From positions 38,130,001 through 38,194,000 of the forward strand of contig CM059440.1 in assembly GCA_030390025.1 (NCBI GenBank): a stretch of DNA of 64,000 nucleotides, read 5' to 3'. The position numbers were made by a program, and so were the translations under genes. Of the stretch, positions 1 to 64,000 are shown piece by piece (the first letter of the stretch is position 1; every line of letters begins with the position of its first letter). The notes under the pieces are model-generated. The model made no database searches. It was not told the DNA's origin and was given only the letters and a program-made list of their open reading frames with translations. Source of the stretch: Squalus acanthias (Eukaryota).

Positions 1-446
1 ACCCTTTCAACATTCAGGAAGCTTCAGTTGCCCATTAGCTGTTATTACTCCGAAGGGATTATCATCTTTCTTTCCTCTTGATCCCTCTGGCAATTATTTA
101 CCAGGCACATTGGGATCCTGAGCAGTTGTATTGAAGCTTGCATAACCCTCGTCGGGATATTTGCGCAAAGTTGCAAAAGCAATGTCAGTTTCTGAGCTTT
201 GTTTCCATTACTTAAGCTTAATGCAAACTCCCTCAAAAGAATTAGCACTGATACGTTAAACCCTACGGGAACTGCCTCATTTTTGGTGTTTTCAAAGTGC
301 AGCATGACTGTTACCGTAGGCATAGTTGTGGTGGAACCGCCACCAGAGCAGAATGGTGTCCAGTGGCAGTGCTGCACCTCTCTGTCATTGGCAGCTCTTT
401 TGGCAGGAAGCCTCAGGAGGCAGCTTTGTAGCAAGAACAGGCTCCA

Positions 447-1183
447 AGGCCGAGAAATTCGTCTGTGCTGTGCCCGTTTTTCGGGTGAGAAACGTGGGCT
501 GAAGGTACCAATATGGCATGCAGATTGCGTGCGCTCGATCTGTGCTGGAAGCGCGTTGCACGCCATATTGGTTCGGGCGTTCAGGGCGCATGCCTGAAAG
601 AAGCGTTATGCCAATTAATATATTTAAATCAGGGTCCTTTGTGGCGTTTTAGGACTCATTCGTGATACTGGTTTGTGGCAGCTCCTGTTTCGCCCATTCC
701 TAAACTCGCCCAGAAAATCATAAGGAAGCAGGTTGCAGGAGCACTACTTAAAGGGGTCCTCACCTCCATGCGGGTCAGTCACTGGACTGTTGTTTTAGGC
801 TGCTAGTGGACTTGTGGGCCTTGATTTGGCCACAATAGTAGTGAGCTTTGAGTTTGCAGAAGATCTGGAGGCCCTTGAATCAGAGGCTCATCCAGTTAGG
901 TTGTGCCTTTAAAACCATTTTCTACTCAATGAAGCCAAGACTCCCTTTAAGAGGTGCAGCATGGTGCCTTTAAATGGCATCAGGGACGACCGATTACTCG
1001 CCCCGTCATCAGGCGAGCGGCCAATTAGCAGTGCCGGTAGTGCTGGGGCCTCGCCCCTTTTAATGTAATGAGGGAGGGGGACCAATATGGTGCGGTCCTT
1101 GCACCCAAGTGGACGGGCATGTGCTGCGTGCGCTCCATTCATTGTTGCGCACATATTCGTGGCGGGAACCAACTTCTCAGCTA
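447..1183. mobile_element. Degenerate GC-rich MITE (Harbinger-like)
   Basis: Imperfect terminal inverted repeats (ggccgagaaattcg ... ccaacttctcagct). CpG-rich ends resemble other MITEs in the window. Confidence 0.4.
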
Positions 1184-1283
1184 TGTCTCTACAATATTTT
1201 AGACACTTTTATAATATTGATAATGTGCTAAGAGAAGTGTAGCAGTGCCACCACTGGCATATCACACTATGAAGGAGCACTGA

Positions 1284-1540
1284 AGGCTGTCGCTTCAGCT
1301 GCCCAGGCCCTAAACTCTGGAATTCCCTTCCTAAACCTCTCTGCCTCTTCACCTCTCTTTCCTCCTTTAAGATGCTCCTTAAAACCTACCTCTTTGACCA
1401 AGCTTTTGGTCACCTGTCCTAATATCTCCTTATACATGGCTCGGTGTCAAATTGTGTTTGATAATCGCTCCTGTGAAGTGCCTTGGGACGTTTTACTATG
1501 TTAAAGAAGCTATATAAATGCAAGTTGTTGTTGCTGTTGA
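1284..1540 (+). mobile_element. L2-clade LINE 3' end
   Basis: Encodes the ...LWNSLP...FK.LLKTYLF C-terminus, followed by a 3'UTR ending tataaatgcaagttgttgttg. Same sequence recurs at several loci. Confidence 0.8.
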
Positions 1541-1701
1541 GGTGAACCCGGAGGTGTCTTGGAGCCAATCTTCCAGGGATCAGAGGTCAGACATGTGAAA
1601 ATGAGCGAGTCTCTATTGGAACCTCCAGTAGATTCTTGAGACATACGGGTTCATTAAAGAGGGGAGGTAGGAGGCTGCACTTGACCACTGCTGTCCCAGG
1701 A

Positions 1702-2703
1702 GCATAGGAACATTCAGCCCCTTGACCCTGTTCCACCATTCAATAAGATCATGGCTGATCTGTGACCTAACTCCATCCACCTGCCTTGGCTCTGTATCCC
1801 TTAATACCCTTGTCTAGCAAAAATCTATCGATCTCAGAATTAAAATTATTAATTGAGCTAGGATCTACTGCTTTGTGTGGGAGAGAGTTCCACACTTTGC
1901 GTGAAGAAGTGTTTCCCTAACTTCTCTCTGAATGGCCTGGCTCTGATTTTAAGGTTATGTCCTCTTGTCCTAGACTCCCGCACCAGCGGAAAAAGTTTCT
2001 CCCCATCAGTTCCTTTCAAAATCCTGAAAACCTCAATCAAATCACCCCTTAACCTTCTATATTACAGGGAATACAAGCCAAGTTTGTGTAATCTCTGCTC
2101 ATAATCTAACGCTCGAGCCCTGGTAACATTCTGGTGAATCTGCGCTGCACTCCTTCCAAGGACAATACATCCTTTCTAAGGTGCAGTGCCCAGAACTATA
2201 CACAGTACTCCAGATGTGGTCTAACCAGGGCTTTGTACAGCTGTAGCAAAACTTCCTCCCCTTTATATTCTAGCCCTCTAGTTATAAAGGCTAACATTCC
2301 TTTTGCCTTTTTGATTATTTTTTGTACCTGACGACTACATTTTCGTGATCTGTGTACATGGACCCCTAAATCTCTTTGGACCTCCACTGTTCCAAGCTTT
2401 TTACCATTTAAATAATACCCGGATCTATCCTTTTTTGGTCCAAAATGGATGGCCTCACACTTACCTGCATTGAAATCCATCTGCCGCAGTTTCGCCCACT
2501 CACTTAATCTATCAATGTCTCTTTGTAATTTTATGTTCCCGTCTACACTACTTACAGTGCCACCAATCTTTATGTCATCGGCAAACTTGGAGCTATGGCT
2601 CTCTATTGTGTTATCTAAGCCATTAATAAATATAGTGAGTAGTTGAGTCCCCAGCACAGATCCTTGTGGGACACCACTAGTCACTTCCTTCCAATTCCAG
2701 AGT
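1702..2703 (-). mobile_element. CR1 LINE, 5'-truncated (RT C-terminal half plus 3'UTR)
   Basis: Minus-strand ORFs contain SGVPQGSVLG, KFADD, LVRPHLEYCV and RTRGHNLK. Confidence 0.92.
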
Positions 2704-3354
2704 CCAGACATCAGTGTAAAAGTATCCATGGTTACGAATGAGGCTGACAGACTTTATCAGCTAATATGTGAATCAGTGTCGCTCAGCCTGTTCACGTTGC
2801 ATCATCTTGAGTGGGTCTCATCAAACAGCTGTCACAATGCATTTGCAAGCAGATGTGTTTTGCTCCTTTTTAAATCCACACTATTATAATTGATGCCTCT
2901 TATCATGAGTTAAATGTCATACACATTTCTAAGAGACAGCAAGTGATGGAATGATGTAAATATTTAAAAGAGCACCTACACTTTTTCTTCTGGGAAATTT
3001 CCATTGAAGTTTGACAGCCTGTCAAGCACCTCTCGTGTATGATATCTGGGGGAAATATAGTCAGCAGACGGCAAGGGTTTGGTCTGCAGGAACAATGGGA
3101 ACCCTTAAACCTGGTAAACCATGCAAAGCATCTCTGCCCTTTGCTCCTCGTTGGGAAAGATATTAATGCAATAGTACCCGTGTTATTGATGCAATGCGAT
3201 ATTGATTACAAAAAGGTGCCGGTGCAGGAAGGACTGGGACAGGAGAGGCCCGAGGGATTTTTTAGGGGCCTGGAGGTGCACTCCTGCTTCTACCCAACGC
3301 CCGAGGAGTCTTCCTGAAGAGCCTCTTCTGGCCGCTCTCCTGCATCTCGCCAGG

Positions 3355-3490
3355 TTTCCCTCTCGCCAGCACTCCCTCAGGAGAGTCAGCCGAGATTCTG
3401 TGTTCAAGTCTCTGGAGTAGAACTTGAACTGGCAACCTTCTGACCTGGAGGTGAGAGTGCTACCAGCTGAGCCATAGCAGACACGAGTAC
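3355..3490 (-). mobile_element. tRNA-derived Deu-domain SINE, 5' fragment
   Basis: Matches the head shared with copies at 10935, 25605 and 47040. Confidence 0.65.
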
Positions 3491-5224
3491 CCCAAGTCCA
3501 TCCCCAGCGCCCCATTCCACTGACAGTTCCCATCCGCTGGGAAGACAAAACCTCAGCGTGCAACCTCTCCAAAGAACAATGTTGAACCTGCCACTGCTGA
3601 CTCACAGGTCCACAGTCCTGTTTCCTACTTCCCCACCTGGAGTCTTACTCACCCACCCACCAGGCCTCTTGAAGCGGGGATGCACATCACTGCAGTGGCC
3701 ACTACTCACTTGCCCGCCTAGAGTCCCACTCTCCCACCTACCTGGACTCTCGCTTCCCACCAACTCAGTTGGAATCCTGGCCCGCTTTGTGGCAGCTGGC
3801 ACTTTCTCCTCCGCCCATGGTCCGGCATTCCTGCTTCAGCACCCGGATTCATGCTCACCTATTCTCAAAGCAGCGCCATCCATTACTACGACAGATGCTG
3901 CTTGCTCGCCCACATGGAATACCACTTTCCCGCTACCCCACTCGGAATCCCATTCCCAGTGGCCCACTTGGAGGCTCAATCTGCTCTGGGATAGCTGTGA
4001 CTTGCCCCTCTCCAGGTAATGAGTTCACGACCTAGGAATCCGTTTCTTCGCCAAGACACTCAGCCACCTTTCCCCCCCAGCTCGACCGGTCCGTAACATG
4101 CATTAACAGAGGAAGTAATATTACTGTCACCGAGATAAATTCACAAAAACAGCAGTGCAAAGACGTCATGTAAACAGACAAAGTTGTGCCTTGCCAGCCA
4201 GAGAAAGATTAAAACAGCAACAAAATTCAATTTAGGACAATCGTTGCTACTGAATAAGTTGACGAACATAATAGCAATTCAACCAGTCACATATATCGGC
4301 CAACTACATTCCATGTTTGCCACAAAACAAAGGAAATCTTGCACAGACATCCCAAAGTCACAGCTGGCTGATGCCATTTTATATTCTGCATCTACTATAA
4401 CGATCTGAAATGATACAAAATAAAGTCAGAAATTCATAATAATATCACAGGAAATACAGAGAGCTTTGAGGAGTTTTACACAGAAATACCTGTCCTACCT
4501 GCCCAAGTTAATATTGACTGCCATGTCTATTAGTTTTAAGCATTTGTTTCCCTTGATTGAACTGTGACAAGGTATCCAATGCTGTAGTTCCAACCAGCAT
4601 CTTGAACAGTATCACCACTCGCCATTAACAGGGGAAAAAAAACAAGCTAAATAGGAGTGAAACCCGAGTGTCATGGAGTGTGTCTTTCCTCGAGGTGGCA
4701 TTGTAACGGGAGGCTGCATTTGAAGCCTGAGATTAGAATAATAGACAATGGGGTTCGATCATTATTTGGACAATGTCAGGCAAGCATTCGGGCAGGTGAA
4801 AGTTGAAAAATGCAGAGCTGGAATTAAACAACAGCCAGCAGGAAATAAAAGTGCTTTTGTTGATCAGGAGAGTTATATTGAGAGAAACTGGGAAGGGAGA
4901 TGTAGAGGAAGATAGTATAATCCTGACAAACAGTTCATCCAGTATCTTTCCCAATTTTCCTTCCTCCACCTAAATCGATGCTGTTCTTCCTGAGTATACT
5001 ATTCTGGGTCATGGTTGTTTGGGTGAATACTGGTTGGGTTGAGATCTTTTGAAGGTCCGCTTCGGCTGCTTCGGGAGCTGATTGCTCTCCCTTTGTCAGA
5101 TGAGTAGGTAACTAGGTTGAGAGCTCGATAGAAAGCTCACGATTACAGCTAAGACAGTGATTCAAACTCTGATCCCCAATCATGGGTCAGTGGTTTTAGC
5201 CTTGTTCCATCAGATGCTGCACAG

Positions 5225-5610
5225 GTTCCCCTGATAGCTCAATGGGTAAGTGCACGATAAGGTATGACACTGAGACCAAGAACGTCCCACGTTCAAACCC
5301 TGATCCGTGTTGAGCTAACTGATTTCAATCAAGCTCTTGGTGAGGACATAAGAACGGAAGAAACAGGAGCAGGAGCAGGCCATATGGCCCCTCGAGCTTG
5401 CTCCGCTGGTGAGGCCACCACAGGTAGCCTGAGCAGTCTTGAGCTTTGGAAGGAGAGAACTGGCCTGAACACCATTCATTGGCTCTTCCTGAGCGGATGT
5501 GCGTGGACATTGGGTACATATAGGATTGCACTCATTGGCACTGATCCCCAATGAAGGAACAGCCCGACAACACTCACCATCCAGGCTCGTATCTGAAGAA
5601 CTTGGGGAAC
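5225..5610 (+). mobile_element. Old tRNA-head SINE, interrupted by a CR1 3' tip at about 5345-5410
   Basis: A-box and B-box-like head (tagctcaatgggt ... gttcaaaccc). Weak similarity to 31395-31720 and to the reverse complement of 41340-41875. Confidence 0.45.
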
Positions 5611-8600
5611 ACAAGCTACAAACTATATCCCAGCCCGAGTCATCACTTGCAGGGGCGATGGGGTACGGTGAAGAGTGGTGGGGGAAGCGGATATTTGCCA
5701 CTTAGGAGCAAAACCATCTGAGGTTAACGTCCTAATTTAATGTTATAATTTATTAAATTTGTAGAAAATGGTAATTCATCGCAATTAATTTATGTCAAGT
5801 TGACCCAGACAGTTTGCTGAAGGCCTTTCTTCCCCCACCCTGTACATTATGGATAGAGATGTGCAAAAAAAGATTAAAGTGGAAACGAAACAGCTCATTA
5901 AACTGATGGTGGAAGCTAACAGCTTTAAAACTGCATGACCCCACAATCATGTTGATAAATTCTCACAGGCAGTGAGCTCCAGCTAAAATAATCACTTGTT
6001 TTTGGAATATTAAATCTATGGTCCTTCACCACTGGTTCTTATTTCACCGATAGTACTGTAAAAGCTAATCTATAGGCTGCAGTGGTGTGTCGGTCACATC
6101 TATTTTATTCAGCTGACCCGTGTAAGTTGACCTATTTTGTGAATCGTGCCCCCTATGTTTACAGAGCATAAAATGTGAGTTTTGCAACTGAAGCAAAATC
6201 AGGAGCTTCTGAATAAAATTAGATTTTCACACGAATACCAAGGCCCAAAGTTCTTCTTTTGAAGCGTGATAGTGGTGTTCCATCTATAATTAACCCGAGA
6301 CATTGCACACTTCAAAGTCACGTGCTACCGTGAACTTGTTGCAGGGTTTGCTAGTTGTGGAGAGCAAAATCCATTGTTCATCAAAAGATGCTCCATGTTT
6401 TTCCTCAGATTTAAAATTTCAATAATAAAAACAAAATCCTAGGTCCAGTGATTCGTTCCTTTCTTTCCTGAATGTAAGGAAGCATAATTTTTTTAATTAA
6501 GTATACAGATGAGTTAATGAAGGAAATACAATGCTTATTTAGTGATCGGCCTTCCCCTTTAACACACAGACGCCGAGAACGATCCATTTTTCAAGGATCA
6601 TGGCAGCACAGTCGGGGAAATTGTGCCAGTTTGGGACTAGTTTTCAAGTTGAACATCACGATAAATTTATGTACCTCCAACTTTAACCTTAGTCTAATGA
6701 GAGTGACAGTCTAAATCTATTCTGTCCAGTGCTGTACTGGGACAACTATCTCTGGCATCTGCTTCCCCTGTAGTCTCGGGAGTTGCCACTGGTTTGGACA
6801 CTGGCGCTTTCTTTTATATTGGGTTAATTTTCTAAAGGAGGAAGGGGCGTATCCGAATTGAAAGCCTAAATTCGTTTGTCCCTTCATCCTTAATGTTTAG
6901 CCAAGAGACTGATTTAGAGCAGTTTGCAAGGATGTAGTGAATGGTTGGATACAAATGAATGTGCGATACTGAACAGTGAATTTGGGGATTTTAAATCGCA
7001 CAAATACAAGTGATTGAGTCTTATCATTGGGGCCCTTACAAAAAAACATAAATCAGTAAGTTAAAAGCGTTGTAATTACGGTTAACATCCTTTCTGTTCC
7101 AGTTCACTTTGGTCAGCTTGTCTAAGCAGTGGAAAGCACTGTCTCAAAGGACCCATCTGTGAAAGAGATGAATTAGGGAGCCAATTATAAAGCCTGGGAT
7201 TATTCAACACAGGCTATGCATGTTAATTCAACTGCCTTGTATGCTTGGCTCAGTAACGGTTTTAAGTCAGTATCTCAATGACGTCATTGATGCTCACTAT
7301 TGTAAAAGAGGGGGGAAAAATCAATTGCTTATGGACAAATGAAATAAAAAGGACAATCAAAATCCTTTGTAACTGAGACCCTCTAGCAATTTGTATTGGT
7401 CCAGTAAACAAAACTTTAAACTTTGTGCCATGTTCTGAGCTTTTCACAAAGGCTGCGGGCCAGTTTCAGCTGGGAGCTAGTCAAGATAAGTCAACCTTGT
7501 GGTAATTCCTCACTGAGAATCTCAAAGAGCCTGTGCTGTTCACAGCAGTACTGAACTCGACAAGCATTGAGATTCCAACTTCTGAAGCAAACGGCGGCCT
7601 CACCGAGCAAGCAGATGGCTCATTGTGTTAGCAGATCTGACCTTTCAACTTTGAAGAGCCAGGTTCAAAACCAACCTAGAGAAAGGCAGATGGAGGGTGT
7701 GCGTCATGTGCTGGCAGCAAAGGGTACAGAATAAGTCGCAGTTGCTGGTCTTGTGGAGCTACCAATGTAAGACTGGTCTCTAGAAGGAATTTAATTTAAA
7801 TTGGGCCATCTTGACATCGAGGCTATGTAGGTTACATCTTTAATTAGCTTAAGCTTTGCTACACAATCATTTTAAAAAAAACACGCAAAGTGATGGAAAT
7901 ACACAGCAAGAGAAGATCGGTGAATATTTCTGGTGTAGACCCTTTGTTATAATTGATGAACGGGTCCAAACTTAGCCAATTTCTTCATGGATGTGGATGG
8001 ATCTGTTGACTAGTTCCATCACTCTTTTCTTTTTTCCCCCTAGATTCCCGGAATTTGTAGAGGTTTTTAAAAAAAAAACCTGACCTGACACTATCTGGTG
8101 AGCAAAACCCAAACCATCAAGAGTGGCATCAGATAAAGTCCCCGTGCCACAATTTTTGCAATGTTTCTTGGCCACTTGAAAAGTACTACAGTTAACATTT
8201 CACCCTTGATCAGAGGTCAGCCAAGGAAGTTGTTGCAAATGGCTGCAGTGCCCGACTGCATTCCATAGGGGGCGCTAACGGGAGGGGCAAAGCAACCAAA
8301 TTTTGCCCCCTTGGGCTTTTATTATTTTCTTTAATGACTGCTATAATTGCTTGGGTCTGAGTCTTGAACCACTCTCCAGACTCACTAAAATTCCTCTGTA
8401 ACTGATGGAAATAAGAGCTTTTGCTTAATAGGAAATTCCTAGCAAAAGATCAGCAGATCCAGCAGTGATGGCCAGAAGGTAGACACTTCAAGACCTTTAA
8501 TTAATTTCTGCAGCAGCGATAGATTTCTCTAACATTCTAATTAACTCCAGAGCTAACCTGAGTGTTTGCAGCCTCTTTTTTTGTTTAAAGCGTAATTGAA

Positions 8601-9140
8601 GGTTGACTTCCAGCTGAGGATCCTGTCAGGGCCAAAAGACGCATGCTGTGGAGTTAAAACTCCACAGCGAGTGGGGAATTCCAGGTTTCCCGTTTGAAAC
8701 CCTGCTCCGCCCCGCGCCTACGCAACCTACCCCTGTTAATATCCAGGTCTCTGCCTCGAATTCACCCACCCTCTATGTGCCTTGTCTATTCTACAGGATG
8801 GTGATCAGTGCACTCCACACTTGCTGGTCTTTAAACAGGTGCATTGTATTAGCTCCTGATGTTAAACCTTCAGCTTGGCTCAATCAATAGGACTCTTGTC
8901 TCTGGTTAGGAGGTTGTGGGTTGGAGCACCTCCAGTGATGCAGGCTGACACGTCTGTGCAGGCACTGAGGGAGCCCTGCATCACTGGAGATGGTGCTCTT
9001 TATGTGAGATGAGAGAGTGTTAAAAATCACCTGGCCTATTCAAAAAAGAGCATGATACGGAGGTGCCAGTGTTGGACTGGGGTGGACAAAAGTGAGAAGT
9101 TGCACAACACCAGGTTATAGTCCAACAGCTTTATTTGAAA

Positions 9141-9177
9141 TCACAAGCTTTCGGAGCGCTGCTCCTTCATCAGGTGA
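9141..9177 (-). ncRNA. Minimal type I hammerhead ribozyme motif
   Basis: Reverse complement reads UCAC-CUGAUGA-A-GGAGC-AGC-GCUCC-GAAA-GC-UU-GUGA. Confidence 0.75.
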
Positions 9178-9187
9178 AGTGAAGGAG

Positions 9188-9224
9188 CACCTGACGAAGG
9201 AGCAGCCGCTCCGAAAGCTTGTGA
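9188..9224 (+). ncRNA. Minimal type I hammerhead ribozyme motif
   Basis: CAC-CUGACGA-A-GGAGC-AGCC-GCUCC-GAAA-GC-UU-GUG. Confidence 0.7.
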
Positions 9225-9332
9225 TTTCAAATAAAGCTGTTGGACTATAACCTGGTGTTGTGCGACTTCTCAAAAAAGAGCAAGCAGTTTTCCTGGTATC
9301 TTGGGCAACATTCCTCTCAACCGGTACCAATT

Positions 9333-9748
9333 CTTCTTCTCTTCTTAGGCAGTCCCTCGGAACCGAGGATGACTTGCTTCCACACTAAAAATGAGTTCTC
9401 AGGTGACTGATGAGTCCAATGCGGGACCTACAGTCTCTGTCACAGGTGGGGCAGACGGTGGTTGAAGGGGCGGGTGGATGGGGTGCTTGGGTTGACGTGC
9501 GCTCCTTGCGCTGTCTGCACTTGGCTTCCACTTGCTCCCGGCGAAGAGACTCGAGGCGTTCGGCGCCTTCCCGGATGCTTCTCCTCCACTTTGTGCGGTC
9601 TTGGGCCAGGGATTCCCAGGTGTCGGTGGGGATGTTACACTTTTTCAAGGAGGCTTTGGGGTGTCCTTGAAGCGTTTCCTCTGCCCACCTGGGGCTCTCT
9701 TGCCGTGCCGGAGCTCCGAGTAGAGTGCTTGTTTTGGGAGTCTCGTAT
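9333..9748 (-). mobile_element. RTE-clade LINE 3' fragment
   Basis: ORF ends ...WESLAQDRTKWR...CPTCDRDCRSRIGLISHLRTHF, followed by an (AAG)n tail. Same family as 34931-35672. Confidence 0.9.
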
Positions 9749-9949
9749 CAATTGATGACAGGTTAACAAGTCTTTTCCATCTCATTGCTGTTTGTAGCAC
9801 TTTGCTGGTGCAGACTGATTGCATATTTGCCTACATAATAATAGTTTGTACACTTCTAAAAGGTAATTCATCATGTGAAATGTTTTGAAATGATTCAGTA
9901 TGATGAGGTGTTTTATAAATGTCAGCATTTATTATTCCATCACATCACA

Positions 9950-10335
9950 GAATCACAGATTGAAACAACACATCGTGCCTGTGCCGGCTCTTTGAAAGAG
10001 CTATCCAGTTAGATCCACTCCTCTGTTCTTGCCCCACAGCCCTGCAAATTTTTCTTTTTCAAATATTTAACCAATTCCTTTTTGAAAGTTATTATTGAAT
10101 CTGCTTTCAGGCAGTGCATTCCAGATCATAACAATTCGCTGCGTAAAATAATTTCTCCTCTGGTTCTTTTGCCAATTATCTGTGTCCTCTGGCTACCGAC
10201 CCTTCTGTCACTGGAGACAGTTTCTCCTTATTTACTCTATCAAAACCCCTCATAATTTTGAACACCTCTATTAAATCTCCCCTTAACCGTTTCTGCTCTA
10301 AGGAGAACAACCCCAGCTTCTCTAGTCTCTCCACG
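9950..10335 (-). mobile_element. CR1 LINE 3' fragment
   Basis: Encodes RLEKLGLFSLEQKRLRGDLIEVFKIMRGFD. Confidence 0.85.
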
Positions 10336-10349
10336 TAGGTATGTCTCTC

Positions 10350-10640
10350 TCTGTCCTGTCTCTTCATTTGTCCTCTTCAGCTTTCCACTAAAAACTTTCC
10401 TTGTGGTTCTCGAGCAATGTGCCTACAGTCTGCCATTTTTCTCATCATGGTCAGTTCCAACACTTCCCTCGTTTCTTGAGCTAGTTAAACACTCTCCCAC
10501 TCTGCTTGTCCAACTAATTTTCAACATATGTCGATAGCATCACTCGTACATCTCCAGCCTTCTCCTTACTTCAGCAATCAAGGTCCAATTTCGACATCTG
10601 CACATTCTTGACCACTGCTAGAACTTTCAGGTCTGCCCTT
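10350..10640 (-). mobile_element. Old RTE-like LINE fragment
   Basis: Degenerate minus-strand translation gives WTL...RRRLE...CYRHMLKISW. Confidence 0.5.
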
Positions 10641-10934
10641 AGGCACAGCGGCGCTAGTCATTACCGTAAGCGGTCTGAGCGTCGTATCTTTAGGAGTGTG
10701 CCATACTGCCTAGCATCTAACTGTATGATAGCGTAACCCAGGAGTGTAACAGTAGGAACCCCCTTGTGATCGGAACTGGATATTGTGGGGTAGAAATTGG
10801 TCCTCATTGCACCCAATTTCCAGGCAGAAAATGGGGCAATACGGAACAATTTCAGATGCACAATGTCCTGCGCCCAATCTGCGTCTGTGTTAGGGGCGCC
10901 GCCATATTGGTGAAGGCCTCATAAGAAATAGGAT

Positions 10935-11095
10935 CTCATCAGAAAGACGGCACCTCCAACAGTGCAGCATTTCCTCAGCACTGTACTGGAGTGTTAGCTT
11001 AGATTTATGTGTTCAAGCCTCTAGGAGTGGGACTCGAACCCACAACCTTCTGACTCAGAGGCAAGTGTGTTACTCACTGAGCCACAGCTGACGCA
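10935..11095 (-). mobile_element. Deu-domain SINE 5' part
   Basis: tRNA-like head (gtgggactcgaacccacaaccttctgactcagagg) plus the start of the Deu core. Confidence 0.8.
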
Positions 11096-12279
11096 TGAAA
11101 GACTGAGCATGTGAGAGGTGGAGCTTTTAAATGGAGAGCAGGAAACTCAACTGAACCAGGCCAAAATTGGTGTTAATTTTCCGAATATTGGCATGTATTT
11201 TAAAAAGGTCCCTGAGCCAGAGTTCGAAAGTGAGTCCCATCACTCACGGTGTTTTTAACCTGATCCCTTCTGATGTGCAAACCTGTCGACCGATATTTTA
11301 TATTATTCATTCAGACGGGTTTATTTTCCCTCTTTCCGAGTTAATGTTTCGATGGGCTGTATACCCTTGCCCTTCCTGCTCACTGCATATTTGTCACAAT
11401 AACTTCCAGGTAAGGTCTTGTTAATGCTTGATATTTTACTTGACTACGTTTGTCAGGAGAATTTCAGTTATGTGGTCCTGCAGCTGTGGAAATAATTTAA
11501 TTCCGTGTCAGCTGCCCTGCCGAGTAACAACTTCCCTGAGACATCTTGTGCTTTTTCCTATCTTCCTTCCTGGAGGCCAATCAAACCATTGCTTCCCAAG
11601 GTCACCTGCGCTTCCCCTGTGAGGCTGCCAAAGCTGCTGTTTATCTCCAGGGAGGCTGTCCTGACCTTTCATTAGTCTCCCTGCAGCAGATCTTTCATTG
11701 CATGGGACACCTACAAACTGCAGTGTCTTGCCATGATCCCCGCAGCGTGATCCCTCCAGCATGCCACCCAGCTTTCACATTGTCTTCACGAGTCTGGTGC
11801 AAATTGCAGAAGTTGTCAAGTAGGCTAATGATATAACATTGATTGGTAATTTTTTTAAAAAACCAAATCGTTTTGCCTCAGCGTTAATTGGCAGGGGAAG
11901 CTTCAAGACACGGCCAGACAAGTTCATTCTTAAAACATTTACTCTCGCTTAGTAACTAAATGAAATTTAAAAAAAAAGAGCTTGTCAATATGCAGACTAC
12001 CTGCTGCCCCAATGGGTGAAGAATCCTCCTCCAGGATGGAAGCCGTAGTTAAGTCTTGAATGAATTTTGGTTTTCTGGAGAGTTAAGAGTTGTGAGAAAA
12101 AGGAAGCTTCTTTAATAATGGGGGTGGGGGGAGGGGGAATGGTACTGAAGGAAAGGATAAAATGAGACCAAGAAAGTGGGACCTATTGGTTACGCTTGCA
12201 AGAGATTTGGGAGAAATGGTGCCTTTGAGCAATTGAAAGAAACAATATTTTCTTTGTCCTAATTAAGAGAATGGAGAAG

Positions 12280-12430
12280 ATGAAAATGTAGTAATTTGGT
12301 CATTACACTGAGAGCCCTGGACATTGAGTACTGAGGTTGTGTGATGTAAAGGTAGTTGATGATTGTAGAGTGAAATCATCAGCAAAAGGGTTGATGGGGT
12401 TGGGTGATGAGTGGAGGAGATCACTGCTAT
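12280..12430 (-). mobile_element. Ancient LINE RT fragment
   Basis: Minus strand reads SDLLHSSPNPINPFADDFTL, an RT (Y/F)ADD motif. Confidence 0.45.
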
Positions 12431-12502
12431 TGTTACCATTTTAGAATAACATCAGACTAGGCCTATTGGAGCAATGTGTTTCAAAACTCAACTATTTGGA
12501 AT

Positions 12503-14810
12503 CAAGCAGAACCTCAAAGGTGATAATCTCTGGATTGTTACCTGAGCCACATGCAAATTGGCATAGGGACAGATTAGAGGTTTAAATGTGTGCCTCAAAG
12601 AGTGGTGTGGGTGGAAGGAGTTTCGGTTCATGGGGCATTGACACCAGTACTGGGGAAAGAGGGAGCTGTTCCGTTGGGACGGGCTCTACTTAAACCGGAA
12701 TTAAATTGAATTGAATTCTAAAATCCTCCCAATCCTTCGGCCTACTATTCTTTTTGGCAACATTATAAGCCTCTTCCTTTGATCTAATACTATCTTAAAC
12801 ATCCCTTGTTAGCCATGGTTGGACCACTTTTCCTGTGGGGTTTTTGTACCTTAAAGGAATGTATATTTGTTGTAAATTATGTATTAATTCCTTAAATGCT
12901 TCTCTACCATCATACCTTTTAATGTAGTTTCCCAATCTACCTTAGCCAACTCGCCCCTCATACCTACGTAGTTTGCTTTGTTTTGATTTAAGACCCTAGT
13001 TTTAGATTTAACTGAATCACTTTGAAACTCAATATAAAAACCTATCATATTATGGTCACTCTTCCCTAAAGGTCCCTTTACTACAAGGTTATTAATTAAC
13101 CCTTTCTCATTGCACAATACTAGATGTAAAATAGCCTGTTCCCTAGTTGGTTCCTCAACATACCGATCCAGAAAACTGTCTTGCATACATTCCATGAATT
13201 CGTCCTCCACACTATTACTGCACATTTGGTTTGCCCAGTCTATATGTAGATTAAAGTCCCCCATGAGGACCTACATCCTGGGGTTTTGAAAGAGGTGGCT
13301 ATAGAGATAGTGGATGCATTGGTTGTCATTTTTCAAAATTCCATAGAGTCTAGAACAGTTCCCGTGGATTGGAAGGTAGCAAATATAACCCCACTATTTA
13401 AGAAAGGAGGGAGAGAGAAAATGGGAAACTACAGACCTGTTAGCCTGACATCAGTAGTAGGGAAAATGCTAGAATCTATTATTAAGGACATGGTAACAGA
13501 GCATTTAGAAAATAATAATAGGAGTGGGCAGAGTCAACATGGATTTTTGAACGGTAAATCATGTTTGACGAACCTGTCAGAGTCTTTTGAGGTTGTAACT
13601 AGCAGAATAGATAAGGGGGAACCAGTGGATGTGGTATATTTGGATTTTCAGAAGGCATCTGATAAGGTGCCACACAAGAGGTTATTAAACAAAATTAGGG
13701 CTCATGGGATTTGGGGGTAATATACTAGCATGGATTGAGGATTGGTTAACAGACAGAAAACAGAGAGTAGGACTAAACGGGTCATTTTCGGGTAGGCAGG
13801 CTGTAACTAGTGGGGTACCGCAAGGATCAGTGTTTAGGCCTCGGCTATTCACAATCAATGATTTAGATGAGGGGACCAAATGTAATATATCCATGTTTGC
13901 TGATGATACAAAGCTAGGTGGGAATGTAAGTTGTGAGGAGGATGCAAGGAGGCTTCAAGGGGATATAGACAAGCTAAGTGAATGGGCAAGAACATGGCAA
14001 ATGGAATATAATGTGGAGAAATGTGAAGTTATCCACTTTGGTAGGAAAAATAGAAAAGCAGTGTATTTTTTAAATGGTGAGAGATTGGGAAATGTTGGTG
14101 TTCAGAGGGACCTGGGTGTCTTTGTACACAAATCACTGAAAGCTAACATGCAGGTACAGCAAGCAATTAGGAAAGCAAATGGTATGCTGGCCTTTATTAC
14201 AAGAGGGTTTGAGTATAAGAGTAAAGACGTCTTACTGCAATTATATAGGGAAACCACACCTGGAGTATTGTGTACAGTTTTAGTCCCCTTACCTAATGAA
14301 GGATATACTTGCCACAGAGGGAGTGCAATGAAGGTTCACTAGACTGATTCCTGGGATGGGGGGATTGTCCTATGAGGAGAGATTGAGTAGATTAGGCCTA
14401 TATTCTCTAGAGTTTAGAAGAATGAGAGGTGATCTCATTGAAAAATACAAAATTCTTACAGGGCTTGACAGGGTAGATGCAAGGACGATGTTTCCCCTGG
14501 CTGGGGAGTCTAGAACCAGGGGTCACAGTCTCAGAATAAGGGGTCAGCCATTTAGGACTGAGATGAGGAGAAATTTCTTCCCTCAGAGGGTGGTGAATCT
14601 TTGGAAGTGTCAGAGGGCTGTGGAGGCTCAGTCGTTGAGTATATTCAAGACAGAGATTGATAGATTTTTTGATATTAAGGGAATCAAAGGTCATGGGGAT
14701 AGTGCAGGAAAGTGGAGCTGAGGTAGAAGATCAGCTATGATCTTACTGAATGGCGGAGCAGGCTCGAGGGGACGAATGGCCTCCTCCTGCTCCTATTTCT
14801 TATGTTCTTA
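12503..14810 (+). mobile_element. Rearranged CR1 LINE: ORF1 esterase piece (+, 12503-12700), inverted endonuclease/tether piece (-, about 12712-13266), RT plus 3'UTR (+, 13267-14810)
   Basis: KVIISGLLP...DGLYLN (SGNH-like); MGDFN...SDHN on the minus strand; NYRPVSLTS, YLDFQKA, GVPQGS, FADDTKL and a CR1 3' tail on the plus strand. Confidence 0.9.
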
Positions 14811-15194
14811 TAAACTTCCAACAAACATGGGCAAATTTGAGGTTAGGTCTACAATGGAGGGAGTATAATATACTTTGTAACACTTACCCTTGTCCCCATC
14901 ACATGGCCCTGTGCTACAAACATAGGCATATAACAATATATGAGGAGTAATTTTGCCACTTGGCATCCCCGGTGTGGAGCTTTGTCCATTGGGAGCACAT
15001 ATCAAAAATTTGGGTACGTACTGTGCATAATTTTCCAATAATGTGTGCCACAAAATAAATTACATTTGAGAAACTGCATCTGTGAGAGCCACCAGCATAA
15101 ACTCTGCTCAATGCATTGACCCTGATTCAAGCATTGATCGTGGATTCATGCAGTAGCTGTCTTCACATACAGTAGATGCATGGATCCTACCTGT

Positions 15195-15395
15195 TGCCTT
15201 CAGCCGCCTTGGTGGCACACTCTCGAACTAACTCCTCAAATCCCTCTTTAAAACCCATCTCAGTGACCGTCACCTCAGAGTACCTCCTTCTTTGGCTTGG
15301 GGGTCCATTTATTTTGGTTACACCTCTGTGAAGCACCTTGGGACGTTTTGCTACATTAAAGGCGCTATATGAATGCAAGTTGCTGTTGTTGTCAT
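15195..15395 (+). mobile_element. L2 LINE 3' end (degenerate)
   Basis: Same tail as 1284-1540. Confidence 0.7.
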
Positions 15396-15813
15396 TGAAC
15401 AGAGTAACACCCTTCCCTTTATTGCTCTTTAAGTTTCTATTTAGTGGCTGTTCTCCTCACAGTTCCATTTTTCCAATCACATCGAGTGTACAGCACAGAA
15501 AAAGGCCATTCGATCCCAACTGGTCCGTGCCGGCGTTTATGCTCCACACGAGCCTCCTCCCACCCTACTTCATCTCACCCCATCAACATATCCTTCTATT
15601 CCTTTCTCCCTCATGTTTATCCTGAAATGAATCCATGCTGTTCTCATCGACCACTTTTTGTGGTCGCGCGTTTCACATTCTTACCACTCTTCGGGTAAAG
15701 AATTTTCTCCTGAATTCCTTATTGGATTTATTAGTGGCCATGATGCGGAGATGCCGGTGTTGGACTGGGGTGGACAAAAATGAGAAGTCGCACAACACCA
15801 GGTTATAGTCCAA

Positions 15814-16609
15814 GGGGTAAAAATTGAGTCGCGCCCCATTTGGGGCGCTAACATCGCCGGGGCGCGACTTTTAGCGCCCCGAAAAAATTAGCGGCCCCGC
15901 GCCGGAACTTCAGTGGTTGCGCCCCAAGAGGGAAGCGGGGCGGCACTGGAAGCACCCCGCATCCCTCTTGGGGCGCTGCGAGGGAATATCCTGGCGCTAC
16001 GTGCCGCAGCGCCACGCGCTGCGGCACGTCGCGCCGCGGTATTGCAGGCCTTCCTCCCCTTCTTAAAGGGGAGGGACCCTGCGCAGCGCGAACCGGGGCC
16101 CAGCTGGGCCCCCAGGGATCGGGAGTGCCGGCAAAAGAGCCCGGCACTCAAGAGAAGTGCCGGGCTCTTGGAGCGCAGCCGGCACTTCACGGTGGGGGGG
16201 CTTCACGGGGGCCGGGGACAGCAACGGGGGCAGGTGCTGGCAGGCGGCCAGCAACAAAAATGGCCGCCTGCCACCTCCCCTTTAAATATCGCCGCCCCGG
16301 CCGCACGTACGCCTCCCTGAACCCGTCGGACATAGCGTCTGGCGGTAAATCAGGGGGCGCGACTGAAGATCGCGGCTGGAGCGCGAGCGGGGTGCTGCGC
16401 ATGGCGATGACGTCATCGCCGGCGGCGCAGCGCCACAGGGCGCTACCGGCTAGCGCCACAGGGCGCTACCGGCTAGCGCCGCCGCTAACCTCCCGCTGAA
16501 TTTTTCGGGAGGCGTGGGCGGCGCTGCGCCCGGGCGTTAGCTGCTTTATGCCCCATTAGCGCCCTCTTAAGGCGCTAACGGGAGGCGCAAGCAGCTGAAT
16601 TTTTCCCCC
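15814..16609. mobile_element. GC/CpG-rich non-autonomous DNA transposon (PIF/Harbinger-like MITE)
   Basis: TIR GGGGTAAAAATT / AATTTTTCCCCC. 3-bp TSD CAA (15811-15813, 16610-16612). The host sequence ttatagtccaacagtttt is restored on removal. Confidence 0.85.
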
Positions 16610-16627
16610 CAACAGTTTTATTTGAAA

Positions 16628-16664
16628 TCACGAGCTTTCGGAGCGCTGCTCCTTCGTCAGGTGA
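16628..16664 (-). ncRNA. Minimal hammerhead ribozyme motif (CUC triplet)
   Basis: Reverse complement reads UCAC-CUGACGA-A-GGAGC-AGC-GCUCC-GAAA-GC-UC-GUGA. Confidence 0.75.
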
Positions 16665-16795
16665 AGTGAAGGAATACCAATCAGCAAAGCATATACAGAC
16701 AGAGAACAATGCCTGTGTTGGCATTGTTGGCATTGTTCCCTGTGTTGGCATTGTTCTCTATCTATATATGCTTTGCCGATTTGTATTCCTTCACT

Positions 16796-16832
16796 TCACC
16801 TGACGAAGGAGCAGCGCTCCGAAAGCTCGTGA
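16796..16832 (+). ncRNA. Minimal hammerhead ribozyme motif (CUC triplet)
   Basis: UCAC-CUGACGA-A-GGAGC-AGC-GCUCC-GAAA-GC-UC-GUGA. Confidence 0.75.
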
Positions 16833-17858
16833 TTTCAAATAAAACTGTTGGCCTATAACTTGGATTTATTAGTGGTTATCTTGTATTTATGACCTCAATT
16901 TTGGACTTCCCACAAGTAGAAACATTTTCTCCGTGTCTACCCCATCAAACCCCTTCCTTCATTATCAGGTCACCCCTCAGCCTTCTCTTTTTTTCCTGTA
17001 GAAAAGAGCCCGAGCCTGCTCAGCTTTCCTGATAATAATTAATACAAAATTAGATTCTTGCACAGGTTCCCTGCCAGACTGGTTTCTGGAGATGTTCAGA
17101 TGTAATGATATTGTTTCGAGTATGGTTTTTTAAAATCATAATTTACGGGAACGCAGTTCAAACTGGGACAACATCCTTCTTATTAAAAGTAAAAATTGAA
17201 TCCATGCTGTACAGTGAATGAAGTGGAAAGAATTGTCAGAGGAGGTACTTAGTTGCAATTACTTGGTATTCAAAACCTTGTCAAACTAAATGTTAATATT
17301 TGGTGCAATACACAAGAATTGTCATTTGAACTGATCTTGATCTCCATTCAGGAGAATAGCTCCGTGAATTTTCAATTTACTCAATGGTAAATTGCTCTCA
17401 TTAAGAAGGACTAGATCGAGATTGTGTAAACTACTTTTGTTTTGGAATGTCTGCTCATCAGCAGCAATAGATTTGACCCATTAGTACGGACCGAATTTGA
17501 ATCGGGTCCCAGAAGTGAAAGGGCAGCGTTCTCACTCAGCTACCCAAACCCCTGTCACACTTTCTGGCTCAAGAACGGACAAGGAATTAGCCTTCTCAGT
17601 CCTTACAAATGCAAGTCTTTCTTCCTTTTCTTCGCATAACAAGGCGTTGCAACAATCGACAGATCTATCAGATAGCAGCTCTCCTGTCACTTTCAGTACT
17701 TTGCAGTCTGATCAAATGTTTATATCGTTAATTTCAAAATTACACAGGGCCTTGCACGTGCAGTAGATTGAGACGAAAGAAGGTGTCTGCTCTGTTTTTC
17801 ACTGGGTTCAATGCTGAGTGAGGGTTGACAAAAGGAGCAGAGCAAACAGCTAATGACA

Positions 17859-18041
17859 ACAGAAAACGCTGGAAAAACTCAGCAGGCCAGGCAGCATCCG
17901 TGGAGAGAGAAAGAGAGTTAACGTTTCAGGTCGATGACCTTTCGTCAGAACTGGGAAGAGGATGCTGCCTGGCCTGCTGAGTTTTTCCAGCGTTTTCTGT
18001 TGTTATTTCGGATTTCCAGCATTCGCAGTATTTTGCTATCG
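17859..18041. mobile_element. Penelope-type element, family B, short asymmetric inverted-repeat insertion
   Basis: TSD AAACAGCTAATGACA at 17844-17858 and 18042-18056. Inverted arms. Same 3'UTR as the GIY-YIG-bearing copies. Confidence 0.85.
17916..17952 (-). ncRNA. Minimal hammerhead ribozyme motif (family B)
   Basis: Reverse complement reads AGUU-CUGACGA-A-AGGUC-AUC-GACCU-GAAA-CG-UU-AACU. Confidence 0.75.
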
Positions 18042-18384
18042 AAACAGCTAATGACATTCTGCAGTCAAAATGCTTCGTGCGAATGGGATTTATTTGGCAC
18101 CAGATTGTTTTCAGTCAGCCAAAGCTTGATCCTTAGGCAAATTGCTTGTTGTATTCAAGTTCAAATTCCAAGTAACAGGAGTTTAAAAACTAGGCAGTGA
18201 GCAATAAGGGAGGGTAGGTGAATTTATTATATACAGGGTGATTGAGTTGTGGAATAAGTAACCAGTAAAGGGTACTGGAGTCGACAACTTCAAGAATCAA
18301 TTCGGTATGTTTCTGGAAAGTCAAGGGATTTGGTGAGAAGATGGAATTGAGATCGAGCAAAAAGTGACAAACTTGTTCAGCCAA

Positions 18385-18890
18385 ACTCTCGCCTCTGAGT
18401 CAGAAGGTCATGGATTCGAGTCCTACTCCAGAGACTTGGAATAGTACAGCACAGAAGGAGGCCATTCGGCCCATTGAGTCTGCGCCGAGCACAACAGCCA
18501 GGCTGACACTCCCAGTGCAGCGCTGAGGGAGCGCTGCACTGTCGGAGGTGCTGCCTTTCAGATGAGACGTTAAACCGAGGCCCCGTCTGCCCTCTCGGAT
18601 GGACGTAAAGATCCCATGGTGCTATTTCGAAGAAGAACAGGGGAATTCTCTCCGTTATCCTGGCCAATATTTATCCCTCAACCAGCAACGCTAAAATAAA
18701 TGATCTGGTCATTATCACATTGTTGTTTGTGGAAGCTTGCTGTGCGTAAATTGGTGTCCCGTTTCCTACATTACAACAGTGACTCCACTCCAAAAGTAGT
18801 CATTATTGTAATGTAGGAACCTAACTTCAAATTGGCTGTTACTGGGATGTGCTGAGGTGGTGAAAGGCGCTGTGTAAATGCTAGTCTTTT
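18385..18890 (+). mobile_element. Deu-domain SINE (SacSINE1-like), near full length
   Basis: tRNA head, Deu core (agatgagacgttaaaccgagg...gatcccatgg...cctggccaatattt) and L2-like tail. A short CR1 tip is inserted near 18440-18485. Confidence 0.85.
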
Positions 18891-19889
18891 TTTGCTAAAC
18901 ACGCTTATTATTGTGTAAATAGAAGTTAAGTGGCTTCAGCTAATCCCACTGTATCATGTTTCAGTGAGACAGTCATGCTAAAATGACATGTTTTCGTAAC
19001 GTAGTGCTTGGCTGAGCTCGAGTTAAACTTTGATCCGGTTTAATGAAACCTGTTCAGACATCTGCCGGAACAAAATTTAAAGCCGCTGGTGCCAACAGTC
19101 CAAAAGAAATTACGGGTGTCACTGGCCGCAATCCTTCTGAGACTGATCTGAAAATGGAAACGCTCAGCCCCCCAGATCATGCTGCTTACCTCGCTGCTGA
19201 AATTACCTTGTTGCTGTCTGCTTGCCTGGGTTAGACTGGAGGGGTGCAGTGACCTGTTTCAAAATAGCCACCCCGAGGGAATTGCTGCTCTGCCTGCTCT
19301 TAAAGATTGGTTCAACTTGGCAGGTCATTAAAGGAAATGGTAGATTGATAGCTTGGGAACTGTAATAATAATTGTAGAGTAGGCCAAGCGATATGAAGCA
19401 TAACTGCACCTTTAATCATCACCATGGGAACAGTTCAACATCACTCTGACCCCTTCCATGACCACCTGAGTGTGCGCTTCATTCCTCTGAAGGAAAATGT
19501 AACCAAAACATCTATTTAATTATCAAAAAACGATCGGTATTTTAAAAACAGATTGTAGTTCTAGGATATGCAGGGTTGATGTTATCAGGATCCGACTGCA
19601 ATTTTAACTCTGGCTGAAAAAGGTATGTTATTTTTCTTCTTTTGTGGGGCCAGGAGGAGTGGCGGTGCTCCTCTGGGCCCTGTGGGGAAAGCTGAGGCGC
19701 CCCCATCCCCTGGAACCTGCGCTAGCCTGCTCTATACAGACAGTGAAACAGGTTCACTCCCACTGTCTCCTCCACTCATTCCCCAGGCACTGAGGGGAGG
19801 TAGTCATGAGCAGCAGCTTTAACATGAATGCATATGATAAATGCAGGTCTGAAGTGGAACTGGCTAATGTAGAAGCTATCCACAGGGCA

Positions 19890-20785
19890 AGAGAAAGAAA
19901 GGCTTTCACGACCTCGGGACATCCCAAAGTGCTTTACAGCCAATTAAGTACTTTTGATGATAGCAAAATACTGCGGATGCTGGAAATCCGAAATAACAAC
20001 AGAAAACGCTGGAAAAACTCAGCAGGCCAGGCAGCATCCGTGGAGAGAGAAACAGAGTTAACGTTTCAGGTCGAAGACCTTTCGTCAGAACTGGAAAAAG
20101 CAGGAAATGAAATAGATTTAAAGCAAGGATAAAGCTGGGAAAAGGGGGAGGGGATGAAAGAACAAAAGGAGAGATTAAGAGACATTGAGAGACATTAAGA
20201 GATGATCAAGGCAAGAGGAGGTGTTAATGTGACAGGTTGAGGCTAAATGAAGTGTGAAATGCACTGGCAGAATGAAGGACAGCTGGCAGCTTCTGGGAGG
20301 AAAAAAAAAGGGGGTGGGGCCAAACAAAAGGGTGGATGAAAAAATAAAATATAAATGTGATAGGGGCCGAGGTTATGATCTAAAATTGTTGAACTCGATA
20401 TTGAGTCCAGAGGGCTGTAGGGTGCCTTTTGAAGTGTGGTCAACGTTGAAATGTAGGGAAACGCGGCAACTACTTTGCGCACAGCAAGCTCCCACTAACA
20501 GCAGTATGATAATGGTGATGTTGGTGGAGGGATAAATATTGGCCAGAGCACCAGGGAGAACGCCCCTGCTCGTCTTCAAAATAGTGCCATGGAATCATTT
20601 ACATCCACCCGAGAGGGCAGACAGGGCCTCCGTTTAACGTCTCATCCAAAAAACGGCACCTCCGACAGTGTGGCACTGCCCCAGTACTGCACTGGAGTAT
20701 CAGCTTAGATTATGCGCTTAAGTCTCTTGAACCTACAACCTTCTGTCTTAGAGGCGAGGGTGCTACCAACTGAGCCATGGCGGAT
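19890..20785 (-). mobile_element. Deu-domain SINE interrupted by a Penelope family B fragment
   Basis: SINE tail at 19890-19957 continues at 20433-20785. Confidence 0.8.
19958..20425 (-). mobile_element. Penelope-like element 3' fragment (GIY-YIG C-terminus plus 3'UTR, hammerhead at 20056-20092)
   Basis: Minus strand encodes GTLQPSGLNIEFNNFRS*. Hammerhead core intact. TSD CTTTTGA at 19951-19957 and 20426-20432. Confidence 0.85.
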
Positions 20786-21289
20786 ACCTCTAGCAGTTCC
20801 TACAGCACCAGGAGCTGGTATCAGAAGAGCTTCTGAAAATAATCGTCTATTGTGGAACTGTTTCCAATGTGGGCCAGTTCCACTGGTTAATTCGTGAAGC
20901 AGATTTGGAAATGATGAACCAACTGCTCATGCATGGGAGTCGTAAATGTAACATCCCAGTAACTGCAGTCGTGTATTTGTAGCTTCCTGATTCGCCCACA
21001 CACCTTCCCACCATGCAGCTCTCCAGCTGCCTTGGTCAGCATTTACTCCTCGGCCTAACTTGCTAGAACAGTTTAACTGGTTATTTGTCTCACTGATGTT
21101 TTGGGAACTTGCTGTGTGCAAATTGCTTGCTGATTCCCTACATCATAACTGACTTAATTTCACAAGTACTTCAATGGCGGTAAAGCGCTTTGGGATGTTC
21201 TGAGGCGTTATATAAATGCAAGTCTTGCTCTCTTCTTTGTCGAGAACTGTGTGCTTGCTGTTAGATGTAAGTGTGTAAAGCAGAAAATG

Positions 21290-22337
21290 GATTTTTGTTG
21301 TTGATAAAAGCAGCTCTTCCAATGCAGGCCTGATACTGTAGGCCTCCCCAAACCCTGGCTGCAAAGTGGTGCTGGTATTTTGCACTCAGGCAGACTGGCT
21401 GTGACAGGTTGGCAATACTCACATGCCTGGGACACTCACTGATCAAGAATGAATGTAAATTTTGATGTATTTTGTGTCCAAGTATGTCTTGAAATACAGA
21501 AGGTACATGGTTGTCTGTGAAGGTGACTTCTCTGAAATATGAGTCCGTCAAAACAGATCGGCACTTTAATTTTACACGTTTAAGACAATAAAAGAGTTAC
21601 AGACGCAGGTGGAACTGAACTTCAAACTCTGGATGATAGTTCTCACGTAGCACAAATTCAAGTATCTCTTTGTTTCGAATTGGTTTTAATCCTTGGAAGA
21701 TAAACCGGGGGTCGAGTTCTTTTATCCTTGGCTCAACAGTGGAACTGAGGGATTTCATGACAAACGCACCAATTAAACCTCTCAGCACTGGAATTTGAGC
21801 AATTCCAAAACAAAGAGAGTTGAGCAGAGGCCATTCGTGCCACCAGTAGGAGGGACATCATTTGGGCCAAGAGTTTCGGATATTTTTTAATCCAGAGGTG
21901 CATCTCTATTTGGTTTTCTATCGCTGGTATCTCTGAAGGCTGGGGCATGGTGTGAATAGAAATGAAGTAGCACTCACAGTGTAGCAGGAGTGGGTTTGAT
22001 GGTCCAAATGTTTAGATGGCGTTGAAGGTTGAGTGAAGAGGTGCCGCCCTTTTTCAGGTTCCTGTATTCAGATATTGGCACACAGGTTTGAGGCATGTGA
22101 CATTGTGGCCAAGCCAATGATTTGCCATTTTCATGGATAAAGAGACAGATAACGGAATATGATCTCCCAAAACACTTGTGTTGTAACCTCAGTTTCACTA
22201 GACTGCCTATCTGCGACCAAGATGCAGATGAGCCAGAAATGTCCCTGTTTGAATATTGTGAAAACACATTCCATCAAATTTGTCTCCTGCCGAAAACTCG
22301 GAACCATTATCCTTGTTCCATCTTCCTTCCTGGCTGA
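21290..22337 (+). pseudogene. Possible fossil Gypsy/Ginger-type DDE integrase with GPY/F-like motif and PHD-like finger
   Basis: Ordered degenerate motifs across frames: VVDKS, PGTLTDQE, KTIKEL, IGFNP, GFDGPNV, and PICDQDADEPEMSLFEYCENTFHQICLLP...CSI. Many stops and frameshifts. Confidence 0.35.
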
Positions 22338-22339
22338 GC

Positions 22340-22790
22340 CCGTCACTATCGCAGCCTCGGTGTCCTCTTTGACGCTGAGCTAAGCTTCAAACCCCTCACG
22401 CTATCCATCGTAAAGATCCCTTGCTTTCCCATCTGGAGCATTGCCTGCCTCCTTCCTAACCTCTTCTCTGAGGCCACTGAAACCGTAGCCCACACTTTTT
22501 TGTGATATCAGACTCAACCTCTTCAGCTCTTCTGGGCACTCCTGCTTCCCTGTCCCATTCTCACTGGCTTCTGAAGCTCCACCCTCGCTATAACTTGTCC
22601 AAAAAATCCGCCAGCCCCACCCCATCCTTCACCAAGTCCCTCTTAGTCCCTTGCCCATGCCCCTTGCCCCACTGACCTCCACTGGCTCCACCTTTCCTAA
22701 TGCACTGACTCCAAAACCTTTGTCCTTGCCTTCGACCCCATCATGGCCTTGCCCACTCTACAGTTGCAACCTCCTCCAACCCTGTGCTGT
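22340..22790 (+). mobile_element. Old L2 LINE ORF2 fragment
   Basis: Encodes RSLGVLFDAELSFKP, with a C/T-rich sense strand. Confidence 0.6.
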
Positions 22791-23181
22791 GCTGAGGCAG
22801 TTGGGTAAAGCACAACATTCAATCAGCAAATGGTCATATCCTCAAGGAAACATCTCCGGCCATTGCAAACGGTCTGTGTTAAATGTGTGTGAAATATCCA
22901 CCACAGGTGAATTAAATCAGAAAGGCTATTTATCCGCATACAGACACACAGGAGATAGAGACAGATCTCTCTGGCCAGCCACGAAATCTCTGAGGTAGTG
23001 CAAGACACAGAGAGATCCCTTTCGAGTCTGCAAGAGGGAGGGACACTCCATACTGAGGTGCAAATGTGAGCAGCTTGTGAATCTAGGGGCCAGACAGACT
23101 CGGGACATCCCAGCTACCTTTTGTACGCAACGGTAGCACACGGATGTATCATGAGAATTACCTGTGAGTGAAGGACACATC

Positions 23182-23901
23182 GGGGTCAGTTTTAACTTGG
23201 GGTGGGAATCGGGCGGGGGAGGGGGCCAAAGCGGGCGGCAATCCGTCTGCCCCCCTCCTCCCCCCCCCCCGGAGTGTGAGGCCCAGAAGATTTTAACTCT
23301 CGGGCCTCATTTGGATAACCTAAAACTGTCGGGAATGACGTCAATGTCAATGGGCAAGGGTGGAAAGTGGCGGGGCGGGGGGTGGAGGGTGGTAGAGGTC
23401 AGGCAGCCGCCGGGCACCCATGGGAACACTCCCCGGGCAAGGTAAGTGAGGAAGGTGGGGGATTAGGAATGATTGTCGTTGGGGAGGAGGTGGGGGCCTG
23501 GGGAGGTCCAAGGTATCCTTGCAGGGCCCGGGGTGGGGGGAGCACCCCTGCTCCTCCTGGCCCACACGGATTCCATGTAAAACCTAGCTCGGTCTCCTCT
23601 GGCCACTCTGTGTACTTCCGCCATGGTGGAGATGTTGGGGTTGGCCCCGTGCAAGTCTTCTGAATGTGGAAGTTAAAATCCTGTCATGGCGCCAATGACA
23701 TAATTGGGCCGCGACTTTAAGATTGAAATGAGGCCCCCGTCTGCCTCCCGCGGGAGTCTCGGACGTCTTCAGAGTCGGTGAAGATAAAATGTCGGCGGGC
23801 GGGAACGGCGGGGCCATGGAACGGTAAGTAGACTCTGCCTGATCTTAACCCCTCCCTCACGCACCATTCCCACTGGGTGAGGGGAGGATAAAATCGAGCC
23901 C
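23182..23901. mobile_element. GC-rich MITE (Harbinger-like)
   Basis: Imperfect TIRs ggggtcagttttaac / gataaaatcgagccc with subterminal inverted similarity. Confidence 0.6.
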
Positions 23902-23904
23902 ATT

Positions 23905-24545
23905 ATCTAGACTGACACTTCAGTAGAGTACGGTGGGAGTGCTGCACTGTGGGAGGTGACCTCCATCAGATGAGATGTTAAACTGAGGTCCCTTCTGCCT
24001 GTTTGGCTGCTTGAAGTGAACACTAAAGATGCCACGGCATTATTTGAAGAAAATCATTTTCCTGATGCCCTGACCAACATTCCTTTCCTCGATCAACCAA
24101 CGGATTAACTGGTCAAATACAATAGCAAAATACTGCGGGTGCTGGAAATCCGAAATAACAACAGAAAACGCTGGAAATACTCAGCAGGCCAGGCAGCATC
24201 CGTGGAGAGAGAAACAGAGTTAACGTTGCAGGTGGAAGACCTTTCGTCAGAACTGGAAAAAAGCAGGAAATGGAAGAGATTTTAAAGCAAGATTAGGGGC
24301 TGGGAAATGGGGGAGGGGATGAAAGAACAAAAGGGAAGGTCAGTGATAGGATGGAAGGCAGGAGAAGTAAAGAGTAAACTGGTCATTCATTTCATTGCTA
24401 TTTGTGGGATCTTGCCGTGTGCAAAATGGCTGCTGTGTTTACCCACATAACAACAGTCAGTGCATAATTGAATTCATCCTATGTGATGTGCTTTGTAATG
24501 TTTCTGAGCGATGCAGTAAGTCCCATGTAAATGCTTCTATCTTTC
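23905..24545 (+). mobile_element. Old Deu-domain SINE interrupted by Penelope family B
   Basis: Deu core and tail flank 24116-24376. Confidence 0.7.
24116..24376 (-). mobile_element. Penelope family B 3'UTR fragment (hammerhead 24218-24254 mutated)
   Basis: TSD AACTGGTCA at 24107-24115 and 24377-24385. Core GAAA is changed to GCAA. Confidence 0.8.
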
Positions 24546-25159
24546 ACGTGTTGCTGGATCTGTTCTGTGTGATTTTTAACTAGCGCATGGCTAAACCTAT
24601 AATCCAGTAAGATAATATGGGTACCAGCCTAGACTAACAGTTCACTGTGAAGGAGCCTCTCCACTATATCCAGTTGAATTTCTAATCAGCAATCCTGCCG
24701 AGATGGAATGGTAGGTGTTTGGGTGATAATTCAGCTGTGGTGATTGTAGCTATTTGAGAAATACCAGCTGGCTTTGAATAAACTGCAGAAAATTACAAAT
24801 TCAAATGGAACGGAAATTTGAGTATTTATTCATTTTCCAGTGAGGTGTTAGGGCACTGGGACTGCCCGGCATGCTGAGCGCCCTCTCTCTGCTGTGTGAC
24901 TGCTATTATTCTCAGTATTAGTTCTTCATACTTCATTAGTTCTCTGCTATGTCCAGAATGAAGAAAATCCCATAATTTACCCTGCATAACAATGGGTTCA
25001 GTTTAAAGCATCCCCTATGAAATGGCTGCCTTCATTGTAAAGGTTATGTTAAGTTCTTTGTGGATTGGGGGAGTCATTCCATTGCTTTACTCAGCTGAAG
25101 TACATTTCTTATTTGTAAGAACCTGTCCTGTGAACTGCTTGTAATGGGTTAAATCGTTA

Positions 25160-25770
25160 AAACCCTCTGAGTCAGAAGGTCATGGGCTCAAGGCCCATTT
25201 CAGAGGCTTGAGGGCATAATCTAGGCTGACAGTTCGGTGTTACACTGAGGGAAGCACTGACTGTAGGAAGTGCCGTCTATCAGATGAGACGTTAAACCTG
25301 TTTGCCCTGTCAGATGGATGCAAAAGATACAATGGCACTGTTCAAGTAAGAGTTGGGGAGTCCTCCCTTATGTCTTGGCTAATATTTATCTCTCAACCGA
25401 CACCAATAAAAAAACTTTAAAAGATTATTAGGTCATTTATCTCGTGGTTTGTGAGATCTTGCTGTGCGCAAATTGGCTGCTGCGTTTCCTACATTACAAC
25501 AGTGATTGCACGTCAAAAAAACCTTTATTGGCTGTAAAGCACTTGCGATCTCATGAAGTTGTGAAAGGCGCTATATAAATACAAGGGCCTAGAAATTCAG
25601 GATACTCTGGTGAGAATTCCCCTGCTCTTCTAGGAATTCCGAGATCTTTTATGTCCATCCGAGAAGGCAGACAGGGCTCACCCGAAAGGTAGCACCTCCA
25701 ACAGCGCAGCGCTCCGCTCAGTACTGCACTGGAGTGTCAGCCAAGGTTTTGTGTTCAAGCCTCTGGAGTG
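25160..25770. mobile_element. Two Deu-domain SINEs tail to tail (+ 25160-25585, - 25605-25830 approx.)
   Basis: Head, core and tail motifs occur in opposite orientations. Confidence 0.75.
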
Positions 25771-25834
25771 GGACTTGAACCCACGACCTTCTGACCCAGA
25801 GTGCTACCAACTGAGCCAAGGCCGACACTTTAAA

Positions 25835-26530
25835 GATCACAAGACCCGAATGGATGAGGACGGCCATTTGGCCCATCTTAGCCCATCCATCCAGAATGAC
25901 CCTACTCTCTCTCCATCCATTGTAGCATCTTATTGTTTCTTAAATGATCCCAGGATTTTCACCTCCCCAACTCTGCCCACATGTCAATTACTGTGCGAAA
26001 AAGACCCTCCTCAAGTTACCTTTTTACCAGTTTGAACTTGTCCCCTTGTCCTTGTTCTAAACTCGCAGTTTAGTTTAAAGGAGTATTCTGGATTAAACTG
26101 TTCCGTGCCATTTACTATCTTCTAAACCTCTAAGATTACGCCTCAAACGCCTCCTTTCCAGACTGAAAAGCCTGAGTTTCTCCAGCGTTTCCCTCCTAAA
26201 TCAGAGCCCTGACACTGGAGAACAGTCTTGGGCCCTCCTCCGCACTGCCTCCAGCACTTAGCTGTCTCTCTTGTTTCTCAGTAATCAGAACTGGGCGCAG
26301 TTCCCAAGGTGTGATCTGACCAGAGCCCTGTACGGTTTGATCAAGATTTCCCTTCGTCTGCATTAAATTTCACCTGCCATTATTCTGCCCACTCACATTT
26401 TGTTTTGCTCATCCTGTAATCTAGGATCTGCTTTTTCTGATTCCACTGCCCCTCCTAGTTTAACATCATTGGAAAAGGTGAACATTTTTGTTGTGAGTCA
26501 CTGATGCAAATTCGAAGCAGTATTGGTTTC
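25835..26530 (-). mobile_element. Old CR1 LINE fragment
   Basis: Degenerate reverse complement of the CR1 RT C-terminus and 3'UTR. Confidence 0.6.
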
Positions 26531-26728
26531 AACACGCAGGGTTAGGAATAGATCCACATGGCTTGTTAATGACCTGAATGTATGAATCGAGATCTCTTGA
26601 GTGACACAAACCTCAATCGGTAATGTTGGTTTTTGCCTCCTTTTTCTTAGGGAACACCCGAGCAGGTTGACACAAATCTCGCTGGGAATTGGATCATTGA
26701 AGGCAGAATTAGTTGTCCTGGAAGTACA

Positions 26729-26789
26729 ATGAAGATTCCACTGCTGCTGCTAATTGCCAATCTAAATCTCGTCTGTGGATTCATCCCAG
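26729..26789 (+). CDS. alpl: Alkaline phosphatase, tissue-nonspecific: first coding exon (signal peptide). Exon spans 26651-26789 including 5'UTR.
   Basis: Acceptor tttttcttag ends at 26650. ATG at 26729 gives the hydrophobic MKIPLLLLIANLNLVCGFIP+G. Donor GTACAG at 26790. 61 coding nt, phase 1, splices in frame to the next exon (E codon G|AG), as in vertebrate ALPL exon 2. Confidence 0.85.
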
Positions 26790-26964
26790 GTACAGTCATT
26801 TAATAAAAACCGGCTTCGTTAAACCCGTTGACCACAGGTTTTTTTTTTCAGTCTTGTAGCCAAAATAAAACCAAAGATTTCACGCTGGATGTTGCATAAG
26901 TACAATGAAATATTTTTTTCAATCGTTTCTTTGTGAACTGCACTTTGTTGAAGCCCCTGTCTGT

Positions 26965-27267
26965 GTACCCTCCTCCAGCCCTACAATCCTCGAGATATCT
27001 GCGCTCCTCCAATTCTGGCCTCTTGTGCATTCCCGTTTTTAATCGCTCCGGCAGTCGTGCCTCCAGCTGCCTGGGCCCTGAACTCTGGAATTCCCTCCCT
27101 ACACCTCTCCGCCTCTCTACCTCTCTCTCCTCCCTTAAGACGCTCCTTAAAACCTCATCGGCCCTAATATCCCCTAATGTGGCTTGGTGTCAAATTTTGT
27201 TTGATAACGCTCCTGTAAAGCTCCTTTTACTACGTTAAAGGCGCTATATAAATGCAAGTTGTTGTTG
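26965..27267 (+). mobile_element. L2 LINE 3' end
   Basis: Encodes LRSSNSGLL...LWNSLP, followed by a ttg tail. Confidence 0.8.
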
Positions 27268-28469
27268 GGCTTCCCTGGTCCAGGACCATATCCAGGCAGA
27301 GGTGACCTATTCTCAGCCCTCTGCCCCTATGTTGCTCCCACCAGCCATTCAAAGGCACTTCAGACTGAGCTGTGGTGATTTGCCCCTGGTTTTTTTTCCG
27401 TCCCCTTTCTCTGGGGCGAAGTCCCATCCTATGATGGAACAACTCAGTTGCCAACATGTACCTACACTGATTTGGTACTGTGTGGGCAATGAGTGCGGGA
27501 ACCACGTTCAGCACAGACCTTGTAGGTGCGTGTGGATCGTGATTGTCTTTTGCACAATTTATAGATCTTCAGTAGCACACTAGTCTGTTCCCTGAGGAGG
27601 ATCCCACTGTGGTGTCAGACGAGAGGCCGATGGCCTGTGGGACTGAGAAACAGCTTGCTGGAATTTTTCAACATTTTTTCAAGGGAACACAACAGTGAAG
27701 AAATGTTCGGTGGTTATGATCTAAGGGCTATGGTTCCAGTCGTTATTTCTCTGATGTTTATGACTCAATGAACTCAACTGCTATTTTCTTGCTGGCATCA
27801 CAGAAACAGGAGTGGGCCATTCAGCCCCTCGAGCCTGTTCCGCCATTTAGTTAGACCATGGCTGATCTATAACTGAACTCCATTTACCCGCCTTGGTTCT
27901 GTAACCTTTAACACCCTTGCCTAACAAAAATGATCTATTATGTCGATATTTGAGATTTTGTGTTTGTATCTTCAAGCCATCAGCCTCTGCCCTTCACCCT
28001 AAATTCTGGCTCCGTTACTGCCAGGGTAAGTATATCAGCCCAACACTCCTGGGCTACTAATGTTTTAATGCTGTCTTCACTATTTCTTCCACATGACAGG
28101 TTGGCAGATCATTAGCCCTGTGGTTTGAAGAGACTTAAATATTTCAAACTCTGTATGATGTTTTGGGATATGATGTGTGAACGCTCGTCCTGATCTGCCA
28201 GTGATAACGATCTGTGCTTCTCCTCATAAAGCTGGAGGCTGTAAACACTGTAAATAGTGCCTTCATAGCTCATGACCAATTCAGATGAAATTGGTACCTA
28301 TTGTGTGAATTGACACTTCTCATTCATTTAAACACGGGGAATGTGACTGGAGCCTGATCAGTATAACATTGCACTTTTTGATTGATGTAGCGTTACAGTA
28401 GCTGCAGCTTCACTGTTTACCAAGTAAAAACATGAGAGTCAACACAGATGTAGCCATATTCATGTGTTG

Positions 28470-28669
28470 ATGTGGAGATGCCGGTGTTGGACTGGGGTGG
28501 ACAAATGTGAGAAGTCGCACAACACCAGGTTATAATCCAACAGCTTTATTTGAAATCACAAGCTTTCGGAGCACTGCTCCTTCGTCAGACGAAGGAGCAG
28601 CGCTCCGAAAGCTTGTGATTTCAAATAAAACTGTTGGACTATAACCTGGTGTTGTGCGACTTCTCACAT
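28470..28669. mobile_element. Penelope-type fold-back element, family A copy 3
   Basis: TSD ATATTCATGTGTTG at 28456-28469 and 28670-28683. The palindrome axis at about 28587 lies inside the hammerhead core. Confidence 0.85.
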
Positions 28670-29396
28670 ATATTCATGTGTTGCAAGGGGGGGGGGGGGT
28701 GGGGGAACTCACTTTAGCTGGCAGTATCTCCGTATATGAATGTGGGTATTAGTTTCGGCGTAAACTATTACAATTCGTAGTTGTGGATATTCTCGCAGGA
28801 TATGGTCACCTGGCACTCGCGATCTTTCACGAGATGCCCCCCACTCAATCTCCTGAAGACTAACCACTCGCCTTGATTATTTGGTATTTTTTTCAGATCT
28901 TTATCAAGCTCCATACATGTTCCGAGAGTTTGTTGAGAATATCGGCAGTATTTATTTGTAGTATTTGCATCTTCCTTTTGCTAAAATGGCCTTCTTCGTG
29001 CATTTATAAACCATCCCTGGGCTTTCCTAACTCTTTGGAAGAAAAGATTTTCACTCGACTTGTTCTTGATTTCATTTTGAAAACTCCCTGCTGAGGTCTG
29101 ACCTAGAAACTTTTAAGTTTACCCATCTTGAATATCTTGTTTTTTTACTCCTATCCTTCACCAAAATACTTCCTCTTACTAGACCCTTGGTGTCTTTTGA
29201 AAGCAGACTTGCTGTAAAGGCCTATTTAACCTATCATTTCAGTCACGAGCTGATTGGCTGTTGAAAATAGACATGCTGGGAGTTGTCCGTGTGCCCAATT
29301 TAAATTCATTCTTAAACAACCAGACCTCCCCTGCCGCCCCCCCCCGGCCCAGTGCAACTGATAGATACTTCCGTCTGATTTCTGAGCAAAATCTGT

Positions 29397-30221
29397 GGGC
29401 CGCGATTTTCTGCTTCGAGGCGGCTTGGGAGCGGGGTCAGCTGTCTTCCGGGTTCCAGTCCTGCCCCCAACTACATCCGGCCCACAGACGTAATTTTACG
29501 TCAATTGGCCTTGCCGGCCAATTAAGAGGAAGCTGATGTCAGATGACGTCATTTGATGACGCGTCATCTGCCGGTTTTCTTAAAGGGACCACGCACAATT
29601 TTTTTTTGACAGCTGATTTCTCAGTGTTTGACAGCATTGAGGTGTTCACAGGTGAGCTCTTGCACCCAGGCTCTCCAATGACTCTCTTCTTAGGCTAGAA
29701 CAGATGGCAGCTGCAGATGAGGTAACAGAAGCGATCTGTCACTGGTGAGAGAGGTTCTCCCAATGAGGTGGGACTAGACATGCAATTCAAAACCTGTTAC
29801 CTGCAGAAAAGTCTAAATGCATTAAAAATGAATTTCCCAACATTTTCTTACCTCTGAGACTCACCAGTGCACCATTGGATCCTTCACCCCACTTCTGCAG
29901 CTATCATCAATGCAGAAACATTACAGCAGACTCACAACACGCCACACTTACCTGGCGTGGTGTCCGGACGTCGGGAAGCTCGCAGTAGAAGTGTCAAAAT
30001 TGGAATAAGCCTGTTAACTGCCTGTTAACAAGCAGTTAAGTGGCTATAATCCTCTTCCCGCCGCTATGTGTCGGGTCCATGCGTAAATCAGGGACCTGAC
30101 ACTTGGGAAGATTAATTGGAGGCGGGTTGACAGCGGGTTTCCGACCCGCTGTCAATCTTTGCGATTTTGCCAGATGTCCCGCCTCCAAACCCGCCCCCTG
30201 AGCGCCGGCAAAATTCCGGCC
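29397..30221. mobile_element. Harbinger-like MITE; same family as 41950-42761 in the opposite orientation
   Basis: TIR gggccgcgatttt / aaaattccggcc. 30010-30062 is the reverse complement of about 42109-42160. Confidence 0.7.
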
Positions 30222-30804
30222 ATAGTATCTGGATTGTTCCATTTTTGTTTTGAAGGAGGGTGTGATGGGATACTCACGTCGGCTTCAATGCAGTTTTATT
30301 TTTTTATTTTTTGGCCATTTCTCTCTTCACCGTCCCCATGATCCCCTCCCCCAGTCTCCCTCCCCCAGCCCCCCCTCCCCCCCACCGCCCATTCTCAGGG
30401 AAAACCCTTTCACTGATTTGGTTTGCAAAACTGATAAATTCTGGCCATCCTTTGCTTGCCATTTTTTTGTTGAAATACCTCAAACTGGAAGTGAGTGGCG
30501 GAGAGGAGCTACCAACTCCAAGTTGCAAAGGGATTTGAATTAATTTGGATGCATCATTGATCATGGGCATTCTTTCAGAGTGTTGGCAGGAGGTATCGCT
30601 TCTGAGAGACTCCACTCTTATGGTTAATCTTGCTTTGAACTGAAGCTGAAATGCACAAAATAAAATGACTGTTTAAACCATGAAGCAACATAAATATTTT
30701 CTGACATAGCTATGTGAATTAATATGTGTAAAAAGCCATTACATTTTGCAAAGCATTGCCTTATAAAAGCATCTTGTTAGGGCAGGTTTGCAACTGCAAC
30801 AACG

Positions 30805-31313
30805 GGAACGGTAGCATAGTGGTTATGTTACTGGACTAGTAATCCAGAGGCCTGGACTAATCATCTGCGAGACATGTAGTTCAAATCCCACCACAGCAGC
30901 TGGGGAATTTAAATTCAGTTAATTAAATAAATTTGGAATAAAAAGCCAGTGCCAGTAATGATGACCATGAAACTATCAGATTGTCGTATAAAACCCATCT
31001 GGTTCACTAATGTCATTTAGGGAAGGAAATTTGGCATCCTTACCCAGTCTGGCCGATATGTGACTCCAGACCCACAGCAATGTGGTTGACTCTTAACTGC
31101 CCTCTGAAATGGCCTAGCAAGCCCCTCAGTTGTAAAAGACTGCTACGAAAAACGCTAACTCCCCAACAGCACTGGTGGGAGTACCTTCACCACACGGACT
31201 GCAGCGGTTCAAGAAGGTGGCTCACCACCACCTTTTTGAGGGCAATTAGGGATGGACAATAAATGTTGGCCTTGCCAGCGACGCCCACATCCCATGAACA
31301 AATAAATAAAAAA
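30805..31313 (+). mobile_element. tRNA-derived SINE sharing its 3' tail with the LINE at 52020-52720
   Basis: A-box and B-box head (ggtagcatagtggtta ... gttcaaatccc). The 3' part matches the LINE tail ending gcgacgcccacatcccatgaa. Confidence 0.8.
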
Positions 31314-31744
31314 GTTTAACTGCTACAAGCGGAGCCATTTCTCCACCGAACCTACTGGAATGCAGGTCCTGGAGGTGATGAGAATCACGAGTAACTTCCT
31401 CAGTGGTTCGGTTGGTTAAGGGTGTGAGACCAGGGAAAGGTCAGCTTTGACCCAGTCTCTGATAAGTCCGTCAAGATGGCAGTAGGGTTGCTAGAATTAG
31501 CCTCAGCACACTCTGGACTAGGGCAGTTAAATTGGACAGTGTTTCCATTCTTGGCTGCTGTCCAACCACCTGTGCTTGTGTGAGTGCGCGTGAACGGACT
31601 CTAGTTGAGGACATGATTAGGCTTGGCTGTGTTGCCACTGCAGTTTGAATAGCCCGCTGCAAAAGCTGACAGGTGGAAAAACAAGCACGTGGATGAAATA
31701 CCAGAAGGTTGCCGGGACCTCTGTTATGTGTGGTGGAAAATTTC

Positions 31745-33500
31745 AGAAACTGCAGACAAGACCAAAAATGGGAGAGTGGTTAACTGTGAAGTGATTTCAA
31801 GAGGAAATAGACAGATTGGTGCATTGTGCAGATAGATGTCAGATACAACTTAATGCAGAGAAATATGAGATGATATAGAGTGGGAGGATGAATAAGGACA
31901 GGAAATACATACACTAAATGGTAAAACCTTAAAAGTAGAGGAGCAGAGAGAGTTCAATCTTTAAATGTGGGCGGACAAGTTCCAAAGAAAACCTATGGAA
32001 TGCTCGGTTTGTAAATAGGGGCACAGAGGTCAAAAGCAAAGAGTTAATACTAAACTTCCACAAATCTTTGGTTAGGCAATATAAGAGAATATTGGGGTTG
32101 AATTTCCATGGGGGTTCTCCCCATCGCTTGCCCTAACTTCGAAAGATCTGTGGAAACCCTGTAAAGTTGGTGTCAATGCCGTTTGCCCCTTTCCCCCAGT
32201 TTTCTGCGGATCTTCCACTGAAGTTATGCCAGACGTTGGGGGGAATCCCCACCAAAATCAAACCCCGTTGTGTCCAGTTTTACTTTAGGAAGGATGTGAA
32301 AGCCAGGGATTATGAGAGGATGGGACAGGGTGGGTAGAAGCAGACTGTTTACTGTAGCTGATGGGTTTAGAACAAGGGGCCATGGATAGAAGGTTGAATG
32401 TAAGAGATTTCGAACAGAGGGCAGGAGAAACTTCTTCACGCAGAGAGGTGTGAGGTTGTGGAATTCAGTCCCAGGGCTAGTGGGTGAAACTATGTCAACA
32501 TTGAAGATTAGGTTGGAGAGGTGGGTGAAGGAAAAGGGGTTGAAGGGATATGGAAACAGGGAGGGTAAATGTGATTTGGACTATTTGCTCATATGGTGGG
32601 TAAACACCGACATGGACTGGTTGGGCTGAATGGCCTGTTTCTGTGTTGTAATTTCTATGGGTAGATTGCAGATGAAATTCTCTAAGATGTTACCAGGGAT
32701 GAGAAGAGGCTAGAGAAACTAGGGGTTCATTTCACAGCACAAAGAAGGTTAAAAGATTGAAGAGGGCTGTTCAAAATTAAAGAGGATAAATTGGGAAAAA
32801 GTATTTCCACTGGCAAGTGAATCGGCAACTAGAGGGCATAAATTTAAAATCTTCATCAAAAGAATGAAGGGAGATTTTTTTTAATACCAGAAACAGTAAT
32901 GGAAGTAAAATCCACAACAGCTTTTAAAACGGAACTGAATAAATATTTAAAATAAAAGATATTTTAACAGGTATGAGGAAAGGACAGGGGAATGGGACTA
33001 AGTGGACAGTCTCTATCAGAGAGCAGGACTGCACAGGCACGACAGACTGATAGGCCTCCTGCTGTGCTGTAAAATTCTGTTGTGCCATTAAGTATATTAA
33101 AAGTCTGCATGGATTATGAAAAGTATCTCCCTTCCCTGGCCAAAGAATGCTTAGATGTTGTTGGGCAATTTTCAAAGTTATGAAAGGTTTTGAGGGGGTA
33201 ACTAGTTGAAGGTTGATCCCACTGATTGGCGAATCGGTAACAAGGGTTACAGACTGAGGATTATCACTAGCGGACGAAAGGGGGAGGTTAGAAATTATTT
33301 CACGCAGAGAGTTAGTAGGACATGGAATGCTTTATCACAAGTGGCTATTGAGGTAGAGACTGCAAGATTATTTAAAAGGGAATTTGCTCCACATTTAAGA
33401 AGGAAGAACATAAAAGGATATGGAAAAAGGGCAGGAAAATGGGATTGGAGTAGAGCGCTCTAGTTCAGGACCGAGCACAGGCGCAGTGGGCTGAATGATG
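31745..33500 (+). mobile_element. Cluster of old CR1 3' fragments
   Basis: Several degenerate FQEEIDRL, RTRGH, FFTQR and WN segments plus CR1 3'UTRs. Confidence 0.7.
32094..32266. mobile_element. Short MITE inserted in CR1
   Basis: TIR GGGGTTGAATTT / AAAATCAAACCCC. Probable 3-bp TSD att/gtt. Splits the CR1 EYCVQF codons. Confidence 0.65.
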
Positions 33501-34316
33501 GCCGCCTTTTATACACATTCGCCTGCGAGGCTCGACATTTTGAGATGATGCCGAGCAGCATTTGTTGCCCAAGTGCCACAACTTAGCACAATATACATCC
33601 CAGAGGCTGCGAGAATGCCAGTTTCTGACTGTTGGGAAGAATTGTTTTCCGAGTTCTGGGAGGAGCCATCGCTGCAGCGACCCTGTGGAGGATCGCGCTC
33701 TGCATGAAGCGGCATATTAGTGCAAGTGGACACTTCCCCCAATAACCAATCCCGAATTTCCATTGAACGCTGCATTTACATCTGGTGAAACCATACGGAT
33801 TGCCGCAAATGCCGTTTTGTGATGAAACATTCATTTTATTTGGCTAATTGTCTCATAACTCTCCATTTAATTCTTGCAATTTAAGTCAGACAGTAATAAA
33901 GCCTAGTTGGATTTCGACTTGAATCTCCTCTGCACCCTATCCATAGAAGTTAGGACGTGGAAACTGGCCATTCGGCCCATCCAGTCCGTGTCGGCATTCA
34001 CCCTCCACACGAAAGATAGTTCTAACCACATTTACCCGCCCCGTTCCCATATCCCTTCATCTCCTTTTACTCCTGGTGGAATAAAGTGTTTAAAATGGTG
34101 AAAATGTAATTCGCTATCTAAGAATTGACTAAAATGGTATTTAATTCACTGGTGGTAAGCAACACGGTGGGGAGTTACTGCAAGTATCCAGTTCTGAAGT
34201 GTTTGTTTTTTAATCAGACGGAGCTAAAGTCACTGAGCATTCCAAAGGAGGGACCTCTTCCCCAAAACATCTTCCTACCCCTCCCACTAGTTGGTCGAGC
34301 TGAAATGAAACACTTA

Positions 34317-34574
34317 TGGCGCGAAATTCAGTTACGCTCCGTTTGGGGGCGGTAACCGAGTTAAGGCCGGGCATTTAGCGCTTGGGGTGGAAGTACCGCC
34401 CCGGCCGCTAAATTCGGCTTACCGCCCCGCACAGGAAGTGGAGCCCAATCTCGGGCGCTCCACTTCCTGGTGGGGTGGTAACCGAGGCGATGTCGGGGCG
34501 CGATCAGGCAGCGCACCGCGGGCGCTCCCCCGGAGGCGCTAACGGCAGGCACAAAGGAGCTGAATTTCTAGCCC
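34317..34574. mobile_element. Short GC-rich MITE related to 15814-16609
   Basis: TIR ggcgcgaaattcag / ctgaatttctagccc. Shares the ggcgctaacgg...gctgaattt end. Confidence 0.7.
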
Positions 34575-34759
34575 TAATGTGTGAGTTATAGAGAACATTA
34601 GTTCACATCATGTTACTGTGTGCTGTGCCATTTCATTGTCCCATTGCAAGGTGTCTAACTGTACCCGCATCTACTTGTGAAGCATAAAGTATCTGGGGCA
34701 TTGTAACCGACACCAGAGAAAAGCACATACATTGTATGGAGGGAGGTCAGGGCTAACAT

Positions 34760-34930
34760 TCACATGTGCACATGTATCTCTGTGTGTGTGCTTGTATCTG
34801 TGTGTATCTCTAGTATCTGTGTGTTTGTGCGTATCTCTGCGTACATGTGTGTCTGTGTGCATGTGTGTATCGGTGGATGCATGTGTATCTATGTTACATC
34901 TGTATGCATGTGCATATATGCGTGTGCACA
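34760..34930. repeat. Degenerate (TG)n simple repeat
   Basis: Visible TG/TGTA periodicity. Confidence 0.8.
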
Positions 34931-35672
34931 TCTTCTCCCTTCTTAGGCAGTCCCTCGGAACCGAGGATGACTTGCTTCCACACTAAAAATGAGTTCTCAG
35001 GTGACTGATGAGTCCAATGCGGGACCTACAGTCTCTGTCACAGGTGGGGCAGACGGCGGGTGGGTGGGGTGCTTGGGTTGACATGCGCGCCTTCCGCTGT
35101 TTGCGCTTGGCTTCCGCTTGCTCCCGGTGAAGAGACTCGAGGTGTTCGGTGCCTTCCCGGATGCTTCTCATTCACTTTGAGCGGTCTTGGGCCAGGGATT
35201 CCCAGATGCCAGTGGAGATGTTGCACTTTTTCAAGGAGGCTTTGATGGTGTCCTTGAAGCGTTTCCTTTGCCCACCTGGGGCTCTCCTGCCGTGTCGGAG
35301 TTCCGAGTAGAGCGCTTGTTTTGGGAGTCTCGTATCGGGCATGCAGACGATGTGACCCTTCCATCGGAGCTGATCGAGCGTGGTCAAAGCTTCGCTGCTG
35401 GGGATGTTGGCCTGAGCGAGAACACTGATGTTGGTGTGCCTATCCTGCCAATGGATTTGCAGGATCTTGCAGAGGCAGCGTTTGGTGGTACCTCTCCAGT
35501 GCTTTGAGGTGCCTGCTGTAAATGGTCCATGTCTCTGAGGCATACAGGAGGGCGGGTATCACTACTGCTCTGTAGACCATGAGCTTGGTGCCGGGTTTGA
35601 GGTCCTGGTCTTCAAACACTCTCTTCCTCAGGCGACCGAAGGCTGCACTGGCACACTGAAGGCGGTGTTGGA
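34931..35672 (-). mobile_element. RTE-clade LINE 3' fragment
   Basis: Encodes CLCKILQIHWQD, RLPKQALYSEL, GGQRKRFKD and a C-terminal CPTC...H motif. Confidence 0.92.
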
Positions 35673-37756
35673 CATGTATGTATGTTAGTACATGTGGCAG
35701 GGGTAAGAATTTTCATCTACTCAGCCAAGAAGGGATTTGGGGTTTCGGCTGCATTAAGTTTATAATATGGAATCCGTTTCAGAAGTGTTAATTCTAAAGG
35801 GTCCAGGGCTGGAGCTGTGGGGACAAAGAAGGCATAGTTATGTTAATGAGCTCTCTCAAAAGTTAATGAGCCAGCTATCGAGACTGTTATCCTGAACAAT
35901 CTGGGACAATAGGTGGGTTGTTCCCACATTGCGGGATGTCCAGTAGGCATTCACATATGAATGTGTTGTCAGTGACTGAATTCATGCATACACAGCGGGT
36001 CTGATCTGGACCAAATTAGGGGGCGGTAGTCAGTTTAATTGACAGCCCTATTAGCCAATCCCCAGACACAGAGCAGGTCAGAGGTCAAGCTGCTGACTTT
36101 CTGTCCAGCTCGGATACAAAGGGCAGAAGCACACGGCCTATCGCCCAGCTCTAGAACGTCGACTGAGAGAGACAGATGAGGGCCAAGCTTTCCTTAAAAT
36201 ATTGCTGACTAGATCCAGAGGAAACTCTGGATAGAAAAGTTAATTTAGGCAACTAACAGGGATAGTATGGCTCATTTTGTTTTCTATACTATCAGTTAGG
36301 TAGAAGTGAGGTGAGGTTTACTATAAATTTTATTTTGTGGGTTCACTTAACAATTGTAAATAAACCGAGTTGTTGATTTTTACATTCAGTCATGTCCTAC
36401 TAAAGTGTGAATCAGTCCACCTTTTCGAAGATTGCAGAATCACATGTGGAAGGACATAACAAGCTTGTTTACATCGCTACGGCCCCCTGGGTCAGACGGC
36501 ATTATGACTAGATATTGGGCTGTTCAAGGTAAACTCCTGATTGTAAGGGACATGGGATCCACTTATGGGAAACACTCGTGATGCTACGCCCAAGAGAATT
36601 TCTGGAGCAGACCAGATATATGTAGCATTGCATTTAACCTGTATGTGCATTTTTGTGTGTTTTTGTCTCTCTTGATGTGACTGTTATAGGTGCTTGTGCA
36701 GTTTTCTTCCCAATACAATTATTTTGCTTTGTGCGATTCGCAAAACCTTCTTAACATTTTAATGGGATGGATTTATTGAGCATTATTCCTTTTCTTTCCT
36801 AGTTGAAGCCGATTTATCATGTTAAAGTCCTGTAGAATTGCATCTGACTCTGATGATGTACCTGATGGCTAAACCAGTGGCGTTGACCTGACCTTCCTCT
36901 TAACTGGAATGTGAAGATATTCGTTCAGTGTGATTTCTAATCATCTGTCTGTTCCCCACATGTGTTCATCTTGTTACGTCATGTGTTACCGTGTTTCATT
37001 TGTCTTGTTACATTTGTGCATATTTTTTTCATCATCCATCGCCTCTGCTGCGACCTAGCCGCCCCCCCCCCCCTGCCGAGCTTCATCCTCTGGTCTGGAA
37101 GGTGGGGCACTCGAGCCCAATAGGAGGACCGTGTTTTGCTTTCCCCACCCCCCTCCCCCTCCCCCTCCGCCCCTGCCATCAATCTTGTGTGTTTGGGGCA
37201 GTATAGGCACAATTCAAATGGTGAGCTTGGTGCTGAGCTTCCTCTTAACTCTCATAGCGAGAGAGAAAGAGAGAGACAATTCCTCATTATTGTGGGACTC
37301 TCTATCCATCAGCAAATCTATGACTTTGCGCAACTTGGCCCATTGAAGGGAGTGACGGACAGGCCTGAGACTTGGACTCCTAACTCTTGGGTTTGGAGTG
37401 AAGTCTTCAGGCCAGTGATGTTTAGAGCAAAAGAGTATCTGACTGTGTTGACGCATGGTCCTAAATATTAAGGATGAGACACCTGCACGCTCATTGGTGT
37501 TTCTCAGTCCTCCATTTATATGTGTTCAAAATTATTGGTTAAGTGCAGCCTTGGGGGGAGGACATTTCTTTGTGGCATCCTCTCCCAGAAATCTGAGTGG
37601 AGTTGATGTGCTCCCAGCTCATGGTGTCATTACTTATGATTACTAACCAAGGGGTCACACGCAAAATATTTTTCTCAGGCGTTGGCCCTGATCCATGGTT
37701 TGAACACAGAAAAGACGGAACTGAGAGGTGGCAGTAAGTGTGACATGGTGGCGGTC

Positions 37757-37940
37757 ATCTTCAATTTCACCACTAGATGGTAGCCTGCCGGATTGGATCA
37801 CCCGCCCGTTGTAGAAGCTCCCTGATTTTCATCCCATCGATTTAATCAGAAATGGGATGAAAGCCGGGTAGGTGCTGTAATGGGCGCAAGGTCCACTCTG
37901 CCAGGTTACTGTCCAGAAGGCGACGTTGCAAATGACCCCC
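37757..37940. mobile_element. Degenerate palindromic MITE
   Basis: Imperfect fold-back centred near 37840 (tttcatcccat ... atgggatgaaa). Confidence 0.45.
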
Positions 37941-39656
37941 GCTCTCCCTCTGGGTTTTAGGATTGTGACAACTCAGTAGAATACCTTTCCCCTTTTAATT
38001 CAGGTCTGAGTTTCTTTCAACTTCAAGTAACCTTGAATCCCCTCCTCACGGTCGTTAACCCTATTACAACTTCCCAGTTTGAGTTTATTTTATTAATCTT
38101 TGCAGTGTTGGTGTTTTCTGTATCCCATAGTAGAAAAACGATCCCTTTCAACCAAATTTCATAGTCCCATCTCTTCAACTTCAATAGGCTACGCCACATC
38201 TGCTGGAATCAAGAAAAAACGAATCTATCATCAGATCCGCCGCCCACCTCCAGGTTAGGCTAAGCTCGGAGGCCCATCTTATCTCATTTTATGTTCCATT
38301 TGTTGTGTCATTTGTCTTAACGTGCTGGGAGTGGGCCTGTGCGGGGCTCTATCTGATTGTCCCCTTCAGCATGCTTGGATTTATGTATCTCTGCAGAGCC
38401 ATTAAAGCTGATTTTCACCTTCCTTGGGGAAAATTCCCTTGCATTCTTTTCCGACCTGTGCATGGTTAGAATTAGTTGTGCATCAAAGAAAATTAATTGC
38501 TTCCTATACTTAGAATATTCTCTTGCTAAACTGAAGCGCTTTCTCTACTCCAATAGCATATTATTACCTTGTGTAATAATTGTGCCACATACAGGAACTG
38601 TACTGTGGATCCCACATCATCCTGGTGGGAGTGGAATCAAAGGACTGAAATTGAGCAAGTGAAAAAATTAAGCAAGGATTTTCTATTTGCTCAGGTGCTT
38701 GCATGTCTGTTCCTCTCTATATACTTTGAACGGCTTTAAAGTTGTATCTACAGCGCACGGGCAATCCATTCCCAGAGCCAAATGGAGCTTACTTGTAAGT
38801 ATGATTACTTTTTTGATGAAATGTCTACATTCTTTTGGTCAAGAAGACCCGTTCTTCTGTGTTGAAAGAAAACAGCCATGAGGACATTTCTGTATCTCTT
38901 TGCCCCTCCCGCAAATGCGTTCTTCTTCCTGCTCAACCGCTTCTTTGTTTGCTGTGAAAAGTGGCGGTAAGTACGGTCGGGATTACTTCGCAGCCTCTGT
39001 TGGTGGTTAACAGGAAGACCAATTTCTCCAAGCCAAGATGGATGGTGTCTGTTTTAACAGCGGAGAGAGCAGTTGCACTCTTGTTAAGCATCCTGTCTCC
39101 TAGTCCAGCCCAAACTGATGTGTCCAGAGTTGCCCCAACACTGACTGACCTGGAGGAACATCATGTTGTGTTACTGTGGATCCATGTCCTTTGGGATGGC
39201 CACCTGCATTTCACCTGGGATTCTGAGCAGCTGGCACTGAGAGGAATCCCATTGTACAGTCGTACAGTCCCATCGGTGATCTCGTACACCAATGAAGTTC
39301 GTGACCATCTGGAATACAGTATTCCACTAGGTTCATTCTACGATGCCAGTAAAATGAAGAAAGATAAAAGGGTCATTCAGAGTCTTTCCAAATATTACTG
39401 AGAGAAAAACCTAGCTGGAAATTGCACTAATGTAAAGGATTATTACATAATGGCTCATGACATACCATTACCAGAATGGACTACTCTTTGGCATGACCGG
39501 TTACAGTTAAGAGCCCGAAACATTTTAAGTTCAGTCTGAAACTCTGGTGAAATGCTCTTTATCCAAAATTTTGGTTAGATCTGTTATGTTGAATCAACCA
39601 GCCCCCAAATCTGTAAAGGTTCTTTGGATCTAATCACCTTGTTTTCTATATTGCAG

Positions 39657-39776
39657 AGCATGAAATGAACCCAACGTACTGGAGGAACCAAGCCCAGGAA
39701 ACACTGAAACGGGCTCTCAACTTACAACACCTCAACACTGGTGTCGCAAAAAATGTTATTCTTTTCCTCGGGGATG
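39657..39776 (+). CDS. alpl: alpl coding exon (ALPL exon 3 equivalent)
   Basis: ttgcag acceptor, GTGCGT donor, 120 nt. Encodes EHEMNPTYWRNQAQETLKRALNLQHLNTGVAKNVILFLGDG, including the metal-ligand FLGDG motif. Confidence 0.97.
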
Positions 39777-40258
39777 GTGCGTGTTCAGATATTCCAAGAT
39801 TACTAAATTCTGTTGAGTCACCCATTGTTGACCTTAACTAAGTTAGAATTTCCTATAAAGCCTGGTTTCCGACCTGCGTTGGTAGCCGTGAACGACACGG
39901 TGGCCTAGAGCGGTGGAACTCTAGCCTGGTAGGACGTGGGTTGGTGCCGATAATGCTCCACAAAGCGAATGCCTCAGCTCAGCAGTGTCATTCTGATGAG
40001 TTGGACATGGTGGACCTTCCTCACTAATGGATGGGGAGAGAAAAATTCGGCGAGAAGTCTCCCCCAACCCTACCACCTGTCCCACTCCTGCACTTCTAGC
40101 AGTTATTGGCATCAATTATTGATCATGGGCGAGCAAGAAACGAGACCAACAAATGCATATATTATCAAAAAGATGTGGAGATGCCGGTGTTGGACTGGGG
40201 TGGACAAATGTGAGAAGTCGCACAACACCAGGTTATAGTCCAACAGTTTTATTTGAAA

Positions 40259-40295
40259 TCACAAGCTTTCGGAGCGCTGCTCCTTCGTCAGGTGA
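40259..40295 (-). ncRNA. Minimal hammerhead ribozyme motif
   Basis: Reverse complement of the + strand motif at 40451-40487. Confidence 0.75.
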
Positions 40296-40450
40296 AGTGA
40301 AGAAATGTATATCGGCACAGCATATATAGTCAGAGAACACTGCCAGACGAGTTCAGTTAATCTTTCTAACTGCCCTTTAGAAAGATTAACTGTAGTCGTC
40401 TGGCAGTGTTCTCTGACTATATATGCTGTGCCGATATACATTTCTTCACT

Positions 40451-40487
40451 TCACCTGACGAAGGAGCAGCGCTCCGAAAGCTTGTGA
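40451..40487 (+). ncRNA. Minimal hammerhead ribozyme motif, sense to alpl pre-mRNA
   Basis: UCAC-CUGACGA-A-GGAGC-AGC-GCUCC-GAAA-GC-UU-GUGA. Confidence 0.75.
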
Positions 40488-40779
40488 TTTCAAATAAAAC
40501 TGTTGGACTATAACCTGGTGTTGTGCGACTTCTCACATTTATCAAAAAGAGACAGCTAACGCTGTTGCATTTCATTCAGCACTTCCATAACTGCCTTATT
40601 TAATTGGAAATGACCAGTGCTGCACCTGACCTTTTATATAAATTGGGATCTCGAATGTAGCATGTGCTAACTGATCATTCTGTTAGATTGTATTAAGTTA
40701 ATTCTTTGCGCTCGTCAATGGGCTGAGGAGATCAGTCTCCAGTATATAATTAGTATAGTTGTTATGCTGAACAACAGCC

Positions 40780-41097
40780 CGACAACCCTTCGTGACCTCT
40801 GCGCTCCTCCAATTCAGGCCTCTTGTGCAACCTCGATTTTAATCGCTCCACCATTGGTGGCCGTGCCTTCAGCTGCCGAGGCCCTAAGCTCAGGAATTCC
40901 TTCCCTAAACCTCTCCGCCTCTCTCTCCTCCTTTCAGTCGCTCCTTAAAACCTACCTCTTTGGCCATATTTTAGTCACCTGTCCTAATATCTCTTTATGT
41001 GGCTTGGTGTCAATTTTTGTCCAGTTACGCTCCTGTGAAGCACCTTGGGATGTTTTTACTATGTTAAAGGAGCTATATAAATGCAAGTTGTTGTTGT
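40780..41097 (+). mobile_element. L2 LINE 3' end
   Basis: Same family as 1284-1540. Confidence 0.8.
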
Positions 41098-41674
41098 GCT
41101 TGTAGATGTAGCAGTTGTTTTGCAACACGGTGACTAGCTGGTTCTGAGTTAACCATTTGATATAGAGGAACAAAGTGAGACTGGTGCTGCACATCAAGAT
41201 GGGTGTTTGATTTCATCACGGTGGTCTTGTCCCGATGTCTAGATTTCTGGACAATTCCTCCACAGGCAACTAGTCTCTTCAGTGATTGTTTCTTTTATCA
41301 TTCCCCGCTCCGTGCTTTTCTCTTTGCTTTCCTGGACTTCTGAAGGTGTTGAATGCTGCTGGAGCATGGCCCCGAGTGGCCAGTGCACATGTGTGAGCAT
41401 TGACGGTGAGCGTTGGGCAGGCTAGTCCACTGTAGGGTTTCAGCGGATCCCGATCCTGGGTTAACATTTGCAGAAGTGCACTACGGTGGGTGGTTGGGGG
41501 GTGTGAAGCTCATTGGATGGTGATCAGAAGTGGGAGCTCTGCTGTTGTTTTCCTTTCCAGCCCTAACCCAGGGCTACTGAGGTCAATTATATTGTGCCAA
41601 TTGGTGTCCTGCCTGAGATCAGCCAACTCAACACATTTAATCTGGGTAACTTCCTGACCCATGTGGGTCAGCAC

Positions 41675-41818
41675 CAATGTTCCCTTTAAGTTTTCTTTGG
41701 GTGCGCGGCCCATTCAAAATACCGCGCATGCATGGTTTTTTTCTATTTAAAAGCCGGTGAGCCGGCTGCGCGGGAGCTGCAGTGCGCTGCGTGGCTGCGC
41801 AACTTCCAGGGAACATTA
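41675..41818. mobile_element. hAT-type MITE (144 bp)
   Basis: TIR CAATGTTCCCT / AGGGAACATTA. Perfect 8-bp TSD GTCAGCAC at 41667-41674 and 41819-41826. Confidence 0.85.
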
Positions 41819-41949
41819 GTCAGCACCGCACCACACTGGGCAGGCATATTCACTGACTGAGATAACAGGGAGGTTGACTCTCATGCATTGATCACACGCA
41901 CATATACCTGTGCTGCTGGACACAGCCCGAGTACACTGACTACACGTAG

Positions 41950-42761
41950 GGGCGCGATCTTGCCGGCCCTGGGGAGGCGGGTTTGGAGGTGGGACTGCCG
42001 GGAAAATGGCAGAATCTGGGGGCGGGTGCCCATCCCGCCCCCAACCTGCTTCCGTGCCATCTTCCCAGGAGGCGGGTAGCCAACCCGTGCCGGGTCCCAT
42101 CTCCTGGAGGCGGGAAGGGGATTACAGCCACTTAACTGCCTGTTAACAGGTAGTTAACAGGCAGGTAAGAGGATTATCCCCATTTTGCCCACACAAGTGC
42201 GGGCTTCCCGAAGGCTGCAAACCCCGCCAAGGTCAGCGAGGCGAGCCGTAGGTCTGCGGGGGTCAGAGGGGTGCAAACGTGCGCTGTGAAGGTGAGTGAT
42301 GGGTGCAAGTGTGGAGAGGTGAGTATGTGAGGTAAGTGGAAAGTGTTAGAAAATGTTTACTTACCTTTGTTTCTTTCTGCAGCCTTCAACCGTTGGGGAT
42401 GCGAAGAGTCTCGCATCTCACCGGCAGAGATGACGGAATGGCTGCTGCATTCTCCAATGCAACAACCATCTAATTTCTGCTCACAAAAGAGGTTTGATGA
42501 GTCTTGAATACAAGGACTCATCAAACAACAGAGAATGTCAGTGTTTGACAGCTTCACAGAGCTGTCAAACGATGACAATTCAGATGAAACGTCATACGCT
42601 GATGTTCTCTGTCACCGGCTTCTCCTTAATTGGCCTGCTAAGCCCGCTGGATCTATCAAGGGAAAATAGCGTGGGTTGGCCAGAAGTCGATGGCGGCGGG
42701 ACTAAAACCCGACAAGTGGGAGTCCCGCCTCCAAAAGCTCCCCATTGGCAAAATCCAGCCC
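41950..42761. mobile_element. Harbinger-like MITE (partner of 29397-30221)
   Basis: TIR gggcgcgatcttgcc / ggcaaaatccagccc. Confidence 0.7.
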
Positions 42762-43749
42762 AAAGTATACTACTTTGGAACTAGGCTGACTTCTGGTGGA
42801 TTCCAAGGCTTCTCTACACTATAGTGCTTCTGAATTTATTCTGAAATGAACCTAGCCCTGTGGTATCTACTTGGAGAGTTGGCCCCTGGGTGGGCAATGA
42901 CAAAACATTTTATTAGCAGAATCTGAGTTTATTCCAACATGAAAGAAACCCGATAGTAGGTTGCCGTGGCCTGTAGTGCTCATTTGCCATCTTGATGTGC
43001 AGTACCAGTCTCACTTTGTTCCATGTAGGTCTCAATAATCCAAATATATCAAATGTAAAGCTCGTCCCAACTCTTTGTAAGTGTATTTTATCTTCACATT
43101 GCACCTTCTCCGTGAACCATTTCCAGACTCGTTCTTCTGGATGAATGATAGAGTCGTGGGAAATGATTGGTGGCAGCTACTTCCAAAACATCCAAGGGGT
43201 GCCTCTGCAAATTTGCACCTACTGTAGATATCTTCACGCGCTCGGTGGTGTCGGTCGCTGCCTGAAGAGATCTGAGCGCCTGCTTTTTCATGGACGTTGT
43301 CACCCAATCCCTTATATCTGCTTGTGAGGTTGCGGGACTCAGGGGTGTAACAGTGAAACTCCCTTGTGTTCTGGATCGGATTTCCGTGTCTCACCCAGTC
43401 TCCGAGGGCAGACTGGGTTAACACCGGGTGAGGTGAAGTTTGCTTTAAATTGTAAGCTGCTTTATTCCACAGTAGGTAAAACGCATAACAATGAGATTGA
43501 GCACGGTTAGCTCATTGGTACAGCTTTTGTTTGCATACTCTTACAAAAATAGTTCTGGCCCACTCCAATGGGTCACCTAACTCAACTTAAGATCACAATC
43601 TCTCCACCCTGTCCTGCTGCCCAGGGCAATACTAATTGTAGCTAAAGTTAAGATACAGAGACAGAAAGCTAGATCTGGACAAACATTGAGAGAAAGGAAG
43701 CGCTCCATGCTGAGGTGCTGACTGCCCGAGCATCTTTGTTCTTTTTCAG

Positions 43750-43865
43750 GTATGGGAATACCCACAGTGACTGCTGCTCGAATTCTGAAAGGCCAGCTGG
43801 AAAACAAAAGTGGAGAGGAAGGTTTCTTGGAAATGGATAAGTTCCCGCACGTGGCTCTTTCAAAG
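43750..43865 (+). CDS. alpl: alpl coding exon (exon 4 equivalent)
   Basis: ttttcag acceptor, GTAGTT donor, 116 nt. Encodes [39 protein letters not shown]. Confidence 0.97.
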
Positions 43866-44303
43866 GTAGTTCATTATCTATAGCAAGTTTGTGTTGATCT
43901 TCTGCCCAATTATTGCCAAGAACTTTCAGTCTTCAAGGCCACCTGCCACACTTGAAATTTATCTCTCATGGTCCTTGGAGGACTACACTATTGGTAACAC
44001 ATGTCATAAATTTCTAAGTTATTAAAAAAAATGCTTTCCCCTTCATAAAGTGGAAAAAAAGTCTTCATTCTCCCTTGGGTGAGTCAAGATAAACTCTTGG
44101 AAAGGAAATAACCCCTGCCTTAGCAGATGCCTTAACAACAAGATTGTTTCCTCCCTGACTGCCCTGTGGAATTCTGGCATAAAGTGCAGTGGAACTGACT
44201 GTAAATGGGTTATGTAATTGTTTCTGGTGAAATAACTAACACCCAGAGTGACGGGAATGCACATTTTTAATCTTATTTTTATTCTTTGGATGAACTTAAG
44301 TTG

Positions 44304-44829
44304 CTCCACTCCCACTCTGACCTCTCCGTCCTCGGCCTCTTACACTGTTCCGGTGAAGCTCAACATAAGCTCGAGGAACAGCACCTCATCTTTCGATTAG
44401 GCACTTTACAGCCTTCTGGACTCAACGTCGAGTTCAACAATTTCAGACCATAACCTCTGCCCCTATCTTTTTTTCATTTTTTTTTTCTCTCTCTCACATG
44501 GCAGCTGTCGATCATTCTGCCATCGCCATTTACACTTCATCTAGAGCCATCTTTTGTTTCTTAACTTGTCCCATTACCATCTCCTTTTGCCTTGCACCAT
44601 CATCCCTTTTGTCTCTTAATCTCTCCTGCCTTCCACCCTATCACAGACCTTCCCTTTTGTTCTTTCCTCCCCTCCCCCCTTTCCCTGCCCCTACACTTGC
44701 TTAAAAACCTGTTCCATCTCCAGCTTTTTCCAGTTCTGACGCAGGGTCACTGACCTGAAACGTTAATTCTGTTTCTCTCTCCACAGATGCTGCCTGACCT
44801 GCTGAGTATTTCCAGCATTTTCTGTTTTT
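44304..44829 (+). mobile_element. Penelope-like element 3' fragment (GIY-YIG C-terminus plus 3'UTR; hammerhead 44732-44768 with core change)
   Basis: Encodes HSDLSVLGLLHCSGEAQHKLEEQHLIFRLGTLQPSGLNVEFNNFRP*. TSD ACTTAAGTTG at 44294-44303 and 44830-44839. Confidence 0.88.
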
Positions 44830-44953
44830 ACTTAAGTTGTGACCTTGTTTTGTTGCCTGTATTTATTTATTGTGAAAGTGGCCCTTCAAGAGATGGAAGG
44901 ACACGTTGCAATGTTTTGACCTTGATGCCAGCTCTCTCTCTTTCATCCACCAG

Positions 44954-45128
44954 ACCTATAACACCAATGCCCAGGTACCCGACAGCGCTGGTACAGCAAC
45001 GGCCTACCTGTGTGGCGTTAAGGCAAATGAAGGCACCGTGGGCGTGAGTGCGACTTCAGTACGTAGGCAGTGCAATACCACCTTCGGCAATGAAGTGACC
45101 TCCATTCTAAAATGGGCAGAAGATGCTG
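44954..45128 (+). CDS. alpl: alpl coding exon (exon 5 equivalent, catalytic serine)
   Basis: caccag acceptor, GTTAGT donor, 175 nt. Encodes [61 protein letters not shown] is the active-site motif; KANEGT is TNAP-type. Confidence 0.98.
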
Positions 45129-45479
45129 GTTAGTGTCGCGAATATTGCACACAGCCTCAGTACAAGAATGCTGACCCTTTTTTGCATTGCTTTCTGCATC
45201 ACTCAATGGGAGCGATTTTAGTCTTGTTCATCAGGGGCCTGTGTGGAGATTCAAGGAGCAGTTGTTAGCCTGTTGTAATAGGATGGAGTGACACTCACTT
45301 AGACTGTTTTATTTCACAACAACTACTTACTGGTCTGACAATTGAAGTGGTGGAGAGAAATGGTCAAGTCTCTCAGTTAAGATTTAAGGAGCACTTTTCC
45401 CTAGACCCCCACCCCCAGAAATCAGCCCCCTTCCCCAATCTAGTAAATTGAAAGAATTAATTGAACTCTGGTTCACATG

Positions 45480-45993
45480 CTCTCCTGGCTGGCTTCCCAC
45501 TTTCCACCCTCCGTAACCTTGACTCATCCTGCCCATATCCTAACTCGCACCAAGTACTGTTCACCCATCGCCCCCTGACCTACATTGGTTCCCAGACCGA
45601 CAACACCTCCGATTTAAAATTCTGATCCTTCTTTTCAAATCCCTCCGTGGCCACGCCCTCCCAATCTCTGTAACCTACACCAACCCGGCAACCCTCAAAA
45701 TGTCTGCACTCCTCCAGGTCTGGCCTCTTTCACCCCACCATTGGCGGCTGTGTCTTCAGCTGCCTGGGCTCAAAGCACCGAAATTCCCTCCCGGAACCTT
45801 TCCGCCTCGCTACCTCCCTCTCCTCTTTTAAGACGCTCCTTCAATCCTATCTCTTTGACCAAGCTTTTGGCCACCTGTCCTAATGTCTCCTTCTTTGGTA
45901 CGGTGCCAATTTATGTCCAATAACACTCCTGTGAAGCGCCTTGGGACGTTTTACTACGTTAAAGGCGCTATATAAATGCAAGTTGTTGTTGTT
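45480..45993 (+). mobile_element. L2 LINE 3' fragment
   Basis: C-rich ORF2 C-terminal region plus the standard tail. Confidence 0.8.
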
Positions 45994-46627
45994 AAACTTG
46001 CTATTAACACCAGGCCCTAAAGGCACAGGGATTCAGAAGCTGGTTCCTCGGGCGCTACATCTGTGCAGATGCATTGCCTCATTGCCTTTTCTCACTGTAG
46101 TTTTTTCCGCATTTAACATGCACCGTCAGAAGTTGGAAATGGGCTGTAAGCAAATTTATTTCATATAAAAACAGACCTGCAAAGTGAATGCTACTTATAA
46201 CATGCACAATAGTGCGTTAGAAAGTGGGTGGCCGCTCTGCTACGGTATGGTGCATTCAAGTATCACAACCGCACAACCAGCAGAAATCAGAGCTGGGGAA
46301 ATGTGCGTTCGGCCGTGATTCTGCTGCACAGTCGACCATGTGCCAAAACATTACCAGGTCAAATAGCTGATGATGAGACTGATGGGGAGACGTGACAGTT
46401 GAGAAGTTTAAAAACATGTTTGTTCGAAAAGAGGGAGCCATATTTTTTGAGCAATTTTCTTTAATGATACAGAACCAGAAAAAAAACGAAGTAAAAAAGG
46501 CACCAAAAGAATCAATAGATTTGACAAATGGTTTCAGCAGCCATTGATGTGGTGCTAGTTTAAAAATCTAGCTCAAGAGTGTACAGAAGCTCCCCGTAGA
46601 CCAACGATTATCAACACTTTCAGATTA

Positions 46628-46790
46628 ACTCCCTCCCTAACAGCACTGTGGGAGTACCTTCACCACACGGACTGCAGCGGTTCAAGAAGGTGGCTCACCA
46701 CCACCTTCTCAAAGGGCAACTAGGGATGGGCAATAAATGCCAGCCTTGCCAGTGACGGCCACATCCCATAAAAACGAATAAAAAAAAATC
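46628..46790 (+). mobile_element. 3' tip of the second CR1-group LINE/SINE family
   Basis: Matches 52570-52715. Confidence 0.8.
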
Positions 46791-47039
46791 TATCCCTTGA
46801 TTTTATTAAGCAATGGATCAAGTTAACACATAGAGTGGAGCTCTCGTGGCATTGCTCCTGGTTATGATATTTGGATGCTAGCTTGGCCTGTGTCTTCAAG
46901 ACAATGTCACATTAATTGTAGCTACTTATAAATGGCTGAGGTCAATCAGAGGGCACTGCTTGTAAATTTCAGGTTACAGGTCAGTGATTTGACTTTTGTT
47001 TTTGTTAAGATTGCTTTGGACCTTAATATAAAGGAAAAT

Positions 47040-47430
47040 AAGACTTGCATTTATATAGCACCTAACATGACCTCAGGTCATCCCAAAGCGCTTTAGAGAC
47101 AATGGAATACTTTTGAAGTATAGTCACTGTTGTAATGGAGGACACGCAGTGAGATACAAGGCCAGATAATTTCTTTTAGTGATGTTGGCTGAGGGATAAA
47201 TATTGGTCAGGGCACTGGGGAGAACTCCCCTGCCAATCTTCGAATAGTGCCATGGATATGAGAGGGTTGATAGAGCCTTGGTTTAACGGCACCTCTGACA
47301 GCGCAGCACTCCCTCAATACTGCACTGACATGTCAGCCTAGATTATGTGCTCAAGTCTCTGGTGTGGGACTTGAACCCACAAACCTTCTGATTCAGAGCC
47401 GAGAATGCTGCCACTGAGCCACGGCAGGCA
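47040..47430 (-). mobile_element. Deu-domain SINE
   Basis: Tail, core and tRNA head on the minus strand. Confidence 0.8.
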
Positions 47431-47969
47431 CCGAAAAGGACATGAAACTGAGGTAGTGAAAAAGCAGGAGAAAAATACAGACAAAAACTTCCAAAAAGAG
47501 GATGAGGTGGAAAGGAAGAAATGGGCCAGGAAATGGGGGAGATGGTTAAGTTCTGAAGGTGCTACTGTCAATGTTCAGATGTTATCCCTCGTGGTGGGAT
47601 CAGGAGCTAGAAGATGATCAAACAATTGCTGAGATGGAACGTTTGTGCTGAATTGAGTTCCCGAGGCTTGAACTGAGCATTAATCAATAGGCCACTGTCA
47701 TGCGTTGGGATTTTTCTTAGCCATTTTTCCACAGAAATTATTTGGAAAGAGTTACTTTTATGTGTTGGGTGTTTAAAACAAAGTGTATTCATAGAAGTTT
47801 TGGAAAAGGCACTGAGATGAAAGCTGGTTAAAATATTAATAACCTAGGCATTGATGTTGATTCCCCAAAGACTCTAAATGATAAGCAATTCATTAGCCTG
47901 TCTCAGTAATCGATAAACACCTTGGCACTGGGAAGTCGCTGGTCCCAGACATTTGGCAGCGCTGGTCTT

Positions 47970-48266
47970 TTTTTTATTCGTTTATGGGATGTGGGTGTCA
48001 CTGGCGAGGCCAGCATTTATTGCCCATCCCTAATTGCCCTCGAGAAGGTGGTGGTGAGCCGCCTTCTCGAATCGCTGCAGTCCATGTGGTGAAGGTACTC
48101 CCATAGTGCTGTTAGGGAGGGAGTTCCAGGATTTTGACCCAGTGACGATGAAGGATCAGCGATATACTTCTAAGTCAGGATGGTGTGTGACTTGATGGGG
48201 AACTTGGAGGTGGTGGTGTTCCCATGCGCCTGCTGCCCTTGTCCTTCTAGGTGGAAGAGGTCGCGG
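47970..48266 (-). mobile_element. 3' fragment of the second CR1-group LINE family
   Basis: Reverse complement of about 52430-52720. Confidence 0.85.
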
Positions 48267-48921
48267 ATAGGCCTTACCTTGTGGCTATGAACACAGGATA
48301 ATTAAAACAGACAGAGATATCGGCAATCAGTCAGGTTTTTCTAACAGAAAGGTGAAAGGGCAAGCATTGCCCGGACTCACAAGCTTAGAATACAGGAGGA
48401 TGGTTGGTTGGAGTAATATTGTTTGAGACGTAGAATAACCCACTGATGTGGTGAAATGTCTCACGTTCATTACTTTGTATTATTGCATGAGGACAAGTTG
48501 TCCTGATTGATTTAACTGCGTTGATCATAACTGTTGCTCTGTTTGCTCACTTCCTGTTAAATAAAGCAGCTTAACAATTTGTACCCTGCCTCACATTGCC
48601 AGATGTTTTCTTGGTTCACCTTGAAGAAGATTGGAGAGGCATATGAGGACATGTCACAAGGGTGTACTATTGTTACACCCTTGCGTTACGCTAATGTATA
48701 AGCAGATATTGGAGAGTGTGAGTCTACTCTAGCACGTAAAGGCAACGCAATCCACTTATAGGAGTGACTGATGCCACTGAACTCAAGAAGGTGTCTATAG
48801 CAGGCCCGAGTTGGCAATACCTATCCCGGGGAGTCCCTATTGCTCCTGTTTTAATTATTTGTTGTATTGTTGCTGTGATTCCTGCAGTTGGTTACTTGGA
48901 TGTTGCGAGTCTTGGTCATCG

Positions 48922-49202
48922 AGGGATGATTCATTTTGTGGTACATTTTGAAAGCTCCATTTGCTCAATTGTGGTAAATTTGTGGCGTCTTAATCTGCCG
49001 TATTGGACTTTCCCAATTTGACCAATGGTTTTGATGAGTCATCCTAATTTCTAAGGTCTGAGTTGAAAGAGCATTCAAAGACTTGAGGAAGACTTGCATT
49101 CATATAGCGCCTTTCACAACCTAAGGACGTCCCAAAGCGCTTTACAGCCAATGATGTACTTTTTGAAGTGTAATCGCTGTAGTAATGTAGGAACCATTAT
49201 CA
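48922..49202 (+). repeat. Source arm of a 281-bp inverted duplication
   Basis: Reverse complement of 50160-50440. Confidence 0.95.
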
Positions 49203-50029
49203 TCTATTTTTTTTTTAAACTCTCAACATTTGATGTGACGTGGAGACAGACATCTCTTTGTGTTTAATATGTGATGTGCTGATCGAGGACTGATGTTGGA
49301 TGAGCTCTGTCTCCCTTTCACTTCCTTTGCTTTCCTTTGTGGCCAGCCAATGGTTATCTGCCTTGTAGGTGGGGAAGAGTCAAGAGTTGAGGCCTGTTTT
49401 GTGAGGAGAGATTTTTAAACTGTGCCCGCACCTTTGGGAACTGTGAATTAACTGGGAGGCGGGAGGTGGAGGAGAAATCGTCATAACCCAGCTCAGAAAG
49501 GAGGATTTTTTTTTGTGTGTGAGTAGTAATTTGCCATTTGAAAAAAATGAACAGTTAGATTTGTTAAACGTAGGAGAATTTAAGAGCAGTTTTTACCGTG
49601 TATTTACTGGTTGCCATGGTGATAACTGGGTTGTCCTGATCTGAGATTTAACTATTTTCATAAGATTTGCTCAATCAACTAGAACCACTGCTGGATTTAA
49701 TTTTAGGAAAACTGCACATGAGTTCAGTCATTATTTTTATTTGCAGTTGTCACTTGCTCACTCAGTTCAATGGAGTGGAAATCGTGCAGGTTCTATAGAG
49801 TTGGGTGGCCTGCTCTGCCAGATTACCACCCAGAGTGTGAAGACAAAAATTTACCTCATTCACAAGTTCATTCATTATTTTCAAGACAGACTGGATTTTG
49901 CCTTTTTTGTTTTCTGCTGCACTGCTTTTTGGGCAGTATTGCTGGGTATGAAATCCATCTGAGAATTATTAGATCACATAGGAAATCCACAATTTCCTCT
50001 CTTGGAGTGCGGGCAGTAAATGTGTTGGC

Positions 50030-50898
50030 AGGAAAAGTCCTGCTACAACTGTACAGGGCTTTGGTGAGACCACACCTGGAGTACTGCGTACAGTTTTGGT
50101 CTCCTTATTTAAGGAGGGATATACTTGCATTGGAGGCAGTTCAGAGAAGGTTTACGAGGTGATAATGGTTCCTACATTACAACAGCGACTACACTTCAGA
50201 AAGTACGTCATTGGCTGTAAAGCGCTTTGGGACGTCCTTAGGTTGTGAAAGGCGCTATATGAATGCAAGTCTTCCTCAAGTCTTTGAATGCTCTTTCAAC
50301 TCAGACCTTAGAAATTAGGATGACTCATCAAAACCATTGGTCAAATTGGGGAAGTCCAATACGGCAGATTAAGACGCCACAAATTTACCACAATTGAGCA
50401 AATGGAGCTTTCAAAATGTACCACAAAATGAATCATCCCTTCATGAGATGAAGGGGTTGACTTATGAAGAAAGGTTGAGCAGGTTGGGCCTATACTCATT
50501 GGAGTTTAGAAGAATGAGAGGTGATCTTATTGAAACATATAAGATACTGAGGGGGCTCGACAAGGTAGATGCTGAGAGGATGTTTCCACTCATGGGGGAA
50601 CCTAGAACTAGGGGGCATAGTTTAAGAATAAGGGGTCGCCCATTTAAAACTGAGATGAGGAGGAATTTCTTCTCTCAGAGGGTCGTAAATCTGTGGAATT
50701 CTCTGTGGAGGCTGGGTCATTGAATATATTTAAGGTGCAGATAGACAGATTTTTGAACAATAAGGGAGTGAAGGGTTATGCGGAGCGGGCAGGGAAATGG
50801 AGCTGAGCCCAAGATCAGATCAGCCATGATCTCATTAAATGGTGGAGCAGGCTCGAGGGGCCGAAAGGCCTACTCCTGCTCCTATTTCTTATGTTCTT
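50030..50898 (+). mobile_element. CR1 LINE 3' fragment interrupted by a templated insertion
   Basis: VLLQLYRALVRPHLEYCVQFWSP...QRRFTR resumes as EMKGLTYEERL after 50440. Confidence 0.92.
50160..50440 (-). repeat. Inserted inverted copy of 48922-49202
   Basis: Ungapped reverse-complement match with about 5 mismatches seen. Confidence 0.95.
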
Positions 50899-51099
50899 AG
50901 GAGAACATACATGGACCTTGTGTCAGACAGTATGTTCTTGAAAGTTCCAAAATATAGTCAATCCTTTTGGTGGTTTGAATCGACTGATGACCGCCGATTC
51001 CTGCCGCTCTGGCTATTCTTTCCCAGTTAGCAGCTCGGAGGTCCCTGTTTTCCACTTCTTTCAACAGCAGCTTTTTAGAGCCACAAAAAGCCATACCGA

Positions 51100-51305
51100 C
51101 CACTGTCTGAGGCATAAAGTAGCTCTCCTTCACACTGACCACTCAACCAGCCCATGCTTGCTGAGATTGTTAGCGTCCCTCTTTGCTCGTGCATCGTTCC
51201 TCTGTCTTTCAAATCCATCGGAGTCACCTCTCCTCCTAAAGCTCCTACCCTTGGTCCGCCTGTCCTCTCCAACTACCGCCCACCTCTAACCTGCCTTTCC
51301 CCTCT
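51100..51305 (+). mobile_element. Old L2 RT N-terminal fragment
   Basis: Encodes IVPLSFKS..VT...VLSNYRP. Confidence 0.6.
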
Positions 51306-52019
51306 GAGTCTTAACAAAATTGGGAATAGGGATAGGTTGAATATATCTAGTGATAACGTGATGGGTAACTGTGGTCACTTGGAGCTTGTTTGCCCCAGGG
51401 AGTGAGGAATTCGTCTGAGGATTTCCTGAAATTGCCGCAATTCCTTCTTCTAGGAGTTACTACTATTGGCCAGATGGGGAGGGAGCGGGTTGTACCGTGG
51501 CACCGTCTAGCCAATAGATTGACCATGGACAGGCCTGAGGGTTTTATTCTCGCTTCCCTTTTGGTATATGTTTATGTAACCAATATAACCAAAACCAGTT
51601 TATTTGGCCATTTGTCACAGTTCCATTCTGTGATGTCTTGCTGTGTGAAAATTGGCTGCGCCATTTGTCTACTTAACACGAGTGAGTAAAAATAAATAAT
51701 TGGATGTGAATCACATTGGGGCATCCTGGGGATGTGAAAATGTATAATTTAAACCTTCCTTTCTTCCTTCCTACCGATCACTGGAGCATGGATCAGACTA
51801 TGGGAAAACTATTGTCCCAACACAAATGTAAAATTAGTAACAGGAACTTCCATGTTACTGTTACCTTGCCCTGTTATGTTGTCAGAACATATGCGCACAT
51901 AATAAATCTTCATGAACATTCAGGGAATGTTTTTGCATAAATAAAGTGGTCTTCAAAATGAAAACAAAGTATTAAAACCGATCTACCAGTAGATTTGATT
52001 GGAGTCTAACCATCTGTCC

Positions 52020-52720
52020 TTCAACGGCATTACCATCGCTGAATCCCCCACCATCAACATCCTGGGGGTCACCATTGACCAGAAACTTAACTGGACCAGC
52101 CACATAAATATTGTGGCAACAAGAGCAGGTCAGAGGCTGGGTATTCTGCGGCGAGTGACTTCCTGAATCCTCAAAGCCTTTCCACCACCTACAAGGCCCA
52201 AGTCAGGAGTGTGATGGAATACTCTCCACTTGCCTGGATGAGTGCAGCTCCAACAACACTCAAGAAGCTCGACAGCATCCGGTTCAAAGCAGCCCGCTTG
52301 ATTGGCACCCCATCTACCACCTTAAACATTCACTCCCTCCACCACCGGCATACCGTGGCTGCAGTGTGTACCATCTACAAGATGCACAGCAGCAACTCAC
52401 CAAGGCTTCTTCGGCAGCACGTCCCAAACCCGCGACCTCTTCCACCTAGAAGGACAAGTGCAGTAGGTGCATGGGAACACCACCACCTCCAAGTTCCCCT
52501 CCAAGTCACACAACATCCTAACTTAGAAGTATATCGCCATTCCTTCATCGTCGCTGGGTCAAAATCCTGGAACTCCCTCCCTAACAGGACTGTGGGAGTA
52601 CCATCACCACACGGACTGCAGCGGTTCAAGAAGGTGGCTCACCAACACCTTCTCAAGGGCAATTAGGGATGGGCAAGAAATGCTGGCCTTGCCAGCGACG
52701 CCCACATCCCATAAAAAGTA
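52020..52720 (+). mobile_element. Second CR1-group LINE family, 3' fragment
   Basis: Encodes ILGVTIDQKLNW, YKAQVRSVMEYSPLAW and KSWNSLP, with an A-rich end. Confidence 0.88.
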
Positions 52721-53019
52721 AATTTTAAAAAAAGGACTGGGGCCCGGGACCCAAGGACTTGTGTTCGGAAGAAAAGATCAAAACCGCAAAAGTTGAATCG
52801 CAAAAACATTGAAAACTGCACAAAGTTAAAGATTGAAAAACAATTGCTTCAGCAAGTAAAGATGGAAGTTAATAGTTTACAGGCTCCTGGCAAAGAGTGA
52901 AGAAGATTTTGTTTTTGATGTAACTCATTTCTCAGCAAAAGTTGCTAAATGAAAACATACAGCCTGAAGTCTTTTCCCCAATATTTCCTCAGACTGGAAT
53001 TCATAAAAAGAAGAAAACT

Positions 53020-53687
53020 TCTCCCAACCCCACCAACCCCACTCTCCACCCCCCACCCCCACTCTCCAACCCCCCCCAACCCACTCTCCATCCCCCCCAC
53101 CCCCAATCTCCATCCCCCCCACCCCCACTCTCCACCCCCCCCACCCCCACTCTCCAACACCCCCCCACCCCCACTCTCCAACCCCCCACCCCCACTCTCC
53201 ATCCCCCCCACCCCCACTCTCCAACCCCCCCACCCCCACTCTCCAACCCCCCACCCCCACTCTCCACCCCCCCACCCCCACTCTCCAACCCCCCCCACCC
53301 CCACTCTCCAACCCCCCCCACCCCCACTCTCCAACCCCCCCACCCCCACTCTCCAACCCCCCCACCCCCACTCTCCAACCCCCCCCACCCCCACTCTCCA
53401 ACACCCCCCCACCCCCACTCTCCAACCCCCCCCACCCCCATTCTCCAACACCCCCCCCACCCCCACCCTCAATCCCCCCCCACCCCCACTCTCCAACCCC
53501 CCCACCCCCACTCTCCAACCCCCCCACCCCCACTCTCCAACCCCCCCACCCCCACTCTCCAACCCCCCCCACCCCCACTCTCCAACACCCCCCCACCCCC
53601 ACTCTCAATCCCCCCCCCACCCCCACTCTCCATCCCCCCCCACCCCCACTCTCCAACCCCCCCCAACCTCACTCTCCAACCCAACTC
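53020..53687. repeat. C-rich minisatellite, unit about 19-22 bp (CCCCACTCTCCAAC(n)A), about 30 copies
   Basis: Directly visible; variable C-run length. Confidence 0.95.
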
Positions 53688-54045
53688 AGGTTAGAGGCAG
53701 CTCCAGGCCTCAGGTTAGAGGCAGCTCCAGGCTTTGGGTTAGGGGCAGCTCCAGGCTTTGGGTTAGGGGCAGCTCCAGGCCTCGGGTTAGGGGCAGCTCC
53801 AGGCCTCGGGTTAGGGGCAGCTCCAGGCCTCGGGTTAGAGGCAGCTCCAGGACTCGGGTTAGAGGCAGCTCCAGGCCTCGGGTTAGGGGCAGCTCCAGGC
53901 CTCGGGTTAGAGGCAGCTCCAGGCCTCGGGTTAGAGGCAGCTCCAGGCCTCAGGTTAGAGGCAGCAGCAGGCCTCGGGTTAGAGGCAGCAGCAGGCCTCG
54001 GGTTACAGGCAGCTCCAGGCCTCGGGTTAGGGGCAGCAGCAGGCA
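53688..54045. repeat. 24-bp minisatellite GGTTAGRGGCAGCTCCAGGCCTCG, about 15 copies
   Basis: Directly visible; translates as repeated VRGSSRPR. Confidence 0.95.
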
Positions 54046-54829
54046 GGCTCAGTCTGCTTTGTCAAGGAGGTTTTTGATTTAATTGCAAGAGGTTTTCCAA
54101 TAAGAAGACAAATGTGTACATTGGAGAAACTTTACCATTGGTGCTGCCAGACTCTCCAAGTGCAGCCATGTGTAAAACTGGCAAGACTCACTGAGATCAG
54201 TGGCCAGGAGACATAAAAACGGAGTGTCCTGGAGCTCGGAGAGTGGGGATAAATTGCAGATGAGTGCATGAAGCCTGTGTTCAGGGGGATTAGCATTGAT
54301 CTTGGCAATATAAAAACTCCACATGGTTTGCTTGTGTTATTTCATTATAAAATTGCCTCGACTATATTCAATATTTTTAATTACGTTTATCGAATAAAAT
54401 AAATATATTCAGTCCAAAATATACTGAACACAATAGGAAAACTATACAGGCAACTCTTAAATCATTTCCTGCTATATAGGAGATGTCTGAACATTTTTAC
54501 AACAGTTTTTCTCCATCTCCTTGGGGCCTGCCATTTCAGGGCTCTCAAGCTCTCCAGACAGCCACTTAGCATGTCTGGCAGCAGGAGTCCGACCCTGGCT
54601 ACCGGCTGGGAGATGTTCCACTTAGATTTCAGTGCCACAGATACAGCTGTGTCCTCAGCCAACCCTACATCAGCTGGCACAGGGAGGATGCCAGTGTTCA
54701 GGATTTCATGTGCGGTACTGGGCAGATGTCAGCTGAGAGGCACTTGAAATGGCGGCCCCCGGTCCCCTGCTCCCGCTCCCTGGCCTCAAGTCCCCAGCCC
54801 CCCGGCCCTCCATGATCAAGAAATACTGC

Positions 54830-55405
54830 TGCCCTTTAGTTAGGCCACAGCTGGAATACTGTGTGTAGTTCTGGTCGCCACACTATAGGAAGGATGTGAT
54901 TGCATTGGAGAGGGTGCAGAGGAGATTCACCAGGATGTTACCTGGGCTGCAGCGCTTCAGCTATGAAGAGAGACTGGACAGGCTGGGGTTGTTTTCCTTA
55001 GAGCAGAGAAGGCTGAGGGGGGACCTGATTGAGGTGTACAAAATTATGAGGGGCATAGATAGGGTAGATAGAAAGGAACTTTTCCCCTTAGTAGAGGGGT
55101 CAATAACCAGGGGGCATAGTTTCAAGGTAAGGGGCAGGAGGTTTAGAGGGGATTTGAGGAAAAACTTTTTCACCCAGAGGGTGGTTGGAATCTGGAACTC
55201 ACTGCCTGAAAGGGTGGTAGAGGCAGGAACCCTCACAACATTCAAGAAGCATTTAGATGAGCACTTGAAACGCCATAGCATACAAGGCTACGGACCAAGT
55301 GCTGGAAAATGGGATTAGAATAGACAGGGCTTGATGGCCGGCGCGGACACGATGGGCCGAAGGGCCTCTTTCTGTGCTGTATAACTCTATGACTCTATGA
55401 CTCTT
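54830..55405 (+). mobile_element. CR1 LINE 3' fragment, young
   Basis: Intact 140-aa ORF2 C-terminus and an (ACTCTATG)n octamer tail. Confidence 0.93.
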
Positions 55406-55429
55406 TCATTTACATGGTTTTCTGCCATT

Positions 55430-55735
55430 TTTACCGAGGCCCAGCCTGCTCTCTCAGGTGGACGTAAAAGATCCCATGGCATTATTCGAGGAAGAGCAGG
55501 GGAGTTCTCCCCGGTACCAGTTCTGGCCAATATCCATTCCTCAACCAACATCACTTTAAAAAAAATCAGATTATCTGGTCATTATCGCATTGCTGTTTGT
55601 GGGAGCTTGCTGTGCGCAAATTGGCTGCCACGTTTCCTACATTACAACAGTGACTACACTTCAAAAGTACGTCATTGGCTGTAAAACGCTTTGGGACGTC
55701 CTGAGGTGGTGAAAGGCGAGATATAAAAGTTCTTT
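55430..55735 (+). mobile_element. Deu-domain SINE 3' two-thirds
   Basis: Deu core plus tail. Confidence 0.85.
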
Positions 55736-56127
55736 CGTTTGTCCGTATTTAGTGTATGTTTTTACATGTGTACAGAAATCTTGCAATATTTCTTCGAAGA
55801 TCCAGATACATCATTCCTTACTCTTCCTCCTCACTATCTTTGTCAAGGCTCAGAGTAGTGACCCATCTGTTCTCGGGACATCCAAACTATGGAATTCTTT
55901 GCTCCCCTCAGTCCTACCATCCTCTTCCAATCTTTTAGCTTTCGATACTTGAGTTTAGCATCCTGATTTACTTTTACTTTTACTCTTTCCAACCATGGTA
56001 GATTCCGAGGCTAAACACCTTGGCCCGCTCACTCTGGTCTCCTCAATCGGAAAGGTATGTCTCTCTCAGCGATTGGGATGTTGCGACCATTCAGTAAAGT
56101 ACACATCGCCTTTTTAAGAAGGCAATC

Positions 56128-56428
56128 ACTACAACAACAACGTCTTGCATTCATATAGCGCCTTCGATGAAGTAAAACGTCCCAAGAGGCTTCACAGGAG
56201 CGTTATCAAACAAAATTTAACATTGAGCCATATGAGCTATTAGGACAGGTGACCAAAAGCTTGGTCAAAGAGGTAGGTTTTAAGGCGTGACTTAATGGAG
56301 GAGAGGGAGGTAGCGAGGCGGAGGGATTTCCAGCATTTAGGGCCCAGGCAGCTGAAGCCACGGCCGGCAATGGTGGAGCAATGAAAATCGGGGATGTGCA
56401 AGAGGCCAGAATTGAGGAGTGCAGAGAT
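56128..56428 (-). mobile_element. L2 LINE 3' end, about 60 bp upstream of an alpl exon
   Basis: Reverse complement of the L2 tail; encodes LKTYLFDQAFGHLS. Confidence 0.85.
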
Positions 56429-56489
56429 CATTTAAAGGCTGCTTTTGAGCAGGTGCCCATCCCCCTTTTTCTTTTATTTTTCTCCGCAG

Positions 56490-56665
56490 GTAAATCCACG
56501 GGCATCGTAACCACAACGCGGGTACAACACGCCACGCCCAGCGCTTCCTACGCACATTCTGTAAACAGGGACTGGTACGCAGACTCCGACATGCCAATCG
56601 AGGCACTGGAACAGGGCTGTAAAGACATTGCTCAGCAGCTCATTCATAACATTCCTGGCATTGAG
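56490..56665 (+). CDS. alpl: alpl coding exon (exon 6 equivalent)
   Basis: Polypyrimidine tract plus ccgcag acceptor, GTAACT donor, 176 nt. Encodes [59 protein letters not shown] (HATP Mg ligands, catalytic Arg). Confidence 0.98.
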
Positions 56666-56864
56666 GTAACTGAACTCCTTTTAAACATTGCTGTGGAGCT
56701 GGTTTTCTGATTAAAGGGGTGCCCAGAAAGTGTGGGCACACTGCTCTAGAGTAGCTGGACTTGTATCCCAGCTGAATGCTGCATTCACATCGACCAGAAC
56801 CCTGGACGGTCCAGGCACGACTGACTTGACTCCCATTTCCTCCTAATTTTTTTGCTCCCTTTAG

Positions 56865-59800
56865 CACTCTCTTATTACTGTCTGTCCCACACTCTCTCCC
56901 TATTACTGTCTGTCCCACACTCTCTCCCTATTACACTCTGTCCCACACTCTCTCCCTATTACACTCTGTCCCACACTCTCTCCCTATTACTCTCTGTCCC
57001 ACACTCTCTCCCTTATTACTGTCTGTCCCACACTCTCTCCCTATTACTCTCTGTCCCACACACTCTCCCTATTACTCTCTGTCCTACACTCTCTCCCTAT
57101 TACTCTCTGTCCCACACTCTCTCCCTATTACTCTCTGTCCCACACTCTCTCCCTTATTACTGTCTGTCCCACACTCTCTCCCTATTACTGTCTGTCCCAC
57201 ACTCTCTCCATATTACTGTCTGTCCCACACTCTCTCCCTATTACTGTCTGTCCCACACTCTCTCCCTATTACTCTCTGTCCCACACTCTCTCCCTATTAC
57301 TCTCTGTCCCACACTCTCTCCATATTACTGTCTGTCCCACACTCTCTCCATATTACTGTCTGTCCCACACTCTCTCCCTATTACTGTCTGTCCCACACTC
57401 TCTCCATATTACTGTCTGTCCCACACTCTCTCCCTTATTACTCTCTGTCCCACACTCTCTCCATATTACTGTCTGTCCCACACTCTCTCCCTTATTACTC
57501 TCTGTCCCACACTCTCTCCATATTACTGTCTGTCCCACACTCTCTCCCTTATTACTCTCTGTCCCACACTCTCTCCATATTACTGTCTGTCCCACACTCT
57601 CTCCCTTATTACTGTCTGTCCCACACTCTCTCCCTATTACTCTCTGTCCTACACTCTCTCCCTATTACTCTCTGTCCTACACTCTCTCCCTATTATTCTC
57701 TGTCCTACACTCTCTCCCTATTACTCTCTGTCCTACACTCTCTCCCTATTACTCTCTGTCCTACACTCTCTCCCTTTTACTCTCTGTCCCACACTCTCTC
57801 CCTTATTACTGTCTGTCCTACACTCTCTCCCTATTACTCTCTGTCCTACACTCTCTCCCTATTACTCTCTGTCCCACACTCTCTCCCTATTACTGTCTGT
57901 CCCACACTCTCTCCCTATTACTCTCTGTCCCACACTCTCTCCCTATTACTCTCTGTCCCACACTCTCTCCATATTACTGTCTGTCCCACACTCTCTCCCT
58001 ATTACTCTCTGTCCCACACTCTCTCCCTATTACTCTCTGTCCCACACTCTCTCCCTATTACTGTCTGTCCCACACTCTCTCCCTATTACTCTCTGTCCTA
58101 CACTCTCTCCCTATTACTGTCTGTCCCACACTCTCTCCCTATTACTGTCTGTCCCACACTCTCTCCCTTATTACTCTCTGTCCCACACTCTCTCCCTATT
58201 ACTCTCTGTCCTACACTCTCTCCCTATTACTCTCTGTCCCACACTCTCTCTCTTATTACTGTCTGTCCCACACTCTCTCCCTATTACTCTCTGTCCCACA
58301 CTCTCTCCCTATTACTGTCTGTCCCACACTCTCTCCATATTACTCTCTGTCCCACACTCTCTCCCTATTACTGTCTGTCCCACACTCTCTCCCTATTACT
58401 CTCTGTCCCACACTCTCTCCCTATTACTCTCTGTCCCACACTCTCTCCCTATTACTCTCTGTCCTACACTCTCTCCATATAACTCTCTGTCCCACACTCT
58501 CTCCCTATTACTCTCTGTCCCACACTCTCTCCCTTATTACTGTCTGTCCCACACTCTCTCCCTTATTACTGTCTGTCCCACACTCTCTCCATATTACTCT
58601 CTGTCCCACACTCTCTCCCTATTACTGTCTGTCCCACACTCTCTCCCTATTACTCTCTGTCCCACACTCTCTCCCTATTACTGTCTGTCCCACACTCTCT
58701 CCCTATTACTCTCTGTCCCACACTCTCTCCATATTACTGTCTGTCCCACACTCTCTCCCTATTACTCTCTGTCCCACACTCTCTCCCTATTACTGTCTGT
58801 CCCACACTCTCTCCCTATTACTCTCTGTCCCACACTCTCTCCCTATTACTCTCTGTCCTACACTCTCTCCCTATTACTCTCTGTCCCACACTCTCTCCAT
58901 ATTACTGTCTGTCCCACACTCTCTCCCTATTACTGTCTGTCCCACACTCTCTCCCTTATTACTGTCTGTCCCACACTCTCTCCCTTATTACTGTCTATCC
59001 CACACTCTCTCCCTATTACTGTCTGTCCCACACTCTCTCCCTATTACTCTCTGTCCCACACTCTCTCCATATTACTGTCTGTCCCACACTCTCTCCCTTA
59101 TTACTGTCTATCCCACACTCTCTCCCTATTACTCTCTGTCCTACACTCTCTCCCTATTACTGTCTGTCCCACACTCTCTCCCTTATTACTCTCTGTCCCA
59201 CACTCTCTCCATATTACTCTCTGTCCCACACTCTCTCCATATTACTCTCTGTCCCACACTCTCTCCCTATTACTCTCTGTCCCACACTCTCTCCCTATTA
59301 CTGTCTGTCCCACACTCTCTCCCTATTACTCTCTGTCCCACACTCTCTCCCTATTACTGTCTGTCCCACACTCTCTCCCTATTACTCTCTGTCCCACACT
59401 CTCTCCCTATTACTGTCTGTCCCACACTCTCTCCCTATTACTGTCTGTCCCACACTCTCTCCCTATTACTCTCTGTCCCACACTCTCTCCCTATTACTCT
59501 CTGTCCTACACTCTCTCCCTATTACTCTCTGTCCCACACTCTCTCCTTATTACTGTCTGTCCCACACTCTCTCCCTATTACTCTCTGTCCCACACTCTCT
59601 CCCTATTACTGTCTGTCCCACACTCTCTCCATATTACTCTCTGTCCCACACTCTCTCCCTATTACTGTCTGTCCCACACTCTCTCCCTATTACTCTCTGT
59701 CCCACACTCTCTCCCTATTACTCTCTGTCCCACACTCTCTCCCTATTACTCTCTGTCCCACACTCTCTCCCTATTACTCTCTGTCCCACACTCTCTCCCT

Positions 59801-62800
59801 ATTACTCTCTGTCCCACACTCTCTCCCTATTACTGTCTGTCCCACACTCTCTCCCTATTACTGTCTGTCCCACACTCTCTCCCTATTACTCTCTGTCCCA
59901 CACTCTCTCCCTATTACTGTCTGTCCCACACTCTCTCCCTATTACTCTCTGTCCCACACTCTCTCCCTATTACTGTCTGTCCCACACTCTCTCCCTATTA
60001 CTCTCTGTCCCACACTCTCTCCCTATTACTGTCTGTCCCACACTCTCTCCCTATTACTCTCTGTCCCACACTCTCTCCCTATTACTGTCTGTCCCACACT
60101 CTCTCCCTATTACTCTCTGTCCCACACTCTCTCCCTATTACTCTCTGTCCCACACTCTCTCCCTATTACTCTCTGTCCCACACTCTCTCCATATTACTGT
60201 CTGTCCCACACTCTCTCCCTATTACTGTCTGTCCCACACTCTCTCCCTATTACTGTCTGTCCCACACTCTCTCCCTATTACTGTCTGTCCCACACTCTCT
60301 CCCTATTACTCTCTGTCCCACACTCTCTCCCTATTACTGTCTGTCCCACACTCTCTCCCTATTACTCTCTGTCCCACACTCTCTCCCTATTACTGTCTGT
60401 CCCACACTCTCTCCCTATTACTGTCTGTCCCACACTCTCTCCCTATTACTCTCTGTCCCACACTCTCTCCCTATTACTGTCTGTCCCACACTCTCTCCCT
60501 TATTACTCTCTGTCCCACACTCTCTCCCTATTACTCTCTGTCCCACACTCTCTCCCTATTACTCTCTGTCCCACACTCTCTCCCTATTACTCTCTGTCCC
60601 ACACTCTCTCCCTATTACTGTCTGTCCCACACTCTCTCCCTATTACTCTCTGTCCCACACTCTCTCCCTATTACTGTCTGTCCCACACTCTCTCCCTATT
60701 ACTGTCTGTCCCACACTCTCTCCCTATTACTCTCTGTCCCACACTCTCTCCCTATTACTGTCTGTCCCACACTCTCTCCCTATTACTGTCTGTCCCACAC
60801 TCTCTCCCTATTACTCTCTGTCCCACACTCTCTCCCTATTACTGTCTGTCCCACACTCTCTCCCTATTACTGTCTGTCCCACACTCTCTCCCTATTACTC
60901 TCTGTCCCACACTCTCTCCCTATTACTCTCTGTCCCACACTCTCTCCCTATTACTCTCTGTCCTACACTCTCTCCCTATTACTGTCTGTCCCACACTCTC
61001 TCCCTATTACTCTCTGTCCCACACTCTCTCCCTATTACTCTCTGTCCCACACTCTCTCCATATTACTGTCTGTCCCACACTCTCTCCCTATTACTGTCTG
61101 TCCCACACTCTCTCCCTATTACTGTCTGTCCCACACTCTCTCCCTATTACTCTCTGTCCCACACTCTCTCCCTATTACTGTCTGTCCCACACTCTCTCCC
61201 TATTACTGTCTGTCCCACACTCTCTCCCTATTACTCTCTGTCCCACACTCTCTCCCTATTACTGTCTGTCCCACACTCTCTCCCTATTACTCTCTGTCCC
61301 ACACTCTCTCCCTATTACTCTCTGTCCTACACTCTCTCCCTATTACTCTCTGTCCTACACTCTCTCCCTATTACTGTCTGTCCCACACTCTCTCCCTTAT
61401 TACTGTCTGTCCCACACTCTCACCCTTATTACTGTCTGTCCCACACTCTCTCCCTTATTACTGTCTGTCCCACACTCTCTCCCTATTACTGTCTGTCCCA
61501 CACTCTCTCCCTATTACTGTCTGTCCCACACTCTCTCCCTATTTCTGTCTGTCCCACACTCTCTCCCTATTACTCTCTGTCCCACACTCTCTCCCTTATT
61601 ACTGTCTGTCCCACACTCTCTCCCTATTACTCTCTGTCCCACACTCTCTCCCTATTACTGTCTGTCCCACACTCTCTCCATATTACTCTCTGTCCCACAC
61701 TCTCTCCCTTATTACTGTCTGTCCCACACTCTCTCCCTATTACTCTCTGTCCCACACTCTCTCCCTATAACTCTCTGTCCCACACTCTCTCCCTATTACT
61801 CTCTGTCCCACACTCTCTCCCTATTACTCTCTGTCCCACACTCTCTCCCTATTACTCTCTGTCCCACACTCTCTCCCTATTACTGTCTGTCCCACACTCT
61901 CTCCCTATTACTCTCTGTACCACACTCTCTCCATATTACTCTCTGTCTCACACTCTCTCCCTATTACTGTCTGTCCCACACTCTCTCCCTTATTACTGTC
62001 TGTCTCACACTCTCTCCATATTACTCTCTGTCCCACACTCTCTCACTATTACTGTCTGTCCCACACTCTCTTCCTATTACTCTCTGTCCCACACTCTCTC
62101 CCTATTACTCTCTGTCCCACACTCTCTCCATATTACTCTCTGTCCCACACTCTCTCACTATTACTGTCTGTCCCACACTCTCTTCCTATTACTCTCTGTC
62201 CGACACTCTCTCCCTATTACTGTCTGTCCCACACTCTCTCCCTATTACTCTCTGTCCCACACTCTCTCCATATTACTGTCTGTCCCACACTCTCTCCCTA
62301 TTACTCTCTGTCCCACACTCTCTCCCTATTACTGTCTGTCCCACACTCTCTCCCTATTACTCTCTGTCCCACACTCTCTCCCTATTACTCTCTGTCCTAC
62401 ACTCTCTCCCTATTACTCTCTGTCCCACACTCTCTCCATATTACTGTCTGTCCCACACTCTCTCCCTATTACTGTCTGTCCCACACTCTCTCCCTTATTA
62501 CTGTCTGTCCCACACTCTCTCCCTTATTACTGTCTATCCCACACTCTCTCCCTATTACTGTCTGTCCCACACTCTCTCCCTATTACTCTCTGTCCCACAC
62601 TCTCTCCATATTACTGTCTGTCCCACACTCTCTCCCTTATTACTGTCTATCCCACACTCTCTCCCTATTACTCTCTGTCCTACACTCTCTCCCTATTACT
62701 GTCTGTCCCACACTCTCTCCCTTATTACTCTCTGTCCCACACTCTCTCCATATTACTCTCTGTCCCACACTCTCTCCCTTATTACTCTCTGTCCCACACT

Positions 62801-64000
62801 CTCTCCATATTACTCTCTGTCCCACACTCTCTCCCTTATTACTGTCTATCCCACACTCTCTCCCTATTACTGTCTGTCCCACACTCTCTCCATATTACTC
62901 TCTGTCCCACACTCTCTCCCTATTACTCTCTGTCCCACACTCTCTCCCTATTACTCTCTGTCCCACACTCTCTCCCTATTACTGTCTGTCCCACACTCTC
63001 TCCCTATTACTCTCTGTCCCACACTCTCTCCCTATTACTGTCTGTCCCACACTCTCTCCCTATTACTGTCTGTCCCACACTCTCTCCCTATTACTCTCTG
63101 TCCCACACTCTCTCCCTATTACTGTCTGTCCCACACTCTCTCCCTATTACTGTCTGTCCCACACTCTCTCCCTATTACTCTCTGTCCCACACTCTCTCCC
63201 TATTACTGTCTGTCCCACACTCTCTCCCTATTACTGTCTGTCCCACACTCTCTCCCTATTACTCTCTGTCCCACACTCTCTCCCTATTACTCTCTGTCCC
63301 ACACTCTCTCCCTATTACTCTCTGTCCTACACTCTCTCCCTATTACTGTCTGTCCCACACTCTCTCCCTATTACTCTCTGTCCTACACTCTCTCCATATT
63401 ACTGTCTGTCCCACACTCTCTCCCTATTACTGTCTGTCCCACACTCTCTCCCTATTACTGTCTGTCCCACACTCTCTCCCTATTACTCTCTGTCCCACAC
63501 TCTCTCCCTATTACTGTCTGTCCCACACTCTCTCCCTATTACTGTCTGTCCCACACTCTCTCCCTATTACTCTCTGTCCCACACTCTCTCCCTATTACTG
63601 TCTGTCCCACACTCTCTCCCTATTACTCTCTGTCCCACACTCTCTCCCTATTACTCTCTGTCCTACACTCTCTCCCTATTACTCTCTGTCCTACACTCTC
63701 TCCCTATTACTGTCTGTCCCACACTCTCTCCCTTATTACTGTCTGTCCCACACTCTCACCCTTATTACTGTCTGTCCCACACTCTCTCCCTTATTACTGT
63801 CTGTCCCACACTCTCTCCCTATTACTGTCTGTCCCACACTCTCTCCCTATTACTGTCTGTCCCACACTCTCTCCCTATTTCTGTCTGTCCCACACTCTCT
63901 CCCTATTACTCTCTGTCCCACACTCTCTCCCTTATTACTGTCTGTCCCACACTCTCTCCCTATTACTCTCTGTCCCACACTCTCTCCCTATTACTGTCTG
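56865..64000. repeat. Intronic satellite, 28-bp unit TATTACT(C/G)TCTGTCCCACACTCTCTCCC (29-bp variants), about 250 copies, runs off the window end
   Basis: Directly visible tandem array. Confidence 0.99.

What the first reader, a model, noticed from the sequence alone, without database searches (positions are those of the whole stretch)
40162..40550. Palindromic Penelope-type element carrying a hammerhead ribozyme on each strand (family A, four copies)
Seen: four related insertions at 9053-9269, 15738-16859, 28470-28669 and 40174-40538. Each has its own 12-16 bp TSD and is a fold-back in which one arm has about 30-40 extra terminal nt (...GTCCACCCCAGTCCAACACCGGCATCTCCACATCA on the minus strand; the gap is larger in copy 2). 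In three copies both arms contain CAC-CUGAnGA-A-GGAGC-loop-GCUCC-GAAA-GC-UH-GUG: the hammerhead core, a 5-bp helix II, a 3-4 bp helix I, and helix III reduced to the palindrome AGCU. Established: Penelope-like elements carry such minimal type I hammerheads, thought to act as dimers, and often insert with an inverted partial terminal repeat. Inference: these are non-coding ribozyme-bearing insertions. The variable arm lengths suggest each hairpin was made during integration rather than copied from a fixed MITE master. No ORF here identifies the autonomous parent.
Basis: partly seen in the sequence, partly recalled or inferred. Interest (0 to 1): 0.8.

Follow-up and report, generated by a model that had tools for sequence, protein, structure and literature searches.

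The report
Penelope retrotransposon end-fragments inserted as hairpins
These four short mirror-image DNA insertions near a shark gene are leftover ends of a known kind of jumping gene that carries a tiny self-cutting RNA motif; the motif is probably switched off here, but the junctions record how these elements insert.

Summary
There are four head-to-head insertions with exact 12-16 bp target duplications and a 34-64 nt tail on one arm. Seven of 8 arms carry an intact minimal hammerhead core. The window is a shark alpl locus.

The arms read as the pseudo-LTR of a Penelope-like element (PLE): TATA, initiator, hammerhead, stem-loop, tail, then ATG. A sister family in the window has the same layout, covaries in helices I-III, and runs into a GIY-YIG endonuclease C-terminus. 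No ORF was found for family A itself.

Inverted pLTR plus tail plus TSD, and opposite-strand minimal hammerheads, are already published, so this is a new member of a known kind.

Two corrections. Copy 2 is long because of a nested 796-bp insertion. The ribozymes are predicted silent in read-through RNA, because the antisense arm is made first (46-71 kcal/mol penalty). All 8 arms span the cut site, so their templates were uncut or religated.

Likely mechanism: both target nicks prime at two RNA start sites, and one cDNA snaps back. Shark genomes could test this open question.

The parts
40162..40173 (+). A4 left TSD (12 bp)
   Evidence: exact repeat with 40539-40550
40174..40369 (-). A4 tailed arm (pLTR sense on minus strand; offsets -78 to +117 from hammerhead C3)
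   Evidence: (I3)
40174..40207 (-). A4 tail, 34 nt, absent from the other arm
40188..40245 (-). 9-bp stem pairing offsets +46..54 with tail +95..103; its loop holds the tail-less end
   Evidence: shuffle p 0.004; family B has a 9-bp stem at +48..56/+106..114, p 0.0006
40259..40295 (-). A4 minimal type I hammerhead, minus strand (C3 40291, H17 40263)
40296..40328 (-). TATATA at -37 and TCACT initiator-like motif at -9 (putative core promoter, inferred)
   Evidence: same motif pair and ~20-bp spacing described for an Adineta pLTR (PMC3846280)
40370..40376 (.). A4 axis, 7-nt loop
40377..40538 (+). A4 tail-less arm (offsets -78 to +83), with TATATA 40418-23 and TCACT 40446-50
40451..40487 (+). A4 minimal type I hammerhead, plus strand (C3 40455, H17 40483)
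40539..40550 (+). A4 right TSD
9040..9282 (.). A1 with 13-bp TSDs; arms -13..+120 (minus) and -3..+77 (plus), 1-nt filler at 9187; both hammerheads intact
15722..16875 (.). A2 with 16-bp TSDs; arms -53..+123 and -53..+59; 33-nt centre (16714-16746) of stuttered repeats; tailed end reads into an ATG
15814..16609 (.). nested 796-bp GC-rich MITE-like insertion in the tailed arm of A2 (later event)
28456..28683 (.). A3 with 14-bp TSDs; axis at 28587 inside the CUGA box (1-nt loop); core intact on the minus arm only
   Evidence: (I17)
17844..18056 (.). comparator B1: palindromic copy of a sister family, 15-bp TSD, tail on the right arm; neither arm contains the other
44304..44833 (+). comparator B4: non-palindromic copy; PLE GIY-YIG endonuclease C-terminus (44304-44453), 3' UTR, decayed hammerhead
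26729..56668 (+). host context: shark alpl coding exons near 26729, 38187, 39653, 43749, 44954, 56490; A3 and A4 are intronic, A1 and A2 lie upstream of the start codon

Best explanation
Family A copies are dead-on-arrival 3' ends (pseudo-LTRs) of an endonuclease-positive Penelope-like retrotransposon, each built into a head-to-head hairpin during its own integration. Steps: (1) the parent's GIY-YIG endonuclease makes staggered nicks 12-16 bp apart in AT-rich DNA [TSDs shown, enzyme inferred]; (2) both 3' ends prime reverse transcription on uncleaved element RNA, one at a distal start 3' of a stem-loop (tailed arm) and one at a proximal start in its loop (tail-less arm), often over 2-3 nt of microhomology [ends shown, priming inferred from the anole PLE]; (3) one cDNA stops early, snaps back and copies itself, which sets the axis; (4) that sense-polarity copy anneals to the second cDNA, and host repair fills in the TSD [inferred]. 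The hammerhead is a passenger of the pLTR. In any read-through transcript, such as alpl pre-mRNA, its antisense arm is made first, so it stays unfolded and the RNA forms an 80-160 bp duplex, a likely ADAR substrate. My odds by step: PLE pLTR origin 0.93; hairpin made per insertion 0.8; ribozyme silent in read-through RNA 0.85; dual priming plus snap-back 0.5.
For: Architecture matches published PLE ends: inverted pLTR, 30-40 nt tail on one side, TSD. The motif fits the published minimal-hammerhead consensus. Across 8 A and B sequences, 8 of 11 pairs change on both sides and 98.9% of cells pair, against 21-40% when slid (in effect two independent sequences). Family B leads into a peptide matching 94 proteins. 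19 of 96 collected hits carry a Y-I/V-G-x-T motif and 16 a CxxC before it; 5 of 19 distinct hits scanned give GIY-YIG, all below the gathering score. Axes differ between copies but are coupled within a copy (-13/-3, -53/-53, 0/+2, -78/-78), which favours snap-back. Outer ends cluster (+117..123; +77..83 in 3 of 4), which favours fixed start sites. In B1 the tail-less arm runs ~55 nt further 5' than the tailed arm, so a second template is needed. The A3 arms differ at +44, a site that varies between copies. The anole PLE cuts and extends both strands, has two RT starts that bound the tail, and uses uncleaved RNA (PMC11167929). All 8 A arms span the scissile bond. Forcing the hammerhead costs 46-71 kcal/mol in whole-insertion RNA against 0.7-0.9 in a single arm; P(helix II) is ~1e-18 at all 6 prefix lengths tested for A4. 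A2 and A4 sources differ at 7/45 sites upstream against 1/63 in and after the hammerhead (Fisher p 0.009), suggesting constraint in the parents.
Against: No family A ORF or non-palindromic A copy lies in the window, so the parent link is by analogy with B, which shares no extended sequence with A. The 1-nt loop of A3 cannot be a direct snap-back and needs later trimming or end-joining. A2's tail-less end (+59) is ~20 nt short of the others. A4's only two mismatches lie near the axis, not at the outer ends. In the anole, both strands used the same start sites, which does not explain why 5 of 5 palindromes here have exactly one tail. Shared alleles between arms could also come from gene conversion; only A2 is clearly informative (A3 right arm vs A4: 0/82 differences; A3 left vs right: 3/82). 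Microhomology lengths (2,2,2,2,3,0,0,3; p~0.006) were read by eye, from 8 of 10 junctions. Folding is equilibrium modelling only.
Confidence: 0.6

Rival explanations
1. Single-template self-priming: one cDNA, primed at the tailed end, snaps back and copies itself, and the endonuclease then resolves the intermediate at the tail boundary.
For: Coupled axes in 4 of 4 A copies. Stuttered self-copies at the A2 centre. Self-priming and EN-mediated resolution are the published readings. The arms of A2 share 8 alleles against A4.
Against: B1 cannot be made from one cDNA without a later deletion. A3 has a 1-nt loop and discordant arms at +44. Microhomology also occurs at tail-less ends (3 of 5). The anole enzyme primes on both strands.
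Confidence: 0.25
2. A non-autonomous palindromic master (retro-MITE) moves as a unit, and the axes vary because unstable palindromes suffer central deletions after insertion.
For: 4 of 4 A copies are palindromic and short, against 1 of 4 B copies. The 1-nt loop in A3 looks like a revised palindrome.
Against: The A2 and A4 centres hold different added sequence, not nested deletions of one master. A2 and A4 arms carry copy-specific alleles on both sides. A hairpin RNA is a poor RT template (knowledge, no call).
Confidence: 0.08
3. DNA transposon (foldback or MITE) with a chance hammerhead-like motif.
For: Long inverted arms flanked by TSDs; no Rfam hammerhead hit.
Against: TSD lengths are 12, 13, 14 and 16; the ends are asymmetric; the motif was absent from 200 shuffles; A and B covary; B is linked to a GIY-YIG domain.
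Confidence: 0.02
4. The copies are active ribozyme units: internal TATA/initiator motifs fire outward in A2 and A4, giving short RNAs whose hammerheads fold and cleave as protein-assisted trans dimers.
For: TATATA at -37 in 3 of 4 long arms and TCACT at -9 in 4 of 4. Single-arm RNA folds helix II at P 0.83-0.99 and helix I at 0.32-0.93. The core is intact in 7 of 8 arms.
Against: No transcript data. The one active-type dimer I evaluated (-18.3 kcal/mol) is less stable than two monomers (-23.2) and than a non-catalytic dimer (-30.5). Published minimal hammerheads are inactive as monomers and weak as dimers. The intact cores are explained by young age.
Confidence: 0.05

Closest known systems
EN+ Penelope-like elements with inverted pLTR and tail (Drosophila virilis Penelope; Adineta Pen2a_Av; PMC3846280, PMC8557442, PMC2377424)
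   Same: Head-to-head inverted pLTR, 30-40 nt tail on one side, TSD, palindrome at the inverted junction; TATATATA plus TCACT ~20 bp apart in the Adineta pLTR; tail adjoining the ORF start.
   Different: Here the unit is reduced to the two pLTR ends (200-365 bp without the nested insert) with no ORF. TSDs are 12-16 bp against 8-10 bp in Adineta.
Minimal type I hammerheads of metazoan PLEs (Cervera and De la Pena 2014, PMC4209133)
   Same: CUGANGAH, G10.1-C11.1, palindromic 15.2-16.2, short helix I, U-rich and AU-rich flanks. GC palindromes are listed for turtle, rotifers and Schistosoma. Opposite-strand pairs 100-700 bp apart were reported in S. mansoni.
   Different: No cartilaginous fish is in the Fig. 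S3 list I read. The pairs here are under 20 to ~165 bp apart in near-perfect palindromes.
Poseidon_Ac (PAc) of the green anole (PMC11167929)
   Same: Two RT start sites bounding the tail, a stem-loop downstream of the hammerhead, AT-rich targets, uncleaved template.
   Different: The PAc ORF starts inside the hammerhead and priming was reported as non-homologous. Here the first candidate ATG follows the tail, and 2-3 nt microhomology is seen at 6 of 8 junctions.
Non-LTR retrozymes (bioRxiv 10.64898/2026.07.22.740005)
   Same: Non-coding, pLTR-related, carry type I hammerheads, reported in one chondrichthyan genome.
   Different: Retrozymes are head-to-tail arrays that allow cis dimers. These are head-to-head, with one sense hammerhead per strand.
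Neptune-type PLEs (for family B only)
   Same: Hits to the B4 peptide show a Cys-rich linker before the YIG motif, like the Neptune rows seen (P0123, P0129).
   Different: No tree was built, and the clade of family A is unknown.

Membership tests
EN+ Penelope-like element | single ORF with telomerase-like RT and GIY-YIG endonuclease | tested here: inconclusive
   None linked to family A in the window (325 ORFs >=60 aa vs Pfam; custom HMM). The Pfam scan also missed B4's real fragment, so it is insensitive. An EN C-terminus was found for sister family B. The rest of the genome was not available.
EN+ Penelope-like element | pLTR carrying a hammerhead near the 3' end | tested here: met
EN+ Penelope-like element | 30-40 nt tail at one end only | tested here: met
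   34, 35 and 43 nt; 64 nt in A2, whose tail-less arm is shorter
EN+ Penelope-like element | inverted, variably 5'-truncated copy joined head-to-head | tested here: met
   4 of 4 copies, four different axes
EN+ Penelope-like element | TSD of variable length in AT-rich DNA | tested here: met
   12-16 bp; 71% AT over 70 TSD bases (four A copies and B1) vs 54% in the window
Minimal type I hammerhead (PLE type) | CUGANGAH / GAAA / NUH core, G10.1-C11.1, palindromic helix III, helices I and II | tested here: met
   7 of 8 arms; 0 in 200 shuffles; consensus read
Minimal type I hammerhead (PLE type) | covariation in helices I and II | tested here: inconclusive
   native helices invariant within family A; 8 of 11 pairs covary between A and B, but these are two independent sequences
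Minimal type I hammerhead (PLE type) | self-cleavage at NUH as a dimer | not testable with these tools
   needs in vitro transcription; folding predicts no activity in full-hairpin RNA
Rfam hammerhead families | covariance-model match | tested here: not met
   0 of 18 listed matches at E<=10; likely because helix III is absent (inference)
Non-LTR retrozyme | head-to-tail tandem units, each with a hammerhead | tested here: not met
   all four copies are head-to-head single pairs
MITE / DDE DNA transposon | fixed-length TSD and symmetric terminal inverted repeats | tested here: not met
   TSD 12/13/14/16; one end 34-64 nt longer
microRNA precursor | Rfam gathering score | tested here: not met
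   58.7 vs 184, 56.2 vs 140, 36 vs 84 bits

The most novel reading that the evidence does not exclude
In PLE integration the minimal hammerhead acts less as a nuclease than as an RNA dimerisation signal. Its palindromic helix III pairs two pLTR RNAs inside a dimeric RT-endonuclease particle, so that each target nick is primed from its own template at a different start site. These ORF-less shark hairpins are the minimal footprint of that two-template reaction. It fits four things: the palindrome is kept while its sequence changes (AGCU in A, ACGU in B); the templates were uncut in 8 of 8 arms; neither B1 arm contains the other, and the A3 arms are discordant; and the anole protein is a predicted dimer indifferent to catalytic ribozyme mutations. 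I did not find this model in the passages or listings read.
Probability: 0.15. Interest if true: 0.75.

Novelty: new member of a known kind. Interest (0 to 1): 0.33.

Why it matters
How PLEs make their inverted ends and tail is still open: the 2024 in vitro paper leaves the later steps unvalidated, and hammerhead function in these elements is called unclear. Short, young, TSD-bounded hairpins give one clean record of both priming sites and the central join per event. Five in 57 kb suggests very many per shark genome, enough to separate one-template from two-template models by counting. Secondarily, such copies put long near-perfect duplexes into introns (here alpl). Penelope is reported as a massively edited repeat in lizard, and a palindromic repeat in frog. 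The ribozymes themselves are probably not active host elements.

Tried and rejected
Rfam at E<=10: no hammerhead; the miRNA hits are hairpin artefacts below threshold.

Parent ORF for family A: no GIY-YIG among 325 stop-to-stop ORFs >=60 aa. ORFs starting at 52.9-54.1 kb or beyond 56.8 kb were left out as simple repeat or satellite. The three RVT_1 hits look like CR1/L2-type LINE pieces (my reading, recalled, no call). A profile built from 93 of the 96 B4-peptide hits (3 over 420 aa dropped) found only B4 (5e-32) and B2 (1.4e-6). A weak tblastn hit at 24667-24765 (E 0.008) was not supported on inspection. No frame is open across the whole A4 tailed arm.

GTDB scan with a 30-nt hammerhead pattern: 0 exact matches, as expected for a shark repeat.

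A full-text search for 14-nt pieces gave 1 unrelated paper. A 9-nt piece in the supplement of PMC8557442 gave 2 hits that do not look like hammerheads.

The pairwise table misaligned the A2 left arm by keeping the nested duplication. I discarded it and recomputed.

BLAST of A against B arms gave only short matches, E>=0.69. TSD searches: none for B2, a possible 9-bp one for B3, only 7-bp repeats for B4.

Lunse et al. (dimer cleavage) is not held and is known to me only through a review. I considered matching our end distances to the PAc start site (111-118 nt into its ORF) and dropped it: the text does not say which of the two sites this is, and its supplementary figures gave no text.

Unchecked: metagenome and viral collections, any eukaryotic genome, and RNA data.

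Full report
Observation. BLAST of the copy-4 arm finds these four loci and nothing else below E 0.1. Each has an exact target duplication: 13, 16, 14 and 12 bp for A1-A4. Repeats of 12 bp or more flanked 0.7% of 3000 random pseudo-insertions. With offsets counted from hammerhead C3, the arms span A1 -13..+120 and -3..+77, A2 -53..+123 and -53..+59, A3 0..+118 and +2..+83, and A4 -78..+117 and -78..+83. The tails are therefore 43, 64, 35 and 34 nt. The arms within a copy differ at 2/81, 5/113, 3/82 and 2/162 sites, several by CpG decay, so the copies are real and young.

Host. An exon at 56.5 kb is 95% identical to alkaline phosphatase of Scyliorhinus and Heptranchias. Six alpl coding exons map on the plus strand from 26729 to 56668. 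A3 and A4 are intronic; A1 and A2 lie upstream of the start codon, and I could not tell whether they are transcribed.

The ribozyme motif. Rfam gave no hammerhead among 18 listed matches at E<=10. A descriptor written after the consensus in Fig. S3 of PMC4209133 gave 7 hits in 56.7 kb, all in family A, and none in 200 shuffles. Both arms of A1, A2 and A4 match. A3's axis falls inside the CUGA box, leaving the core intact on the minus strand only. Within A the native helices do not vary; changes fall at N7, the helix II loop and H17. A looser scan also found two intact hammerheads of a second family, B, with the same C3-to-H17 spacing. On an 8-row A+B alignment, 8 of 11 pairs change on both sides and 98.9% of cells pair, against 21-40% for slid controls. 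This is in effect two independent sequences, so it supports the fold but is not a population-level test.

Anatomy of the arm. In element sense it reads: TATATA at -37 (3 of 4 long arms), TCACT at -9 (4 of 4), hammerhead, AATAAA, a 9-bp stem whose 3' strand lies in the tail, and in A1 and A2 an ATG at the very end. In A1 the ATG overlaps the TSD. Family B has a 9-bp stem of unrelated sequence in the same place (shuffle p 0.004 for A and 0.0006 for B). The same TATA/initiator pair, ~20 bp apart, was described in a rotifer pLTR together with an inverted pLTR, a 31-bp tail and a TSD (PMC3846280). The D. virilis 34-bp repeat sits at the start of the ORF (PMC2377424). That the motifs are a promoter and the ATG an ORF start is inference. 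Where both arms of a copy agree, A2 and A4 differ at 7/45 sites upstream and 1/63 in or after the hammerhead (p 0.009), suggesting selection on that part in the source elements.

Parent. No PLE ORF is linked to family A in the window. Family B supplies an indirect link. B2 and B4 align over 474 nt from a coding stretch to the hammerhead. The B4 peptide matches 7 proteins in one search and 94 in another. Of 96 collected hits, 19 carry a Y-I/V-G-x-T motif and 16 a CxxC before it. Pfam GIY-YIG scores appear in 5 of 19 distinct hits scanned, all below the gathering score; several hits are chimeric gene models. One (P0123) shows RT motifs, a Cys-rich linker and the endonuclease, as in Neptune-type PLEs (compare). 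A and B share layout but no extended sequence, so membership of A rests on architecture.

Mechanism. Variable TSDs and asymmetric ends exclude a DDE transposon (knowledge). Four different axes, different centre fillers and 8 alleles shared by both A2 arms against A4 argue against one master, though gene conversion could give the last. Two patterns need explaining: outer ends cluster, and the two inner ends of a copy lie within 0-10 nt of each other. In vitro, the anole PLE cuts and extends both strands, starts at two RNA sites that bound the tail, and uses uncleaved RNA (PMC11167929). That explains the outer ends. Coupled inner ends and the stuttered A2 centre point to snap-back, the older self-priming reading. 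B1 needs a second template, because its tail-less arm reaches ~55 nt further 5' than its tailed arm. A3's arms differ at +44, where copies are polymorphic. I therefore favour dual priming with snap-back of one cDNA and annealing to the other (0.5). Against it: A3's 1-nt loop, A2's short end, A4's mismatches near the axis, and the unexplained one-tail rule in 5 of 5 palindromes. Junction overlaps read by eye at 8 of 10 ends total 14 nt (p~0.006), a weak hint of microhomology that the anole work did not report.

Are the ribozymes active? All 8 arms cross the scissile bond, so the templates were uncut there or religated. In head-to-head geometry each strand makes the antisense arm first. Forcing the hammerhead costs 46-71 kcal/mol across 7 whole-insertion folds (A2 folded without its outer part), against 0.7-0.9 in single arms. 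Helix II probability is ~1e-18 at all 6 prefix lengths tested for A4. Each strand has one sense copy, so no cis dimer exists. The single active-type trans dimer evaluated was 4.9 kcal/mol worse than two monomers. Published minimal hammerheads are inactive alone and weak as dimers. Only transcription from the internal motifs of A2 or A4 would free the motif; there are no data on that.

Comparison and novelty. Inverted pLTR, tail and TSD are standard PLE features. Opposite-strand minimal hammerheads 100-700 bp apart were noted in 2014. Tandem retrozymes are a different arrangement. I found no description of shark ORF-less palindromic pLTR insertions or of a two-template model in nine searches. 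The library lacks most subscription papers, including the main PLE reviews and Lunse et al., and Repbase or Dfam may already hold this family.

What I saw of each paper: PMC11167929 parts 1-2 of 4, supplement search empty; PMC4209133 parts 1-2 of 4 and supplement file 2 parts 1-2 of 3, file 1 not searchable; bioRxiv 2026.07.22.740005 parts 1-3 of 5, supplements not seen (they may list shark families); PMC3846280 passages and Discussion; PMC8557442 passages and a supplement search; PMC6765202, PMC2377424, PMC5625713 and PMC8969392 passages; all others search listings only.

Verdict. Real, correctly identified, a new member of a known kind. A specialist would recognise it quickly. Its value is as a clean, countable record of an unresolved integration mechanism. 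Interest 0.33.

Noticed in passing
window 17844-18056, 19960-20427, 24122-24374, 44304-44833: Second PLE family (B): one palindromic copy with a 15-bp TSD and three plain 5'-truncated copies. B4 keeps ~50 codons of the endonuclease C-terminus (Neptune-like); the hammerheads are intact in B1 and B2 and decayed in B3 and B4.
   Followed up: yes
window 15814-16609; related termini at 8271-8320 and 34534-34575: 796-bp 68%-GC element with short inverted ends, internal palindromes and a 3-4 bp duplication, nested in A2; resembles a Harbinger-type MITE (label recalled, no call).
   Followed up: partly
window 26729-56668 (+): Shark alpl gene, six coding exons mapped, including the short exon at 38187-38252 present in some elasmobranch isoforms only; later exons were not found in the window.
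   Followed up: partly
window ~56730-64000: Array of a 28-bp unit, over 200 copies, strongly C/T-skewed, starting ~60 bp after an alpl exon.
   Followed up: no
window 48916-49205 and 50157-50446: 290-nt inverted repeat, 97% complementary, 951 nt apart; the right arm abuts LINE-like sequence. No hammerhead hit in my scans; origin unexplained.
   Followed up: no
window 47981-48266 and 52430-52715: 286-nt inverted pair (92%), 4.2 kb apart, probably two copies of a dispersed repeat in one alpl intron.
   Followed up: no
window 9053-40538: All four A copies have the tail on the left, and all five palindromes (A and B) have exactly one tail; too few to judge.
   Followed up: partly
window 40351-40353 and 40393-40395: The only two mismatches between A4's arms lie 2 nt apart near the axis, while 160 other sites are identical; possibly one event.
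   Followed up: no
window 2199-2753, 12887-13270, 13250-14718, 9388-9747, 34986-35558: Broken LINE fragments (RVT_1, APE-type endonuclease, C-terminal C2H2 finger).
   Followed up: no
window 52924-54082: C-rich low-complexity and minisatellite tract giving long spurious ORFs.
   Followed up: no
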